A DNA stretch of 63,176 nucleotides, the filler included, from Halorussus marinus (GTDB lineage: Archaea > Halobacteriota > Halobacteria > Halobacteriales > Haladaptataceae), in the NCBI RefSeq assembly GCF_004765795.1. It is 4 parts of 4 records of this genome, joined end to end, with 100 filler letters (N's around TTAATTAATTAA, not from the genome) between each part and the next. Parts side by side here need not be neighbours in the genome. Positions count along the whole stretch, not along the records: positions 27,703 to 49,205 come from NZ_SBIV01000016.1; 3 more parts are not named here. One strand, written 5' to 3'. Positions 1-63,176 of the stretch are shown piece by piece. Position 1 is the stretch's first letter. Each line of letters opens with the position of its first letter. Made by a program: the position numbers and the translations under genes. The notes under the pieces were generated by a model that searched no databases, had not been told where the DNA came from, and saw nothing but the letters and a program-made list of their open reading frames with translations.

Positions 1-126
1 TTTGAGCAACCGGTACAACCTCCCCGATGAAGCGGGAGATTTGCGTCATGGTCAACGGAACTCTCCCGCTTCAACTCCTTTGATTTAGCGGCCTACCTCT
101 CTGCCGTATGGCGATTCAACACAGCC
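1..126 (-). mobile_element. Left end of an IS5-family (ISH1/ISH9-like group) insertion sequence, partial
   Basis: Minus strand starts with terminal repeat GGCTGTGTTGAATCGC, also seen at 27479 and 49410. ATG at 49 opens a transposase N-terminus MTQISRFIGEVVPVAQ. Identical to 49306-49410. Confidence 0.85.
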
Positions 127-334
127 TCTCGGGTTGAAGGAAGGGGACCCACGTCCCGTAGCAGGTCGGCCAATCGGGACAGGAAAGTCCAGCACCGATT
201 GCACTGGTGTAGGCTCCAAGAAGCATCACAATATACGTCACTAGTAGCGTCAAACTGGCGATATGCCTGTACTCGACCGGAATCCTTGAAATCGCGGTTC
301 GTATATCGTGCCTGCGGAGTCGGGCTTGAGACAT
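127..334 (-). pseudogene. ctaA: Heme A synthase (COX15/CtaA family) 5' fragment, truncated by the IS
   Basis: LLGAYTSAIGAGLSCPDWPTCYG matches the CtaA N-terminal GxxCxDWPxC motif; the frame runs into the IS end at 126. Confidence 0.8.
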
Positions 335-506
335 AATATTGGGTAGGGACGTTGACTTGCGGTGTGACGAGTTGATGTCTTGGAGACAAAGTGTTAAGCC
401 GGATTCCCAGCGAGTGGGACACCGCCTGCTATTCATTGAGGAGCCGTCTCATGATACTGTTAAGAAGACACACGGTTTGTAGGGAAAACCCCTATATGCC
501 AATAGT

Positions 507-1469
507 ATGATGGCTCAAGAACATACCCAGGAACGGTCAATAGATGAACGCGACCGCGAGGTGAAGTCTGCCAACGACAACATCTGTCCCGAGTGTCAGG
601 GTCATATTACACGGACTAGCGACAGCGGTGAGGCGACCTGCGAAAGCTGTGGGTTGGTTTTTGAAGATAATCCAATCGACCACGGTCCTGAGTGGCGTGC
701 GTTCACTTCAGAGGAACGCGATGAAAAGAGTCGGGTCGGGGCTCCGACGACGCAGCTGATGCACGATAAGGGTCTGAGTACGACTATCGGCTGGCAGGAC
801 AAGGATGCCTACGGACAGGCTGTCTCTGGTCGCAAACGTGCTCAATTACAGCGCCTCCGGACGTGGGACGAGCGGTTCCGTACGAAGGATGCTCACGAGC
901 GGAATCTCAAGCAAGCGCTCGGGGAGATCAGCCGCATGGCGTCCGCTCTGGGACTTCCTGAATCGGTTCGGGAAACTGCAGGCGTCCTGTACCGGCGTGC
1001 TGTGGAGCAGAACCTGCTCCCCGGTCGCTCGATCGAGGGTATGTCGACGGCGTCGTTGTATGCGGCTGCTCGACAGCACGGAATGCCACGGCCGCTGACG
1101 GAGTTCGCCGATGTCAGCCGTGTCGAGAAAATCCGGATCCAGCGAGCGTACCGATATCTGTCCCGAGAACTTGGGCTGGAGATCGAGCCGGAGGATCCCA
1201 TGCAATATATTCCACAATTCGCGTCATCGCTCGACGTGAGCGACGAAGCAGAACGGCGCTCTCGAGAACTGCTTGAGGTAGCTACAGATAATGCCGTCCA
1301 CAGTGGAAAGAGTCCAGCCGGGTTGGCGGCTGCCGCTCTGTATGCTGCGACCCACCTCACGAACGAACAGCTCACACAGGAGACGGTGAGTGAGGTCGCC
1401 CACGTCAGTCGAGTCACGATCCGAAATCGATACCAAGAGCTTCTCGAGGTGTACGCGCAGTATGACTGA
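507..1469 (+). CDS. tfb: Transcription initiation factor IIB (accessory paralog)
   Basis: Zn ribbon CPEC..CESC, IDHGPEWRAF, HDKGLSTTIGW, two cyclin repeats, VTIRNRY C-terminus. Confidence 0.97.
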   Translation: MMAQEHTQERSIDERDREVKSANDNICPECQGHITRTSDSGEATCESCGLVFEDNPIDHGPEWRAFTSEERDEKSRVGAPTTQLMHDKGLSTTIGWQDKDAYGQAVSGRKRAQLQRLRTWDERFRTKDAHERNLKQALGEISRMASALGLPESVRETAGVLYRRAVEQNLLPGRSIEGMSTASLYAAARQHGMPRPLTEFADVSRVEKIRIQRAYRYLSRELGLEIEPEDPMQYIPQFASSLDVSDEAERRSRELLEVATDNAVHSGKSPAGLAAAALYAATHLTNEQLTQETVSEVAHVSRVTIRNRYQELLEVYAQYD

Positions 1470-1529
1470 CCGGATAGCCCCTGCCGGGCGAAATCCAGCT
1501 ACTGAGTGGGTCATGATACGATATTTACC

Positions 1530-1757
1530 ATGAGCGAGTTCTCAATACAGACCGAGGTCGAGATATTGGAGCTGCTCGTTGATGAGTCACCGTGCCATGT
1601 GATGGAGATCACTAACGCCGTCGATGGACACCCGATCACCATTGACCAAACGTGTGCTCACCTCCATAGTGAGGGCTGTATTGTTCCACTGGGGAGGGGT
1701 CTCTACGAGATCACAGACGCAGGCGAACAACGACTCGAAATTCAGCACGATTCATAA
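1530..1757 (+). CDS. Small winged-helix protein
   Basis: ILELL..HTH-like region and GLYEITDAG wing motif. Confidence 0.65.
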   Translation: MSEFSIQTEVEILELLVDESPCHVMEITNAVDGHPITIDQTCAHLHSEGCIVPLGRGLYEITDAGEQRLEIQHDS

Positions 1758-1897
1758 TTGTGTCACCATGTCTCCCCTCTTTCGATGGATCGACCGTCAT
1801 GACTCTGGAACCACGATCCCGACTGAGTTCGTGGGACCAATGGGATGCCTCTCCAGCAATCGGACACCATATCCCGAGGACCACGTATTATCGAATA

Positions 1898-2275
1898 ATG
1901 GGAGATGATTCAGTGTCGTCCGAGGACACTCCGGAGGTACAGGATGTCCTTGATGCGCTGGATGATCCCGCGTGTCGGGCTATTCTCCAGGAAACTATCG
2001 AACCAATGACTGCGAACGAACTCCTCGACGCATGTGACATCCCCAAGTCGACGCTGTATCGAAAATTAGAACTCCTCAGTTCCGCTTCCCTCGTTCGAGA
2101 ACAGGAGACGATCAACCCCGGAGGTGGACGGGTTACCTACTACGAGCGGTCGTTCGAGGACGTCACGATCTCTATGGACGACACAGGTACGTTTTCGGTG
2201 AGCGTCGATCGGCCGCCGAAATCTACAGACGAACGGCTTGCAGATATCTGGTCGATGATGGGGGACGAAGTATGA
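1898..2275 (+). CDS. ArsR-like winged-helix regulator
   Basis: VLDALDDPACRAIL...ACDIPKSTLYRKLELL; overlaps the next gene (ATGA). Confidence 0.85.
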   Translation: MGDDSVSSEDTPEVQDVLDALDDPACRAILQETIEPMTANELLDACDIPKSTLYRKLELLSSASLVREQETINPGGGRVTYYERSFEDVTISMDDTGTFSVSVDRPPKSTDERLADIWSMMGDEV

Positions 2276-2550
2276 ACGGCGTCATCACGGCGATTGCAGT
2301 CGTCAAGTTCGTAATCCTGCTTCTCGGTGGCGGGATTACCTATATTGCATTTAAAGCCTATCGACGTACGGGTGCGGATTCGCTACGTGTCCTTGGTGTC
2401 GGGTTCGGTATCATCACACTCGGGGCAATTCTAACTGGCGTGGCCAACCAGTTCTTTTCTGTCGGATTGGCCCTCGGCGTGCTCATCAACAGCCTGTTCG
2501 TCGCCCTTGGCCTCGCGGTCATCATGTACTCGCTGTATATCCAGAAATGA
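2272..2550 (+). CDS. Small 3-TM membrane protein coupled to the HTH gene
   Basis: Three hydrophobic helices, AFKAYRRTG motif; translationally coupled on both sides. Confidence 0.8.
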   Translation: MNGVITAIAVVKFVILLLGGGITYIAFKAYRRTGADSLRVLGVGFGIITLGAILTGVANQFFSVGLALGVLINSLFVALGLAVIMYSLYIQK

Positions 2551-3869
2551 ACCCCGTTCCGAATGTTGCCGTTCCTGATCTCCGTCGGGGTAGCTACCTA
2601 ATCCTTTTCGGCGTTGTTCTGTTCGTTCTCACGCTTGTTAGCAGTGCAATGCTCGCCCCTGCGATTGGGACGGCTTCGGAGACAGACCAGACGTCCCGAA
2701 CCTTGGTCGGGTCTCAGGGGGGTGGCCCAGGCTGGCACGAATACGGCAGCGTCTATCTTCTCAACGGGACGAACACTACCTGGCGTGAATCGAGTGCTGA
2801 TAGCTATTTTGACGTCACACAAACGGAGAACGGAACAGTGTTAGCCGGGTTCATGGACAGCGGGTACGCTTCGTGCGGACCGTACGAGTCTCCCTGTACC
2901 CGAACGGGATTCCGAGTCATTGACCCCGGGAAAGACCTGCAGGTGGTTTCGGAGTATAGCTTCCCGGTGCGAACGAACAAGAACAGCGAAGTCCACGATG
3001 TCGAACGACTCGAATCGGGAGAATACTTGGTCACCGATATGGAGTACGAGCGTATCTTTACTGTCAAGAACGGCGAAGTCACGTGGCAGTGGAATGCGAG
3101 TTCGTTCTACGACGCCCCACAAGATCCGACGACGACCGACTGGCTGCACATCAACGACGTGGACGTCATCGGCTCTGGGCGCTATCTCGTCTCAGTACGG
3201 AATGCCAACCAGCTACTCGTTATCGAGCGCGGCGAGGGCGTCGTTGAGGTTATCAATGAGGATACGACCGATTCGAACGATGCCAATTGCCGGAAATCCG
3301 GCCAGTTGAACGACTATGACAATGATGGCGATATTCGATGCGGTGACCCCGACGTGCTCAACCACCAGCACAACCCCCAGTGGCTCGGGGATGGTGCCGT
3401 CCTCGTTGCCGACAGCGAGAACGACCGAGTCGTGGAACTGCATCGAACGGAGGGCGGTAAATGGGAGCCAGCGTGGGCTCTTGATCGGGCAGCGGGTGTC
3501 GAGCTCGATTGGCCCCGGGATGCGGATCGCCTCCCGAACGGAAACACGCTTATCACCGACACGCTCAACCGGCGACTCGTAGAGGTCGACGAATCCGGGA
3601 CTGTCGTCTGGAGCGTTCGAACAGAGCGTATCCCATACGAAGCCGACCGACTGCCCTACGGTGAGTCTGTCGGAGCCCCGAAGTACACGACTAACGGAAG
3701 CAGCGTCGACAGCCCTGACGCCGGCGTGCCGGTTCTCTCACTACTGCTGGTCGGGCTTCGGGCAGTCGTTCCGTCAACGCCATTCTGGTTCCGGGAACCA
3801 CAACTTGGACTGACGCTTGTCTCTACACTCCTCATTGTCGTCGGCGGAGTTGATCGTATTCGTAACTAA
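2547..3869 (+). CDS. Arylsulfotransferase (ASST)-like beta-propeller protein, membrane anchored
   Basis: DWLHINDVD, HQHNP, WPRDADRLPNGNTLITD motifs; N- and C-terminal TM segments. Confidence 0.8.
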   Translation: MNPVPNVAVPDLRRGSYLILFGVVLFVLTLVSSAMLAPAIGTASETDQTSRTLVGSQGGGPGWHEYGSVYLLNGTNTTWRESSADSYFDVTQTENGTVLAGFMDSGYASCGPYESPCTRTGFRVIDPGKDLQVVSEYSFPVRTNKNSEVHDVERLESGEYLVTDMEYERIFTVKNGEVTWQWNASSFYDAPQDPTTTDWLHINDVDVIGSGRYLVSVRNANQLLVIERGEGVVEVINEDTTDSNDANCRKSGQLNDYDNDGDIRCGDPDVLNHQHNPQWLGDGAVLVADSENDRVVELHRTEGGKWEPAWALDRAAGVELDWPRDADRLPNGNTLITDTLNRRLVEVDESGTVVWSVRTERIPYEADRLPYGESVGAPKYTTNGSSVDSPDAGVPVLSLLLVGLRAVVPSTPFWFREPQLGLTLVSTLLIVVGGVDRIRN

Positions 3870-4273
3870 ATTTCCTCTCGAAGCCAGTCGAGAGCTCGCT
3901 CGCGTTTCTTGATGTCGAAATATCGCATTTCGTTGGGGGCGACTGGCCAGATCGGTCGGATTGCATACCACCAGTCGAACAGGAGTTTTGCCCATCGTGT
4001 ATCGCCGACTGCGGCGTACCGGTCGATATCGAACTCAGGGCCGTACCGGAGATCGGGAACCACCCCGTGGAGGTGTGTGAGAAACGCCCTGAACGTCCAG
4101 TTCGGAACTTCCTCGTACACGTGGATGTACCCGTGCTTATCGCTCTTTTCGACGAGGAGTGAGTACAGCTCTTGATAGCCTGTTCGCGTGCCCTTCCCGA
4201 CGCGAATCGCAATGAGGTTCTCGTTCGTCTCGTCCAACACCTCGAACATTTGATCGGGTGCTGTGTGGGACAT
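3866..4273 (-). CDS. SpoIIAA-like (STAS/SEC14) domain protein
   Basis: RYAAVGD..W and MRYF....RERALDWL pattern. Confidence 0.75.
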   Translation of the reverse strand: MSHTAPDQMFEVLDETNENLIAIRVGKGTRTGYQELYSLLVEKSDKHGYIHVYEEVPNWTFRAFLTHLHGVVPDLRYGPEFDIDRYAAVGDTRWAKLLFDWWYAIRPIWPVAPNEMRYFDIKKRERALDWLREEI

Positions 4274-4275
4274 CG

Positions 4276-5211
4276 TTAGTGGGAGTGATTCGTCGTACCG
4301 ACAGGGTCAGTATCGGGATCGGTACGCCCGACGAGCTCCACGGTTGCGTGGTCGATTCCTCGATTCGTGAGATAGTCGTGAACCCGTGACTGGATTCTCC
4401 GTTGCTCCTCGAGTGTGGTCGACGTATCTGTCAGTCGGACGGTTGCGACGGTGAGTTGACTACAGACTTGCCAGACGTGGAGATCCTCAATCTGGTCGAC
4501 GCCATCGAGTGTCGTCAATTCATCCCGGAGTTCTTCGGACGACACCGGGCTCCGTTCCAACAGGATCGAGGTGCTTTCCCGGAGGACGTTCCCGGCCGAC
4601 GCGAGCACCAGCAGCCCAATGAGTACGGCCGCCACAGGGTCTGCGATGGGGAGATCGAACACTGCGACGGCGGCGGTCGAGACGATTACCGCAACAGAGC
4701 CACCGGCGTCACCGAGCAGGTGGTAGAACGCCCCGCGCTCGTTGAGACTCATCTCACCACCCTGCAACACGTACACGGAGCCGATGTTTACCAGCAGGCC
4801 ACCCGTAGCGATGATCAGCGTCAACTCGGGATTGATCGCCACTGGCTCAAGGAACCGCTGGTAGGACTCCCAGACGATGTATCCGACCATTGGAAGGAGC
4901 AAGACGCCGTTCAGGAAGGCCGCAACCGGCTCCAGTCGGTGGAGACCGTACGACCACGCCTCGCCACCCTCGAACCGTTCGGCGGTGTAGCTCGCGCCGA
5001 ACGCCATCGCGTACGCCAGCATATCGAACAGCATGTGGAGTGCGTCGCTGATAAGCGCGACCGACCCGAACAGGAGTCCACCAGCCAGTTCGATGACGAA
5101 TCCAAAGAAATTGACGACCGCGACGAGCGCAAGCCGACGCGTACTGCCACTTGATTTAGACGGGAGGTTGTGCTCTGCGGTCTCCTCATCAGTATGCTCG
5201 TGAAGGGTCAT
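4276..5211 (-). CDS. Cation diffusion facilitator (CzcD/ZitB-like Zn/Co/Cd exporter)
   Basis: SVALISDALHMLFD, YGLHRLE, HLLGD, DLHVW motifs; multiple TM helices. Confidence 0.95.
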   Translation of the reverse strand: MTLHEHTDEETAEHNLPSKSSGSTRRLALVAVVNFFGFVIELAGGLLFGSVALISDALHMLFDMLAYAMAFGASYTAERFEGGEAWSYGLHRLEPVAAFLNGVLLLPMVGYIVWESYQRFLEPVAINPELTLIIATGGLLVNIGSVYVLQGGEMSLNERGAFYHLLGDAGGSVAVIVSTAAVAVFDLPIADPVAAVLIGLLVLASAGNVLRESTSILLERSPVSSEELRDELTTLDGVDQIEDLHVWQVCSQLTVATVRLTDTSTTLEEQRRIQSRVHDYLTNRGIDHATVELVGRTDPDTDPVGTTNHSH

Positions 5212-5232
5212 AAGTTCACATTAGAGGGGGTT

Positions 5233-5670
5233 CTATTTCGAATCTGAGGATTCCGGTTGTTCCTGGGTAGATTCCTGGGCCCCGTCTTCACTCGTCACCA
5301 TCGAATCCTGCGCCGTTGATTCAGTGCTATCCGAAGAGGTAATCTCCTCATCGGCTCCCTCCGGTTCTGGTTTGGACCGCTCCGATTCTTCGGAGAGTGA
5401 TGTATCTTGGGCGGAGGAGCCCGCGAAATCGAGCGGACGAAGCCAGATGAACCAAACCACAAATACGGTTGTGCCATAGCCGACGATCCACACGAGGTCA
5501 GCAACTGCAGAGAGGTTCGCCTGTTCGAAGGTGTATACCAACAAACCGGGCCCGATGAGCCCAATGAGCACAACGAGGACGGCAAACTGCGGAGACGAGA
5601 GTCCGAACGGGTATCGTTGCTGATCTGCCTCCGTATGGGATGTTGCGTTTCCCTCATTCTCTGCACCCAT
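5233..5670 (-). CDS. Hypothetical 2-TM protein with acidic tail
   Basis: Two hydrophobic segments; starts 2 nt after the ATPase stop. Confidence 0.7.
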   Translation of the reverse strand: MGAENEGNATSHTEADQQRYPFGLSSPQFAVLVVLIGLIGPGLLVYTFEQANLSAVADLVWIVGYGTTVFVVWFIWLRPLDFAGSSAQDTSLSEESERSKPEPEGADEEITSSDSTESTAQDSMVTSEDGAQESTQEQPESSDSK

Positions 5671-5671
5671 C

Positions 5672-8359
5672 TTACCCCTCCGAAGCGCTGGTTTCGGTGT
5701 CTGTCTCCGGCGTGATTCGAGAGAGTCGCATCGCGTTCCCGGTGACGGCCGTCGTCATTCCGGCATCGCCAGCGAGGACGGCGAGCCAGATCGGGACGTA
5801 TCCGAACGGGACTGCGACTGCCAGCCCGGCTTTGACAGCGAGACTCGACCAGATGTTCTGTCGGATGACCCCGTTCGCATCGTGTGCGAGTTCGTAGAGG
5901 TACGGGAGCTTTGCGAGGTCATCACCCATCAAGGCGATGTCGGCGGTCTCCAATGCGGTATCAGTCCCGGCAGCCCCCATCGCCACGCCGACTGTGGCGG
6001 TGGCGAGCGCCGGTGCGTCGTTGATGCCGTCACCGACCATCGCAACGCCGTCGTACTCCTCGACGAGCTCCTCGATCGCCGTCACCTTGTCCTCGGGGAG
6101 TAATTCGGCCTGGTACTCGTCGACGCCGACCTGTTCGGCGATCGCGCGGGCAGTCCGCTCATTGTCACCCGTCAGCATCACCGTTCGGGAGACGCCGAGT
6201 TGCTTGAGTCGCGTCACTGTTCGCTTCGCTTCGGGTCGGATCTCGTCGGCGACTGCGATGACGCCTTCGAGTTCGTCTTCGGTTCCAACGAGGACAACGG
6301 TCTTCCCTTCTGCTTGGAGTTCGGGAACGGTCTCGTCGAGAAGGTCGAGGCAGTTGTTCCGGTCGCATATCTGCCGAGCTGTCTGGGTGACGACACCGCC
6401 GTCAGTGGTCGCGTGGACGTGTGATAGGTCGAATCCCAGCTCCTCGAACAGCCCCGGCTTGCCAGCGAAGTGGGGCGTCCCGTCGAGGTCGGCCCGGACG
6501 CCCTTGCCGGTGATGCTCTCGAAATCATCGATCTCGCGCTCGGCGACTCCCATGCTGCCGGCCTCAGCGACGATCGCCTCGCCGATGGGATGTTCGCTCC
6601 GTTGTTCGAGCCCGCGGGCACACCGGAGGACGTCTTCCTCCGAATTTTCGTTTAATGGAACGACGTCAGTGACGGTGAGCTCACCTTTCGTGAGCGTCCC
6701 CGTTTTGTCGAAGGCGACGACGTCGACGGCCCCCATCGCTTCGAGGTGGTTGCCGCCCTTGATCAGGACGCCGTTCTTCGCGGCGCTCGTAATTCCCGAC
6801 ACGACGGACACGGGTGTCGAGATGACGAACGCACACGGGCAGGCCAGTACCAGTAACGTCAACCCGTAGACGACGGCCGTGGGCCAGGTCGTGCCGAGAA
6901 CGTACGGGCTTCCCACCGTCGTCAAAATGGCGAAGGCAACGACGACTGGCGTGTAGTACGTTGAGAAGCGTTCGACGAATTGCTCGCGCTCGGTCTTGTT
7001 CGACTGGGCATCCTCGACCATCTCCACGATTCGCGAGAGCGTGTTATCACCGGCTTCAGAGGTAACCTCTACCTCAAGATAGCCCTCTTCGTTGATCGTG
7101 CCGGCGTATACCTCATCTCCCATCGTCTTGTCGACGGGTACGCTTTCGCCTGTGATGGGTGCCTGATTGACGGCGCTTTCACCGTCGACGACGGTTCCGT
7201 CCATCGGGATCTTCTCCCCCGGTTTGACGACGACCACGTCGCCGACAGCGACCTCGTCGACAGGAACTGTCTCCGTGGTATCGTCCCGTTTGACGGTTGC
7301 CTCATCCGGTGAGAGGTCCATCAACTCCCGGAGCGAGTTCCGAGCGCGATCCATCGAGTACCGCTCCAGCAGCTCGGCGATACTGAACAGGAACGCGAGG
7401 GTGGCCGCCTCGAAGTAGAGCGCCTCACCGAAGGCGAGGCTCGCAACGAGTGCTCCGAGGATAGCCACCGACATCAGGAAGTCGATATCGAGGTTCAGAT
7501 TCCGAGCGGAGTAGTAGCCGTTGCGGAAGATCTCCTGACCACCGGACGCGACGGCAACGAGGAACAGTACGTCGGCGACGAGCAGCTCCGTTCCGAGAAG
7601 GCTTGCAAGCTGTACATTCTGCCCGGTCAGGAAGAACTCGAAGAGCAAGCCGAGAGCGACGAATCCACCGCTGATCCACGTCTTGAGTGCTCGTGGACTC
7701 GTCCAGATGCTCTCGCGTTCCTCAGTCGGGTCCTGCCGTCCTGATTCGTCGCTCGACGTGTCTGTAACCTTGTACCCGGCACGTTCGATAGCGCCGATGA
7801 TATCGGCTTCTCCAGTCCTCGAAGAATCGTACGTGACGACGACGGTTCCGGTCGTCGGCTGGGTTTCGAATGTTGTAATTCCCTCGACCCTCTCGAGAGC
7901 GTTCTCGATTTTGCCAGCACACGACGGGCAATCCATTTCCGGAACCGTGAATTTCGAGGACACTTCGCCGGTGTCCTCCACGGTGTACCCGGCCTTTTCG
8001 ACCCGATTAGCAATCGCGGTGGCACTCGTTTGTTCGCCGTCGTATGAAACGGTCAGCGTCCCTTTCGTCACTTGCGGGTCGACGCTGCGGATTCCGTCCA
8101 GTTTTTCGACGCTGTTCTCTACCTTTCCTGCACAGGATGGACAATCCATCTCCGGGACCGCGAATTGTGCAACGTCCCCTTGGTCTATGGGTGGAGAAAC
8201 GTCGTCGACGCCCTGTTCTGTGTGTTGGGCGTGTTCGTGATCACTGTGGTCGTGGTCATGCGTGTGACTATGCTCGTGGGACCCTTCTTCGTGTTCGTGG
8301 GCGCGATCCGGTGGCTCACCACTCCTGTTGTGGGAATCGTCGTCGGGGGAGGTCATCAC
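5672..8359 (-). CDS. cadA: Heavy-metal P1B-type ATPase (ZntA/CadA-like)
   Basis: His-rich N-terminus, two EMDCPSC HMA domains, TGES, CPC, DKTGT, SEHP, GDGINDAP. Confidence 0.95.
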   Translation of the reverse strand: MMTSPDDDSHNRSGEPPDRAHEHEEGSHEHSHTHDHDHSDHEHAQHTEQGVDDVSPPIDQGDVAQFAVPEMDCPSCAGKVENSVEKLDGIRSVDPQVTKGTLTVSYDGEQTSATAIANRVEKAGYTVEDTGEVSSKFTVPEMDCPSCAGKIENALERVEGITTFETQPTTGTVVVTYDSSRTGEADIIGAIERAGYKVTDTSSDESGRQDPTEERESIWTSPRALKTWISGGFVALGLLFEFFLTGQNVQLASLLGTELLVADVLFLVAVASGGQEIFRNGYYSARNLNLDIDFLMSVAILGALVASLAFGEALYFEAATLAFLFSIAELLERYSMDRARNSLRELMDLSPDEATVKRDDTTETVPVDEVAVGDVVVVKPGEKIPMDGTVVDGESAVNQAPITGESVPVDKTMGDEVYAGTINEEGYLEVEVTSEAGDNTLSRIVEMVEDAQSNKTEREQFVERFSTYYTPVVVAFAILTTVGSPYVLGTTWPTAVVYGLTLLVLACPCAFVISTPVSVVSGITSAAKNGVLIKGGNHLEAMGAVDVVAFDKTGTLTKGELTVTDVVPLNENSEEDVLRCARGLEQRSEHPIGEAIVAEAGSMGVAEREIDDFESITGKGVRADLDGTPHFAGKPGLFEELGFDLSHVHATTDGGVVTQTARQICDRNNCLDLLDETVPELQAEGKTVVLVGTEDELEGVIAVADEIRPEAKRTVTRLKQLGVSRTVMLTGDNERTARAIAEQVGVDEYQAELLPEDKVTAIEELVEEYDGVAMVGDGINDAPALATATVGVAMGAAGTDTALETADIALMGDDLAKLPYLYELAHDANGVIRQNIWSSLAVKAGLAVAVPFGYVPIWLAVLAGDAGMTTAVTGNAMRLSRITPETDTETSASEG

Positions 8360-8482
8360 TCTCCCCTAGCCACTACACATTTATTAAATCGACTGCTATA
8401 AAACACCCATTTTCTGCCAATACCTAATAAATACTTTGCCCTATATTATTAACTCGGCCGTTGTCTCATCTCAAATGCAGAC

Positions 8483-8671
8483 CTAAGTATGGTTTGCTCG
8501 ATACTCACCGTGTTTGACCTCGAGGAAGAGCGTAAAGACTCCAAACACGACGAGGCCGACGCTCACCATCATGACTGTACTTTTGCTCGTCGGACTCATC
8601 ATCGTCCCACCAATTATGAGGGTGAGCAGGACCCCGAACGCGATTACCGTTTTCGTGTTATCGAATTCCAT
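8483..8671 (-). CDS. Small 2-TM membrane protein
   Basis: MEFDNTKT start, two TM helices, KHGEYRA C-terminal motif typical of a haloarchaeal small-protein family. Confidence 0.7.
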   Translation of the reverse strand: MEFDNTKTVIAFGVLLTLIIGGTMMSPTSKSTVMMVSVGLVVFGVFTLFLEVKHGEYRANHT

Positions 8672-8691
8672 CGATAGTTTGTTACTGAAAC

Positions 8692-9096
8692 TCAATCAGA
8701 TGTTGTTTCCGACGTCTCTGCTGTCGATACCGTTGCGCGGGTCTTCCTTCGAACGAAGCCTACCCAGACAAGTGCACCAACGAGACACAGGATACCAGCG
8801 ATCGCAATCGATTGACCGCGGATTGTCGTCCCGGTCTGGTTCTGTGTGATCAGCAAGATACCGATGCCGAAGAGGACGAATCCTTGAACACCTGCTGCTT
8901 TCGCTGGTTCAGTAATATACTCCGCCTCTGTGAGAATGCCAGCAACAGATCCGACGAACAACAACAGTCCCGCAACAGAGACAGGACGAAGGCCGAGAAC
9001 GACACCGACCTCCGAGAGAGCAAATCCAATAGCGACAAAGAGTGGCCATGGACTCGCTCCCGTGAAGGTTGAATCCGTGTCTTCGGAATCGCTCAT
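8692..9096 (-). CDS. Membrane protein resembling haloarchaeal cox-cluster proteins
   Basis: ASPWPLFVAIGFALSEVG motif; four hydrophobic helices. Confidence 0.7.
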   Translation of the reverse strand: MSDSEDTDSTFTGASPWPLFVAIGFALSEVGVVLGLRPVSVAGLLLFVGSVAGILTEAEYITEPAKAAGVQGFVLFGIGILLITQNQTGTTIRGQSIAIAGILCLVGALVWVGFVRRKTRATVSTAETSETTSD

Positions 9097-9306
9097 TATC
9101 TCGAGTTGAGCTTCACGATATAATAAATCGGCTGTTATTGATACCCCTATAGTTAATAGAAAATGGCTGTAATTCAGCCGTTAGTTAATATTGGTGCGGT
9201 ATAACCTCACAGTCTGAAGCTGGTAATACTGCTTAGTCCCGATTCTCCGCGCTATCCCATCTTACGGTCAAATGGTTTTATAGAGACGCTCTGCCTACTC
9301 TTTTTT

Positions 9307-9456
9307 ATGTGCATCTACTGCGACGCCTACGAAGAAGAGCGAGAAACGGAGAGTCAGTCTCCAGTCGAAGACAACCACTCTGAACAAAAGACTACTTCCA
9401 CGCTGTCAAAGGGAGCGTTTGGACAACTTCGTTCTTCGCTAGCAGATCTGTTGTAA
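9307..9456 (+). CDS. 49-aa small protein with N-terminal CxxC (not in ORF track)
   Basis: MCIYCDAYEEERE...ADLL*; TTTTATA box at 9276-9282 at leaderless-mRNA spacing. Confidence 0.5.
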   Translation: MCIYCDAYEEERETESQSPVEDNHSEQKTTSTLSKGAFGQLRSSLADLL

Positions 9457-9577
9457 CCGACCATTCTGGCCATTGATGACGCCACGTAGGTCGATACGCG
9501 AGCGGAGAAGTTCGAACGTCGAACCAGAACGGTTTCAACGCTGACTGGCCTACGGCCGAATAACAGCTTTCGAGAGT

Positions 9578-9844
9578 ATGTCATACGAAGGCACTACGGT
9601 TCCACGGCGTGACTCACCTGCAGGGGAGTGTGATTACTGTGGGCATCCGTTCCCGACGACCGACCGCCTCGTCCTCCACAAAGGCTTAGAACATCCCCAA
9701 GAGCTGGATGACGACGAGGAGGACGCATTCCTCTCTGCCCGAGCAGACGAAGAAGACGAGTTGCGTACACTCCGTCTGAAAGCGCTTGGAGCCCTCGTGC
9801 TCCTGTACTTCGGTCTTCTATTCATGTATGCTATCTTTGCCTGA
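9578..9844 (+). CDS. C2H2 zinc-finger protein with C-terminal TM helix
   Basis: CDYCGHPF....RLVLHKGLEH, then a hydrophobic C-terminus. Confidence 0.8.
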   Translation: MSYEGTTVPRRDSPAGECDYCGHPFPTTDRLVLHKGLEHPQELDDDEEDAFLSARADEEDELRTLRLKALGALVLLYFGLLFMYAIFA

Positions 9845-11339
9845 CTCAGATACGAACACCGGGGCAAGCGAAGAGGTACACATAGAGTCAGGTCCAGGGT
9901 CGAGGCTTCGTCATTGGGTCGTCTCGAACACGAAGCTCAGACTCTTCGTACAGTTTGTACTCTGGGTCTCGATACTGACGCTGTTTACCGAAACAGTCGC
10001 TGCCGGTAACGGGATGACGCTCTCGAAGCAGCCTCGGGATACCCTTGCCGTTCCCCGATGGCTGTATCTTGCCACTGGCGGCGCCACGATCGGCGCCTCT
10101 GCCCTACTTGCGAGCTTCGTTACTGATCGAGCCTTTATCCGCTATCTCCACAACTGGTCACTCCCCGGTCCGACGGTCGACGACTGGTGGACACCGATTC
10201 GATGGATCGGACGTAGTTTTGGGATTGTCGTCCTTGGACTGGCAGTGTATCTCGGACTGACCGGACCGCAGCTCCCGACAGCAAGCTTCACCATTCTCGT
10301 CACATTTGTCGTCGTTCGAGCGGGCTTGCCGATGCTTACGTATCTTGGAGGGAACGTTTGGCCAGCACTGAACCCCTGGCGAGGGATCGTCTCGCTTCTC
10401 CCAGCTGGACACAGAACGTATCCAAGAGAATTAGCCCGATGGCCAGCTGTCGGTGGCCTATTACTCCTTGTGTGGATTGAGGTGATTTTCCCTGTCAGCA
10501 CGATTCCGTCAATTCTTTCGCTTGCGATCCTCGGCTACAGTGCCGTCACAATCGCAGGCGCAGTACTCTTCGGTCCTGACGCGTGGTTCGAGAACGCAGA
10601 TCCGTTATCCGTCCTGTTCCGATTTTTCGGGGCTGTCGCCCCTGTAAAACGGCGGGACGGGAAGCTCACTGTAAAACTGCCCGGTAGCGACCTGACTGAC
10701 TCAGACTTAATCACGGACACCTCCGATGTTGCGTTCGTCATTGCGCTGATTTGGGAGCTCACGTACAGCGGCTTCATCACGACGCAGACGGGCGCAGCAA
10801 CTACCGAGGCACTCGTCAGCCTCTCCAATATTGGAGTGGGAGCCGTACAGATTCGTGCGATCCTCATCTACACACTCCTTTTCGTCAGTGGCTACGTCGT
10901 TTTCTTCGCCGCGTATTGGTATGCGGGCGTACTCTCTCGGCGACGGACCGGGACATACATCACAGCGAAACGTATCGCCTTTCGGTTTGCACCCTCGCTA
11001 TTGGCCATCGCAGCGGGATATCACCTCGCCCACTACACCGGACTGGCTGTATCCCTCAGTCCGGCTCTAGGCATGGCAATTCTCTCTCCACTGTCGCCCC
11101 CAGCGAATCCCCTGACATTGTCTCCACCTGGGTGGTTCGAGGGTTTGAGTATCGCCTACGTGCTCATCGGGCATCTCCTCGCTATCTGGGCAGCGCACGC
11201 GACCGCCTACGAACTCTTCTCGAGTCGTCTCGTCGCAATCCGGAGCCAGTACCCGTTCATCGGTGTGATGATCGGGTACACCGTTATTAGCCTCTGGATT
11301 CTCTCACTTCCAGGAGCGACGCCCCCATATCTACCCTGA
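9828..11339 (+). CDS. Polytopic membrane protein, distantly NapH/FtrD-like (start uncertain)
   Basis: About 10 TM segments; GNVWPALNPW, DPLSVLFRFFGAVAP, AAGYHLAHY, GHLLAIWAAH motifs. Confidence 0.8.
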   Translation: MLSLPDSDTNTGASEEVHIESGPGSRLRHWVVSNTKLRLFVQFVLWVSILTLFTETVAAGNGMTLSKQPRDTLAVPRWLYLATGGATIGASALLASFVTDRAFIRYLHNWSLPGPTVDDWWTPIRWIGRSFGIVVLGLAVYLGLTGPQLPTASFTILVTFVVVRAGLPMLTYLGGNVWPALNPWRGIVSLLPAGHRTYPRELARWPAVGGLLLLVWIEVIFPVSTIPSILSLAILGYSAVTIAGAVLFGPDAWFENADPLSVLFRFFGAVAPVKRRDGKLTVKLPGSDLTDSDLITDTSDVAFVIALIWELTYSGFITTQTGAATTEALVSLSNIGVGAVQIRAILIYTLLFVSGYVVFFAAYWYAGVLSRRRTGTYITAKRIAFRFAPSLLAIAAGYHLAHYTGLAVSLSPALGMAILSPLSPPANPLTLSPPGWFEGLSIAYVLIGHLLAIWAAHATAYELFSSRLVAIRSQYPFIGVMIGYTVISLWILSLPGATPPYLP

Positions 11340-11399
11340 TTCTGGTGGTTTCGAGAGAACAACGGATCGCACACTAAGGTCAGAACTCAACCAGAAAGA

Positions 11400-12470
11400 T
11401 CACTCGGCAGTGAACTCAATCGGGTCCATGTCGAGAAACGCGGTTTCGTAGCCGTCGTGGCGCGCCAGTTGGGGTGGTGTCTCTACAGTGATTCTGACCG
11501 TATCGCCAGTCTTGAGTTCATCAATACCCATCCCATAGAAACTCCCGAGGTCAGGATCAAGGGACGCTTGGAGTGTCCCTTGTGTGATTGTATCCCCTCC
11601 ACGGTCGAGTGTTGCTGAAAGAGCCATCCTCGGGAGCATCACGCGATTGTAGGGTGTGCGTGGAGAAACGATTAGGAAGGGTCCTTCAGTATCACTAAAC
11701 CGATGGTCACCGTCAACGAGAGCAACCAGCATCGTTGCGTCACCGGATTGCCCTTCGTGGAGTAGTCGACCGGGAAGCTCGGATTTTGTCGGCACGACCG
11801 GTTCAGGAATCATTTCCATATCCATTAGATCGACTGTCCCACGGGTGCCTGCTTTGTCCCCTAACCGGCGAATCTCCAAATTGTACGTCTCATCCGTATC
11901 GAACGTGAACTGCATCGTGGCAGACTGTCCCTCTGTAAATCGCCCGTTGAATGGACTCGTACGAGCTGTCTGCAACGGGCCAACCTGGAGCGTCACATCG
12001 TACTGTCCTTCCCCCGGGAGAGCGATATTGTCGCCGTAGTGGAACCCCATATTCGGCGAGATCATCGGCCAGAGGTTGGTCGAGGACACTCGACCGTCGC
12101 TGTTACTGATTTCGACAGAGACGTCGACCGGGAGGATCGTCTCCGTCTCGGTGTCCCAGACACTCGCCATCAGATGCACCGAATCATCCGACTGAACGAC
12201 GACTTTCGTCTTTCGTGAGCCAGTGAGGTTCCAGAAACGGTGCGGGAAGGAGTGCATCAGTGCAAATCCGAGACTGCCTGCCGTCGTCGTTCCGTACATT
12301 CCCATCCCTTCGATGATTGCCGGATAGTAGACCGCGTCAGGTCGATCCTCCACGATCGGTGGATCACGCCATGCAGACTGCGTCTCGAATCCGAGCCGCC
12401 CCAGGCAACCAGACAGTACCAGGCCCCCCGAGAGAGCAGTCCCCTGTTTGAGAAACGTTCTCCGATTCAT
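11400..12470 (-). CDS. Tat lipoprotein with P19/FetP/Tp34-like iron-binding domain (paralog 2)
   Basis: NRRTFLK twin-Arg, LSGC lipobox, VHLM and WPMISPNMGFHYGDN..LPGEGQY motifs. Confidence 0.85.
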   Translation of the reverse strand: MNRRTFLKQGTALSGGLVLSGCLGRLGFETQSAWRDPPIVEDRPDAVYYPAIIEGMGMYGTTTAGSLGFALMHSFPHRFWNLTGSRKTKVVVQSDDSVHLMASVWDTETETILPVDVSVEISNSDGRVSSTNLWPMISPNMGFHYGDNIALPGEGQYDVTLQVGPLQTARTSPFNGRFTEGQSATMQFTFDTDETYNLEIRRLGDKAGTRGTVDLMDMEMIPEPVVPTKSELPGRLLHEGQSGDATMLVALVDGDHRFSDTEGPFLIVSPRTPYNRVMLPRMALSATLDRGGDTITQGTLQASLDPDLGSFYGMGIDELKTGDTVRITVETPPQLARHDGYETAFLDMDPIEFTAE

Positions 12471-12572
12471 GTTCTCCTCTGAGATACTATGTTTGGTAGA
12501 TTCATTGAGTCGACCTCGCTGTCGTCAACCGGGGGTTTCTGTAACTGCCAGCCTCGGCCATTCTGTGACTGT

Positions 12573-12659
12573 CTACGCTAAGCGAACGACGAATCCGGTG
12601 AGTACCAGGAGTGAGACAACGCCAAGTAACGTCGCCAGTAGGAGGTGCTTCTCTTCCAT
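12573..12659 (-). CDS. 28-aa single-TM micro-protein (not in ORF track)
   Basis: MEEKHLLLATLLGVVSLLVLTGFVVRLA*, co-oriented between the two lipoprotein genes. Confidence 0.5.
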   Translation of the reverse strand: MEEKHLLLATLLGVVSLLVLTGFVVRLA

Positions 12660-12699
12660 AGATTTGGCTTCGGTTGGAATTCTAAAGACACCTTTGGAA

Positions 12700-13761
12700 C
12701 TACAACGTCACCTGCACATCTGGCATATCAACGAAGGCTGTCTCGTATCCTTCATGGCGAGCTGTTTGTGGGGGCGAATCGACCGTGATCGTCAGCTCAT
12801 CTCCCGTCTGTACATCTGCGACCGTCGCTCCGTAGTGATAGCGGAGCTCTGGATCGATGGTTGCCTGTAGAATTCCGTCGAACACTGACATCCCGTCACG
12901 GTGCAGTGTTCCCGAAAGCGACATCATCGGCAGCATCGTTCGATTGTAGGGTGTGCGCGGAGAAACAGCGAGATACCTCTGCTCCTCGTCCCCACCGAAA
13001 CGTGACGCGTCTTCGAGGATCGTAACCACGAACTTCGCGTCCCCACTCGTCCCCGAGCCACGAACGTCCCCCGGGAGCGCGTCCGGTGTCGGCACTTGCG
13101 AACTCGGTAACATCTCCATGTCCATCAGGTCGACAGCACCCTTCGTGCCTTCTCTGTCGTCGGGAATGTCCGTATACGAGATCTCGTTGAGCGTCGATTC
13201 GCTGAATTCGAACTCGAACGTGAACGAGGCGTTCCCCTGATTCTCGGCCAGCGACCCCGTCCGTCGCGTCGACGGCCCGCCGATGCTGACCTCGACAGTG
13301 TATGTGCCGTCGCCCTGGAGCTGTGCGTTATCGCCGAAGTGAAACCCCATCGGCTGGGAGAGCATCGGCCACGGTGCGAACTGGTCGACCTGCTCGCCGT
13401 CCTGTGTAATCGTGAGCTGTGGATTGATATCGGGTGGGATGATCCCCGTCTGTGTCTCCCAAACGACCGGCATCAGGTGAATCGAATCTTCGGATTGAAT
13501 CTCGACCTTCGTGATCCCATTCGGCTTCATCAGCCAGAACCGGTGCGCATACGAGTACGTGAGCGCACAACTGTACCCGCCCTGTTCCTTCATTCCGGGC
13601 ATTTTCATGCCCTCGTAGTGGGTCGGATAGTAGACTGCGTCCGGGCGGTTCTCGGGGAGCGGTGGTGCCCGCGCTGACCGCGTCTCAAACAGGCCGGTAC
13701 ACCCCGCGAGCCCCACGAGTGACGTGCCCCCGACCGCCCGAAGCACGTCACGACGATTCAT
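12700..13761 (-). CDS. Tat lipoprotein with P19/FetP/Tp34-like iron-binding domain (paralog 1)
   Basis: NRRDVL, LAGC lipobox, IHLM and WPMLSQPMGFHFGDN; colinear similarity with 11400-12470 (SPRTPYNR, ARHxGYETAF). Confidence 0.85.
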   Translation of the reverse strand: MNRRDVLRAVGGTSLVGLAGCTGLFETRSARAPPLPENRPDAVYYPTHYEGMKMPGMKEQGGYSCALTYSYAHRFWLMKPNGITKVEIQSEDSIHLMPVVWETQTGIIPPDINPQLTITQDGEQVDQFAPWPMLSQPMGFHFGDNAQLQGDGTYTVEVSIGGPSTRRTGSLAENQGNASFTFEFEFSESTLNEISYTDIPDDREGTKGAVDLMDMEMLPSSQVPTPDALPGDVRGSGTSGDAKFVVTILEDASRFGGDEEQRYLAVSPRTPYNRTMLPMMSLSGTLHRDGMSVFDGILQATIDPELRYHYGATVADVQTGDELTITVDSPPQTARHEGYETAFVDMPDVQVTL

Positions 13762-15055
13762 GCGTCACCTCCTGTGCGTTCTCGACCGGTCGCGCAGGCG
13801 GCAGCGAACGCAACGACCGTGGGGGGACGAGGAAATTACCGCGACGCTCCGTTCGGATGTACTGCAGGATGCCGTTGTTGTTTCGCTGACCGACGGCCGA
13901 CTGCTCGGTGACGTCAGTGCCATTCATCGCTTCTCTCGTGTCGACGAAGTCGGTGATCCGTCGCTGGAGCGCAAGGAAGTGGAGGCTGGCGGTTTCACCG
14001 TCGGTAGAATCGAAGTCGCGCCGAAGGATGAGAGGCGAGTCATCGTCATCGCGAGCGCGGGCGGATTTCTGGGAGTGACCGACGACGCCCATCTCGCGGG
14101 CCGTCTCATCCGTTGGCTGACAGTCGTCGATTTTGCTGCTGGTTCCGAGATTGTCTCCAGCGCCCTCGATTACGTCGTTCTCGGCGTGGTACGGACAGAA
14201 CATCTTCGCCTCACGCTGCCAGCGATCGTCCTGATTGTACCACTGATTGAGATTGAGCTGGAGCTTGGAGATGTGCTGGGTCGTTCCACCGGCGAACGGC
14301 CCCGACTGGATTGTCACGCGATCTTCACTGGCCTGGTTCTTTTTGAATCCCGATTTGAATCCCATAAACAGCGGCGCGTCCTCTGGGACCTTATCTGCCG
14401 GAACACCCTCTGCATCGTCAGCATTCTCCGCCGGCAACCCGTCCCCAATAAAGCCCGTCCGCCGGTCGGCGATTGAGAAAACATCGGTCAGTGTAGCGTC
14501 AGGCTGATCGACACCGTTGAGGGTTGATTTGTTCCCTTTGAGGGCTTCTTCGGCACCGAGCACCACCTGTGCCGTGTTACTCGCGAGATGGACGACTGCA
14601 TCGGGCGTATCGAACTCGGGATCCTCAAACGGCGCAAGTGCTTCTGGATCAGGGAGGTCAACGTCTTCGGGAAGCGATTCGTCGAATCGGTCGAAGTATG
14701 CCGGAGAATAACTCACCGTGAGCAATAACCCGCCCCCGCTTCGCTCGTAGGCGTGTTCGATCCCACGGAGAGCTGTTTCAACTTGGTCACGGTCGTCTTC
14801 GTTCGGGGGCCCGTCTCGTCGGTAATTTAGATAGAGGAGCACACGATGGCTCGGAGCGACGACGTTCCCGTGGTCGTCCCGTGGGAGGGCCTCATTCCAA
14901 GCGTGCTGACGTTGTGGATACGACGAGAGATCATCCGGCCCTGTTGGGACGTCAACATCTTCACGGCCTAAACAGGCACTGAATGCCGCTGCGCCTCCGA
15001 TAGCGACGGCCGACTTGAGGAATTCTCTGCGAGGGATACCTCTCTCATCAGTCAT
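13748..15055 (-). CDS. Tat-exported DyP/EfeB-like heme protein
   Basis: RREFLK + FSAC lipobox; LFMGFKSG at the DyP GxxDG position, FAGGT, GHSQK (proximal His), ILRRDF (distal Arg), YIRTERRGNFLVPP. Confidence 0.75.
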   Translation of the reverse strand: MTDERGIPRREFLKSAVAIGGAAAFSACLGREDVDVPTGPDDLSSYPQRQHAWNEALPRDDHGNVVAPSHRVLLYLNYRRDGPPNEDDRDQVETALRGIEHAYERSGGGLLLTVSYSPAYFDRFDESLPEDVDLPDPEALAPFEDPEFDTPDAVVHLASNTAQVVLGAEEALKGNKSTLNGVDQPDATLTDVFSIADRRTGFIGDGLPAENADDAEGVPADKVPEDAPLFMGFKSGFKKNQASEDRVTIQSGPFAGGTTQHISKLQLNLNQWYNQDDRWQREAKMFCPYHAENDVIEGAGDNLGTSSKIDDCQPTDETAREMGVVGHSQKSARARDDDDSPLILRRDFDSTDGETASLHFLALQRRITDFVDTREAMNGTDVTEQSAVGQRNNNGILQYIRTERRGNFLVPPRSLRSLPPARPVENAQEVTHESS

Positions 15056-15131
15056 TGACGACAGTTAGGAAGCCAACGGAAAAGGCGGTTCTGGTAGAGT
15101 TCTTGAATCCCCGCTCAAGGTCGGTAGTAGA

Positions 15132-15719
15132 CTATCTGGTGATGAGCTTCTTCACCAAGTTCCACCCGATAAATCGGGGGGCCCGCTTGCGGTATTGCTC
15201 GTATTCCTGGCCATACTGCTCTCGCAGCCACGGTTCTTCGGCAAACGGGAACAGTGCGTACACGAGGATGGTCAAGATGCCGTGTACAGCCAGTTTCCGG
15301 GAGTTCACTGCAATGATCGCGCCGACGATGAACGTAATGAATCCCACGCTCTGAGGGTTGCGCGTGTACTGGTAGATACCGTTCGTCCGAAGTTCCCCTT
15401 CTCTTCCACTGCTTTCCATCCACCCAAGTTCGAAGAGTGCTGAGAGGGCAAATCCCATCCCGAGTGCGGCGATACCGCTACCCGTGAGTTTGCTCCAACG
15501 TTCGGTGAAAATGAAGGAGTCCCGATCGAGCGCGCCCAGCACGGGAAACCCAGCGAACACGACGGAGAGCGCTGACCAATTGAACCACCACCGCCAAGAG
15601 CTGTCACCGATGGGCCACACTCGACGGTCAGGATGAACCGCACTGATGGCGTACCCGAGAATCAGCGTGACATCCGCGACGACCGCCGTCAGGAGCGCAC
15701 GATCTGAGAACGAGGACAT
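15132..15719 (-). CDS. Isoprenylcysteine-carboxyl/phospholipid methyltransferase family protein
   Basis: LRTNGIYQYTRNPQ and EEPWLREQYGQEYEQYRKRAPRF motifs. Confidence 0.88.
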   Translation of the reverse strand: MSSFSDRALLTAVVADVTLILGYAISAVHPDRRVWPIGDSSWRWWFNWSALSVVFAGFPVLGALDRDSFIFTERWSKLTGSGIAALGMGFALSALFELGWMESSGREGELRTNGIYQYTRNPQSVGFITFIVGAIIAVNSRKLAVHGILTILVYALFPFAEEPWLREQYGQEYEQYRKRAPRFIGWNLVKKLITR

Positions 15720-15889
15720 ACGTGTATGTCGTGATAGTGAAGGACAAAAAAGTGAGACAATCTTGGGTTCGCATCTGGGTACTGCTCCCTCTGAAGAGGT
15801 TTGGAACCACCAACCACTCTCTACAATTCTAACATCCGGAGTAACTCGAATCGACGTTCTCAGGTAACTGCGTTTCAAATTCAGCCCAC

Positions 15890-16228
15890 ATGGCGGGATT
15901 TGTCCCACTCCATAGCGGGTTTACCGGTTCGCAGTCCCTTCCGTTGCTCGTGGTGATCACCGCCGCGGCTGCGGGTACAGCGGTACTTCTGGGACTTGCG
16001 ATCGGCGCGTTCGTTCAACGCCAATCCCGTCCATATCTGTTAATCGTCGCTGCATTGGCTGCCCTTCTTGGACGCTCTGCGGTTGCGGGGATCTCCATCG
16101 TAGGCCTGTTTTCACAAGCCGAGCATCACCTCCTCGAACACGGGCTTGATGTCATTCTTGTAGCGCTCGTTATTGCTGCAGTCTATCACTCCCGAACCAT
16201 TTCGAACGAGACCAACTTCGATACATGA
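15890..16228 (+). CDS. 3-TM membrane protein with HHLLEH motif
   Basis: Hydrophobic helices, RQSRPYLL and EHHLLEHGLD; coupled to the HTH gene. Confidence 0.8.
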   Translation: MAGFVPLHSGFTGSQSLPLLVVITAAAAGTAVLLGLAIGAFVQRQSRPYLLIVAALAALLGRSAVAGISIVGLFSQAEHHLLEHGLDVILVALVIAAVYHSRTISNETNFDT

Positions 16229-16743
16229 CACACCAACGTGACCGAATTCACGAGTATATTGCCACCCACCCTGGAGAACACTTCAACGCGCTCACGCGGA
16301 GACTCGACCTCGCACCAGGACAGGTACAGTACCATCTCAGGAAACTCCAGAATCAAGAGAGAGTGGTCAACCTACCTCTCTATGGCCGGACCCACTATTA
16401 CACACCGGAATATGATGCGTGGGAGCGGGGAGCAATCGCTGTCCTTCGCCGGGAAACAGCACGCGACATCTTATTCTGTGTTCTCGAACAGGGAACATCC
16501 AGCCCGAACGCTGTCACAGAGTCCCTCGGGATTGCTCGGGGAACCCTTGAGTGGCACTTGGATCATTTGACGGAACAGAATCTCATCGAGAAACACCGAG
16601 ATGTCAATAATCACGTGACGCTGGTCGCAGCCGAGCGGACTGAGACCGCTCGCCTCCTCGAAGAGATCTCCCCCTCGCTGTCCGATCGGATGATCGACCG
16701 GTTCACCCGCCTCGTCGATAACCTATTGGCGGATGGATCGTAA
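16225..16743 (+). CDS. Double winged-helix transcriptional regulator
   Basis: HPGEHFNAL..GQVQYHL and a second HTH GIARGTLEWHL. Confidence 0.88.
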   Translation: MTHQRDRIHEYIATHPGEHFNALTRRLDLAPGQVQYHLRKLQNQERVVNLPLYGRTHYYTPEYDAWERGAIAVLRRETARDILFCVLEQGTSSPNAVTESLGIARGTLEWHLDHLTEQNLIEKHRDVNNHVTLVAAERTETARLLEEISPSLSDRMIDRFTRLVDNLLADGS

Positions 16744-16814
16744 CGAGCCCTCGGATGTATTTCGTTGAAACGAGAACTTGATTGTTCGATTACTGCACCC
16801 ACTTGGATAGAACG

Positions 16815-17108
16815 CTATGCAGTCCCTGAGTCCACGGTTCCCAGATACTGGGTTTCCCACTCACGACGTGCCTCTATTTCACGCTGACCGCGCTGTGTAA
16901 CTGTGTATACGTTCGTCCGCCTGTCGAGTTCACCCTTCTCGAGCAGTCCTTTGTCGACGAGGTCGTCGAGATTCGGATAGAGGCGCCCGTGGTTGATCTC
17001 CTGTTCGTAGTAGTCGTCGAGTTCGTCTTTGATTGCGAGCCCGTGTGGTTCCTTGAGCCCGGCCGTTACATACAAGATGTCCCGCTGGAACCCAGTTAGA
17101 TCGTGCAT
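16815..17108 (-). CDS. PadR-family regulator
   Basis: MHDLTGFQRD..PHGLAIK..NHGRLYPNLDDL..DRRTNVY. Confidence 0.92.
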   Translation of the reverse strand: MHDLTGFQRDILYVTAGLKEPHGLAIKDELDDYYEQEINHGRLYPNLDDLVDKGLLEKGELDRRTNVYTVTQRGQREIEARREWETQYLGTVDSGTA

Positions 17109-17241
17109 CCGTCTGTTCTCTATTTTGAGGGGTGGCATATGTTCTCTCTGGTACCCCGAGGCGATTTTGGCTTGACTGGGTCGGGATATCGCGTGAAAAC
17201 TTCGAACCTTTATATAGTGGACAGGTGAATTCCGCGATGGA

Positions 17242-17409
17242 ATGTCTGACCTAATCGTCAAAGCAGCCGTGAAGGACGCACTCTCGGACAACAACGTCTC
17301 GGCAGATTTCTACGACACGCTCAACGAGGAGGTCGCCGAACTGCTCGACGACGCCGCAGAGCGTGCCGAGTCCAACGACCGGAAGACGGTCCAGCCCCGC
17401 GACCTGTAG
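17242..17409 (+). CDS. 55-aa single histone-fold protein (DUF1931-like; not in ORF track)
   Basis: MSDLIVKAAVKDAL...AAERAESNDRKTVQPRDL* with the histone RKTVxxxD motif; TTTATATA box at 17209-17216. Confidence 0.9.
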   Translation: MSDLIVKAAVKDALSDNNVSADFYDTLNEEVAELLDDAAERAESNDRKTVQPRDL

Positions 17410-17484
17410 GCCTGCGTAACGCAGCCAAGCCCGTCACTCGAACGTAGCTTTTTGAGGTTCCTGTACAGAAGTTAGGAAACGAAG

Positions 17485-18537
17485 ATGGCGGACGCACCGG
17501 ATACTGAACGGCAGGCGGTCGAGCCTGAGGCAGGAGACGTCCTCAGCGTGTCACAGCTGAACGACCGAATCGCCTCGGTCGTCGAGGATGCGCCTGCCCT
17601 CGACGGTGTCCGCTGTATTGGCGAAGTCACGGATCTCCATCAGAACAGTACAGCGCTCTACTTCACGCTTACCGATGGCGACGCCGAGCTCCCCTGTATG
17701 ATCTGGGCAAACCGCTATCGGAAGATGGACGCCGAGCTCGAGGACGGGACTGAGGTCATCCTGGAAGGCGATATCGACTACTGGACTGAAGGCGGGAAAA
17801 TCGACCTCAAGCCGTGGGAAGTGATCGTCGTCGGCGACGGCGACCAAGCGGCCGCGGTCGAGCGACTGCGCAGCGAGCTCGAAGAGCGTGGCTGGTTCGA
17901 CGACGAGCAGAAACAGCGCCCGCCAGCGTTTCCGGAACGGGTCGGTGTTGTGACCTCACTCCGAGGGGATGCTCGGTACGACATCCAGAGCGCGATCCAC
18001 GAGCAAGACCCTACAGTCGACATCCTGGTGAAGGATGCGACCGTCCAAGGGTCAGAGGCACCGACGTCTATCGCGAACGGGATTCACCATCTGGACCGCT
18101 CCGAGGACGTCGATTCAATTATCGTCGGCCGCGGCGGTGGGAGCGATTCGAACCTTCAGGCGTTCAACACCGAGCGGGTCGCGGAAGCGATCTTCACCGC
18201 GAACACCCCGATCGTCACGGCAATTGGCCATACTGACGACCGGCTAATCGCGGATCGGGTAGCGGATATGGCCGCGATCACACCGACAGCGGCCGGCGAG
18301 TACATCGCGAAGTCTCGGAATGACTTCCTGGCTAGCGACATTGGCCCGCTTGAGCAACAGCTTGAGGCCGCGTACGAGACCTTTGAACAGGAGCACGAAC
18401 ACGAACAGGAACTGGCCGAGGCAGTCGAAGAGGCGACCGCGCCTGAGGGCCTGTCGCCAGTTTACTACAAGGTTGCAATTGTCGTGCTCCTAGTGCTGTT
18501 GCTGCTCATTACTGCACTCTGGCTGGGGGTGATCTAA
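17485..18537 (+). CDS. xseA: Exodeoxyribonuclease VII large subunit with C-terminal TM helix
   Basis: LSVSQLN, GEV..LYFTL OB fold, GVVTS, VQG, RGGGS..L..FN, AIGHTDD, TPTAA. Confidence 0.93.
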   Translation: MADAPDTERQAVEPEAGDVLSVSQLNDRIASVVEDAPALDGVRCIGEVTDLHQNSTALYFTLTDGDAELPCMIWANRYRKMDAELEDGTEVILEGDIDYWTEGGKIDLKPWEVIVVGDGDQAAAVERLRSELEERGWFDDEQKQRPPAFPERVGVVTSLRGDARYDIQSAIHEQDPTVDILVKDATVQGSEAPTSIANGIHHLDRSEDVDSIIVGRGGGSDSNLQAFNTERVAEAIFTANTPIVTAIGHTDDRLIADRVADMAAITPTAAGEYIAKSRNDFLASDIGPLEQQLEAAYETFEQEHEHEQELAEAVEEATAPEGLSPVYYKVAIVVLLVLLLLITALWLGVI

Positions 18538-18540
18538 TCG

Positions 18541-18723
18541 ATGGCAAAAGACACGGACATCAGGAGTCGGATGAACCGAATCGAAGAGATTATCGACCAA
18601 CTCGACGCGGATGAGGTGTCACTTGATGAAGGGAGTGAGCTGTACGAGGAAGGGCAGGAGTTACTAACTGAAATCCGCGAGCGACTCCACGAAGGCCAGG
18701 GCGAGGTCATCGAGATCAAATGA
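18541..18723 (+). CDS. xseB: Exodeoxyribonuclease VII small subunit
   Basis: RIEEIIDQL....SLDE...LYEEG; 3 nt after xseA. Confidence 0.92.
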   Translation: MAKDTDIRSRMNRIEEIIDQLDADEVSLDEGSELYEEGQELLTEIRERLHEGQGEVIEIK

Positions 18724-18870
18724 GGAACGGCAGCGGTATCGACTGTCTCTCCGCGTTAACCAACAGCCTGCCGTTGTTCACGAGCTTGTTGGTTAAGGTC
18801 GCTAGCCACGGTTACCCTTCAGGCTTATCTGCGATGTCCTCCCATTTCGAACCGTTCGACGGTAGTTCCA

Positions 18871-19245
18871 ATGTTCCATGAGACGGTTCTGATATTCGGC
18901 GTCTACCTACTCGCGTGTGGTGTAGCGTGGATCCTCCATGAGTCCGCACACTACGCCGTCCACAGGCTCTATGCGGAATCAGTCTCGTTCGGTGTCAATC
19001 GACGTGGCCCATACGTTGACGCCGTTTACGCCCCGTCTGCTCCGACGGTCGCTATCCGACTCGGTTCGATCGCGCCGACTCTCCTCTATACCCCTATTGT
19101 CGTACTCGGAATTGGAGCCTATCTCTCGTCGAATCCGGTTCCACAGTTGGATCCAGTCGGGTGGTCGCTTGTCGCCGTTCCTCTCGTGATTTTGACTTTT
19201 CCGACTGGTGCTGATATCCAAGCGTGTCTCAACGCCTCAGAATAG
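18871..19245 (+). CDS. Small membrane protein with HExxH (putative zincin/site-2-like peptidase)
   Basis: LHESAH, IAP and PTGAD motifs within TM segments. Confidence 0.65.
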   Translation: MFHETVLIFGVYLLACGVAWILHESAHYAVHRLYAESVSFGVNRRGPYVDAVYAPSAPTVAIRLGSIAPTLLYTPIVVLGIGAYLSSNPVPQLDPVGWSLVAVPLVILTFPTGADIQACLNASE

Positions 19246-19368
19246 CGTTTCTTAACGTGTATTCGGTCGGCGTCAGACAAACACTTCATTAGTTACATAG
19301 TCAGATTTTAAGAAAGTCATTGGCCGTCAGTATTTAGTAGATAAGACGCAAGTATGTGCAAATGTATC

Positions 19369-19653
19369 ATGGCACAAGCCAGTCCCCGCAGTACCCCCCG
19401 TGAAACTGATACGGACGAGCGGTCCTCCGTGTCAGTTGAAGCGTGGTTGGAGGCGGTCAGTAGAGAACTGGATCCCGCCGAGTGTGAGGACCTCTCCGAA
19501 CTCGGCATCTACTCGATCCACGAACACAGCAGCGCCCGCACGATCACCCTTCCTGAGGATGCGGACGAGTTCGAGGACGCGACGACGGTAAAGCAGTACT
19601 ATTTCGAGGGCGAGGATTGCCCGCTTCTCATCGTTGCTCCGCTGCAGGTCTAA
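19369..19653 (+). CDS. Hypothetical acidic protein
   Basis: Acidic halophilic composition; AT-rich upstream region. Confidence 0.55.
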   Translation: MAQASPRSTPRETDTDERSSVSVEAWLEAVSRELDPAECEDLSELGIYSIHEHSSARTITLPEDADEFEDATTVKQYYFEGEDCPLLIVAPLQV

Positions 19654-19673
19654 GTCGCCCTGTGGGTCGCAGA

Positions 19674-19877
19674 TCAGCAGTCGGTGTCATCTTCTTTGTG
19701 GTCGGAATAGAACTGGATGAGGTACTGGAATCGGCCTGTATCACTCGTGAATGAGTCGAGTTCTTCCTGTAACCACTCGTATTTGTCCTGCGGGATTCGC
19801 ATATTGATTCGGGCCACATCGTCGCTAACATCCGAGTCGGAGTTGCTGGCGCTGGTTGCTGTGTCCGCGTCTGACAT
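19674..19877 (-). CDS. Ribbon-helix-helix-like regulator divergent from the transfer operon
   Basis: ARINMRIPQDKYEWL beta-alpha-alpha pattern. Confidence 0.55.
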   Translation of the reverse strand: MSDADTATSASNSDSDVSDDVARINMRIPQDKYEWLQEELDSFTSDTGRFQYLIQFYSDHKEDDTDC

Positions 19878-19920
19878 TAGTTCGACCCAGGCTATGCGGT
19901 CGCATATATCCCAGTAGAAT

Positions 19921-19950
19921 GAGAACTTCTCTAGAGAACTTGGAGAACTT
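19921..19950. promoter_or_regulatory. Three GAGAACTT direct repeats in the divergent promoter region
   Basis: Copies at 19921, 19934 and 19943; includes the palindrome TTCTCTAGAGAA. Confidence 0.5.
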
Positions 19951-20016
19951 TGAAGATCTACAAATTCATTCAAATTTTCTGACCTCTTTTGGTCGTGCTA
20001 TCCTTTCCCACAAACG

Positions 20017-20439
20017 ATGTGTGCTAAGGTCCCCTCCGGCGAGACGCCGGCCAGTACTGAGGAATCGACGTCCGTCATTCGGATCATCCACAGGTCCATC
20101 GGCCCGATTCTGCTGGCGCTCCTCCCGCTGATCCTGTTCGTGGGGACGGCGGCCGCACAGTCGGATCCGGGGAGCGCATTCTGCGACTCGAACATGGCCG
20201 ACACCATCCAGAACATCTTCACCATCATCCAGTTCGGTGGGCCGCTCATCGGCGGCGTCCTCGCGCTCGGCGCGACGGTGGCGATCCCGTTCACCCGTCG
20301 CTCGGACTGGAAGAAGGAGATGAAATCTGTCCGGAATCAGGGCCTGCTCTGGGGCGTGATCGTCGCCCCCCTCGGGACGGAGATCGTCCAGTTCATCCTG
20401 AACAACATCGTGGTCGGTGGCACGAGTTGTGGATTCTAA
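20017..20439 (+). CDS. VirB2/TrbC-like pilin precursor
   Basis: Signal peptide ending AAAQ, then two hydrophobic helices split by a basic loop; first gene of the VirB4 operon. Confidence 0.65.
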   Translation: MCAKVPSGETPASTEESTSVIRIIHRSIGPILLALLPLILFVGTAAAQSDPGSAFCDSNMADTIQNIFTIIQFGGPLIGGVLALGATVAIPFTRRSDWKKEMKSVRNQGLLWGVIVAPLGTEIVQFILNNIVVGGTSCGF

Positions 20440-22120
20440 CCACGCACCAGGATTCGCACTCGTCATGTCCGCCGTCCTCGTCGCATCGACAGCCGCCGTT
20501 CCAGTGGGCGCCCATCCCCCGAATAGTACTGACCACGGCGTTCCGGAGGAGACCTTTCACAAACTGTGGTCGGGGGATCAAGACGGTGCGACCGACGGTG
20601 CGAATCTGAGTAACGGGTCGGCGGTCGAGCAGCTTGGCGAGGGGACCGATGTCCCGTTCGATTCGCCCCCGCGTGCAGTTGAGCGATGGAACCGTGGCGA
20701 CCACTCGGAGTTCCCGGCGACCAACAGCTCCGTGTCGATCCATCCACCAGATGCGGACCTCACCAGCGACCAGTTCATCAAGGAAGCCTATACTGAGGTG
20801 TTCGCCGTTCAGCCGTCCACCCGAGCGCGCCTCTCGTCGTCTAGACAGCCGCTTTACGTCGCTCCAGACGGGACGCTCCGCGGGACCGTCGATTACCGGG
20901 TGGCGGTGCCGCCTGACGACACCTCCGGCGATCGACGTGTCTACTGGAGTCTGGAGAGCCATCAGGTTGAGGAGACGAGACTCCTCGTCGACGGCGACGA
21001 GGAGACGACGGCTGGTGGTTCCCACACGCCGGCACTGTCGTACTCCTTGGATGGATACGCCGGCGAGGACCACCAGCTCACGCTCCAGGCGAATATCTCG
21101 GTCCGACTTCGGAAGGAGGTCGAAGTTTGTACCGCTCACAACGACGAAGGCGATTGTACCAACTGGGAGAGTTCCGTTTCATACCCGACCGAGACCGTCA
21201 CGGTAACCGATTCCATCGAGGTCACGAAGTATGACCTCGCGGTATCAGGGTTCATCGCGGAGTATCCGAACGGTGATCTCGGCCTCGTCGTTTACAAGAA
21301 CCAGCCGTGGCTCGGCTACCAGTTGCCCAACGGTGATGTCCGAGGTGTCTGGCGGTTCTACTCAGCCCGAGACAAGGACTGGGATACGCTGGTCTACAGC
21401 TCGGACGACGGACAGCGGACCGCCCACTCACCGCTCCATCCACTCCAGGTGAACGCGTACCCCATCGAGACGGGGCCGACGCCGTCGCCCCGCCGGAACG
21501 TGACGATACTGGATGTGTACGGGACGTCGACGTCGCCGCCGACGCTCCCGTCGAACGTTCACCTGGATGTTCTCACGGAGTCGTACACGGCCAGCTACGG
21601 CATCGCGACGCGGGCCACGACCGACGAACAGCCCGAGACTGTCCGTGCGTGGGGGCTCGTCAGAGGGGTTGAGGCAGAACGGCCCGCCGATGAGTTCGCT
21701 CGAATCCAGATCGACGAGAGCAACCTCTCTCTGGAGGTGGTGAACCAGACCGAAGATACGGTCACCGTCCGGGTGACCCTCCAGAACGCGAACACCGGCG
21801 CACCAATCAATACCGACGAACGGGACGGCTACGTCGTCGTCAACGGGCAGCGGGTGAACACGACCGGGAACGGAACCGTCACGACGACGATTGAACGTTC
21901 CCCTGGCGGTGTGTCGGCCCGATACGAACCCGGCCACTGGTGGCTCAATCCTCCCGGCTATACCGGCGACTCGGATACTGTCCTGCTGCAAGGCTCAGTG
22001 CTCCAGTTGGTGTCGACGCTGTTCCGGATCGGCGTTCCCGTCTCGCTGTTCCTCCTTGCAGTGTTCTTCATCGATCGGATTACAGGGTGGCGTATCTGGC
22101 CCCCGTGGAGGTCACTATAA
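20417..22120 (+). CDS. Secreted, C-terminally anchored protein of the transfer operon
   Basis: N-terminal signal, beta-rich acidic body, C-terminal TM; overlaps both neighbours. Confidence 0.8.
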   Translation: MARVVDSNHAPGFALVMSAVLVASTAAVPVGAHPPNSTDHGVPEETFHKLWSGDQDGATDGANLSNGSAVEQLGEGTDVPFDSPPRAVERWNRGDHSEFPATNSSVSIHPPDADLTSDQFIKEAYTEVFAVQPSTRARLSSSRQPLYVAPDGTLRGTVDYRVAVPPDDTSGDRRVYWSLESHQVEETRLLVDGDEETTAGGSHTPALSYSLDGYAGEDHQLTLQANISVRLRKEVEVCTAHNDEGDCTNWESSVSYPTETVTVTDSIEVTKYDLAVSGFIAEYPNGDLGLVVYKNQPWLGYQLPNGDVRGVWRFYSARDKDWDTLVYSSDDGQRTAHSPLHPLQVNAYPIETGPTPSPRRNVTILDVYGTSTSPPTLPSNVHLDVLTESYTASYGIATRATTDEQPETVRAWGLVRGVEAERPADEFARIQIDESNLSLEVVNQTEDTVTVRVTLQNANTGAPINTDERDGYVVVNGQRVNTTGNGTVTTTIERSPGGVSARYEPGHWWLNPPGYTGDSDTVLLQGSVLQLVSTLFRIGVPVSLFLLAVFFIDRITGWRIWPPWRSL

Positions 22121-23022
22121 TGATCAGAGAACATTCAGAATCCCATGACCGGAATTCGGAACGGTGGATTAGTCGACGCCGTCTTTTGGCTTCGTCTGGA
22201 ACAGCCCTGCTTGCAGGAGTAGCAGGGTGTTCCGGAACCGATGGTCCCGGCAACCAGACTGAATCCCCAACAGGTTCGTCCTCTACGTCGCCGTCTACAG
22301 ATTCGGTATTTGAGGAAATCAGCTTCGCGGGACCCAACCTTGTGGTGACGCTGGCTGATGATCACGATGTCGACCAACTCAATCTGATTGGTCCAGATGG
22401 TACTACGTTCGAACAGTCAACCGTTGCACAGGGAGCTACAAGAGTCGAAATACAGATTGTCTTCAAGACTGGTGGGACGTACTCTGCCGGCGAGTACGAG
22501 TTAGTCGCCGTTTCGGGCGAGACATCTGAGTCGATGTCCCTGGAGCTTCGGCCCGATATCCAGATCGTCGATGTCGAACCGGAGTTCGATGAAGATGATG
22601 GCTACAGTAGCGGTCGGCTCTTTGTGACGGTCGAGAACGTCGGTACTGGTCCCTCTTGGGTGTATAATATTGGCTTCCGGAATGCGCCGTATCGGAACGC
22701 ACCTGAGGTAATCGAAGGAGACGGCGTTGCTGATACCACGTTCGAGCGTCCGGAGGCGAGCGAAGAATTCCTCAGCCCCGGTACTGAACGGGAATTCCTG
22801 AAACAACGGGGTGTTCTCGTCATCGATGACAACGACGATGTCTCATGTGAGAGTGATACTGCAGAATTAACCGTTGTTGTTCAGACCCCACACGGAGATA
22901 TTGAGCAACCGATTCGGGCGGAACTGTCCGGTGGATACCACATCGACGATCAAGGCGCAATCCAACACCCGTGTAAAGACGTCCAGATTGAACTACTGGA
23001 CGGGGGTGGAGACAATGCGTAG
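22120..23022 (+). CDS. Tat lipoprotein of the transfer operon
   Basis: SRRRLL twin-Arg and VAGC lipobox, followed by a Ser/Thr linker. Confidence 0.8.
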   Translation: MIREHSESHDRNSERWISRRRLLASSGTALLAGVAGCSGTDGPGNQTESPTGSSSTSPSTDSVFEEISFAGPNLVVTLADDHDVDQLNLIGPDGTTFEQSTVAQGATRVEIQIVFKTGGTYSAGEYELVAVSGETSESMSLELRPDIQIVDVEPEFDEDDGYSSGRLFVTVENVGTGPSWVYNIGFRNAPYRNAPEVIEGDGVADTTFERPEASEEFLSPGTEREFLKQRGVLVIDDNDDVSCESDTAELTVVVQTPHGDIEQPIRAELSGGYHIDDQGAIQHPCKDVQIELLDGGGDNA

Positions 23023-24388
23023 TCCCGTCCGATTCCTAGTTCGCTCTATCTTCGTCTTTTTCGGGCTACTGACTACGGGCACTGCTCCGGTTTTAGCTCA
23101 AAGTGACGGAGGCAGCGATGGAGGTGCTCTTGGAGACATTATCATCAGCGCTATCCAAGAACTCCTTGAGATACTCTTCAGCCCTATAGAGACCGTCATA
23201 GAGAATCACGGTGATGCAGTCTTGCGGACAGTGGTGGGTACTCCCCATCCAGATTCGGTGTTCAATCAGCCGACGAACGCAGCGTGGCCCGGAATTTATG
23301 ACTACTACTGGGAGATGATTATCCCGCTTTCGCTATCGCTGTACGGCCTCTCGATTGGAATCGTCATTTTCCTTGAATCGACGAGCCACTTGTTCAACGG
23401 ATACCATCGCTCGAAGCTCAAGAAACGCGCCTTCGCTGGACTGCTCGGTATCTTGTCGTGGTGGTGGATCTCAGCGCTATCGTTGCGGTTTATGGATGCA
23501 TTGGCTGGGTTCCTCGTCCCCTCGGTGTCAGAAATCTCGCTATTCCAGACGCTGTCGTTCACTGGGATGGGCGTGCTCGGCACGGTCGTCGCTCTCTCAA
23601 CGAATTTGCTCCTATTCGTGTTGATCGGCCTGATTTACCTAGCGAGACAACTGGCACTCTACCTATTTGTGTTCCTGATGCCACTACTCATTGTATTCTG
23701 GATCCCTGGCGTCGGGCCGTTCGCCCTAGTCTCGAAATTCATGAAGAAGTTGGCCGGGTTCTACGTCCCTTTCCTGTTTATGACGGTTCCAGTTGCTCTC
23801 CTGTTCCGTCTCGGGGACATCTTGGGGACGAGCTTCGGCCCCTCAGCCGGTGAGTTCGGGGCTTGGTTGACGGCACTCGTTATCCCGCTTCTCGCCGTTG
23901 CCTCTCCGTTTGTTTTGTTCTGGCAGGCCGGGGCGTTGTTCTTCATCGCCGACAGGGCGGCCAGGCATATGTCTGCTGAGAAGGCCCGTAGTCGGTTGTC
24001 TAGAGGGCGTGAACAAGTCCAATCGGCCAAACAGGGTGGGAGAAACTTCGTTCGAGGAGTGCGCGATGAGCCCGCAGTCAAGAGCGGTGGCCAATACGTC
24101 TTGAACTCTGGTGATTCGAGAGCCCACTCTACCGGCCAACGACTCAATACGACTGGCTCTCGCCTCCGTGAAGCGATCACCGACGGCAGCGGTGGAGGGG
24201 GAGGAAACAGCGGAGGCGGAAACCTCGGCGGCGGAAATGATGATTCTACGGCCGGCTCCACCACCAGCGAGGATAGTAGTGGGAACGACGGAGGCGAGGA
24301 ATTCGATCGAGACGATGCGTTCCGGGACCCCCAGACTCGGAACCGGAATCCAGATTCAGCAGATGACCCGCCACGCTATATCCACTAA
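23015..24388 (+). CDS. VirB6/TrbL-like polytopic membrane protein
   Basis: Signal plus 6-7 TM helices and a Gly-rich low-complexity tail; upstream of virB4. Confidence 0.7.
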   Translation: MRSPVRFLVRSIFVFFGLLTTGTAPVLAQSDGGSDGGALGDIIISAIQELLEILFSPIETVIENHGDAVLRTVVGTPHPDSVFNQPTNAAWPGIYDYYWEMIIPLSLSLYGLSIGIVIFLESTSHLFNGYHRSKLKKRAFAGLLGILSWWWISALSLRFMDALAGFLVPSVSEISLFQTLSFTGMGVLGTVVALSTNLLLFVLIGLIYLARQLALYLFVFLMPLLIVFWIPGVGPFALVSKFMKKLAGFYVPFLFMTVPVALLFRLGDILGTSFGPSAGEFGAWLTALVIPLLAVASPFVLFWQAGALFFIADRAARHMSAEKARSRLSRGREQVQSAKQGGRNFVRGVRDEPAVKSGGQYVLNSGDSRAHSTGQRLNTTGSRLREAITDGSGGGGGNSGGGNLGGGNDDSTAGSTTSEDSSGNDGGEEFDRDDAFRDPQTRNRNPDSADDPPRYIH

Positions 24389-24394
24389 CAACCC

Positions 24395-25408
24395 ATGAGC
24401 TCCGCAACTGACCCCGCGAAACGAATTCCGAAGTCACTCGGTACCGACACCCAGTTCCTCGGGAAGTACTCGCTGACGGACCTCGCCGTCGCCGGTCTTC
24501 CCGGTGTACTGGTAGTCCTGGTGACGCAGGTCGTTATCCCACCGTCACTCACCGTTCGTGGCATTCCGGTGTCCGCCCTCACGATCCCCCTCGCAGCGAT
24601 TGCGATCGCCTTCGGTGGGCTGTTCGTCTACCTCACGCCCGGCTACACCAACAGTCTCGACTGGCTCGGTCTGTTCGTGAACTTCCACCGCAGCGAGACG
24701 GAGATCGCCCACGAGGAGGCGAAGGAGTACACTCACGTCGAGCGCGTCTACCCGCGACAAGACGCCATCGAGCGGACGGACCGGGCTCTTGTCGGAGCCG
24801 TTCAGGTGTCGCCACCGACGATGGCGCTCGCGACCGACGAGGAGTGGGCCCAGAAGGCGGAGGCCTTCCAGGACTTCGTCAATACGACCGTCGAGTTCCC
24901 GATCCAGATTTACTCGACGACGCAGGCGTTCCCCGCCGACGAGTACGTCGGGCGGTACGAAGACCGGTTGAGCGACCCGGACGTCAAATCGAACGAGAAA
25001 CTCCAGGCGCTCATCGAACACTACGTCGACTGGTACGACCGGGAGCTGGCGCAGCGTCAGATGACCATTCGCGACCACTACGTCCTGATTCCGGTACGAC
25101 CTGAGGAGGTCCGATACGAACGGGCCAGCCTCCTCGAAAAGCTCGCTAGGATCCCCGTACTGGGCATCCTCATCCAGATTGTCACGGCGCCGCCGGAGGA
25201 GGAAGAGCGAGCCGCGATGCTCGAGGAACTGGACGAGCGGCGCCGGCGGGTCGAGCGCGGCCTCCGCGGCATCGAGGGGTGTGACACGCGCCCCGTTGAT
25301 GCGGCCGAACTCACCCGCCTCATCGCGGAATACTGGACCGGCACGGAAATCGAGTACGGCGACCCCGAACAGGTGCTTCGAACGTCCCCCGTCATCAACA
25401 AGTCATGA
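24395..25408 (+). CDS. VirB3/PrgI-like membrane protein
   Basis: Two N-terminal TM helices then a soluble domain; overlaps the ATPase start (ATGA). Confidence 0.65.
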   Translation: MSSATDPAKRIPKSLGTDTQFLGKYSLTDLAVAGLPGVLVVLVTQVVIPPSLTVRGIPVSALTIPLAAIAIAFGGLFVYLTPGYTNSLDWLGLFVNFHRSETEIAHEEAKEYTHVERVYPRQDAIERTDRALVGAVQVSPPTMALATDEEWAQKAEAFQDFVNTTVEFPIQIYSTTQAFPADEYVGRYEDRLSDPDVKSNEKLQALIEHYVDWYDRELAQRQMTIRDHYVLIPVRPEEVRYERASLLEKLARIPVLGILIQIVTAPPEEEERAAMLEELDERRRRVERGLRGIEGCDTRPVDAAELTRLIAEYWTGTEIEYGDPEQVLRTSPVINKS

Positions 25409-27489
25409 TTGGAAACCTGCTGCCCTTCACCGGCTCGGATAGTTCAGAAACTGACGACGAGGCGACCGCAGACGAGGCCCCCGACGAAGAGGGGGAAGAT
25501 GCTGAATCACAGTTTACCGTGGACTACGAGGCCGACGGTGAGGCAGTCGACGGCATCCCCGAGATCCATCAGACCGTCGTCTCGCCGTCGAGTATCGAGC
25601 GAACGCCCAGCGCCCTCCGGACTGACACCCAGTGGGCGCAGAGTCTGTGGGTCGGTGAGTATCCCGATGCTCCGATGGATGGCTTCCTCGAAAAACTGTA
25701 CGCGGCCGCCGAGACCCAACAGACAGATGTCAGCATCCACATCGATCCTCGTGATACGCGAGAGACGTTGGATTCGCTGGAGAACAAGATCGAGGACCTC
25801 GAAGCCGACTACGAGTACCTGACCGAGAAGCATCGTGCGAGCGCCCGGGGCGTCGAGAAAGACCTCGAGGACCACCAGGAGATGTACGACGTCCTTCGGA
25901 ACACGACGATGCAGGCGTTCGACGTCTCGATGTATCTCACGGTCAGGGGCAACGATCGCGAGAACATCGACGCCGAGTCGGTGTCGACGACAGCCCGACA
26001 AGCGCCTGCGAATCTGACGCCGGTGACGCCCCGGTGGTCACAGCTGAAGACGTTCACCTCAGCGAGCCCGATCGCCCTGGATCAGTTCAACGAGACGCTC
26101 GACAGCAAGACGCCGATGCTCGGCGGGGCAGTCGGCGCGATGTTCCCCTTCGTTTCCGGTGCGTTTGCGGAACCCGGTATCGAATACGGGACGTACGCGC
26201 TGAATTCGAGTCCACTCATCCTCGACCGATTCAAACGGCAAACCGGCTACTGTATGATGGTTATCGGCCGGCTCGGCGCAGGCAAATCCTTCGCGACGAA
26301 GCTCCGGCTCGTGCGGCGGGCGATGTTCGACGAGGATACGGTCGTCATTATGCTCGACCCGATGCGGGGGTTCGCCGGCGTCAACGAGGCGCTCGATGGC
26401 GAGCGGATCACGGTCGGTGGCCGGCGGGGGCTGAACCCGCTGGAAATCAAACCGACGCCCGACCACGTCCTGCAGGAGGTCGACGACATCGACCCGTGGG
26501 GCGAGCAGATCAACTGGGTGATGACCTTCTTCGCGACGTTCTTCGAGCACGTCGCAGACCATCCACTCGGCGAGCGCAACCAGACGCTCCGGCGGGCCGT
26601 CCAAGAAGCCTACGAGAAGCGCGGGATCACCCGCGATCCAGAGACGCACACCCGGGACTCGCCCACCATCCACGACGTCATCACGGTCCTCGAAGAGATG
26701 GTCGAAGACCCCGAGGAGTACGGCTACGTCACGGATGGGGAGCAGGAAGCCGTCCAGTCCGATGCTCAGTCGCTACTCAAGGACCTCCGACCGTCATTCC
26801 GCGAGGGCGGTGAACTCGAGAATCTGGCTCGCCCCTCCGAGTTCGACCTCGATTCGAAGGTCATCTACCTCGATCTCCACCAGGAGGAGGGGACCCGTGG
26901 CCGGGCGGAGACCAGCCTGATGATGCAGGTGCTGTTCAACAGCGTCTACGAGCGGGTCAAACAGACCGACAAGCGCGTCGTCTTCTGTATCGACGAGGCG
27001 CACTACCTGATGAACGACGCCGTCTCGTTGGACTTCCTGGAGACAGCCGTCCGGCACAGCCGCCACTTCGATCTGAGCCTCGAATTCATCACGCAAACGG
27101 GGGGTGAATTCGCGCTGACGCCGGAGGCACGCACCATCGCGAACCTCTGTTCGTTGACCGTCCTCCACCGCGTCAATGAGGAGAAAGAGAAGATCGCCAA
27201 GTGGTTCGACCTCAGCGAGCGGCAGGTGAACTGGGTTACCTCCGCGAAGGCCGGGGAAGACGAGGACGGCTACTCTGAGGCGCTCGTCGGTATCGACCAG
27301 GAGGGATGGTTCCCACTCCGAATTCGGGCAAGTGACTACGAGGCTCACGTTATCGACGGCGGCGCTGCGGACGTGGCCGAGCTTGAACCCGAGCCGACGA
27401 CGAGCGTGACGAATCCAGATAGCCGACCCGCCGGAACGCGTGCCGACGGCGGTGAACCAACTAGCACTACCACTCAGGGGCTGTGTTGA
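25405..27489 (+). CDS. virB4: VirB4-family type IV secretion ATPase (last codons come from the IS)
   Basis: Walker A GRLGAGKS, LNPLEI, Walker B IDEAH, VRHSRH, ITQ. Confidence 0.9.
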   Translation: MIGNLLPFTGSDSSETDDEATADEAPDEEGEDAESQFTVDYEADGEAVDGIPEIHQTVVSPSSIERTPSALRTDTQWAQSLWVGEYPDAPMDGFLEKLYAAAETQQTDVSIHIDPRDTRETLDSLENKIEDLEADYEYLTEKHRASARGVEKDLEDHQEMYDVLRNTTMQAFDVSMYLTVRGNDRENIDAESVSTTARQAPANLTPVTPRWSQLKTFTSASPIALDQFNETLDSKTPMLGGAVGAMFPFVSGAFAEPGIEYGTYALNSSPLILDRFKRQTGYCMMVIGRLGAGKSFATKLRLVRRAMFDEDTVVIMLDPMRGFAGVNEALDGERITVGGRRGLNPLEIKPTPDHVLQEVDDIDPWGEQINWVMTFFATFFEHVADHPLGERNQTLRRAVQEAYEKRGITRDPETHTRDSPTIHDVITVLEEMVEDPEEYGYVTDGEQEAVQSDAQSLLKDLRPSFREGGELENLARPSEFDLDSKVIYLDLHQEEGTRGRAETSLMMQVLFNSVYERVKQTDKRVVFCIDEAHYLMNDAVSLDFLETAVRHSRHFDLSLEFITQTGGEFALTPEARTIANLCSLTVLHRVNEEKEKIAKWFDLSERQVNWVTSAKAGEDEDGYSEALVGIDQEGWFPLRIRASDYEAHVIDGGAADVAELEPEPTTSVTNPDSRPAGTRADGGEPTSTTTQGLC

Positions 27490-27602
27490 ATCGCTGTAAG
27501 GCGGAGAGATTCACTGTTTGACGAAGCGTTTGATGTTATAGACGACACACATCAGCGCGATCTCGCGGAACTCACGAAACCATGACCGCGCTCGCACGGC
27601 GA
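27479..27602 (-). mobile_element. Right end of an IS5-family element, partial
   Basis: Terminal repeat GGCTGTGTTGAATCGC; minus strand encodes a transposase C-terminus AVRARSWFREFREIALMCVVYNIKRFVKQ*. Confidence 0.85.
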
Positions 27603-27702
27603 NNNNNNNNNNNNNNNNNNNNNNNNNNNNNNNNNNNNNNNNNNNNTTAATTAATTAANNNNNNNNNNNNNNNNNNNNNNNNNNNNNNNNNNNNNNNNNN
27701 NN
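27603..27702. other. Artificial contig linker
   Basis: 100 nt: Ns flanking TTAATTAATTAA (stops in six frames). Confidence 0.98.
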
Positions 27703-27844
27703 ACGCGCGGAGGCCGACATAGCCACCCAGCTGGATGACAAGGTCGTCTCGGTGACTCGCAGCGGCACGGCGAAGTTCCTCGAGTTCTCCGTCTGTCATC
27801 CAGACCTTGTATTCGTCTTCCTTCGCGGTTGCCTCGAGCCTCAT
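27703..27844 (-). CDS. Tyrosine recombinase N-terminus, cut by the contig end
   Basis: MRLEATAKEDEYKVWMTDGELEEL...LGGYVGLRA with the box I GLR. Confidence 0.8.
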
Positions 27845-28037
27845 GTGCACTTCTAAAATAACCTTGCACAAAATACCCGAGGATACAGTGGTGATCACCC
27901 TGGTATTCACCCCGAAAGCAGGGGTTCGCTTCCGACTTCTCGGACAAGTCGGCATAGGTATAGAGCACACTGGCTCAGCTGGATCGTTCTCCTCCGAACA
28001 GCCAGGTTCATAGCTCAGCCATTACAGAGACACACGT

Positions 28038-28526
28038 ATGGCGCAGACTACCTTCGATGAGGATGACCTGTTTGAGGAAGCCACCCAGGAGATGCAAGCC
28101 GAGGTAGACGACGCACTCGCTCGTGCACGCGACGCAGTTCCTGATACCGACACGGTGCTCACGACTGACGAAGACGACCTTGATGCGATTCTGAACGCGC
28201 TGGCCTCGACACTTGATACCGAAGAGATAGAGACAGCACTGGAAGACGCACAGAAAGCGTTCGTACTCGGACAGCGCGCCGACGCCTTCGACGATGAGTA
28301 CATCACCGAGACGCAAACAGCCATCGAGACGCTCACCGAAACAGTTGAAACGCTCCACGACATCGACGCTGCCGCAACAGACCTCACTGAGGCACTGACA
28401 CGGTTCGAAACGATCGACACGATACCACAAGGCGACACCGGGACAGTAGACACCACTCCTCGTGACGACGAATCACCAGCGCAGAGTGACAGCCAGGGTG
28501 CCCTCACAGAGACAACCAGCGAGTGA
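28038..28526 (+). CDS. Acidic helical haloarchaeal protein (DUF5790-like)
   Basis: MAQTTFDEDDLFEEA..EM start, AQKAFVLGQRADAF. Confidence 0.75.
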   Translation: MAQTTFDEDDLFEEATQEMQAEVDDALARARDAVPDTDTVLTTDEDDLDAILNALASTLDTEEIETALEDAQKAFVLGQRADAFDDEYITETQTAIETLTETVETLHDIDAAATDLTEALTRFETIDTIPQGDTGTVDTTPRDDESPAQSDSQGALTETTSE

Positions 28527-28571
28527 CAGACTCTCAAAGAGTCCTTATACGGCGGTGCTGAACAACCGACT

Positions 28572-29096
28572 ATGGAACGTGGGGAGTACGTGATTGATAC
28601 TGACGATGACGACCCAGACGTGGCGATCGTCGTGGATCGGCCTGACGCCTCGATTGACGCGATTCCGGTTGGAGAGGGAGAGCGAACGGTCGCCGATGAT
28701 AACCCAGACTACGATGCTGACGAGCCTGCGGTGGTCGTTGCCTTCGTTGAATCAGGACTTGACGCCCACTGGTCTGACTGGACGGACGCTGCGCCAGAAG
28801 ACCTTGCGGAGGGAGCGCACGCTCACGACGTGACGCTCTATACGTTCCCGAAGTCGCGGCTCTCGACACTGAGTGATGAGGAGGCTGCAACACTCCGTGC
28901 GGACACGACAGTGGACAGAGAGGCACTGCGCGCTCGACTTGCTGACGCCGACTGGGACATCGAGCAAGCTGACGACGGGTCGTTACTCGTCGAGAAGATG
29001 GGCGAGCAGTATCGCATCTCCCCAACAGGGATGGTCGAAGGTGAGGGAGAAATACGCGAACCGCTGGAAAACATCGTGACCCAATACAGCGAGTGA
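28572..29096 (+). CDS. Conserved haloarchaeal hypothetical protein
   Basis: TVADDNPDY....VVVAF and YTFPKSRL motifs; acidic. Confidence 0.75.
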   Translation: MERGEYVIDTDDDDPDVAIVVDRPDASIDAIPVGEGERTVADDNPDYDADEPAVVVAFVESGLDAHWSDWTDAAPEDLAEGAHAHDVTLYTFPKSRLSTLSDEEAATLRADTTVDREALRARLADADWDIEQADDGSLLVEKMGEQYRISPTGMVEGEGEIREPLENIVTQYSE

Positions 29097-29196
29097 AACG
29101 AGCCTGATATCAAGCAGCGGAACCAGATACGGTGAAGAGAGAGCAAAGTGCGGTAGGTGCCCAGAGGCTTTTGGCCTGTGCTGATGAAGACAACGT

Positions 29197-30177
29197 ATGC
29201 CGTTCAGCGCAAGTTGGCACACGCTTCTCGATCACGCTGAGGAGTTACCGTCTGATGCGACACTTCTCACGCCACTATCGCGCAAATCTTTTCGTCTGAC
29301 CGATGTGCAGGAACACCGGATCCTCATCACGTATCGAGATGACGACGGAACCACTCCACTCCAGCGCGACCAGTTTGAAACACTATTCCAGCGTGTACAA
29401 GACGCCCACGCTGGCTTCGAGTTGGACCGACTGCCAGCAGACGCCGAACCATACGCGACTGTACTGAGTCTCCATCCCAGGTTCGAACTCGATGACAGAG
29501 ACGGGACGCTGACAGAGACGGAGACGCCAACGAGCTCCCCGCTTGTTGACGCTCACGAGGTGGCTAGTGAGACATCTGACCGAGAAGAGCCAGATATCCC
29601 AGTCTACGCCGATACCCTCCTGCTGATTGACGCACTCGAGCGCCACGATCCGACTGACCTTGAAGAGACGGAGACGCCCGCACTGGTGAACCTCTACACG
29701 TTGCTGTCAGATGTCCAGCGGAATGCGAACGATCTCCGGCAAGAGGTACGTGCCGTACTGCTTGACCGACTCCATCATGACCAGCCAGTCAGCGGCCAAT
29801 ACGGCTCAGTCCAGCGCACGTCACGCCGGAATCGCTCGCTCAAAGATGAGGAGGAGGTGCTCAGCGTATTAGAAGAGACAGGGATTGACCGAGAGCGTGT
29901 GACGACCGTGGATTCCAGTAAGGTTGATGAAGCACTGGAAGTGGCCGAACTCGCTGAATCGGACGTGTACGACATCACAGAGAGTGAATACGTCCGGAAA
30001 GCTGAGGTAGATCAGGAAACCAAGCAGTCCCGGCTGCAAGGGTTGAAAGACCAGCTTGCTGCCACGGACGAGAACACCGAAGAACTTCAGCAGGAAATTG
30101 AGGAGTTAGAAGCTCGGATTGACGACCTCACGAGCTTCGACTCGGGAACAACATTCCGCACAACCTCCCAGGAATGA
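29197..30177 (+). CDS. Hypothetical plasmid protein with C-terminal coiled coil
   Basis: 326-aa acidic ORF with heptad C-terminus. Confidence 0.8.
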   Translation: MPFSASWHTLLDHAEELPSDATLLTPLSRKSFRLTDVQEHRILITYRDDDGTTPLQRDQFETLFQRVQDAHAGFELDRLPADAEPYATVLSLHPRFELDDRDGTLTETETPTSSPLVDAHEVASETSDREEPDIPVYADTLLLIDALERHDPTDLEETETPALVNLYTLLSDVQRNANDLRQEVRAVLLDRLHHDQPVSGQYGSVQRTSRRNRSLKDEEEVLSVLEETGIDRERVTTVDSSKVDEALEVAELAESDVYDITESEYVRKAEVDQETKQSRLQGLKDQLAATDENTEELQQEIEELEARIDDLTSFDSGTTFRTTSQE

Positions 30178-30250
30178 CTGCGTTGGTACAGACGACTCGT
30201 TTTCAGCGACAGCGAAAGTTCCAACAGCGATTTCCTGACGGGATACCGGA

Positions 30251-30400
30251 TCACAGCCGATAACTCGCTACCTCGGAACTGCCGCACGCGGGACAGTGAT
30301 CCACGTCCGCTGACTCCAGATTGGCGCCACACCGTCTGCATTCCACCACGGACTCATAGGAATCTTCCGAGCGGAGCACGCGCTTGAAGAGACGTATCAT
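30251..30400 (-). CDS. Small CPxCG-type zinc-finger micro-protein
   Basis: ECRRCG...HCPACGS; coupled to the upstream gene (ATGA). Confidence 0.75.
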   Translation of the reverse strand: MIRLFKRVLRSEDSYESVVECRRCGANLESADVDHCPACGSSEVASYRL

Positions 30401-30549
30401 ACGTCTGGATCGATAACGTCGCCGCAGCTTGGGCACTCTGCCCAGTATCGTGGTTCGTCCCCCGTCTCGTACTCAATCAAGACGTGACGGTGTTGGATCT
30501 CTTCATCGCAGCGTGGACACCCTCCAAGTCGAGGATTCTGGGAACTCAT
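30397..30549 (-). CDS. Small CPxCG-type zinc-finger micro-protein
   Basis: LGGCPRC...VLIEYE...WAECPSCGDVIDP. Confidence 0.8.
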   Translation of the reverse strand: MSSQNPRLGGCPRCDEEIQHRHVLIEYETGDEPRYWAECPSCGDVIDPDV

Positions 30550-30819
30550 AGTGTAGCGCGTTCCAAAGGGGAGTACAGCCTTCCACGGGTGAAGGCCGAG
30601 TTCTTCGGGAGCGTGTGACAGAGGGAGTGAACCACCCTCTGCCCGAGACAAGAACTGGCAGCCCCATATAGGTCATCCTACCACGGTGAAACTGATCAGT
30701 AGACTGTCGAGGTGTATGTCCAAGCTCACTAACCTTTAAGTCGCGCTTGTGTATACCGTGAGTATAGAAATTATGTACCGCGGGACACGCTCGACCCTAT
30801 CCCGCACACCAGGTCACTT

Positions 30820-30951
30820 ATGCCGACAATCAAAGTCAACGACTGGACAAAAGAACAGCTTGAAGATATCAAGGAGGAAGAAGACCACTCATCGTTCGAC
30901 TCGGTCATCAAATCACTCCTCAAAGAACGCGAACGCTCTCCAGAAAACTAA
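30820..30951 (+). CDS. 43-aa ribbon-helix-helix/antitoxin-like regulator heading the defence operon (not in ORF track)
   Basis: MPTIKVNDWTKEQLEDIK....SSFDSVIKSLL; ends 3 nt before the ATPase ATG. Confidence 0.75.
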   Translation: MPTIKVNDWTKEQLEDIKEEEDHSSFDSVIKSLLKERERSPEN

Positions 30952-30954
30952 GCC

Positions 30955-33750
30955 ATGACAGACCACGTAATTGCCGACTATATCTCCCCAAGCGACGAAA
31001 TCACCACTGAAGACGGTGATATCAGTTCGTCCGGACTGCTCGACGAGGTCAATCTGTACAACCTCTACGACGACCGCGAATCACCCGAGCAAGACGCCGA
31101 ACGTATCCTTGAGATCACGTACCCAACCGACACCCTCACTAGGATCATCCAAAATACCGCTCGCACTCTCCACGGTGAGGACGAATTTTCCGAGGGCGGG
31201 CAGATCATCGGCGGCGGGTACGGGAGCGGGAAAAGCCACATTGAGCTAGTCATATACCACCTGTTCAATTCGCCCGGACTCGGCCAGAAATGGCTTGACC
31301 AGCAAGGCATCGATGTGAGCCTTCCAGACGAAACGAGAACCGCCGCCCTTCAGATGTTCAATCTGGACAAGGAATACAATCTCCTCTCCGAAGCTGTCGG
31401 AGACTACCTTGGAATCGAGGAGTGGGAAGGCGACACCCGACTCCCAACCGTCCATCAAATCCGGGACACACTCGAAGGAACCCCCACGCTCGTTCTGCTG
31501 GACGAATTCGAGCGCTGGTTCGGGATGAACGACCGTTCAGAGTACCAGGAGGACAATAAGGCTTTCCTGCAAAATCTGCTCGAAGCCGCTGGTCGAGACG
31601 ATACGCAACTCAGCGTGTTCCTCTCCCTCCTCTACGAGGACGAAGACATCCAAGCAGTCGCCCAACGCACAAACCCATTCACCTACGATCTATCCTCACG
31701 GCGGGACGAGAAAATCGACTTCCTCCTCCACCGACTCATCGGCTCCGTAGACGACCCCACAGGCGTCGCTGATCTCGCCAAAGAATACACCGACGTCTAC
31801 CGGCAAAACGATCAAATCCAGCTTGAGGACTACCAGCACTTCCAGGATCGCATCGAACGGTACTACCCGTTCCATCCAGTCACGCTGGACCTGCTGATGG
31901 AGAAATACTCCGAACAACGCATCAGTTCTGATGCCCGCGGCCTCCTCCGATTCCTCACCGAAATCCTCGCAGACAACTACTCAAAGGTAGACCTCATCCT
32001 GACTGGCGACGTCGATGTCTTCGACTATGCTGACCGGTTCCAGTACATCGACAACGAACTCGTCGGGAAATACATCAACGACTACCATCGGCTCCAAAAC
32101 TCGGACGAATCGTTCGACGAATTTATTGAAGAACTCACCAACATCGTCCTGCTGCACAGTCTCGCCCGGGCAGGCGAGGAAGGAGCGAACAAACGCCAGA
32201 TGCTGATGGGAACGATGCGCAAAGGCATCAACGCCCATCGTATTATCCAGACGTTCACCGAGAACGTCTACGGTCACGCCTGGCACATCCATCGCATCAA
32301 CGGCGAATACGCGTTCGACGTAGACGAGAACCCAGCGGCCCGCATCGAAAAGAAAGCCGAAGATATCCACAAGCACGACGCGATTCACCGCATCGAGTCC
32401 CTCGTCCGAGACAACCTCTTCGACAACCGCAACAACGTCTACATCCTCGATCCGGTGAACACCGAGCAAGACATCCCGGATAACAAGGCGCTGAAGATCG
32501 TCGTGATGCTGAACGCCAAGCAGAATTACAACGACGAATTCGAGGCGCTGACGACCGGCCAAGAACGTGAATTCCACAATACGCTCGCTCTGGTCACGCC
32601 CGAAAAACGCTCCAGCATCGACTCGAACACGGGCATCATCGAACTAGCTCGAAAAGTCGTTGCTGGGGAACAACTTGACCGAGAAGAGGAAGTCCTCCCG
32701 GAGGGATTCGAGGAAATCCACGAGCAGAACAAGAAAAACCTCCGTGATCGGGTCAGCGACAAGTTCGGGACCGTTCATCGTCCGACAGGCCGTGGTCTAT
32801 ACCCGGAAGACCTCCCAAGTGGCGACCACGTCGATTACTACGACGCCACGGTTAGTATCATCGAACCGGACTACAGTCACCTGAAATCCGAGGTCGAAGA
32901 CGCCATCGAAGACGCGGGCGCGGGCGGTATACAGTATGAGCACCTCCGAAACGATTTCTACCGGAACACCGAGTACCCGACACTCACCAGCGACGACGAA
33001 CTGGAGGACGCTCTGGATGACTTGTGCCGGGAGGGGGCCATCAAGGCCGGGAACTACTTCGAAGAACGGCTACCCAATATCGGGAACGACACGAACCTCG
33101 TCCACGAGAAATACATCGAAGAAGACGACGATGACGATGATGAGACTGCCGAGATAACTATCGATACGACGGGGACAACTGAGACTGACGACGGCTCAGA
33201 TGGTGACAGCGACGGTGAATCCCAATCGACAACTGACGCAGGGACGACCAGTAGCGGAGGGGTTCTCGAATGTCCGCAGTGTGGCCGAGAATTAGATGGG
33301 AATACCTGCGAGTGCGGCTTCGAATTTGACTCAACAGACGTGAAGGAAGGCCGGGTGACGGTCGAGGGCGCCACGACTGAGGAAATCCTTGATGAGTTCG
33401 GACTGGACGACGAGCCGTCTGGGCCGAAAACACAGTCCGTTCCGATTATGGGCACGTTGGAAGCGGATAACAAGCCCGACATGATCGACATGCTGGAGCG
33501 GAAAATCGGGATGGAGTGGGACATCCACTCCGCCACAATCACCGTTGAGGGAACACTGACAGCAGACGACCTCGAACACTACGGGATTTCAGCTGATGCC
33601 CTCGATGAGAAGATTTCAGTCGATGAAACTCTCGAAATCGAGCCTGACGAACCGCTCTCCAGGCAGTCGTTCCTGAGCCTCATCTGGGATCTGAACGTCC
33701 CCGAGAACGCATCACTCGACGTCAGCATGCAGGTGGACAAGAATGAGTAA
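30955..33750 (+). CDS. DUF499/BrxC-like AAA+ ATPase
   Basis: Walker A GGYGSGKSH, Walker B VLLDEFE, YYPFHP, RGLLRFL; acidic linker and CPQC..CEC ribbon near the C-terminus. Confidence 0.85.
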   Translation: MTDHVIADYISPSDEITTEDGDISSSGLLDEVNLYNLYDDRESPEQDAERILEITYPTDTLTRIIQNTARTLHGEDEFSEGGQIIGGGYGSGKSHIELVIYHLFNSPGLGQKWLDQQGIDVSLPDETRTAALQMFNLDKEYNLLSEAVGDYLGIEEWEGDTRLPTVHQIRDTLEGTPTLVLLDEFERWFGMNDRSEYQEDNKAFLQNLLEAAGRDDTQLSVFLSLLYEDEDIQAVAQRTNPFTYDLSSRRDEKIDFLLHRLIGSVDDPTGVADLAKEYTDVYRQNDQIQLEDYQHFQDRIERYYPFHPVTLDLLMEKYSEQRISSDARGLLRFLTEILADNYSKVDLILTGDVDVFDYADRFQYIDNELVGKYINDYHRLQNSDESFDEFIEELTNIVLLHSLARAGEEGANKRQMLMGTMRKGINAHRIIQTFTENVYGHAWHIHRINGEYAFDVDENPAARIEKKAEDIHKHDAIHRIESLVRDNLFDNRNNVYILDPVNTEQDIPDNKALKIVVMLNAKQNYNDEFEALTTGQEREFHNTLALVTPEKRSSIDSNTGIIELARKVVAGEQLDREEEVLPEGFEEIHEQNKKNLRDRVSDKFGTVHRPTGRGLYPEDLPSGDHVDYYDATVSIIEPDYSHLKSEVEDAIEDAGAGGIQYEHLRNDFYRNTEYPTLTSDDELEDALDDLCREGAIKAGNYFEERLPNIGNDTNLVHEKYIEEDDDDDDETAEITIDTTGTTETDDGSDGDSDGESQSTTDAGTTSSGGVLECPQCGRELDGNTCECGFEFDSTDVKEGRVTVEGATTEEILDEFGLDDEPSGPKTQSVPIMGTLEADNKPDMIDMLERKIGMEWDIHSATITVEGTLTADDLEHYGISADALDEKISVDETLEIEPDEPLSRQSFLSLIWDLNVPENASLDVSMQVDKNE

Positions 33751-34681
33751 CGCGCTCTACGGTACGTCCGAACTCGAAACCCTGCTTACGGGAGACTCTG
33801 TCTTCGATGGAGTCTTCGAAACACTTCGGCATATCTGGGGTGATCCAGCCGCGCTCAGTGACCGGGAACTAGCGCATTCTGAGTACCGGACACGCCTACT
33901 TGAACGCGAGCTTGCGGAACTGTATCCACCCCTGTACGACGAGTTGATCGCGGCAACTGGTGACCACCCCCTCACACAGATTGAGGACGGTACCGGCGTC
34001 ATCATGGACGCGTTGAGCCTTCGTGAAGGATTCCGGCTTGAACAAGAGCTGGCTGACGAATACGATTGGGAGGTTTCCCTTTCGTGGGCACCAATCGAAC
34101 GGTTGCCGAGCGAAACTCAGTTCATCACTCGGGAATGGTTTGATGCACACAGTCCATCGGCTGTGTCACGTGACGACTTCCGGTTCATTGGCGAAATGGA
34201 AGTCCCGAAGCTTCCCGGAACATCGCCGGAATACGTGTGGACTCGGCATCCGGACCAGCGTCTCGAAGGCGCACTGAAGGGGAACTACTCGAACGAAGAA
34301 GTTGGGGACATCTACGAGGACGTGAAGACTCTCCTCACGGACATCATTCACGAGAGTATCCACGATGAGTTCTTGGTCACGAGTGATCACGGGTATGTGA
34401 ACCACCTGGGCAATTCACCTTATTCGGTGACTGACGAACAGGAAGAGGCGTTGTCGAGTAAGTTCAGCGGTCGGTTCACGGAAGTTGGAAACGGCCAGGC
34501 GTACCAGCTGCTCGAGGACGCTGACATTCTTAAGCGAGTAGGTGACTACTACGTGATAAGAGGTCACTACACGTGGACGAAACGCGGTGCGACGAAGAAA
34601 ATCATGCACGGTGGGCTCAGTCTTCCCGAGTGCATGACGCCCGTCCTTCGAATCAATACGACCCCGACTGGAGGTGCCTAA
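33743..34681 (+). CDS. PglZ-like alkaline-phosphatase-superfamily protein
   Basis: IMDALS, LPSET, VTSDHGY, HGGLSLPE motifs. Confidence 0.85.
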   Translation: MSNALYGTSELETLLTGDSVFDGVFETLRHIWGDPAALSDRELAHSEYRTRLLERELAELYPPLYDELIAATGDHPLTQIEDGTGVIMDALSLREGFRLEQELADEYDWEVSLSWAPIERLPSETQFITREWFDAHSPSAVSRDDFRFIGEMEVPKLPGTSPEYVWTRHPDQRLEGALKGNYSNEEVGDIYEDVKTLLTDIIHESIHDEFLVTSDHGYVNHLGNSPYSVTDEQEEALSSKFSGRFTEVGNGQAYQLLEDADILKRVGDYYVIRGHYTWTKRGATKKIMHGGLSLPECMTPVLRINTTPTGGA

Positions 34682-34684
34682 ATC

Positions 34685-37333
34685 ATGCAAACTTGGGATA
34701 AGCTACCCCTCGAGCTGATGGACGAACTGGCCGAGAAAGAGACCTATCGACGCGACGTCTACCGCCCACTCTACTCACTGCACAAGTGGTGGGCGCGGCG
34801 TCCCGGCTCCACGTTCCGATGTCTTGGTCTTGCAGCTCTGACAGACGACACGATCAGCAAAGACGACATCCTCACAGAGCGAAATTCCGGCACACACGAC
34901 GGGTTGTATCTTGACTCGTACCACGAGCAGTACAACCCGAACGACAAGCACATCGACCGCGATGTCACTGTCATGGATCCATTTGCAGGCGGAGGGACGA
35001 CGCTAGCGGAGTTGAATCGACTTGGTGCTGACGTCGTCGGGTACGAACTCAACCCGGTTGCCTGGTGGACCGAGAAAAAGATGATGGACGATGTGAATCT
35101 GGAGGTCCTTGAACAGGAATTTGACCGGATTCTCGAAGAAACACGCGACGAACTCGGAGACTACTACACCACCATCGACCCCGACACTGGCCAGGAGTGC
35201 GAAGCCCTCTACTACTTCCAGTCACAGCGCATCCCCTGCCTCACCTGCGAGGAAGAAGTCCAACTCTTCCCCCGCTACCAACTCAGCAAAACCAAGAAAA
35301 CCCGCCCCGGCGTCCTCTACTGCCCCAACCAAGCCTGCGACGACCGCATCATCGAACTCGAAAACAGAGACAAAGGCCTCGACGCAGGCACCGAAATCGA
35401 ACTCGAAAACGGGGACACAGCCACCATCTCCGAAGACGGCAACGAAATCTGCCCCACATGCGGCCACGAATTCGACCCGAACAACGGCACCTACGGCCGC
35501 GGCAAGTACACCTGCTCGAACGGCCACAAACACGACGTGAAAGAGACGCTGCAACGCCTCGACGAACGCCCGACGTTTGATCGATTCGCACTCCAGTACC
35601 GCGATCCCCGAGGCAACAAACGCATCAAAGAATTCGATGAGCACGACGCCGAACGCGTTGCCAAAGCCAAGGAACGCCTCCAGGAACTCTACGACGGCCT
35701 CCGCATCCCTGAACAAGCCATCCCCGACGGGGACAAGACCGGTGCACTCCTCAACTACAACTACGACCAGTTCAATGAACTGTTCACCGACCGCCACCTC
35801 CTCACGTTCGGCCTCCTGTTCAAGGAAGCCTGGGAAGTCCGACACAAGGACTTCGACGACGCAGACCCCCAGAACATCGCCGAATTTCTCGTCACCTCCG
35901 TCTCGAACACGCTCATCCGCGCCGGCAACCTCTGCGTCTGGGACGTGTACACCGCAAAGAGCGATCAAGTCTTCAAACGCCACGCCTACATCCCCCGCGC
36001 TCAACCCGTCGAATCCAACCCACTCAACCACGACGAAAACGTCGCCTCCCTGAACAACGCCTTCCGCAAAGTCTACCGCGCCAAGGAATTCTGCGAACGC
36101 CCCTTCGAGAAAGTCAAAAACCGAAAGAACGGCGATGTCGAACAGTTCTACGTAGAGTCTGAATCAATCACGGAGGACCGAGTTAGCAGCCTCAATTGCA
36201 AAACCTCCGAGCGGATGGAGGAAAACGACGAGTCGGTCGATTTCGTCATCACGGACCCGCCGTACTACGACAACGTCCAGTACTCGGAGCTTTCGGACTA
36301 CTTCTACGTCTGGCTTCGGGAAGTACTCAAGGACGAGTACGAGGAATTCGAACCAGAACTCGTCCCGAAGGCACGGGAGATCGTCGCCAATTCGAGTGCC
36401 AACAAAGGCGAGGACTTCTTTGTTGAGTCGCTAACGAACGTGTTTAGTGAAGCACACCGTGTCCTCAAACAGGACGGCGAACTGATCTTCACCTATCACC
36501 ACAACGAAAACGAAGCCTGGTCGGTGATCTTGGAGGCAATCATCGAGTCTGGGTTCACTGTTGCCGGTGCGTACCCCGTCCAGTCTGAGATGCCGAACAA
36601 TCCCCATATCTCAGATCTCGACAACGCAGAATACGACATCCTCATCTTCGCCAACAAAGAGAACACTGACGAAGACATCACGCTCGAAGAACTGCGACAA
36701 GACCTCTATTTCGAGTTGCAGGATATGATTGCGGAAGAGCGGGAGCGGCACGAGAACCTCTCCACAGCGGACCTCGGTGTGATTCTTCGTGGGAAGTCGA
36801 TGTACTACTACTCGAAGCACTATCCAAACGTCTACACCGATGGTGAGCAGGTCGGGATCGAGGAGGTCCTTGATACGGTAGACTCGGTGATCGAACAGGC
36901 GCTGGAGGGAACGGTGAACCTTCCGCAGAGTATCGATCCGATCACGCAGGCGTACGCGGCGTTCTGCCAGCGCGGCAGCGAGGACTATGACGATCTGAAC
37001 AAGCACTTGCTGGCGAAGAACCTGAACGTGAGCGACCTTGAAGACGAGAAACTCGTCAAAGGCCCACGCAACAAAAAGGAGCCAATGACAGCTGATGAGC
37101 GCATCAACTACATTGAAGGGAAGCTCAACAGCAACGGTGACAACGGCCACGACTTACTGGATATCGACCGCGTGCAGTACCTCTACCACCTGTACAAGAC
37201 AGACCAGAACACGACGGAGTACCTGAAAGAGTGGAAGTCGGACGATCTCGAAGACTTGGCAGAGTTCATGGCCGACGTGAGTGGTGACGAACGGTACGAG
37301 AACGTGATGGACATGACACTCCAACAATTCTAA
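34685..37333 (+). CDS. DUF1156-like amino-DNA methyltransferase with Zn ribbons
   Basis: HKWWARR, SAM motif DPFAGGG, catalytic TDPPYYD, Cys clusters (CLTC, CPNQAC, CPTC). Confidence 0.92.
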   Translation: MQTWDKLPLELMDELAEKETYRRDVYRPLYSLHKWWARRPGSTFRCLGLAALTDDTISKDDILTERNSGTHDGLYLDSYHEQYNPNDKHIDRDVTVMDPFAGGGTTLAELNRLGADVVGYELNPVAWWTEKKMMDDVNLEVLEQEFDRILEETRDELGDYYTTIDPDTGQECEALYYFQSQRIPCLTCEEEVQLFPRYQLSKTKKTRPGVLYCPNQACDDRIIELENRDKGLDAGTEIELENGDTATISEDGNEICPTCGHEFDPNNGTYGRGKYTCSNGHKHDVKETLQRLDERPTFDRFALQYRDPRGNKRIKEFDEHDAERVAKAKERLQELYDGLRIPEQAIPDGDKTGALLNYNYDQFNELFTDRHLLTFGLLFKEAWEVRHKDFDDADPQNIAEFLVTSVSNTLIRAGNLCVWDVYTAKSDQVFKRHAYIPRAQPVESNPLNHDENVASLNNAFRKVYRAKEFCERPFEKVKNRKNGDVEQFYVESESITEDRVSSLNCKTSERMEENDESVDFVITDPPYYDNVQYSELSDYFYVWLREVLKDEYEEFEPELVPKAREIVANSSANKGEDFFVESLTNVFSEAHRVLKQDGELIFTYHHNENEAWSVILEAIIESGFTVAGAYPVQSEMPNNPHISDLDNAEYDILIFANKENTDEDITLEELRQDLYFELQDMIAEERERHENLSTADLGVILRGKSMYYYSKHYPNVYTDGEQVGIEEVLDTVDSVIEQALEGTVNLPQSIDPITQAYAAFCQRGSEDYDDLNKHLLAKNLNVSDLEDEKLVKGPRNKKEPMTADERINYIEGKLNSNGDNGHDLLDIDRVQYLYHLYKTDQNTTEYLKEWKSDDLEDLAEFMADVSGDERYENVMDMTLQQF

Positions 37334-37335
37334 CC

Positions 37336-37725
37336 ATGCCACTACGACCCGGCTACAACATCGTGACTGATCCGGTTGCCGAGACAGACTCGTCGCTGGC
37401 AGCGCTTGAGTTCTTCCGTCAAGTCGCTAATGACGGCAACGTGCAGACACCGGTCACGGTGACCGGGCTCGAGGATCTGCTATACAACGTGGTTGAGGAC
37501 GAACGTAGTGATGTGGTGGCTCGACTTCGACAGGTGCTGCGAAGCTCTGAATCACTGGGGTCGATGGATGCTGTGCAATTTCTCGTCGACGGGCAACTCG
37601 TAGACGATGTTGAATTCCGCGTGCGGATCGAGCGTGCTGAAGGCGGCGTGTATCTCGATATTGGACAGCTGTTCGTTGAGGCGCCTCAGCAACTTTCACC
37701 GACGCACGCTGTCGCGCGAAAGTGA
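37336..37725 (+). CDS. Small terminal operon protein, possibly a BrxB/BrxF-like inactive NTPase fold
   Basis: 2 nt after the methylase stop; VTVTGLEDLL resembles a degenerate Walker B strand. Confidence 0.65.
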   Translation: MPLRPGYNIVTDPVAETDSSLAALEFFRQVANDGNVQTPVTVTGLEDLLYNVVEDERSDVVARLRQVLRSSESLGSMDAVQFLVDGQLVDDVEFRVRIERAEGGVYLDIGQLFVEAPQQLSPTHAVARK

Positions 37726-37858
37726 CCTGATCACGGTGAAAAGGTCAGTCATCAACTAGTTCTTTTCCGCCTTCGACGTTTTGTCAGTAATCTCTGACGC
37801 TCATCTGTAGACACGAGTACGTGGATCAGATTAGTTCTGGACTCGGCGGGGGGCAGGA

Positions 37859-40800
37859 TCAGTCCAGCCCTGGCGACGGTTGACTGAGACGATCTCGTTG
37901 GGTTGCTGTTTCTGAAACGTCTTGGAAGCTCGATTGTGCTGTGTCAGGTCCTGGAAGTTGACCGAGACGAACTACGGTGGAATCCGTGGCTGCTGTACCA
38001 GATGGGCCTCTTTCAAGTTTGTCCGAGTCGGCGAATGCACCCCAGAGGAATGGCCACCATCGTCTGAGCCGGTCGTGACCGTCGAAGAGGGCTTTGATGT
38101 CGTCTCCCGGTTGGATACCCTCAAGATACGCTGTCTCGAGGTCGGGTAAGTCGTAGTGGGTGATGAGATGGCACATCACCGCACTAGCGACATCACGGGG
38201 GAACTCAGCGAAGAGTATTCCCGTGTCGGGATCAGGGTCGGCAAAGGGTTCATCCCGATCACTCTGCGGCGTCCACCACGGCTCTAAGTGTGCCTCCCAC
38301 CGGCGACGCCCCTCGATTTCTCGGGGTTCAATGATGTCCCAAGCGGCAAGCTCGTTGATATAGCGGTCGTAGCTACTTTCAGAGATACCTGCGGTATCGA
38401 TGATTTCAGACCGGCCCATCGGATCATCCGCATCAAGCAGGGTTTTGAGGAGCTTCGTCGCTGTTGGTGGAAGGTCGGGTAAGAGTCGTTTCGTGGGGAG
38501 ATTCGACAGTCCGTACGAGATGTCTCGCACGGTGATGAAATCGTAGTTCCGGGAGGATTGAGCAATATGAAGCATTGCTTCGACAACATCGTGAGGACAC
38601 GCTCGATGTGGTCGATCCTCTGTCCCGAGGACACGCAGGAACAGCCGAACAAGTCGCTCGATATCCTGTTTTCCTTCGTGAATATCCTTCTGGTGAGCCA
38701 CCTGGTAGTTCTTCGCTGAAGCGTATTCCTCGACGAGATCACGAATCGCTGAGTAGGAGTTCCCAATCTGGACGGGTATCTCCATTACCGGTGCTGACTC
38801 CTGTCCATTAGCAATCGCGTCACGAATTTCGTTGGTCTCCATTTCAATGGCGCCCTCGATATCATCATAAAGATCGGTCATCGTTGGTCCGGAGAAAACC
38901 CACGATGCGGTCAGATGCATTGTTGAATCAGCATCATCCACCTCGTAGGGAAGACGTCGTTTGAGTTTCTCCGGTCGATCCTCAAGGAGCATCCTATACC
39001 CCGAATGAATCCCGTACACGGACTGTTTCGGGATGGTGTACTGGGCGAAACCGAGAAAGTCGTCGAGACGGCGCTCATCACTGATGAGCATCCCCGTGTC
39101 AGGGACTCGCACGTTGATTGTGACATCCACATCGGCTGCGTAGTAGAGCTGTGTTGCTGAGGCAACCAAGCCGTGCAGATCACGTAGTAACTCAGTCCGG
39201 GCTTCGACGTCGTCACTGTTTGTGAGTTCACCAACTTGTTGCAAACACAAACTGCGAACGGCACCAATACGCTCACGCCAACCATCGTAGTCTTCCTCGT
39301 CCTCGCTGAACCAGCCGATCTGGTGACCCCGACGAATGATTTCTCCAGCTTCTCTATCGAGTTGTTCAACGACTGCATCGTCGATTTCTTCGAACTCGGA
39401 ACCGAGGCGTGATGGTGTGAGAACCTTGCTTAGTGCCTTGTCGCTGAGTAAGGTTCCCGCAATACGTCCCAGGGTAGGGAGGGGGCCGCCCCACTGAGTG
39501 GCTACGAAGAGGTCATCGTCGAAGCAACTGAGATACGATATGCGACCGTCCTCGAAACGCTCGATACGGTCATCGACTAGGGTGACACCACGATCTCGAC
39601 GGCCAGCAAGGTATCGTTGGTGCATTCCCCAGGCATCGAGGACACCAGACGGCCCATCGAGCCATTGAACGTAGTCAGCACCCTCACTAGGATTGCCTGT
39701 CGCAGCTATCCAATCCTCCGCTGTCCCAGGCTGATCCCCCTCCCTCGTGTCCGATCGCGCGGGATACACTGTACTTGCTTGGGGCTGAGGGGTCGGCGTA
39801 AGATGCGTCTCCAGCGTCGATTGGGTCGGATGGATCACCCGGTAGTCCGTGGTGACATGCTGCTCAACTGCTACTTGTCCTAAGCCGGTGAGGGATGCGC
39901 TGTTGTATTGTCCACGACGGTCGATATCCACAAGCCCTAATTCTTCTAGATCGAGGATGTAACGGCCGACAGTCCCTGCCTGCACGTCAATCTCATCATC
40001 CTGCTTGAGATCACGATAGTCCCGAGATCCCTCTATAGGGAGGTTCCCAAGCAGACGGAGTCTCCCCGATTCCTCTGGGAGGTTCTGTATTGCTTCCCAT
40101 GCTTCCCCGAGCTGCTCCGCCGATGGTTGTCCGTCGCCACCCGCTGATTCTACAGAGGAGGTCTCACGGGTTTCAGTAAGACGGAGATGGGAGTCATACC
40201 AGTCTGGATACCGTCGCTCAATCGCGGCGTCTAACGCTGGTGAAATAACCAGGCGGACGTCGAAGGTGGAGCCGAGCACGGCGATAGCTGCAAGTGCTCG
40301 GATACCTGTTCCTCTATCGTCGAGTTTTGACCACAACTCGCCATCAAGGACAAGCGTGATCGGTTGCGGTGCGTCATCGAGCTCATCGTGGAGTCGTACG
40401 GGTCCCTTGGCGAGGGCTTCAAGGCCAGCGTTGAGTGGGCCACGTCCGGTACTGATCGTAGTGAGAGTCTGTTTAAGCGATTTGCACCGCTGCTGGTGAT
40501 ACTCCGAAAGTTCGTCGAGATCATCTTCGTCGACGTCAGAATATTTGACTGCGAACTCGACAAGTGATTCTACGTATTCAACCGCTTCAGCCTCTGCATC
40601 ACTCCAAATATCCGTTGTGGAGCACCATTCTTGATGGTCGAACCCCAGGGTTTCCTCTTGAAGACGGCGATAGACGGTGTTGTATCGTGCGTGCGTGAGG
40701 ACTTCTGGGTCTTCTTGCCGGATGAATTTTCGAACCGATTGAATACTCCGTGGAAGTAGTTCCTCAAGAAGGTCAGGTATCCATTCTGTTACCCGTGGAG

Positions 40801-40888
40801 TGACCTCGGTGATGGTAAGTCCAGCAGTAGAGAGGTTCCCTCCTGGAACGATCTTCCGGATTCCTTGGTGTCGATTAGGCGTGTGCAT
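37859..40888 (-). CDS. repH: Haloarchaeal plasmid replication protein RepH
   Basis: 1009-aa acidic protein with two winged-helix-like segments; size and sequence recalled as Halobacterium pNRC100-type RepH; par genes nearby. Confidence 0.85.
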   Translation of the reverse strand: MHTPNRHQGIRKIVPGGNLSTAGLTITEVTPRVTEWIPDLLEELLPRSIQSVRKFIRQEDPEVLTHARYNTVYRRLQEETLGFDHQEWCSTTDIWSDAEAEAVEYVESLVEFAVKYSDVDEDDLDELSEYHQQRCKSLKQTLTTISTGRGPLNAGLEALAKGPVRLHDELDDAPQPITLVLDGELWSKLDDRGTGIRALAAIAVLGSTFDVRLVISPALDAAIERRYPDWYDSHLRLTETRETSSVESAGGDGQPSAEQLGEAWEAIQNLPEESGRLRLLGNLPIEGSRDYRDLKQDDEIDVQAGTVGRYILDLEELGLVDIDRRGQYNSASLTGLGQVAVEQHVTTDYRVIHPTQSTLETHLTPTPQPQASTVYPARSDTREGDQPGTAEDWIAATGNPSEGADYVQWLDGPSGVLDAWGMHQRYLAGRRDRGVTLVDDRIERFEDGRISYLSCFDDDLFVATQWGGPLPTLGRIAGTLLSDKALSKVLTPSRLGSEFEEIDDAVVEQLDREAGEIIRRGHQIGWFSEDEEDYDGWRERIGAVRSLCLQQVGELTNSDDVEARTELLRDLHGLVASATQLYYAADVDVTINVRVPDTGMLISDERRLDDFLGFAQYTIPKQSVYGIHSGYRMLLEDRPEKLKRRLPYEVDDADSTMHLTASWVFSGPTMTDLYDDIEGAIEMETNEIRDAIANGQESAPVMEIPVQIGNSYSAIRDLVEEYASAKNYQVAHQKDIHEGKQDIERLVRLFLRVLGTEDRPHRACPHDVVEAMLHIAQSSRNYDFITVRDISYGLSNLPTKRLLPDLPPTATKLLKTLLDADDPMGRSEIIDTAGISESSYDRYINELAAWDIIEPREIEGRRRWEAHLEPWWTPQSDRDEPFADPDPDTGILFAEFPRDVASAVMCHLITHYDLPDLETAYLEGIQPGDDIKALFDGHDRLRRWWPFLWGAFADSDKLERGPSGTAATDSTVVRLGQLPGPDTAQSSFQDVSETATQRDRLSQPSPGLD

Positions 40889-41392
40889 GCAGTCCGTGGA
40901 GAGATGCGGACTGCGTGGAAGCCGGCAAATGCGAGGGTCCCGAAACCAATTTGACCCCTCGCGTCCACATTGTGGATAGGAGCGTGCTGATAATACCGCT
41001 CCATCCGTGTTGAGGGCCGGCTCCGCTGGTCCGCTTCAGCGATACTGCAAAACGACATCCGGGGCGAGGCCTGGTAGCATCGGACCCGGATTGTCGTTTG
41101 AATCTGTACCTGTGAGTCATCGGTCTGGAGTAGCGTCAGCTACTCGCGGTCACCTCGGTCTTGGTGTGTCTGTGTGGTTTGCATCGCTGTCACCGCCTGT
41201 TGAGGACATTTCATTTGGCAGCGCAGCGGCTCCTCGTGGGGGTAACGCTTAAGCCCACGGACGAAGAAGGCCCAGGTAGCCAACCAGAGGACACGAGAGG
41301 TTCGTGTCCGGGGCCTTCTTTAGGCTTCCAACGCCGACCAGTGATTACTTTGTCCTGCCTTGGCCCCTTGTTTTCACGGATGCAACTTAAAG
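40889..41392 (-). promoter_or_regulatory. Long hairpin-rich region upstream of repH (putative structured leader)
   Basis: At least six stem-loops; minus-strand TTTAAG box near 41387-41392. Confidence 0.5.
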
Positions 41393-41511
41393 GTAACAGT
41401 CGGTGTCTGACGATCCCCAAAAGATAGGCGTACATCAAGGGCTCATCTCAGAGTTTGTTTCTATCTTGACCTGCGATAGAAACGCGAAATCACATATATG
41501 GGATTTGATTA

Positions 41512-42581
41512 GAGGGTGTCATAGAACGATTACCACACCAAAGAGCAGGGTGAACGCTGAGGTGGAATGAGTTCAGCGACCCTGCAAGATGATCCTTCGG
41601 TAGAGTCGTTCTTCAATGTCGCGGAGACCGAGACGTTAGCGTTGTTTGAGCACCTTTCCTTCGAGTTTCTTGAAGAGTTCGACGTGTTCGCCCCGGCGCA
41701 GACGGGGCGAACACGAGAGCACGAGCCACCAGAGATGATGTGTGGGTTCCTCCACTGCTGCTACAAGGACATCTACGGGATTCGTCCCGTTGAACGAGAG
41801 CTTCGGAACACGGTCGTTTGGCTGAGCTGTGGCTTCGATCGACCGCCGTCGAGAGACGCGGTCGATCGCTTTCTCACCGTCCTCGAACACGTCGTCGACG
41901 AAGTCTTTGACCAACTCGTCGAGCAGGCCGCCCGCCGCGGCCTGCTCGACTTGACCTACTCCATCGATTCAACCGACGTGAGGGCGATGCCTGCCGATCA
42001 AGACGCGTCGAAGTGCTACGATCCAACCGACGACGAGTACTACTACGGCTACGGCTGTACGATCGTCTCGACCGGGCAAAAGATCCCAATTGCAGCGGAA
42101 TTCACAGAGAGTAGACAAGCGCCAGAGGAGACGGCGATGCGCGTCACGCGTGACGCGCTCGCCGTCGCCACGCCGATCTGGATGGTCGGTGACAGCGCCT
42201 ACGACACGCTCGACTGGCACGACCACCTGCTGGCCGCAGGGGGTCGTGCCAGTCGCTCCGTACAACGCACGAAACACCGACGACCCGCTCGATATCGAGT
42301 ACAGGGTCGAAGACCGCATCGAACAACACAGCGAGGACGTACAGCTGAAGCAATCGACGCTGGACGAGACGTACAACCGCCGTACGGGAGTCGAGCGAAC
42401 CAACGAATCAGTGAAGGACTGCGGCCTCGGGCGAACGCACGCCCGAGGCCGCGTCCACGCACGAGCGCAGGTGTTTCTTGCTCTGTGCCTTCGCCTCGTC
42501 GTCGCAATTACCAACTACGAACGCGGAGACAATCCGGGAAGCACGATCATCACGGTGTGAGAAGAGTTCTATGACACCCTC
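41512..42581 (+). mobile_element. ISH11-like insertion sequence, 1070 bp
   Basis: Perfect 16-bp TIR GAGGGTGTCATAGAAC; 8-bp target duplication TTTGATTA (41504-41511, 42582-42589). Confidence 0.93.
41567..42560 (+). pseudogene. DDE transposase with a +1 frameshift
   Basis: IDST and GDSAYD in frame 1; YNRRTGVERTN in a second frame; extra G in the GGGGG run at about 42239-42243. Confidence 0.85.
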
Positions 42582-42802
42582 TTTGATTATTCTAGAATCG
42601 GATAGATCCATATTCATTATCAATTATATTACCATTAGCAAATTCGCTGTTCACACTTGCCCACAGAGTAGAGAATTTTGAGGAGGAAGAACCTACCTGA
42701 ACCTATGAAAAGCCTGATTTCGCGGGTTTCAGAATTCTCTTCTATTCATAGGAAAGTTTAATTAGTGTTCGCATAAAATGGTCAACTGAGAAGAAATAAT
42801 AT

Positions 42803-43534
42803 ATGGAACGAGATGTTGAACCCCTCTCCCGTCAAGCGATGAGTCTATTTACTGATGCTGCGGAGTCGTTCGACGATGATGTGGTAGCGCTGACCGCGCT
42901 CATTGCACTCTTTACAGGTGTCCGAAACTATACCATCGGTCATATCCATGCAGATTGGTTTAATCATGTAAATGGGGCACTGTGGATGAAGGTGCCAACA
43001 AAAACCCCTTGCACAAAGACGGCTGATGACACGATCTGTGGCGACTGTAACCAAAACAAGCGAGGAGGTCGAGACTTCGCTCCGAAGAGCGATGCTGGCG
43101 GAGGAAGACGGCTCAAAATCCCAGAATCGTGGCACAACAAACACACCGATACTGAATCTCAACAGGACCTCTCACTTCGTTCGATGATTGAGCATCATTT
43201 TAAATTAGAGGAAGAGAGTCACGGCAACATGCTACTGGGAGGCAAAGGGCTGTCGAAGCGGACAGTTAACAAGTACGTCAAGGCCGTTGCCGAGGAGGCA
43301 GATATTGGATTCTTTAGAAATAATGGATACGTTCAACATCGTGATTTGGGTCGGGTGCCCGATCTGTTCCCTCACGATCTGCGTGCCACCTACTGCGTGC
43401 AGTTAGCCCGTAACGACGCGAATCCATGGAAAATGTGCAAGCGAACAGGCCACGCTGACATCGAATCGTTGAAACCCTACATCAAGATTGCGTCACAGGA
43501 GATTGAGGGCGACTTTGAAAACAGTTTCATTTGA
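42803..43534 (+). CDS. Tyrosine recombinase, catalytic domain only
   Basis: FTGVR, PK, PHDLRATY, GHADIESLKPY: full R-K-H-R-H-Y set; Cys-containing insertion (C...CGDC). Confidence 0.9.
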   Translation: MERDVEPLSRQAMSLFTDAAESFDDDVVALTALIALFTGVRNYTIGHIHADWFNHVNGALWMKVPTKTPCTKTADDTICGDCNQNKRGGRDFAPKSDAGGGRRLKIPESWHNKHTDTESQQDLSLRSMIEHHFKLEEESHGNMLLGGKGLSKRTVNKYVKAVAEEADIGFFRNNGYVQHRDLGRVPDLFPHDLRATYCVQLARNDANPWKMCKRTGHADIESLKPYIKIASQEIEGDFENSFI

Positions 43535-43537
43535 GAT

Positions 43538-45070
43538 ATGCCCTATTCAGAGATTGAGCTTTTAGAAGAGTTCAATCGGCTTGCCGAAGAGCTGGGTCAC
43601 ACGCCGACGGTTTCTGATATGGATGAACATGGAAAGATTACTAGCACACCGTTCTATGACCACTTCGACTCTTGGGACGATCTGGTTGAAAAATCAGATT
43701 TGCCACCAACTCGACAAAGCGGACAGACACGACCATCAAAAGACCACCTCATAGAGGATTTCAAACGGGTGAGTGAGGAGCTCAACCGAACCCCAAAGAC
43801 GACAGATATTGCTGAACACGGAAAGTATAGCTTCCAACAATATTATTACGCATTCAACGACTGGAATGATGTCGCAGATGCCGCAGGGCTGCCGTCGACC
43901 TCTCGTGGTATCCCTGACGAAGACCTTCTTGATGATCTCACTAGGTTAGCAGATGATCTCGGTCATACACCAAAACAAGACGAAGTGATTAAAGATGGAA
44001 AATACTCAGTCAAACCATATAGGGCCCGATGGGGGACGTTCAACGAGGCATTAGTCGCGGCGGGACTGAAACCGAATCGCGAAGTCTTCATCAGCCGTCG
44101 GAGGCTGCTCAATGAAATCCATCGGTTAGCAGACGAGTATGGAGAAGCCCCACCCAAGAGCGCACTCGCCGAAAGCGGAGAGTTTTCCGAGGCTCCGTAC
44201 CGGAGAATCTGGGGGAGTTGGAACGAAGCAGTCCGCAGTGCGGGGTATAGCCCGACGCCACCATGCCGTCCTATTGACAACAAAAAGCTCCTCAACGAGA
44301 TCGACCGATTCGTCGAAGAGAATAATAAAGTACCAACGTATAATGAAATGGATGAAATTGGTGAGTTCAGCGCCACAGCGTATGGGAGCAACTTTCCCTC
44401 GTGGAATATTGCATTGATTCGAGCAGGATACTATAGCCGTTACAGGCGGCCACTATCTCCAGAAGCCATCCACAGATTCCACCGGAAGATAAAGCTACTC
44501 CCAGCAACTGAACAGTCGTTGGTTCTCTTGGCCATGTTCACCGGACTTCCATGGCTGGTTGAACAACATTTCGAATGCAGTTGGGTTCGAGAGTTAGGAG
44601 AAGAATATATCATCCATGTCCCAGACGAGTTAGCTCCAGACAGGGGCCAGCGCTGGGAATTCCGACTCCCGAATAGATGGAACAATCCCTACACTAAAGA
44701 AAGAGAAAAAACTGGGCTTAAGCAGGGTATACAGTGGCTTCTCAATTCCTCATTCCCTACAGCAGCTACATCCACCCGCCAGATTCTCCTCGATAGAGTT
44801 CAGGAAGTAGCCGAACAGGCTGAACTAAGCGATTTCCGCAGGCTCGTGCATATGGCCGGTGATCGTACTTTACGGGTCCGTCCGACTGATTTGCGCGAAA
44901 CCCACGGCGTACTACTAGCTCACAATGGAAACACCCCCGAGTTCATCAGACAACGGCTTGGGATGGACTCTGTTAAGCAAACTCGACGCTTTTTCGAATA
45001 TCTCAATGCAGATCATATCGATTATAACAGGAATACGGCCTCGTCTCACGAATGGGACAGTATCGATTAG
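43538..45070 (+). CDS. Five homing-endonuclease-associated helical repeats fused to a degenerate tyrosine-recombinase domain
   Basis: Five ~60-aa repeats (L...L..TP......G.YS...Y...FGSWN.A...AG); C-terminus aligns with the upstream integrase but reads FTGLP, PTDLRETH, LGM...RRF. Confidence 0.85.
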   Translation: MPYSEIELLEEFNRLAEELGHTPTVSDMDEHGKITSTPFYDHFDSWDDLVEKSDLPPTRQSGQTRPSKDHLIEDFKRVSEELNRTPKTTDIAEHGKYSFQQYYYAFNDWNDVADAAGLPSTSRGIPDEDLLDDLTRLADDLGHTPKQDEVIKDGKYSVKPYRARWGTFNEALVAAGLKPNREVFISRRRLLNEIHRLADEYGEAPPKSALAESGEFSEAPYRRIWGSWNEAVRSAGYSPTPPCRPIDNKKLLNEIDRFVEENNKVPTYNEMDEIGEFSATAYGSNFPSWNIALIRAGYYSRYRRPLSPEAIHRFHRKIKLLPATEQSLVLLAMFTGLPWLVEQHFECSWVRELGEEYIIHVPDELAPDRGQRWEFRLPNRWNNPYTKEREKTGLKQGIQWLLNSSFPTAATSTRQILLDRVQEVAEQAELSDFRRLVHMAGDRTLRVRPTDLRETHGVLLAHNGNTPEFIRQRLGMDSVKQTRRFFEYLNADHIDYNRNTASSHEWDSID

Positions 45071-45341
45071 TCTGCTTGCATCCCCGCCACGCGCCATTTC
45101 ATTCGCGCCCACACTCCTGCCCTCCTCGTCGGTCAGCGAGACGGTCAATCGGCTCATTATTTACTTCTTCACCGCTTGTGTGAGCCTACGAATACTCAGA
45201 TAGCCTGTTGCACGGTTTCAAAATTAGCTCAGTCTCATCAAACATCAGCCGCTTGTGAATACTGATCTTTCTTTGTGATAGCTCGTTGCACGTTCAAAAT
45301 TAATTCGCCAGAGGGAGCGAGAACGGTGTCTGACGGAGATT

Positions 45342-45404
45342 TATATTATCCGAAAAAAGTGTATTACTCGAATGGCCCGAAAAACTCGTATTATGCGAGA
45401 TACA
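45342..45404. repeat. Array of seven degenerate 9-bp units upstream of parA
   Basis: TATATTATC/CGAAAAAAG/TGTATTACT/CGAATGGCC/CGAAAAACT/CGTATTATG/CGAGATACA. Confidence 0.6.
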
Positions 45405-45417
45405 CGGAGGTGGTAGC

Positions 45418-46218
45418 ATGAGGATCGACGTCGGAATGCAGAAAGGAGGAGTTGGGAAAACGACGACAAGCATCAATCTCGCCGGTGCGCTTGCCGACAG
45501 AGGACACGATGTCTTGGCTGTTGATGCTGATCCACAGGGTGGACTCACACTCAAACTCGGCCACCGCGAGCAGTATCGGGAGGGCGAGTACGCGCTCTAT
45601 GACGTCCTCTCTGAGATGGGGCAGCTCACCCTTGACGACCTCGATGAACTAGTCGTCCAAGGAGCTGAGTTCGATATAGTCCCATCCCATTTACGCAACT
45701 TCCGGCTTGAGAAGCACCTGTACTCCGAAGCCCGTGGAGTTGAGGCCCTCAAACTCGCGCTCGACCGCCTCACAGTAGACTACGACTACGTTGTGATCGA
45801 TTCCCCGCCGAACCTCGGACCACTCGCTGACGGGGCGCTGCTTGCCGCTGAGAACGTTCTATTCCCGAGCCACGCGAACACGATTGCGAAAGACTCTCTC
45901 GAAATCCTGTTTGATGAGATCGACACCTTGGAGGACAAGTTCGATGACGTCAACATCTCTACCGTCGCAGCTGTCCTGAACGAGGTCGGCCGTGATGGCG
46001 TAAGTAGTGAAATGCAGGATTGGTTCGTCGGCACGTTCGGCGAGGATTACGTCTTCGAGATTCCGGACTGGGCAGTGGTTGAGCACGCCATTGAATACCG
46101 AACTTCGGTGTTCGCGTATAATCCGGATGATGCAGGTTACTCGTGGGATGCAGAAAAAGCAGAAGCACTGCGTGACAAATACAGTGCAATCGCCACACAC
46201 GTGGAGGATCTCTCATGA
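45418..46218 (+). CDS. parA: ParA/Soj partition ATPase
   Basis: QKGGVGKTT, DADPQG, YDYVVIDSPP; GGAGGTG RBS. Confidence 0.95.
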   Translation: MRIDVGMQKGGVGKTTTSINLAGALADRGHDVLAVDADPQGGLTLKLGHREQYREGEYALYDVLSEMGQLTLDDLDELVVQGAEFDIVPSHLRNFRLEKHLYSEARGVEALKLALDRLTVDYDYVVIDSPPNLGPLADGALLAAENVLFPSHANTIAKDSLEILFDEIDTLEDKFDDVNISTVAAVLNEVGRDGVSSEMQDWFVGTFGEDYVFEIPDWAVVEHAIEYRTSVFAYNPDDAGYSWDAEKAEALRDKYSAIATHVEDLS

Positions 46219-46607
46219 GCGATCCAAAAGACGAACTCGGGCAACGATTCGACGACCGACGGCCAGACAGCGACGACAAAGAGGAGAACATGAGCCAGTC
46301 AGATAACACGAATAATACGAGTGAGTCGAATAACTCGAATAATACAGGTAATTCGGGTAGTACGAGTAATAAGCCAGGACCTGACCCGAATCCAACCTCG
46401 ACTCGGAATCGACGTCAAGTACCAATGTATCTCCCCGACGAAAGGGCAGATCGTCTGGACTCACTTTACGAGCAGTTAGACGGACGCTCAAAAGTCGCTG
46501 GAGAAGGGGGAATTGAGAAGCACGCAGACTTCATGGAAGCGCTCGTAGACTTCGCCATCGAGCACGAAGATGAATTAGCGGACCGACTTGGCATCAAGAA
46601 AGAATAG
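46215..46607 (+). CDS. ParA partner, probable DNA-binding adaptor (RHH-like C-terminus)
   Basis: ATGA-coupled; disordered N/S/T linker, then RQVPMYLP..IEKHADFMEAL. Confidence 0.8.
   Translation: MSDPKDELGQRFDDRRPDSDDKEENMSQSDNTNNTSESNNSNNTGNSGSTSNKPGPDPNPTSTRNRRQVPMYLPDERADRLDSLYEQLDGRSKVAGEGGIEKHADFMEALVDFAIEHEDELADRLGIKKE
46302..46373 (+). repeat. Eight tandem 9-bp units (consensus RRTAAYWCG) inside the partner gene
   Basis: GATAACACG AATAATACG AGTGAGTCG AATAACTCG AATAATACA GGTAATTCG GGTAGTACG AGTAATAAG. Confidence 0.8.
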
Positions 46608-46667
46608 ACGTCCCTACAGAGGAGGGAAATTACGCGGGCACGTCGGTGTGAACCCTACAATCCAAAC

Positions 46668-46880
46668 TCACGATTGGTCAAGTTTGTTGGGGTGTTTCTC
46701 ATCAGCCAACATCTCTTGCGCTTCTGAAGATTCGATTTCGCCTATACTAACATCATATACTGCCGTGCATCCGCCGGGGCATCCTTGCATACTTCGGTGT
46801 TGCTCGTTGGTTTCTGTATCGTAAATCCAGTCAACGTCTGCCAAGCAGATCGGACAGCTGATTGTGACTTTCAGTAACAT
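46668..46880 (-). CDS. Possible small Zn-ribbon protein
   Basis: CPIC...CPGGC; divergent from the repressor gene; start uncertain. Confidence 0.45.
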   Translation of the reverse strand: MLLKVTISCPICLADVDWIYDTETNEQHRSMQGCPGGCTAVYDVSIGEIESSEAQEMLADEKHPNKLDQS

Positions 46881-47064
46881 CGATTTGTATTGGTGGATAG
46901 TATCTGGTTCTGATTTTAGGCCGGTCCAGTTGACTCGCCTCACTCATCTCCTTATCGAGCGGCCTGATAAATCTTGACCAAATATTTGTTCATAGTGAGC
47001 CATTATTTGTCTGAAAAGTGATAATAGTCGTGCCCATAAAATTGGTCTAAGTGAGCCACAATCA

Positions 47065-47331
47065 ATGAGACAGCGTGCGGATTGGATGACCGGAGCCGAT
47101 GATACCATCTTAGAATTTCTCGCAGAAACAGATGCAGCCTTCTCAAAACGAGGATTAGAGGTGAATTTTGAACGAGAAAATATCGGTCTATCCTATTCAA
47201 CTCTGAAACGTCGTCTACCAACCTTGGAAGAACACGGCCTCGTTGAAGAGCTCGAAACAGAAGGAGCTTGGTATCGTATCACAGAGCAGGGACGGGCATA
47301 TCTCGCGGGAGAATTCGACGCAAGTACCTAA
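47065..47331 (+). CDS. Winged-helix protein, phiH1-repressor-like
   Basis: MRQRADWMT..DDTILEFL...RRL..L...GLV....YRITEQGRAYLAGE. Confidence 0.8.
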   Translation: MRQRADWMTGADDTILEFLAETDAAFSKRGLEVNFERENIGLSYSTLKRRLPTLEEHGLVEELETEGAWYRITEQGRAYLAGEFDAST

Positions 47332-47500
47332 GCCGTTCTAAACCATCCCAACGGACAGATAGCACCAATACCTATCAGAAGCGGCGTGACCGATACAGAC
47401 TGTGTATGCAATGGTGAGTTATTGTTCATTCCAGCCATCTCAGTTCTACTTTGACCCCGGTTAGCGACTATTTTAGTGCATCCAGCACCCATAGACCTCT

Positions 47501-47827
47501 ATGAGCGACGAGTCAGGCAGCGACTCAAGTAACAATTCCTCAAACAACTCTTCGTCCACCAACGATACCAAGCAAGACTCACTTGCCGCCAATAAAAACC
47601 AGCAGGCTGATCCAGAACGCATCACCAGAGCGAACGCTGGCACAAAAAACACGGACAGCTCTGCTTCGGAAACTCAGAAAAAAAGCGCCGACAAGAATCC
47701 ATCCGGCGGCAACGAGACTCCCTCTGCTGACGACGTCTCGATCCCAAGCAGCGTTGACCCTAACGCCCCCGCTAATTCTAGCGGAGACGGTTCTGGCAGC
47801 TCCAGCAGTTCCGAGAGTAGCGAATAA
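47501..47827 (+). CDS. Low-complexity Ser/Asn/Asp-rich small protein
   Basis: Open 108-aa frame ending 12 nt before the next gene; T-rich box about 30 nt upstream. Confidence 0.5.
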   Translation: MSDESGSDSSNNSSNNSSSTNDTKQDSLAANKNQQADPERITRANAGTKNTDSSASETQKKSADKNPSGGNETPSADDVSIPSSVDPNAPANSSGDGSGSSSSSESSE

Positions 47828-47839
47828 CACAGAACACCC

Positions 47840-48559
47840 ATGGCAAGCCTGCCAGGAAGCGCAATCTTCTACGCCGTCCTCATCGCCCCTGGCTTCGTCG
47901 CCGTCATGACCGCCGTCTCCCTAGCCGCGATCGAAGACGACATCAAGCAGTTTGTCCTGCTCATCTGGAGCCTCGTCTCCAGCCTTCTGATCGACGCCCT
48001 GTTCATCGGCGCCTATCAACAGTTCGTCGAACCCATCACCTCGTTCGCACAGTTTCAATCCATTCTGTTCGACCCGGCCTTTCGAATTGATTATATCCTC
48101 ACCATCTTCGCAGTGTCTTTGTTCGTCGGCGTACTCTATGCCGCAGCCATTCTCATTGACCTACCAGGGATTCTACGGGGTATCCTCCAATCAAAAATGC
48201 AAATCTCGTACTCCCGCCGACAGCCGTGGGAAGACTATCTAAAACACGCTGACCAAGTAATGATCAAGACCAGTGATGACCAGTTGTACATCGGGGATGT
48301 TAGTGGATGGAGTCGGGCTGGCCGAAACCGAGAACTTCGAATCAGCGATCCACACCGGTACAATGAGAACAATAAGGAATTCGAGTCGGTTGGTGGGCCG
48401 GAGCAGCTCTTCTTGGATGCTGATATTCAGCGCGTTACCGTGTTGAAAAAAGATCAGATCCTGCCGATTCGTGAACGAGTGAAACAGCGGGTAGTTGCGT
48501 GGAGGCAGCAGCTCAAGCCGGGGGATTCCGAGGCCCTAGAACCGACCGGAGACGACTGA
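47840..48559 (+). CDS. DUF6338-like membrane protein
   Basis: LIAPGF, three TM helices, PWEDY, Sm-like beta C-terminus (LYIGDV). Confidence 0.75.
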   Translation: MASLPGSAIFYAVLIAPGFVAVMTAVSLAAIEDDIKQFVLLIWSLVSSLLIDALFIGAYQQFVEPITSFAQFQSILFDPAFRIDYILTIFAVSLFVGVLYAAAILIDLPGILRGILQSKMQISYSRRQPWEDYLKHADQVMIKTSDDQLYIGDVSGWSRAGRNRELRISDPHRYNENNKEFESVGGPEQLFLDADIQRVTVLKKDQILPIRERVKQRVVAWRQQLKPGDSEALEPTGDD

Positions 48560-48683
48560 GCGACGGTTGCGAACATTGGCGTCACGGACAGTTTCATCGA
48601 ACCGCGAACCACTAAGAGACCTTAGCAGGAGCAGTCTGAAGGCCTTTTCCACGGAGTGAACGTTGCAAAGACACGTATTCCGA

Positions 48684-49040
48684 CTACTCGTTGTAGTAGA
48701 TGTGGAGATCGGCAAAGTCCTGCCAGTTCTGTAGGAGGTAGGTTCGCATCCGTCGGTAGGAATAGTCGTCGTCAAGCCACACCTTCTTTTCTTCGTTGCT
48801 GTCGGGAGGGAGGTACTCCTTGTCGAGGTGAGGTTGGTCGTGGCGCGTATCCATCCTCACGATTTCGTCGTTTTCGTCGAGTGGGGATTCGGCTTTCTGG
48901 ACAAGAGACCACCCGTAGTTCTCGGCATCTTCTGCGGGGTCGTAGTCGTCGTAGCCGCTGGGGTCTGGTTCGACATACCCGACGAGGAAGTAGTTGTCCC
49001 CTCGATAATTTCCGAGGTCGATACTGTCAAATCGTTCCAT
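48684..49040 (-). CDS. Hypothetical protein with RxDxxH...H motif
   Basis: EIVRMDTRHDQPHLD; acidic composition. Confidence 0.7.
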   Translation of the reverse strand: MERFDSIDLGNYRGDNYFLVGYVEPDPSGYDDYDPAEDAENYGWSLVQKAESPLDENDEIVRMDTRHDQPHLDKEYLPPDSNEEKKVWLDDDYSYRRMRTYLLQNWQDFADLHIYYNE

Positions 49041-49078
49041 CGACCATCACCTGTACACCTGTCGTTGTAGCGTTTGTG

Positions 49079-49205
49079 TTTGTAGTCATTCAAATCATCC
49101 GAGAATCCGCTGCTCGCGCGCGCCCGTCGCACCAACATAGCCCTCGCTCTGAAGTTGGTGATTTCACGGTGTAGAAGGCCGCTACTCAGACAGTAGATGG
49201 GTAGA
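49079..49205. mobile_element. 127-bp repeat at a contig end, probable terminus of a multicopy IS
   Basis: Identical to 59545-59671; both abut assembly gaps and have different flanks. Confidence 0.7.
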
Positions 49206-49305
49206 NNNNNNNNNNNNNNNNNNNNNNNNNNNNNNNNNNNNNNNNNNNNTTAATTAATTAANNNNNNNNNNNNNNNNNNNNNNNNNNNNNNNNNNNNNNN
49301 NNNNN
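49206..49305. other. Artificial contig linker
   Basis: Ns + TTAATTAATTAA. Confidence 0.98.
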
Positions 49306-49410
49306 CCCCGATGAAGCGGGAGATTTGCGTCATGGTCAACGGAACTCTCCCGCTTCAACTCCTTTGATTTAGCGGCCTACCTCTCTGCCGTATGGCGATT
49401 CAACACAGCC
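49306..49410 (-). mobile_element. Left end of the IS5-family element, second copy
   Basis: Identical to 22-126, with a different flank. Confidence 0.85.
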
Positions 49411-49423
49411 CTTTTACCCCATA

Positions 49424-50120
49424 GGCACTGTTCAGATAAGGATGAAGGATGAGGCGGTTCGATTTGCTAGTGATCCATGCCAGAAATCGACCGCCTCAAC
49501 GGAGCTAGCGACTCGATCGAGTTAGAGTTTATGGAGCGAGAAGCGACACCGGAGCCGCTGATGAAGCTCAGTATCCACCTGCATGCGGCCGGATTATCAC
49601 TCTCGGATACTGTTTCGGTCTTAGAACAATTCGGTGTCAAACGGTGTCGATCCACTATCCACAATTGGGTGCAGAAAGCCGATCTACAGCCAACTGACGG
49701 CAAAAACCCGAATCACGTTGTCGTCGATGAAACCGTGATTCAACTCAACGATCAACGCTACTGGCTGTACGCCGCCGTCGATCCTCAAACCAACGAATTT
49801 CTCCACGCCAAGCTCTATCCGACACGAACTATCGTTGTGACGAAGCAGTTTCTCACCGAATTACAAGAGAAACACCGCGTCGCCGACGCGGTGTTTCTCG
49901 TCGATGGCGCGCCGTGGTTACAGGCCGCACTCTTCGAGCAAAACCTCCGATTTCAGTATGTCACACATGGAAATCGGAATAGCGTCGAACGTGTCTTCAA
50001 AGAGCTAAAACGCCGAACGAAACAGTTCGCCAATCATTTTCGCCACGCGACTCACCGCTCTGCCGAAAATTGGTTGCAGACCTTCGCCTTCGCATGGAAT
50101 CAGCTAATCTGAACAATGCC
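49424..50120 (+). mobile_element. IS6-family insertion sequence, 697 bp
   Basis: TIRs GGCACTGTTCAGATAAG / GGCATTGTTCAGATTAG; 8-bp target duplication ACCCCATA (49416-49423, 50121-50128). Confidence 0.95.
49477..50112 (+). CDS. IS6-family transposase
   Basis: VDET, WLYAAVD, FLVDGA, RNSVERVFKELKRRT. Confidence 0.95.
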   Translation: MPEIDRLNGASDSIELEFMEREATPEPLMKLSIHLHAAGLSLSDTVSVLEQFGVKRCRSTIHNWVQKADLQPTDGKNPNHVVVDETVIQLNDQRYWLYAAVDPQTNEFLHAKLYPTRTIVVTKQFLTELQEKHRVADAVFLVDGAPWLQAALFEQNLRFQYVTHGNRNSVERVFKELKRRTKQFANHFRHATHRSAENWLQTFAFAWNQLI

Positions 50121-50168
50121 ACCCCATAGTGGGCAAACACTTTAACGACTCAATTTATCTTTCAGACT

Positions 50169-51344
50169 ATGTTCGGCGGGGATGATGACGAAGAGGACGA
50201 AGTTAGTCCGGAACAGAAGCCTGAGCGTATTTCTGAATTGATTGAGGCCGTCCCTCCAGAAGCGGAAGAAGAGGCCACAGAATTCGTAAGAACCGTAGAT
50301 GATGCTGATGAAGCGATAAAGGGACTCGAACAGATAATCGCAGAGAATAGTCCTGACTCGCCCGACGAAGCAGTTCGACAAGCGGAGACATTAGATGGAC
50401 TGGAGCGACTACTTGCGACGGATGGCAGTATCACCTCTTGGGTTGGAAGTCGAGTTGGCATGATTAAAGGGAGCGAGAGCGCTCAGTTACGGGAAGTTCT
50501 CGCAGAATTTCCAGACCGGATCCAAGCAAAAGCAGACGAGATCGTAGAAGAAGGGGAATCAGCAGAGGAGGTAATCAATAATCTTGAGACCTTGACTGAG
50601 GAGTTCCACGAACAACGTTCCGACGATATCGTAGCTGAAGCCGAATCATTGGAGGACTTAAAATCGTCGCTCGGTAATGACGAATCTCAGGAAGAATCTG
50701 ACGAAGGACGTTCTCTTTTAGGGAAGATTCGGAATAAGACAGACGAAGGAATAGAAGAGACGCAACACACGTTTGAAAATGCAGAACCGCATGAGGCTGC
50801 GACGTGGGGATTGATGGCTGGTTTAGCGGTGATGAACCCGGCTTTGGGAGCACCAGCAGTTGCAGCGTCAACTTCAACTAGTGCTTTAGTTGCTGCGTCG
50901 GCTTTAGGTGGTGGTGCTATCGGTGCATACGCAAGTAGCCACAATGACTCCGCTCTAAACGATGTTGATCCCACAGAACTGTTGAATCAGTCACAGCAGA
51001 TGGCAGAGAAAGGACGGGACATCGAGGATATCGACGGGGAAACTCTTGGAGCAGCACTTGGAGCCTCTTCCTACCTCGCGGATATCCTCGTTCCAGAAGC
51101 TTATGCCCAATGGGTCACGCACGCTGACCCAGAAGCGATGTTGGAAGGAGCAAGTTTGGGAGCACAACACGCGGCGGCGAACGAGGTAGGAATATCACGG
51201 AGACAGGGTAAGACTGTCGGGGCAGGTCTTGGTCTTATGATTGGGTATGCCCGGTCTGGCGAGTCGGACGACGCTCTACAAGAAGTCCTCGACGCAGACT
51301 TGTTCAAAGAGTACCAAGATCAAGTTCGCGTTTTAGAGGAATAG
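50169..51344 (+). CDS. Hypothetical acidic helical protein with Gly/Ala-rich hydrophobic segments
   Basis: 391-aa ORF; small-residue zipper segments (ALGGGAIGAY, LGAALGA, VGAGLGLMIG). Confidence 0.75.
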   Translation: MFGGDDDEEDEVSPEQKPERISELIEAVPPEAEEEATEFVRTVDDADEAIKGLEQIIAENSPDSPDEAVRQAETLDGLERLLATDGSITSWVGSRVGMIKGSESAQLREVLAEFPDRIQAKADEIVEEGESAEEVINNLETLTEEFHEQRSDDIVAEAESLEDLKSSLGNDESQEESDEGRSLLGKIRNKTDEGIEETQHTFENAEPHEAATWGLMAGLAVMNPALGAPAVAASTSTSALVAASALGGGAIGAYASSHNDSALNDVDPTELLNQSQQMAEKGRDIEDIDGETLGAALGASSYLADILVPEAYAQWVTHADPEAMLEGASLGAQHAAANEVGISRRQGKTVGAGLGLMIGYARSGESDDALQEVLDADLFKEYQDQVRVLEE

Positions 51345-52380
51345 ATGAGCGTCGGAGAACCGTTTCTTCTAGATTCATAGACGGTGAACTAACGAACTCC
51401 GTTTTGGTAACCCAATAGAGGCAATAAGGAGGTAGAGGCAAGCTAAAACTGCGCAGTGGTCTGTGCGAAATCCCCAGAAGGAAGCGTGTTGGAACCACAT
51501 TAGTTAGATTTACGACCACATTGCTGGTTTCGGCTCTAATTCCAAGCAGATTTTGCACGCAACTATCAAACAGACTAAGAGTGGATTCAGAGCGCTCCAC
51601 CACCCGATTTCCCTCACTAGGACCCCGTACTCTTCAGTCTCCTTCTCGGGCTCGATATGCTCGTGTGCCAATGGTTTGTGCTTGTTGCAGTACCCGGGCT
51701 CGTCCTTTGGTTCTCAAGGACAGCAATTGTCTTGGCATGTAGTCTCTTCTTTCTTCGGGCATTTGTGGTTCATCTTCGCCGTCAACGTGTCGAACGAGTC
51801 CCGGCAGAGCACGCAGACGTGGTCGTCACACCGATCAACTCTCACATTATTGTTACTCGGGACTCTTTTCTGAAGTTTACCTCACTGTTCGAGACGACGA
51901 TAGTCAAGAGGCGCAGACGTTCCTTGAAGCGAATTATCCAGGAGTGGGACTGCTAATATTGAATCTTGAGCCACGAGACTTATCGCGAAAACGCCAAGCA
52001 AAACCACTCGAATTACGAAAAGTCCTGTTGGACGGTGTTCCGGGACGAATCTTGGGTTCCAAATAGTACGCGACTGCAGAGCGGCTACTGGTTATTTTTT
52101 AGGAGATCGTTCATGCTCTGCCGGGGACCGGATTTCATCGGATTGCTCGACGAGTCGAATACCGGCGTATGAACTCGCTTGCCGACAGAGGTAAGTCGCG
52201 GCCGCGATGCGGTCTGCGAGGACTGCATCTGTGTCCCACCCTCGTCATCATTACTGGGTTCGTCGGCAGGGAGTTTCAGTACTTCACAAAGCCGGTTAGT
52301 TAGGACGTCTGCTTGCTGCGAATGTGCCTAGCAAACAGCAGCAAGCAGACAATGAAATTCACGAGGACCAGCTCCTTATA

Positions 52381-53446
52381 CTGACGGCTAAAAATTCATG
52401 GAGCTTGAGGAACAAGGATCAGTATGGCGACGTTGGAGAACGTCTCTGTTGAAGACCTCCGCCAGATCTTGGCGGAGGTCGATGATGCCGACGCGACAAA
52501 GCGGCTTATGGCCGCGATCACCTACAAAGAAATGGACGATCTCACGCAAGCGGAAGCTGCCGAACTCTACGGATTTTCTAGCAGTTGGGCCTCAAAATGG
52601 TTCAACCGACTCGAACGGCTCGCCGACGAGCCGTTCGAGGAGGTCGTCTACGACAAACCACGAGAGGGCAGGCCGTCCGAGCTCTCCGAACAAGAGCACG
52701 AGCAGTTCGTTGAAGCACTCCACGACTCACCCGAGGAAGTCGGATATGACGCGCCCGCGTGGTCTGTTCCACTCGCGCGTCACTATCTCGCTGAAGAATT
52801 CGACGTTGAGTACTGTGAACGTCACGTCCGACGATTGATGTCCGAGGCCGGGCTGTCCTGGAAGACAGCCCGGCCGGAGTTTCACAAATCCGACGAGAGA
52901 GCTCAAGAAGCCTGGCAAGACGGCTTCAAAAAAAGCGCGACAACCTGGACGACGAATACACGATCCTGACCATCGATCAGACGCGTCAGGTTCTCTCGAC
53001 GCTGATCTATGCCTGGTTCCCGGAAGGAGAGCGCCCGTCACTGCCGGTGACGGGCGCGTGGGACAGCATCAAGTTGCTCGGTGCAGTCAGCGATTCCGGA
53101 GAAACGTTCTTTCTGCCCTGTGACGAGAACTTCAACAGCGACACGACGATTCGCTTGCTAGACGCTCTCCAAACCGAATTCGGCGAGAAAATCTGCGTCG
53201 TCTTGGACAACGCGTCGTATTTCACGGCCAACGCAGTGCAGAAATTCGTCGAACACACGCCGATCGAACTGTGTTACCTTCCGCGGGGTTCACCGGAGCT
53301 GAACCCCGCGGAAGAGTGCTGGCGACAGCTTGATCAAGAGCTTGGCAACCGTCTGTTCGACACCCTCGACGATCTTCGTGATGCTGCGCTCTCTGCGCTC
53401 GATCGAATCGAAGTTCCAGATATCTTCACGTACTTATGTCCGTGAG
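52381..53446 (+). mobile_element. IS630-family insertion sequence
   Basis: Imperfect TIRs CTGACGG / CCGTGAG flanked by TA on both sides. Confidence 0.88.
52424..53445 (+). CDS. IS630 transposase in two frames joined by a -1 frameshift
   Basis: HTH ORF (GRP, W, LSWK..RP), A7 slippery run at 52928-52934, then IDQ, LDNASYF, SPELNPAEECW in the -1 frame. Confidence 0.9.
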
Positions 53447-53626
53447 TATGAGTTCGCAAATGAGGAACTCAACGACGAAGAATCCACAGAGTAGCTGTTT
53501 TCGCAGTGAGTGCTGTATCAATTCTCTTGACCGGAGATTCTCCTATGGGGGTGCTATTCTACAAATCTGGCTTTTCAACTTGAGCGTAGCTTTTTGATTT
53601 TCCTGTTCAGAAGTTAGTAGACGAAG

Positions 53627-53881
53627 ATGGCGGACGCACCAGATACCGAACGGCAGGCGGTCGAACCCGATGCGAGAGAGGACCTCAGCGTGCCACAGCT
53701 GAACGACCGGCTTGCGTCAGTCGTATAGGGCACGCCTGCCCTCAACGGCGTCCGTTGGATTGGCAAAATCACTGACCTCCACTAGGGCAGTACGGCACTC
53801 TATTTCACGCTCACCGGCGGCGACGACGAACTCCCCTGTATGGTCTTGGAAAGCCGGTACTGAGACATGGACGCGGAATTT
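53627..53881 (+). pseudogene. xseA: Decayed 5' fragment of xseA
   Basis: MADAPDTERQAVEP start and upstream sequence closely match 17443 onward; several stops and an indel. Confidence 0.88.
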
Positions 53882-54080
53882 AAATACAGAAGCGAGGTTA
53901 TTCCGTTCTACGACAATCTTCGATATCTTCGATGAGGGCTTCTGCTTGTGCTTCTGCCGTTTCGGAGTCCTCCTCCGGGGCAACCGATTTTGCATCTGGA
54001 CAGCGTGTCATAGAATTCGTCTCACACCCCCTACCTAGCGATTACACAGCTCGAATTTCGCGTCTACCCTGTGGGTCTCG

Positions 54081-54509
54081 TCAGCTGTCAATTTTATTCA
54101 GTATATGACCGATGGATAATAGCTGTCGGGAACCATTGTATGACACGCTCTCTGGATCGAAGGTCGGGAGTTCCTGTTCCCAGCCCTTCTCGGCGTAGCT
54201 GTCGTCGGGTGCTGACTCGAAGAATTGAACGAGTGAATCGAGCGATTCGAGCCGTCGCTTTAGCTTACTGGCTCGGCTTGGGTCGACGTAATAGACGTTG
54301 TCTGCTCGTTCGATAAGCCCGTACTCGAAGAGACGAGCCATCGTGCTTGACACGGCGGTCTTGTTGAGGGCTGTTCGGGCCGCAATTTCGCGTGGAGTGT
54401 AGCCGTATTCGCGGTGTGCGACAAGGAAGCTGAGAACGCGGTACTCGTTCGTGTCCGGCTTGATCGGGAACCGATCGTCACTCGTGAGTTCATCAACCGG
54501 AACGGGCAT
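54081..54509 (-). CDS. MarR-like winged-helix protein
   Basis: PDTNEYRVLSFL...GYTPREIA...VSSTMARL...GLI. Confidence 0.8.
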   Translation of the reverse strand: MPVPVDELTSDDRFPIKPDTNEYRVLSFLVAHREYGYTPREIAARTALNKTAVSSTMARLFEYGLIERADNVYYVDPSRASKLKRRLESLDSLVQFFESAPDDSYAEKGWEQELPTFDPESVSYNGSRQLLSIGHILNKIDS

Positions 54510-54652
54510 CCGTACTAGTACCTGTTGCCGGATGACAATACGGTTTTCGCAGATGGATATGTTTCGCCAAATATCTGAAGGACATTTCAGAGAATTTCGC
54601 TTCTGGCCAGTAGAAATATTATTCGAAATTTGCTGTCTAATCCTGTAGAGAC

Positions 54653-55699
54653 TTAATGACCAGCAGCAGGATGCTCATCGTCATTCCGAACATTCTCAAT
54701 CGGTTCGTAGTCCGCGGCTTTGCCGACTGGCTTGAACCCGGGAACGTAGCTGAAGCGTTTCCCTGGCTCCCTACGGAACATCAACGGGAAGGAGCCACGG
54801 TCCTCGCGAGCCCGGTACTGTGGCTCCCACTCACGGAATTCCATCGTCGGTTTGGCAACCTGCGGGGCAGGCAGTTCTGCACGCTCCAAATCTGGTAACT
54901 CAAGCACGCGCACCTCGAGTTCACGCGCCAGTTTCTCGGCCCGAGGCGTAAGCTCAGTCGTGTGACAGAGCACCGGCATCGCGCGACAAGCGAACGCCAC
55001 GGTACATAACCGGAAGAGAGCCGTCGGAGTGATTGGGTCGTCTGTCCAGTCTTTACACTGTGCGACAATCCAGTCGCTTGGCTGCTGCTGTTTCTCCTCC
55101 CGTCTGGCGACGACATCAATCTCCAGACTATAGAGGTGTTGGCGTGTCGCTGCACGGTATCCCCAGCGTCCGAGTGCACGCTCGAGTTGATACTCGAGCC
55201 ACCGCCCATCACCATTCCCACGCCCCCCGACGTGCGGGTCAACGTTGTCGAGGTTGATATCCTCTCTGTCGGCGAGAACTGGACTATCTTCCGGGACCGA
55301 TGACAGAATGTCTCGAAGGGCTGTCGCGTACTCGAGGGCTGTTGTGAACTTCTCGACAGGTGGTTCGTCATAGTGGTGGGCTGCCGGCTGTACAGCACGG
55401 AGTGAGCGAACTAGCCAGCACAACTGCCGTTCGATGTGAGTGAGTGCAGCCGCGTAGTCATCCCTTGATTCGGGAGTTCGATCTTCTGCTGAGTCAGCAT
55501 CTCGGTCTGGCTCGGGCAGAATCCGTTCGGCTTCAGTGATCGGCTGGCTTGCGAGAAAGAGGAGGCGGCGGGCGAACATCCGTTGGTCAGTAGGAAGTGA
55601 ATGATCGCGCTCGAGTGTTTCACGGAGTGCCTCGATTGTCTCCGTCAGCAGGCTCAGGCGGTCATCGTACTCCCCTGGAGTGGGCTCATCCATCGTCAT
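54653..55699 (-). CDS. Mrr-like PD-(D/E)xK nuclease with N-terminal helical domain
   Basis: LEYQL..AL..WGY, EIDVVA, IVAQCKDW, T.ELT..A..LA motifs. Confidence 0.8.
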   Translation of the reverse strand: MTMDEPTPGEYDDRLSLLTETIEALRETLERDHSLPTDQRMFARRLLFLASQPITEAERILPEPDRDADSAEDRTPESRDDYAAALTHIERQLCWLVRSLRAVQPAAHHYDEPPVEKFTTALEYATALRDILSSVPEDSPVLADREDINLDNVDPHVGGRGNGDGRWLEYQLERALGRWGYRAATRQHLYSLEIDVVARREEKQQQPSDWIVAQCKDWTDDPITPTALFRLCTVAFACRAMPVLCHTTELTPRAEKLARELEVRVLELPDLERAELPAPQVAKPTMEFREWEPQYRAREDRGSFPLMFRREPGKRFSYVPGFKPVGKAADYEPIENVRNDDEHPAAGH

Positions 55700-56387
55700 T
55701 GGTGAGTGGGCTTGGAGTGAACTGCAGGCGCGTCAGCGGCGTCTCTGACAGCGGTTTGACGGCTGGCTGACCCTTCTCCTGGAGGTGATGGTAGAGTTCC
55801 TCCTTGTCGGTTACAGTGTACCACTGGTGGCTATCCTGCTCGCGGTACCGCAGTTCATCGTCGACAGCCGCAACTACGCCTTGTTCACCCGTCGCCGTCG
55901 CATCGAAGACAAGGACATCTGGATCAGGGTGCGTCCATGTGCTGCGAATCCATTCGAGGTGCGTATCGAGTGTCGGAGGAGCCATGGGATCTGGATAGCG
56001 TGGTTCCGCCGGGGCGCTTATCGCAACGTCGTTGACGATGTTGCGACCGCAGACGCGCCATCCATCTCCAGTCCATTCGAGTTCACGACGCGTCCAGCTA
56101 TCGTCATCGCTGTCGGGGTCGAGGACGAGTCGCCGCGGTGGAGTACGAGGTGGGTCCCACTGGAGAACACATAATCCACCGTCAGGGAGTGTCTCGTCAT
56201 CCGTCCGGTGCTGGTGTTCGAGTAGCGCAGCGTCGATCTGTGAGCGTGCGCGCCGCAGTGTGGCGATCGGATCTTCAGCCGGTTTGGATGCAGTTGCTTC
56301 GTCCTCAACGACCGCCTCGAACAGCCGGTGGAAGCTGGCGTCGATATCCCGAAGCGTCGCGAGTGCGCGCTGTTGGCTGTCAGTCAT
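55686..56387 (-). CDS. Hypothetical protein
   Basis: Overlaps both neighbours; acidic; LPDGG motif. Confidence 0.7.
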   Translation of the reverse strand: MTDSQQRALATLRDIDASFHRLFEAVVEDEATASKPAEDPIATLRRARSQIDAALLEHQHRTDDETLPDGGLCVLQWDPPRTPPRRLVLDPDSDDDSWTRRELEWTGDGWRVCGRNIVNDVAISAPAEPRYPDPMAPPTLDTHLEWIRSTWTHPDPDVLVFDATATGEQGVVAAVDDELRYREQDSHQWYTVTDKEELYHHLQEKGQPAVKPLSETPLTRLQFTPSPLTNDDG

Positions 56388-56770
56388 GCGGTCTCCTCCG
56401 TGTCTGGCTTGTAGCAGGCAGTCTGTAGCCGGCGGATATATTCGGCGAGCGGCTCGGTGGCATCGGTTGGGGTCACTTCCTTTGGTCGGTCATCATAGTT
56501 GACAGCGCCGACCTCATCGAGTTTCTCAAGATGCGATTGGGTTAGCGTGATATAGACAGACGTACGCTCGTCGCTCCCCACTTTGCTGGGGTCGATCATG
56601 TTTTCGATGGCCGCGATTTCGATTGCGAGTTCGTTGGCAGTGACCCCGCTATGGGAGCGTGATAGGGACAATAAGACGCGGCGACGGCGGCTATTTGCAA
56701 TCGCATCGAACGCCTTGTCGGGATCCATCGGGATGGCGAGTGACGCTGTCTCGTCGTTCGGGGTGGACAT
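56384..56770 (-). CDS. Haloarchaeal ArsR-like HTH protein (DUF7344-like)
   Basis: FDAIANSRRRRVL, VYITLTQSHLEKLD..G.V.YD. Confidence 0.85.
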   Translation of the reverse strand: MSTPNDETASLAIPMDPDKAFDAIANSRRRRVLLSLSRSHSGVTANELAIEIAAIENMIDPSKVGSDERTSVYITLTQSHLEKLDEVGAVNYDDRPKEVTPTDATEPLAEYIRRLQTACYKPDTEETA

Positions 56771-57058
56771 TTAGATCACCCCCGCTGTGGGCGCCGTCTC
56801 CCGACTCCATTTTCCTGATTTCAACGTGGCCTCATCATCGACTCTGTGCTTGTCGAACCTGTCACGTCGCCACGCTCGATACTCCGTGAGCAGTGAAAGT
56901 AGTCGATCATCAGTGGTCTCGATGTCGTCGCTGGAGATTACTTCATCACGCTGGATTGCGAACTGTACGACTTGGTGAGTTAGTGGGTCAGTTTCGGGAG
57001 TCCTGTTCTGAGAGACAGAGTTATGACTCCTGACCCTGGTATTTTGGCTTGCTGTCAT
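56771..57058 (-). CDS. Hypothetical protein, first gene of the operon (start uncertain)
   Basis: Stop abuts the next ATG; same strand. Confidence 0.5.
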   Translation of the reverse strand: MTASQNTRVRSHNSVSQNRTPETDPLTHQVVQFAIQRDEVISSDDIETTDDRLLSLLTEYRAWRRDRFDKHRVDDEATLKSGKWSRETAPTAGVI

Positions 57059-57464
57059 TGGCTTGGCAGCACGGTTCCTCCGGCGTCCCAGCGCCGGAGG
57101 GCTTCTCAGGAATCGTGCTATTTCTGTGTCGGATACACTGTGACTTTTATATTTGTCCCACAAGTAGAAAACGCCATATTTTCTATTTTGAGCGACTGTA
57201 CCACCAGAACTGCCTTGTTGTCTTAACTATCTATTAAATCACACATCATCACCCGTGGTGGCTACAAACAATCTTCTCACTACCGTAGCTTATCCGAGCT
57301 AACTGCCGCTCATCGCGACACATTCGATCATAGGTGGCGCAGATCACACTCGATTGGGTTGAGACGCTACACGAAGTACTCAAACTCCACGGCCCGAGAA
57401 CGTCTCTATCGAGTAGATCACCACGGGCGGCTTACGTAGCCTTCTGGCTCTAGCTCCGACACGA

Positions 57465-57749
57465 CCGTTTTGAGCCTCTTGAGGAGGACGACGCATTCAC
57501 TCGTGAATACGTCGTCCACGGGGATGGTGAGTACGTAGATGGGGATGTCCATGTGAACACGTGCGAGAGCCACCGTCGCGTCAGCGACGCGTAGCTCTCG
57601 CCGCATCGAGGAGTCTCCAAAGACACACTCACACCGTATCTCCGAGCGTTTCAGCTTCGTCGTGAAGTCTTTCAAAAACCGGGTGAAGAAGCGCTCAAAA
57701 CCATCCTCGAAACTGTGTTGTGACTCACCAACAATCTACGCCACGAGCG
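57465..57749 (+). mobile_element. IS1595-family (ISH4-like) 3' remnant
   Basis: Frameshifted pieces REYVVH / GEYVDGDVHVNTCESH / LSPHRGVSKD.LTPYLRAFQLRR; ends in a CGCT-type terminal repeat. Confidence 0.8.
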
Positions 57750-57773
57750 TTGTTGTTTGGCTTACTCGGAAGG

Positions 57774-59003
57774 TTAATCCAGCGAGACGTATTCGTCTCG
57801 CGCACAGCGGTTACAGAGTTGGCTTGCACCATTGACTGGCTCCACTGTGGAAAACGTCACAGCAGGCGGCTCATGGCCACATGACGGACACGTAATCTCA
57901 CCCTCCTCGTACGGGTCAACTAGCAGATTCGGGATATTGTCTCGATAAACCTCAGCGTATTCTTTTGTGTCGTTGTCGATGTCCCACTCTTGCGTGTAAG
58001 TATCTATAACAGAGCTATCTGTATCGCCCCGAAGGCCTTGGACATATCCTTTGGCCGATCCGACTGGAACCTCATTATCGTCGATTCGTGCTCGTAATTG
58101 CGTGGTGAACCAGTGCCGACACCAGTGCGGGGTCACTCCACTTTCAACGTCCCAATTTTGTTTCTTTGCCAAGTCTCTGACTCTCTCATATATTCCATCG
58201 CAGCCTAATCTGTCCCCTGTCTCTGCACTACCCTGTGATAACGAGAATATTTTGAGAATAGGGTTAGCTGGCGACTTCGAGCTCGGAGCCAGTGCCAGGT
58301 ACCACTCGAATAAATCGACCGTCTCTTTATCAAGGGGGATTTGGCGGTACGAGTTTGGCTTATTCCCGGACTCTCGCACCTCGCCGTTGACATTATCTCC
58401 TTGACTGGTTGAGGAATCGACATATAATGTATTCGGCTTATCGCGTATTTCTGTTCTTGGTGGATCCATAACCTCAGAGATTGGCCGCTCTATGTTGATG
58501 TCCCTCTCGTCAAGGTTCGCTAGTTCTGAACGTCGCAATCCTGTTTTCAGCAGGACCACGAATATGAATAATGTGCAGGGATGCCTGATATTGGAGATCG
58601 CTTCTCGGAGAGTATCGAGGGGAACGTTGAGTTTGCTTGTTGAATCGTCGTAACTGAACGGGTCGGTGTCAAGAGCCTCCTGAAATGGATTTCCACCGCT
58701 AATTTCTGGCGTCTGTTTGAGGTCATCAATCATTTTACGCACCCGCCCTACTGACCTTTCACCGTATTTTTCTTGAATGTCTTTGGATCGTAAAAACTCA
58801 CACCACTCTAGTGCTTCTTCCTTGGTTATATTAGATAGAGTGTAGTCCTTATTTTCGAGAAATGTTTGTAGATATCTCCAGGCTTCCCGGTACACTTCTT
58901 TACTAGCTGGTTCGAGTTCTTCTCCTCGAAAAGCAAGATAGTACTCAAGAAGAGATTCGTCGTCGCGCTTAGGCCGGGTATCAGACCTGAATTCTATTGT
59001 CAT
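57774..59003 (-). CDS. Tyrosine recombinase/integrase with C-terminal Zn ribbon
   Basis: N-terminal core-binding region, KTGLRRSEL, NK, PHWCRHWF, LRGD....IDTY, CPSC..CNRC. Confidence 0.92.
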   Translation of the reverse strand: MTIEFRSDTRPKRDDESLLEYYLAFRGEELEPASKEVYREAWRYLQTFLENKDYTLSNITKEEALEWCEFLRSKDIQEKYGERSVGRVRKMIDDLKQTPEISGGNPFQEALDTDPFSYDDSTSKLNVPLDTLREAISNIRHPCTLFIFVVLLKTGLRRSELANLDERDINIERPISEVMDPPRTEIRDKPNTLYVDSSTSQGDNVNGEVRESGNKPNSYRQIPLDKETVDLFEWYLALAPSSKSPANPILKIFSLSQGSAETGDRLGCDGIYERVRDLAKKQNWDVESGVTPHWCRHWFTTQLRARIDDNEVPVGSAKGYVQGLRGDTDSSVIDTYTQEWDIDNDTKEYAEVYRDNIPNLLVDPYEEGEITCPSCGHEPPAVTFSTVEPVNGASQLCNRCARDEYVSLD

Positions 59004-59368
59004 CGGTAGATTTCAAGTCCGTCTCGATGTATTTCTGGGTCGTTCTCGACGATATCGATCATCTCATCCCGCAGGATTTGATCCCAGAACTCGTCGGTGA
59101 TCTCAACAGCATTGTCCATTCCTTCTGGGACCAGTTCCCGTATTGTAACTGGAGAAAACTCCCCGCCCGTTTCGGACGAAATTGAGTGGCGGGGGTCGTT
59201 ATTAACTGTCGACATCATCCCCAACTTCAAGAAAATCCGTGCAGCTTCGGCATCGGTGCTGAATCCGTATTGTTCCTTCAACTTATCGAACATTTCCCGA
59301 TCTGGATTTGGTAATTCTGTCCCGATCTTGTCGTCCTGCTCGGGGAGATTTACCACTAGTGCGTCCAT
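59000..59368 (-). CDS. Small protein coupled to the integrase (possible RHH accessory factor)
   Basis: ATGA overlap; helix pair FDKLKEQYGFSTDAEAARIFL. Confidence 0.7.
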   Translation of the reverse strand: MDALVVNLPEQDDKIGTELPNPDREMFDKLKEQYGFSTDAEAARIFLKLGMMSTVNNDPRHSISSETGGEFSPVTIRELVPEGMDNAVEITDEFWDQILRDEMIDIVENDPEIHRDGLEIYR

Positions 59369-59544
59369 ACTCAGTATTACTCACGCAGGACAAAAAGCTT
59401 TCATATTGAACCAAGAGTCTCAGTTACTATTGGTTTAAAGTGAATATAATTCTCATTCAACCAAGAGAACAGGCACCCGATAATTGTCAACAAAACAAAT
59501 AGCAAGACGGCAACAGGGCATACATCTAATTTGTAATGTCCGAC

Positions 59545-59671
59545 TTTGTAGTCATTCAAATCATCCGAGAATCCGCTGCTCGCGCGCGCCCGTCGCACCA
59601 ACATAGCCCTCGCTCTGAAGTTGGTGATTTCACGGTGTAGAAGGCCGCTACTCAGACAGTAGATGGGTAGA
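59545..59671. mobile_element. Second copy of the 127-bp probable IS terminus
   Basis: Identical to 49079-49205. Confidence 0.7.
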
Positions 59672-59771
59672 NNNNNNNNNNNNNNNNNNNNNNNNNNNNN
59701 NNNNNNNNNNNNNNNTTAATTAATTAANNNNNNNNNNNNNNNNNNNNNNNNNNNNNNNNNNNNNNNNNNNN
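59672..59771. other. Artificial contig linker
   Basis: Ns + TTAATTAATTAA. Confidence 0.98.
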
Positions 59772-59902
59772 GAGCCGAACCGTGTCCCTTAAGTGGGAGA
59801 CGGAGAAATGCTCTAATCCGAAGACCGATGCACTACCCCGTGAAAGCGCGGGTAGGAAGGGTTCGACGCACGCTCCCTCAACCACCGGGACGTGGCGATG
59901 AC

Positions 59903-59962
59903 AACCGTATGTACGTGCAATCCAGGCGTCCACTGGATCCGAGTAACCGGGTCACAGTGCGA
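59903..59962 (+). other. 5' arm of the 23S rRNA processing stem (bulge-helix-bulge)
   Basis: GTACGTGCAATCCAG-GCGT-CCA-CTGGATCCGAG pairs with CTCGGATCCAG-GCGC-AAA-CTGGATTGCACGTAC at 62921-62953. Confidence 0.85.
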
Positions 59963-59981
59963 TGCAATTCATTCCAACAGC

Positions 59982-62895
<2,914 letters not shown>

Positions 62896-62900
62896 TTGAC

Positions 62901-62963
62901 TCGCACTGGGATCCGGATTGCTCGGATCCAGGCGCAAACTGGATTGCACGTACCATACGGTTG
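62901..62963 (+). other. 3' arm of the 23S processing stem
   Basis: Complementary to 59903-59962. Confidence 0.85.
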
Positions 62964-63025
62964 TTAGGAATCGTCGAATCACCGACTGTGGTCAGTTGGT
63001 CGCGGTTCGATTCCGCGAGTCGGCG

Positions 63026-63148
63026 TTAAGGCGGCCAGAGCGGCGGGGCGACACCCGTACCCATCCCGAACACGGAAGTTAAGCCCGCCTGCGTATCGAG
63101 GAGTACTGGAGTGGGCGACCCTCTGGGAAATTCGATTCGCCGCCTGCC
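63026..63148 (+). rRNA. rrf: 5S ribosomal RNA
   Basis: TTAAGGCGGCCA...CCCATCCCGAACACGGAAGTTAAGC...CGCCGCCT. Confidence 0.97.
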
Positions 63149-63176
63149 ATTCATAGGTGTTAAGCCCGCACGGACA

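Follow-up and report, generated by a model that had tools for sequence, protein, structure and literature searches.

Tyrosine recombinases reduced to their catalytic domain (phiCh1 Int1) and recombinase-fold proteins that have lost catalysis, serving as helpers (GinC, Tfp) or repressors (MrpR), are already known. The bacterial integrative elements GInt and SE carry two active recombinases, a recombinase-fold protein without catalytic motif (GinC or Tfp) encoded in the same operon, and a small helper (PMC5385486, PMC10214605); GinC is essential for both integration and excision (PMC5385486). MrpR of SPbeta (PDB 8A0A) is a prophage repressor that has lost catalysis, keeps its core-binding domain and binds DNA (PMC10516654). 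In haloarchaea, the Int1 recombinases of phiCh1, phiH1 and ChaoS9 comprise a catalytic domain only (224 aa, with a Cys insertion; PMC6471424, PMC5861418), extending from R48 to Y207 in phiCh1 (PMC5861418, Table 1), and invert haloviral tail-fibre genes (PMC6471424). The paralogs XerC and XerD resolve plasmid dimers at cer with one strand-exchanging subunit (PMC5357621), and at the IRS site of Tn4430 (IR1-IR2-DR1-DR2), bound by TnpI, accessory motif copies beside an inverted core impose resolution selectivity (PMC2847244).

Here we analyse a window of 63,176 nt from Halorussus marinus (GCF_004765795.1; four contigs joined via runs of N), in which a bare catalytic recombinase (gene 1, A) is followed by a catalytically dead paralog carrying a repeat array (gene 2, B; Table 1). 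This combination was not found in the literature searched and the architecture appears to be new, as an initial sequence-only reading of this DNA had supposed; its claim to novelty does not extend to inactive recombinase-fold subunits as such, which GinC and Tfp already exemplify in bacteria.

Table 1. Features of the locus and its flanks, in window positions.
Feature	Positions	Strand	Remarks
repH, plasmid replication gene	37859..40888	-	Divergent from the pair; left flank of slot; annotated RepH in pNRC100
12-bp direct repeat, left copy	41401..41412	+	P 0.02 here
Insertion sequence	41511..42582	+	17-bp terminal inverted repeats, frameshifted transposase; passenger, upstream of putative site
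Putative recombination core	42647..42677	.	Left arm 42647-42657, 9-bp spacer 42658-42666, right arm 42667-42677 (ACT-N9-AGT)
Third copy of locus-specific arm	42733..42743	+	Putative accessory/operator site; 75 bp from spacer start
BRE/TATA-like promoter element	42752..42764	+	Just past third arm; read by eye
Gene 1 (A)	42803..43534	+	Catalytic-domain-only tyrosine recombinase; 243 aa
Gene 2 (B), whole	43538-45070	+	510 aa
Gene 2 N-terminal array	43544..44437	+	Five PF18780 four-helix repeats, TetR-like helix-turn-helix
Gene 2 repeat 1	43544-43708	+	Residues 3-57
Gene 2 repeat 2	43736-43897	+	Residues 67-120
Gene 2 repeat 3	43910-44074	+	Residues 125-179
Gene 2 repeat 4	44090-44254	+	Residues 185-239
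Gene 2 repeat 5	44273-44437	+	Residues 246-300
Gene 2 C-terminal domain	44438..45070	+	Catalytically dead tyrosine recombinase fold
12-bp direct repeat, right copy	45324..45335	+	Right edge of slot; start of conserved parA upstream region
parA and small RHH-like partner	45418..46607	+	Right flank of slot

The two genes and their recombinase domains

Gene 1 was recognised in Pfam as Phage_integrase (31.4 bits, cut-off 27.1), and the same search returned no SAM or core-binding family. All six catalytic residues are present (R41, K95, H191, R194, H217 and Y226), which bears out the initial description of a fully equipped enzyme without an N-terminal DNA-binding domain. Among 15 paired A proteins, R, H, R, H and Y are kept in 15/15 and K is aligned in 13/15. 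The AlphaFold2 model (pLDDT 87.8) matched recombinase catalytic domains in Foldseek, including 3NKH (E 3e-6) and XerA (E 1.7e-5). Judged by residues and modelled fold, gene 1 appears to be a recombinase of the active type, predicted to cleave DNA and exchange strands.

The missing core-binding domain and a Cys/His insertion after strand 2 (H47/C70/C79/C82), which may bind metal, are features that gene 1 shares with Int1-like recombinases. Direct similarity to Int1 is weak (24%, E 0.04), and in the tree phiCh1 Int1 joins three solo relatives (100/100), while the deeper nodes on which its link with the gene 1 clade depends have weak support (84/74 and 85/68, midpoint root only). No dead paralog lies beside Int1, and gene 1 is flanked by repH and parA rather than tail-fibre genes. 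SNJ2-type integrases have an N-terminal SAM-like domain, Gly/Ala at Glu/Asp-I and Ala/Val at His/Trp-III (PMC5861418, PMC8371274), and their elements insert at tRNA genes. We rejected this assignment for gene 1, which matches no SAM family, carries T44 and H217 at those positions and has no tRNA nearby; tRNA genes numbered 0 in the window and 35 loci scanned.

Gene 2 follows after 3 nt. Its array comprises five PF18780 (HNH_repeat) units (Pfam, E 2.8e-81) of 25-40% mutual identity, and structure comparison matched the repeats to TetR DNA-binding domains (Z 5-6). The last repeat is specialised, and Atlas structure alignments of B to full-length recombinases start inside it, at residue 264. Profile-profile comparison (hhalign) of the C-terminal domain with the gene 1 family gave a probability of 99.7 (E 2.6e-26, 186 columns). 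Its fold matched XerA (VIA Z 15.6, rmsd 2.7 Å over 161 residues) and XerH (VIA Z 14.2), with Phi3T SroF (Z 10.6) and MrpR 8A0A (Z 9.6) also among the matches, MrpR ranking below active recombinases.

The catalytic columns of gene 2 read P338, a gap where the Lys loop is deleted, T450, R453 (kept), M476 and F485, leaving the domain without Arg-I, Lys, His-II, His-III and Tyr; the Cys insertion is lost too. The sequence-only reading had correctly named the five repeats, the homology to gene 1 and all four substitutions (R to P, H to T, H to M and Y to F); it had overlooked both deletions and the upstream DNA site described below. Across 31 B partners, Arg-I, Lys, His-II and His/Trp-III are each present in 0/31, Tyr occupies the aligned column in 8/31 and Arg-II is found in 23/31. 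By sequence and model, gene 2 is a tyrosine recombinase fold, yet one lacking the residue set of an active enzyme.

All 31 B proteins are intact and share a single architecture with invariant structural residues, the number of repeats ranging from 1 to 9. Elsewhere in the same genome PF18780 repeats are fused to unrelated domains, and one five-repeat protein has an HNH-like tail (judged by eye); here the same repeat is joined to a dead recombinase. We found one paper naming PF18780, as an entry in a modelling table (PMC8078820).

Pairing, descent and selection

Every mapped locus consists of two genes. The repeat gene stands directly behind A in 9/9 metagenome loci of close A relatives, and among 401 genomes all six strong matches to the B domain (E<1e-60) immediately follow an A; within these genomes a B lacking an A is excluded. 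The gap between the genes is -1 to 6 nt. Purifying selection acts on the dead domain, with dN/dS of 0.09-0.50, below 1 in every estimable pair (7 of 10 pairs). One locus, L067, was left out of the analysis giving gaps and dN/dS; its A gene is intact. B evolves faster than A, the divergence of one partner correlates with that of the other (Mantel rho 0.50, p 0.001, with related loci not independent), and the B domains form one clade (support 100/99). Word-based searches missed this family, the B domain matching only itself and gene 1 no genome locus.

The survey of homologous pairs proposed by the sequence-only reading found adjacency kept, repeat number variable and the dead domain selected. 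That reading was to be given up if the C-terminus proved decaying or not a recombinase fold, if the genes did not co-occur, or if gene 1 recombined alone; given the fold, the purifying selection and the co-occurrence and co-divergence, the first two of these grounds have fallen away. From such sequence patterns, a working partnership between A and B is likely. Prediction of a complex between A and the B domain scored 0.00 twice, which is evidence neither for nor against contact.

A recombinase reduced to its catalytic domain need not have a partner, as phiCh1 Int1 illustrates. Solo A relatives without B also exist (G321 and G384), in a separate clade and with their own inverted repeat, and B may therefore be dispensable.

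The plasmid slot and a conserved upstream site

The pair lies on contig NZ_SBIV01000016.1 (window 27,703-49,205; 21,503 bp), whose GC content is 54% versus 67-69% in the largest contigs of the assembly. The cassette is located between repH and parA; the repH region shares 94.9% DNA identity with its pNRC100 counterpart, and homology on that side stops at 41417. In three sibling replicons (L085, L086 and L090) the same slot holds a conventional recombinase. Pairs occur on haloarchaeal plasmid-type DNA, pNRC100 included, with repH, MCM and ParA as neighbours; at L033 and L066 they adjoin defence genes, not replication genes. Two viral contig scans for the family yielded 0 loci and 1 weak locus. 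In one RNA run, 7% of query words were present.

Upstream of the pair we identified a putative site that is new to this analysis. In the window the left arm is degenerate (4/11 paired, P 0.28) and the core is not significant alone; its position and geometry match the significant inverted repeats of relatives. The third arm matches the right arm at 10/11 positions (shuffle P 0.004). With up to 8 mismatches allowed over its 31 positions, the core still had no second copy in the assembly.

Across loci, the inverted repeat reached P<=0.02 in 11/16 upstream regions and was not significant in 5/16, on a motif score defined on the same sequences on which it was tested, several of them from close kin. 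In 6/16 loci the two arms mirror each other almost perfectly (10-11 of 11 paired); left arms are often degenerate. The third copy reached P<0.05 in 10/15 loci and agrees with its cognate arm at 8.9/11 positions, against 7.2/11 for non-cognate arms. Spacings from core to third arm fall into groups at 64, 74-75 and 83-86 bp, which differ by roughly one turn of the helix; a fourth copy is suggestive only. The ACT-N9-AGT motif was significant in 0/16 repeat-less or solo loci (best P 0.06), some of which carry other inverted repeats.

Inverted arms around 9 bp, with a third arm by the promoter, give the conserved site an apparent resemblance to a resolvase site, and its layout is similar to that of TnpI/IRS. 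In contrast to TnpI, which fills both roles within a Tn3-family transposon (PMC2847244), the locus has a separate dead paralog and a 9-bp spacer between ACT ends, and no Tn3-family transposase was found among the pair neighbours scanned.

Proposed function and alternative readings

We propose with moderate confidence, as an evenly balanced judgement, that the locus is a two-gene module for resolving plasmid multimers, with gene 1 as the cutting enzyme and gene 2 as an accessory subunit that has no catalytic function. The basis of this proposal is the anatomy, the conserved pairing, selection, site conservation and the genomic slot; the single core copy, the lack of tRNA, the repH/MCM/ParA neighbours and the conventional recombinase in sibling slots lend support. 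A would bind both inverted arms and, when a plasmid dimer juxtaposes two directly repeated sites, cleave and exchange strands across the spacer. B, co-produced from one operon and unable to cut, would enter the complex through its dead domain, with the last repeat packed on it, either next to A or at the additional copy of the arm. The array may grip or wrap adjacent DNA and so bias recombination to resolution, and B bound beside the promoter may also repress the operon. In favour of the proposal, pHSAL2 diverges from pNRC100 within the predicted spacer, though this is a single event that shows 4 bp of microhomology and lies next to another integrase, and the other side of its junction has no arm; among the joints listed in sequencing-run contigs, none is at the core. 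Weighing against it are the degenerate left arm in the window, the 5/16 loci without a significant site, a motif score defined on its own test set that includes close kin, the solo relatives, the lack of a DNA feature that scales with repeat number, and the pairs beside defence genes.

It is possible, though unlikely, that B is a transcriptional regulator only, an MrpR-like repressor that sets the level of A and binds arm copies around the promoter, perhaps with other plasmid sites via its repeats, while A recombines alone as phiCh1 Int1 appears to. The third arm abuts the promoter-like element, the repeats resemble TetR DNA-binding domains, solo A-like genes exist, and the fold matches include SroF and MrpR, the latter an inactive protein that represses (PMC10516654). 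Unlike B, however, MrpR keeps a core-binding domain and has no repeat array, and it is not reported to have an adjacent active twin. The close spacing in one operon is what would be expected of subunits made in a fixed ratio, B retains the whole fold and mostly Arg-II, the partners co-diverge, and the dead GinC is required for recombination (PMC5385486), all of which argues against regulation alone.

That A, B and their site together make up a small GInt/SE-like integrative element entering plasmid backbones, with B obligatory and the repeats helping target choice, seems rather improbable to us. A dead subunit in the operon is common to both, but three recombinase-fold genes and a helper are not found here; GInt and SE are bacterial, GInts were not found in archaea by their authors, and neither is reported to carry a repeat array, whereas this archaeal family combines its repeats with a bare catalytic subunit. 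Backbones that are 95-96% identical do hold, in one and the same slot, two cassettes whose gene 1 is only 34% identical; brine contigs have a break at 45327, with depth ~250 in the backbone versus ~5 in the cassette (two runs), and degenerate left arms are as expected of hybrid sites. The 12-bp direct repeat around the window cassette points the same way, but only 1/13 loci has flanking repeats at P<0.05, and we rejected them as general att sites; the right copy lies within the conserved parA upstream region, present also where the slot holds other genes. The comparison with an empty site suggested by the sequence-only reading yielded none (12/14 matches from one search, non-haloarchaeal, were left out), and the core is single in the assembly.

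We give little credence to a natural archaeal recombinase of TALE-like design, made of two obligate subunits, in which B would read DNA module by module through its expandable helix-turn-helix array. The hypervariable recognition helix of each repeat would contact a few bases, the array would thereby choose a second or accessory site, and gain, loss or swap of repeats would reprogram where the minimal catalytic subunit acts. The sequence of the arms is correlated with that of gene 1 (rho 0.39, p 0.004), against rho 0.17 (p 0.08) for the B domain and -0.05 for repeat number; L066 (3 repeats) and L067 (6 repeats), whose A proteins are 81% identical, have one common arm, and a complete site is present at a locus with a single-repeat B. 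Of the DNA features compared across loci, arm sequence and core-to-third-arm spacing, none scales with repeat number, and we rejected the idea that this number measures out or encodes the site. Of the heteromeric recombinase first envisaged, the partnership is likely, and retargetable recognition of the crossover site by the repeats is not supported, the arms tracking gene 1 and not repeat number.

We regard as about equally improbable, or slightly more so, a placement of B within the core as one of two arm-binding subunits of an A-B heterotetramer. A would make one exchange pair and host enzymes or replication would finish the Holliday junction, as at ColE1 cer, where XerC alone exchanges strands and a host resolvase completes (PMC5357621). 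The DNA-facing Arg-II retained in most B proteins and the specialised last repeat fit this arrangement; near-perfect inverted arms, however, fit one protein on both, and arm sequence follows A more closely than it does the B domain. XerC and XerD each combine catalytic competence with a core-binding domain and rely on host accessory proteins (PMC5357621), whereas B is permanently dead and neither A nor B fits a pair of competent paralogs with such domains. Finally, a decaying duplicate or chance fusion with no recombination role, to which B's faster evolution and the PF18780 repeats on unrelated domains might point, is already largely refuted by dN/dS below 1, 31 intact proteins of one architecture and the monophyly of the B domains.

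The counterparts in Halobacterium salinarum NRC-1, VNG_RS13750 and VNG_RS13745, are 'hypothetical' genes beside the pNRC100/pNRC200 replication gene, and our analysis offers them a testable identity and a predicted site in a model archaeon. If the multimer-resolution reading is true, the pair would be a candidate dimer-resolution system of haloarchaeal plasmids and a recombinase that makes its own accessory factor out of a dead duplicate. With 1-9 units on a constant partner, the family is the best natural series for PF18780 repeat function, and, should the repeats be modular readers, it would provide a small retargetable recombinase scaffold.

A bare catalytic recombinase and its inactive twin

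The 243-residue product of gene A (gene 1) contains R41, K95, H191, R194, H217 and Y226, and a domain search detected no core-binding family in it, as expected of the bare catalytic subunit with a complete catalytic set that the sequence-only reading had described. An insertion carrying H47, C70, C79 and C82, invariant in 15/15 paired relatives, may bind metal. Gene B (gene 2) encodes 510 residues, comprising five PF18780 repeats followed by a domain homologous with A (99.7% in hhalign). Its AlphaFold2 model (pLDDT 79.6) matched XerH and lambda Int in Foldseek and XerA in VIA (Z 15.6), which upholds the proposal of repeats joined to an inactive recombinase-like domain. Among 31 B proteins, which bear 1 to 9 repeats, Arg-I, Lys, His-II and His/Trp-III were missing from all; Tyr occupied the aligned column in 8 and Arg-II was present in 23, while G, P, W and L at structural positions were retained in 28-31.

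A single repeat of B resembled TetR DNA-binding domains (Z 5-6) and part of SauUSI (Z 7.0), scores that VIA grades as middling. Across 137 repeats the scaffold was conserved and the most variable positions included both turn-motif helices (entropy 3.3-3.85 bits); we take the S-x-x-T-Y-x-x-R-F pattern to be reminiscent of TetR recognition helices. The last repeat is distinguished by three positions enriched in W, V and R, which suggests packing against the dead domain. The window's array is acidic, with a net charge of -19 across 300 residues, and its B domain neutral.

Searches of 401 genomes of the class matched A at E<1e-20 in seven besides the source assembly. The anticipated co-occurrence of the two genes held in five of these, where a repeat-bearing B directly follows A, and in 9/9 metagenome loci, where a repeat gene lies behind A (dead domain inside the contig in seven), but not in genomes G321 and G384, which lack B. 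Three-family searches (257, 152 and 232 genomes, overlapping the 401) yielded a further match in G552 and two more loci in genome G436, one with 3 repeats and the other with 6. An identical 4-repeat pair occurs in two named records (L053, L054), and the H. salinarum plasmids pNRC100, pNRC200 and one other have a 9-repeat pair, both genes of which are annotated hypothetical. Of the 153 proteins retrieved by a profile search, 30 were picked by length from among 150 and scanned, and PF18780 was found in 16 of these. The B-domain profile matched 26/401 genomes at 1e-5; all six matches below 1e-60 were B genes preceded by an A; the remainder, inspected in part, had E>1e-13. Similarities of A and of the B domain, compared in 14 pairs that include non-independent kin, were correlated (rho 0.50, p 0.001). 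In a 55-row tree, repeat-type B domains formed one clade (100/99) mirroring the A clade in part, with solo genes of the G321 type outside the A clade. Weak matches to both the A and the B-domain profiles also came from short open frames (181-286 aa) resembling catalytic-only recombinases in G394, G190, G164, G163, G072, G015, G175 and G270, mostly on contig C1.

A predicted site whose arms track A

In most loci a motif-free scan found an inverted repeat 130-165 nt ahead of the start of A. At least 9 of 11 arm pairs formed at spacer 9 in 10/16 loci, compared with 0-1 of 16 at even spacers. The score for ACT-N9-AGT, a pattern derived from these same loci, reached P<=0.02 in 11/16 and lay above it in the window (P 0.28), L058 (0.05), L059, L039 and L067. 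A third copy of the locus's own arm was present downstream in 10/15 loci (P<0.05; in the window 10/11 match, P 0.004), and cognate arms matched better than non-cognate ones (8.9/11 versus 7.2/11). Spacer-to-third-copy distances clustered at 64, 74-75 and 83-86 bp, three clusters only, so that helical phasing is no more than hinted at. The assembly, a 37-contig draft, held one core-like copy.

The repeats had been proposed to make recognition retargetable. Arm similarity, however, followed A similarity (rho 0.39, p 0.004) rather than repeat number (rho -0.05, no correlation), and correlated weakly with the B domain (rho 0.17, p 0.08) and the last repeat (0.18, p 0.12). Moreover, L066 and L067, paralogous cassettes on contigs C52 and C55 of G436 that are 81% identical in A, carry 3 and 6 repeats and have one arm in common. 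Together these form the main result against retargeting, and a programmable array is unsupported for the crossover site. Each of the two cassettes adjoins a similar 430-aa uncharacterised gene.

The plasmid slot and a proposed role of the pair

Runs of N join the four contigs that make up the window. The pair lies on contig C16 (window 27703-49205; GC 54% versus 67-69% for the six largest contigs), in the order repH-like gene, insertion sequence, A, B, parA, RHH-like gene; this is a haloarchaeal plasmid backbone. The match between the window and pNRC100 runs to 41417 and resumes at 45327, the intervening cassettes being 34% identical in A. Neither A nor B was found in the 10 sibling regions examined or in pHSAL2. 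L085, L086 and L090 keep repH and parA around a recombinase with an N-terminal domain (a clear call for L086, weaker for L085 and L090), such a recombinase adjoins repH in L089, and other siblings hold unrelated genes in the slot. RHH-like genes flank the L085 and L090 recombinase-like genes, and L085 also has a 184-aa uncharacterised gene resembling genes in L086 and L089. The four-gene operon at window 30955-37725, whose genes all score under curated equivalog cut-offs, is possibly a divergent BREX/Hma-like defence system.

Coordinates of features in the window, the source assembly and compared loci
Feature	Location	Strand	Remarks
Defence-like operon	window 30955-37725		DUF499/HmaC-like ATPase, short PglZ-like protein, DUF1156/HmaB-like methylase, 129-aa protein without assignment
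repH-like gene	window 37859-40888	minus	95% identity to pNRC100 over repH
12-bp direct repeat	window 41401-41412, 45324-45335		bounds the slot
Insertion sequence	window 41511-42582		17-bp terminal inverted repeats; apparent 6-bp target duplication; transposase frameshifted, one extra base at 42239 versus many environmental copies
A	window 42803-43534	plus
B	window 43538-45070	plus
Transposase-like genes, next contig	window 49477-50112, 52424-53445		IS6-like and split IS630-like, judged by eye
Other PF18780 proteins of the assembly	C7 58512-59729		5 repeats, HNH-like tail (by eye)
	C5 137966-139591		6 repeats, unassigned domain
	C2 218499-219050		3 repeats alone
Recombinase-like proteins	L085:7661-9100, L090:2922-4379		479-485 aa; zinc-ribbon insertion; barely seen by Pfam
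parA-upstream motif	window, at the direct repeat; L085:7076, L090:4580; L131, L133		just upstream of parA promoters
Solo catalytic-only recombinases	L035:3735-4445, L036:6649-7359		Cys insertion
Repeat-less active plus degenerate pairs	L040, L041, L042, L043, L045, L047, L071, L073, L074

pHSAL2 tracks pNRC100 to 8806, which is base 5 of the predicted spacer, and then joins pNRC100 57459 via 4 shared bases, in agreement with Table 8 of PMC7002104. The far side has no arm and lies inside a small gene beside another integrase, so this breakpoint within the spacer is one suggestive event.

Several features speak for multimer resolution by the A-B-site module: a single site per replicon, accessory arm copies, the lack of a tRNA target (0 tRNA genes in the window and 35 loci), neighbouring genes for replication and partition, and a conventional recombinase in the pair's place in siblings. 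Symmetric arms tracking A suggest that A would cut on both, with B joining as an accessory subunit, a scheme to which we give about an even chance. That B serves as a repressor only is unlikely; MrpR is such a dead recombinase (PMC10516654). Somewhat less likely again is an integrative element, favoured by the direct repeat bounding the window's slot, as such repeats were significant in 1/13 loci and a search found no empty site. The short motif overlapping this repeat, which also coincides with slot junctions and brine-metagenome contig breaks, is perhaps a partition-protein operator. Choice of accessory or second sites by a programmable array is doubtful, and a core position for B, with a single exchange like that at cer, slightly more so, the arms being symmetric and tracking A above the B domain. 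B can hardly be a product of decay, since its domain is kept by selection (dN/dS 0.09, 0.17, 0.20, 0.28, 0.31, 0.42 and 0.50 in seven pairs, three further pairs saturated; 0.04-0.19 for A; rough where dS is above 2).

Known relatives and a wider theme

FimB and FimE are similar in size to phiCh1 Int1, which A resembles in being catalytic-only. Int1 has 224 aa (PMC6471424). Dead subunits of recombinase fold have been described before: the essential protein GinC lacks the first Arg (PMC5385486), and the catalytic motif is missing from Tfp (PMC10214605). The comparison also covered TnpI (PMC2847244), cer (PMC5357621) and SNJ2 features (PMC5861418, PMC8371274), and SroF by the PDB title of a structure match. 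Families with only PF00589 appear in the text of PMC8371274 at hand, with no PF18780 fusion among them, and the available portions of PMC8138268, PMC13532300 and PMC8078820 do not describe the A-B pair. Full-text literature, mainly open papers without supplements, yielded no description of the architecture, which is apparently undescribed so far, although the proteins may be among those in Table S1 of PMC8371274.

The A-B architecture is real and conserved, with a predicted site, on a model plasmid. The solo recombinases of L035 and L036, each preceded at ~140 nt by an inverted repeat (P 0.02 for L035, 0.08 for L036), are natural controls on the need for a partner. At nine loci, more distant A genes stand beside dead or degenerate twins without repeats, which carry other C-terminal domains (winged helix or cysteine-rich HGGxSTG-like). 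With Arg-I and Tyr both retained, the L042 partner is possibly active. The repeat-less dead twins indicate that an inactive twin beside an active bare recombinase is an arrangement reaching beyond the repeat-bearing family.
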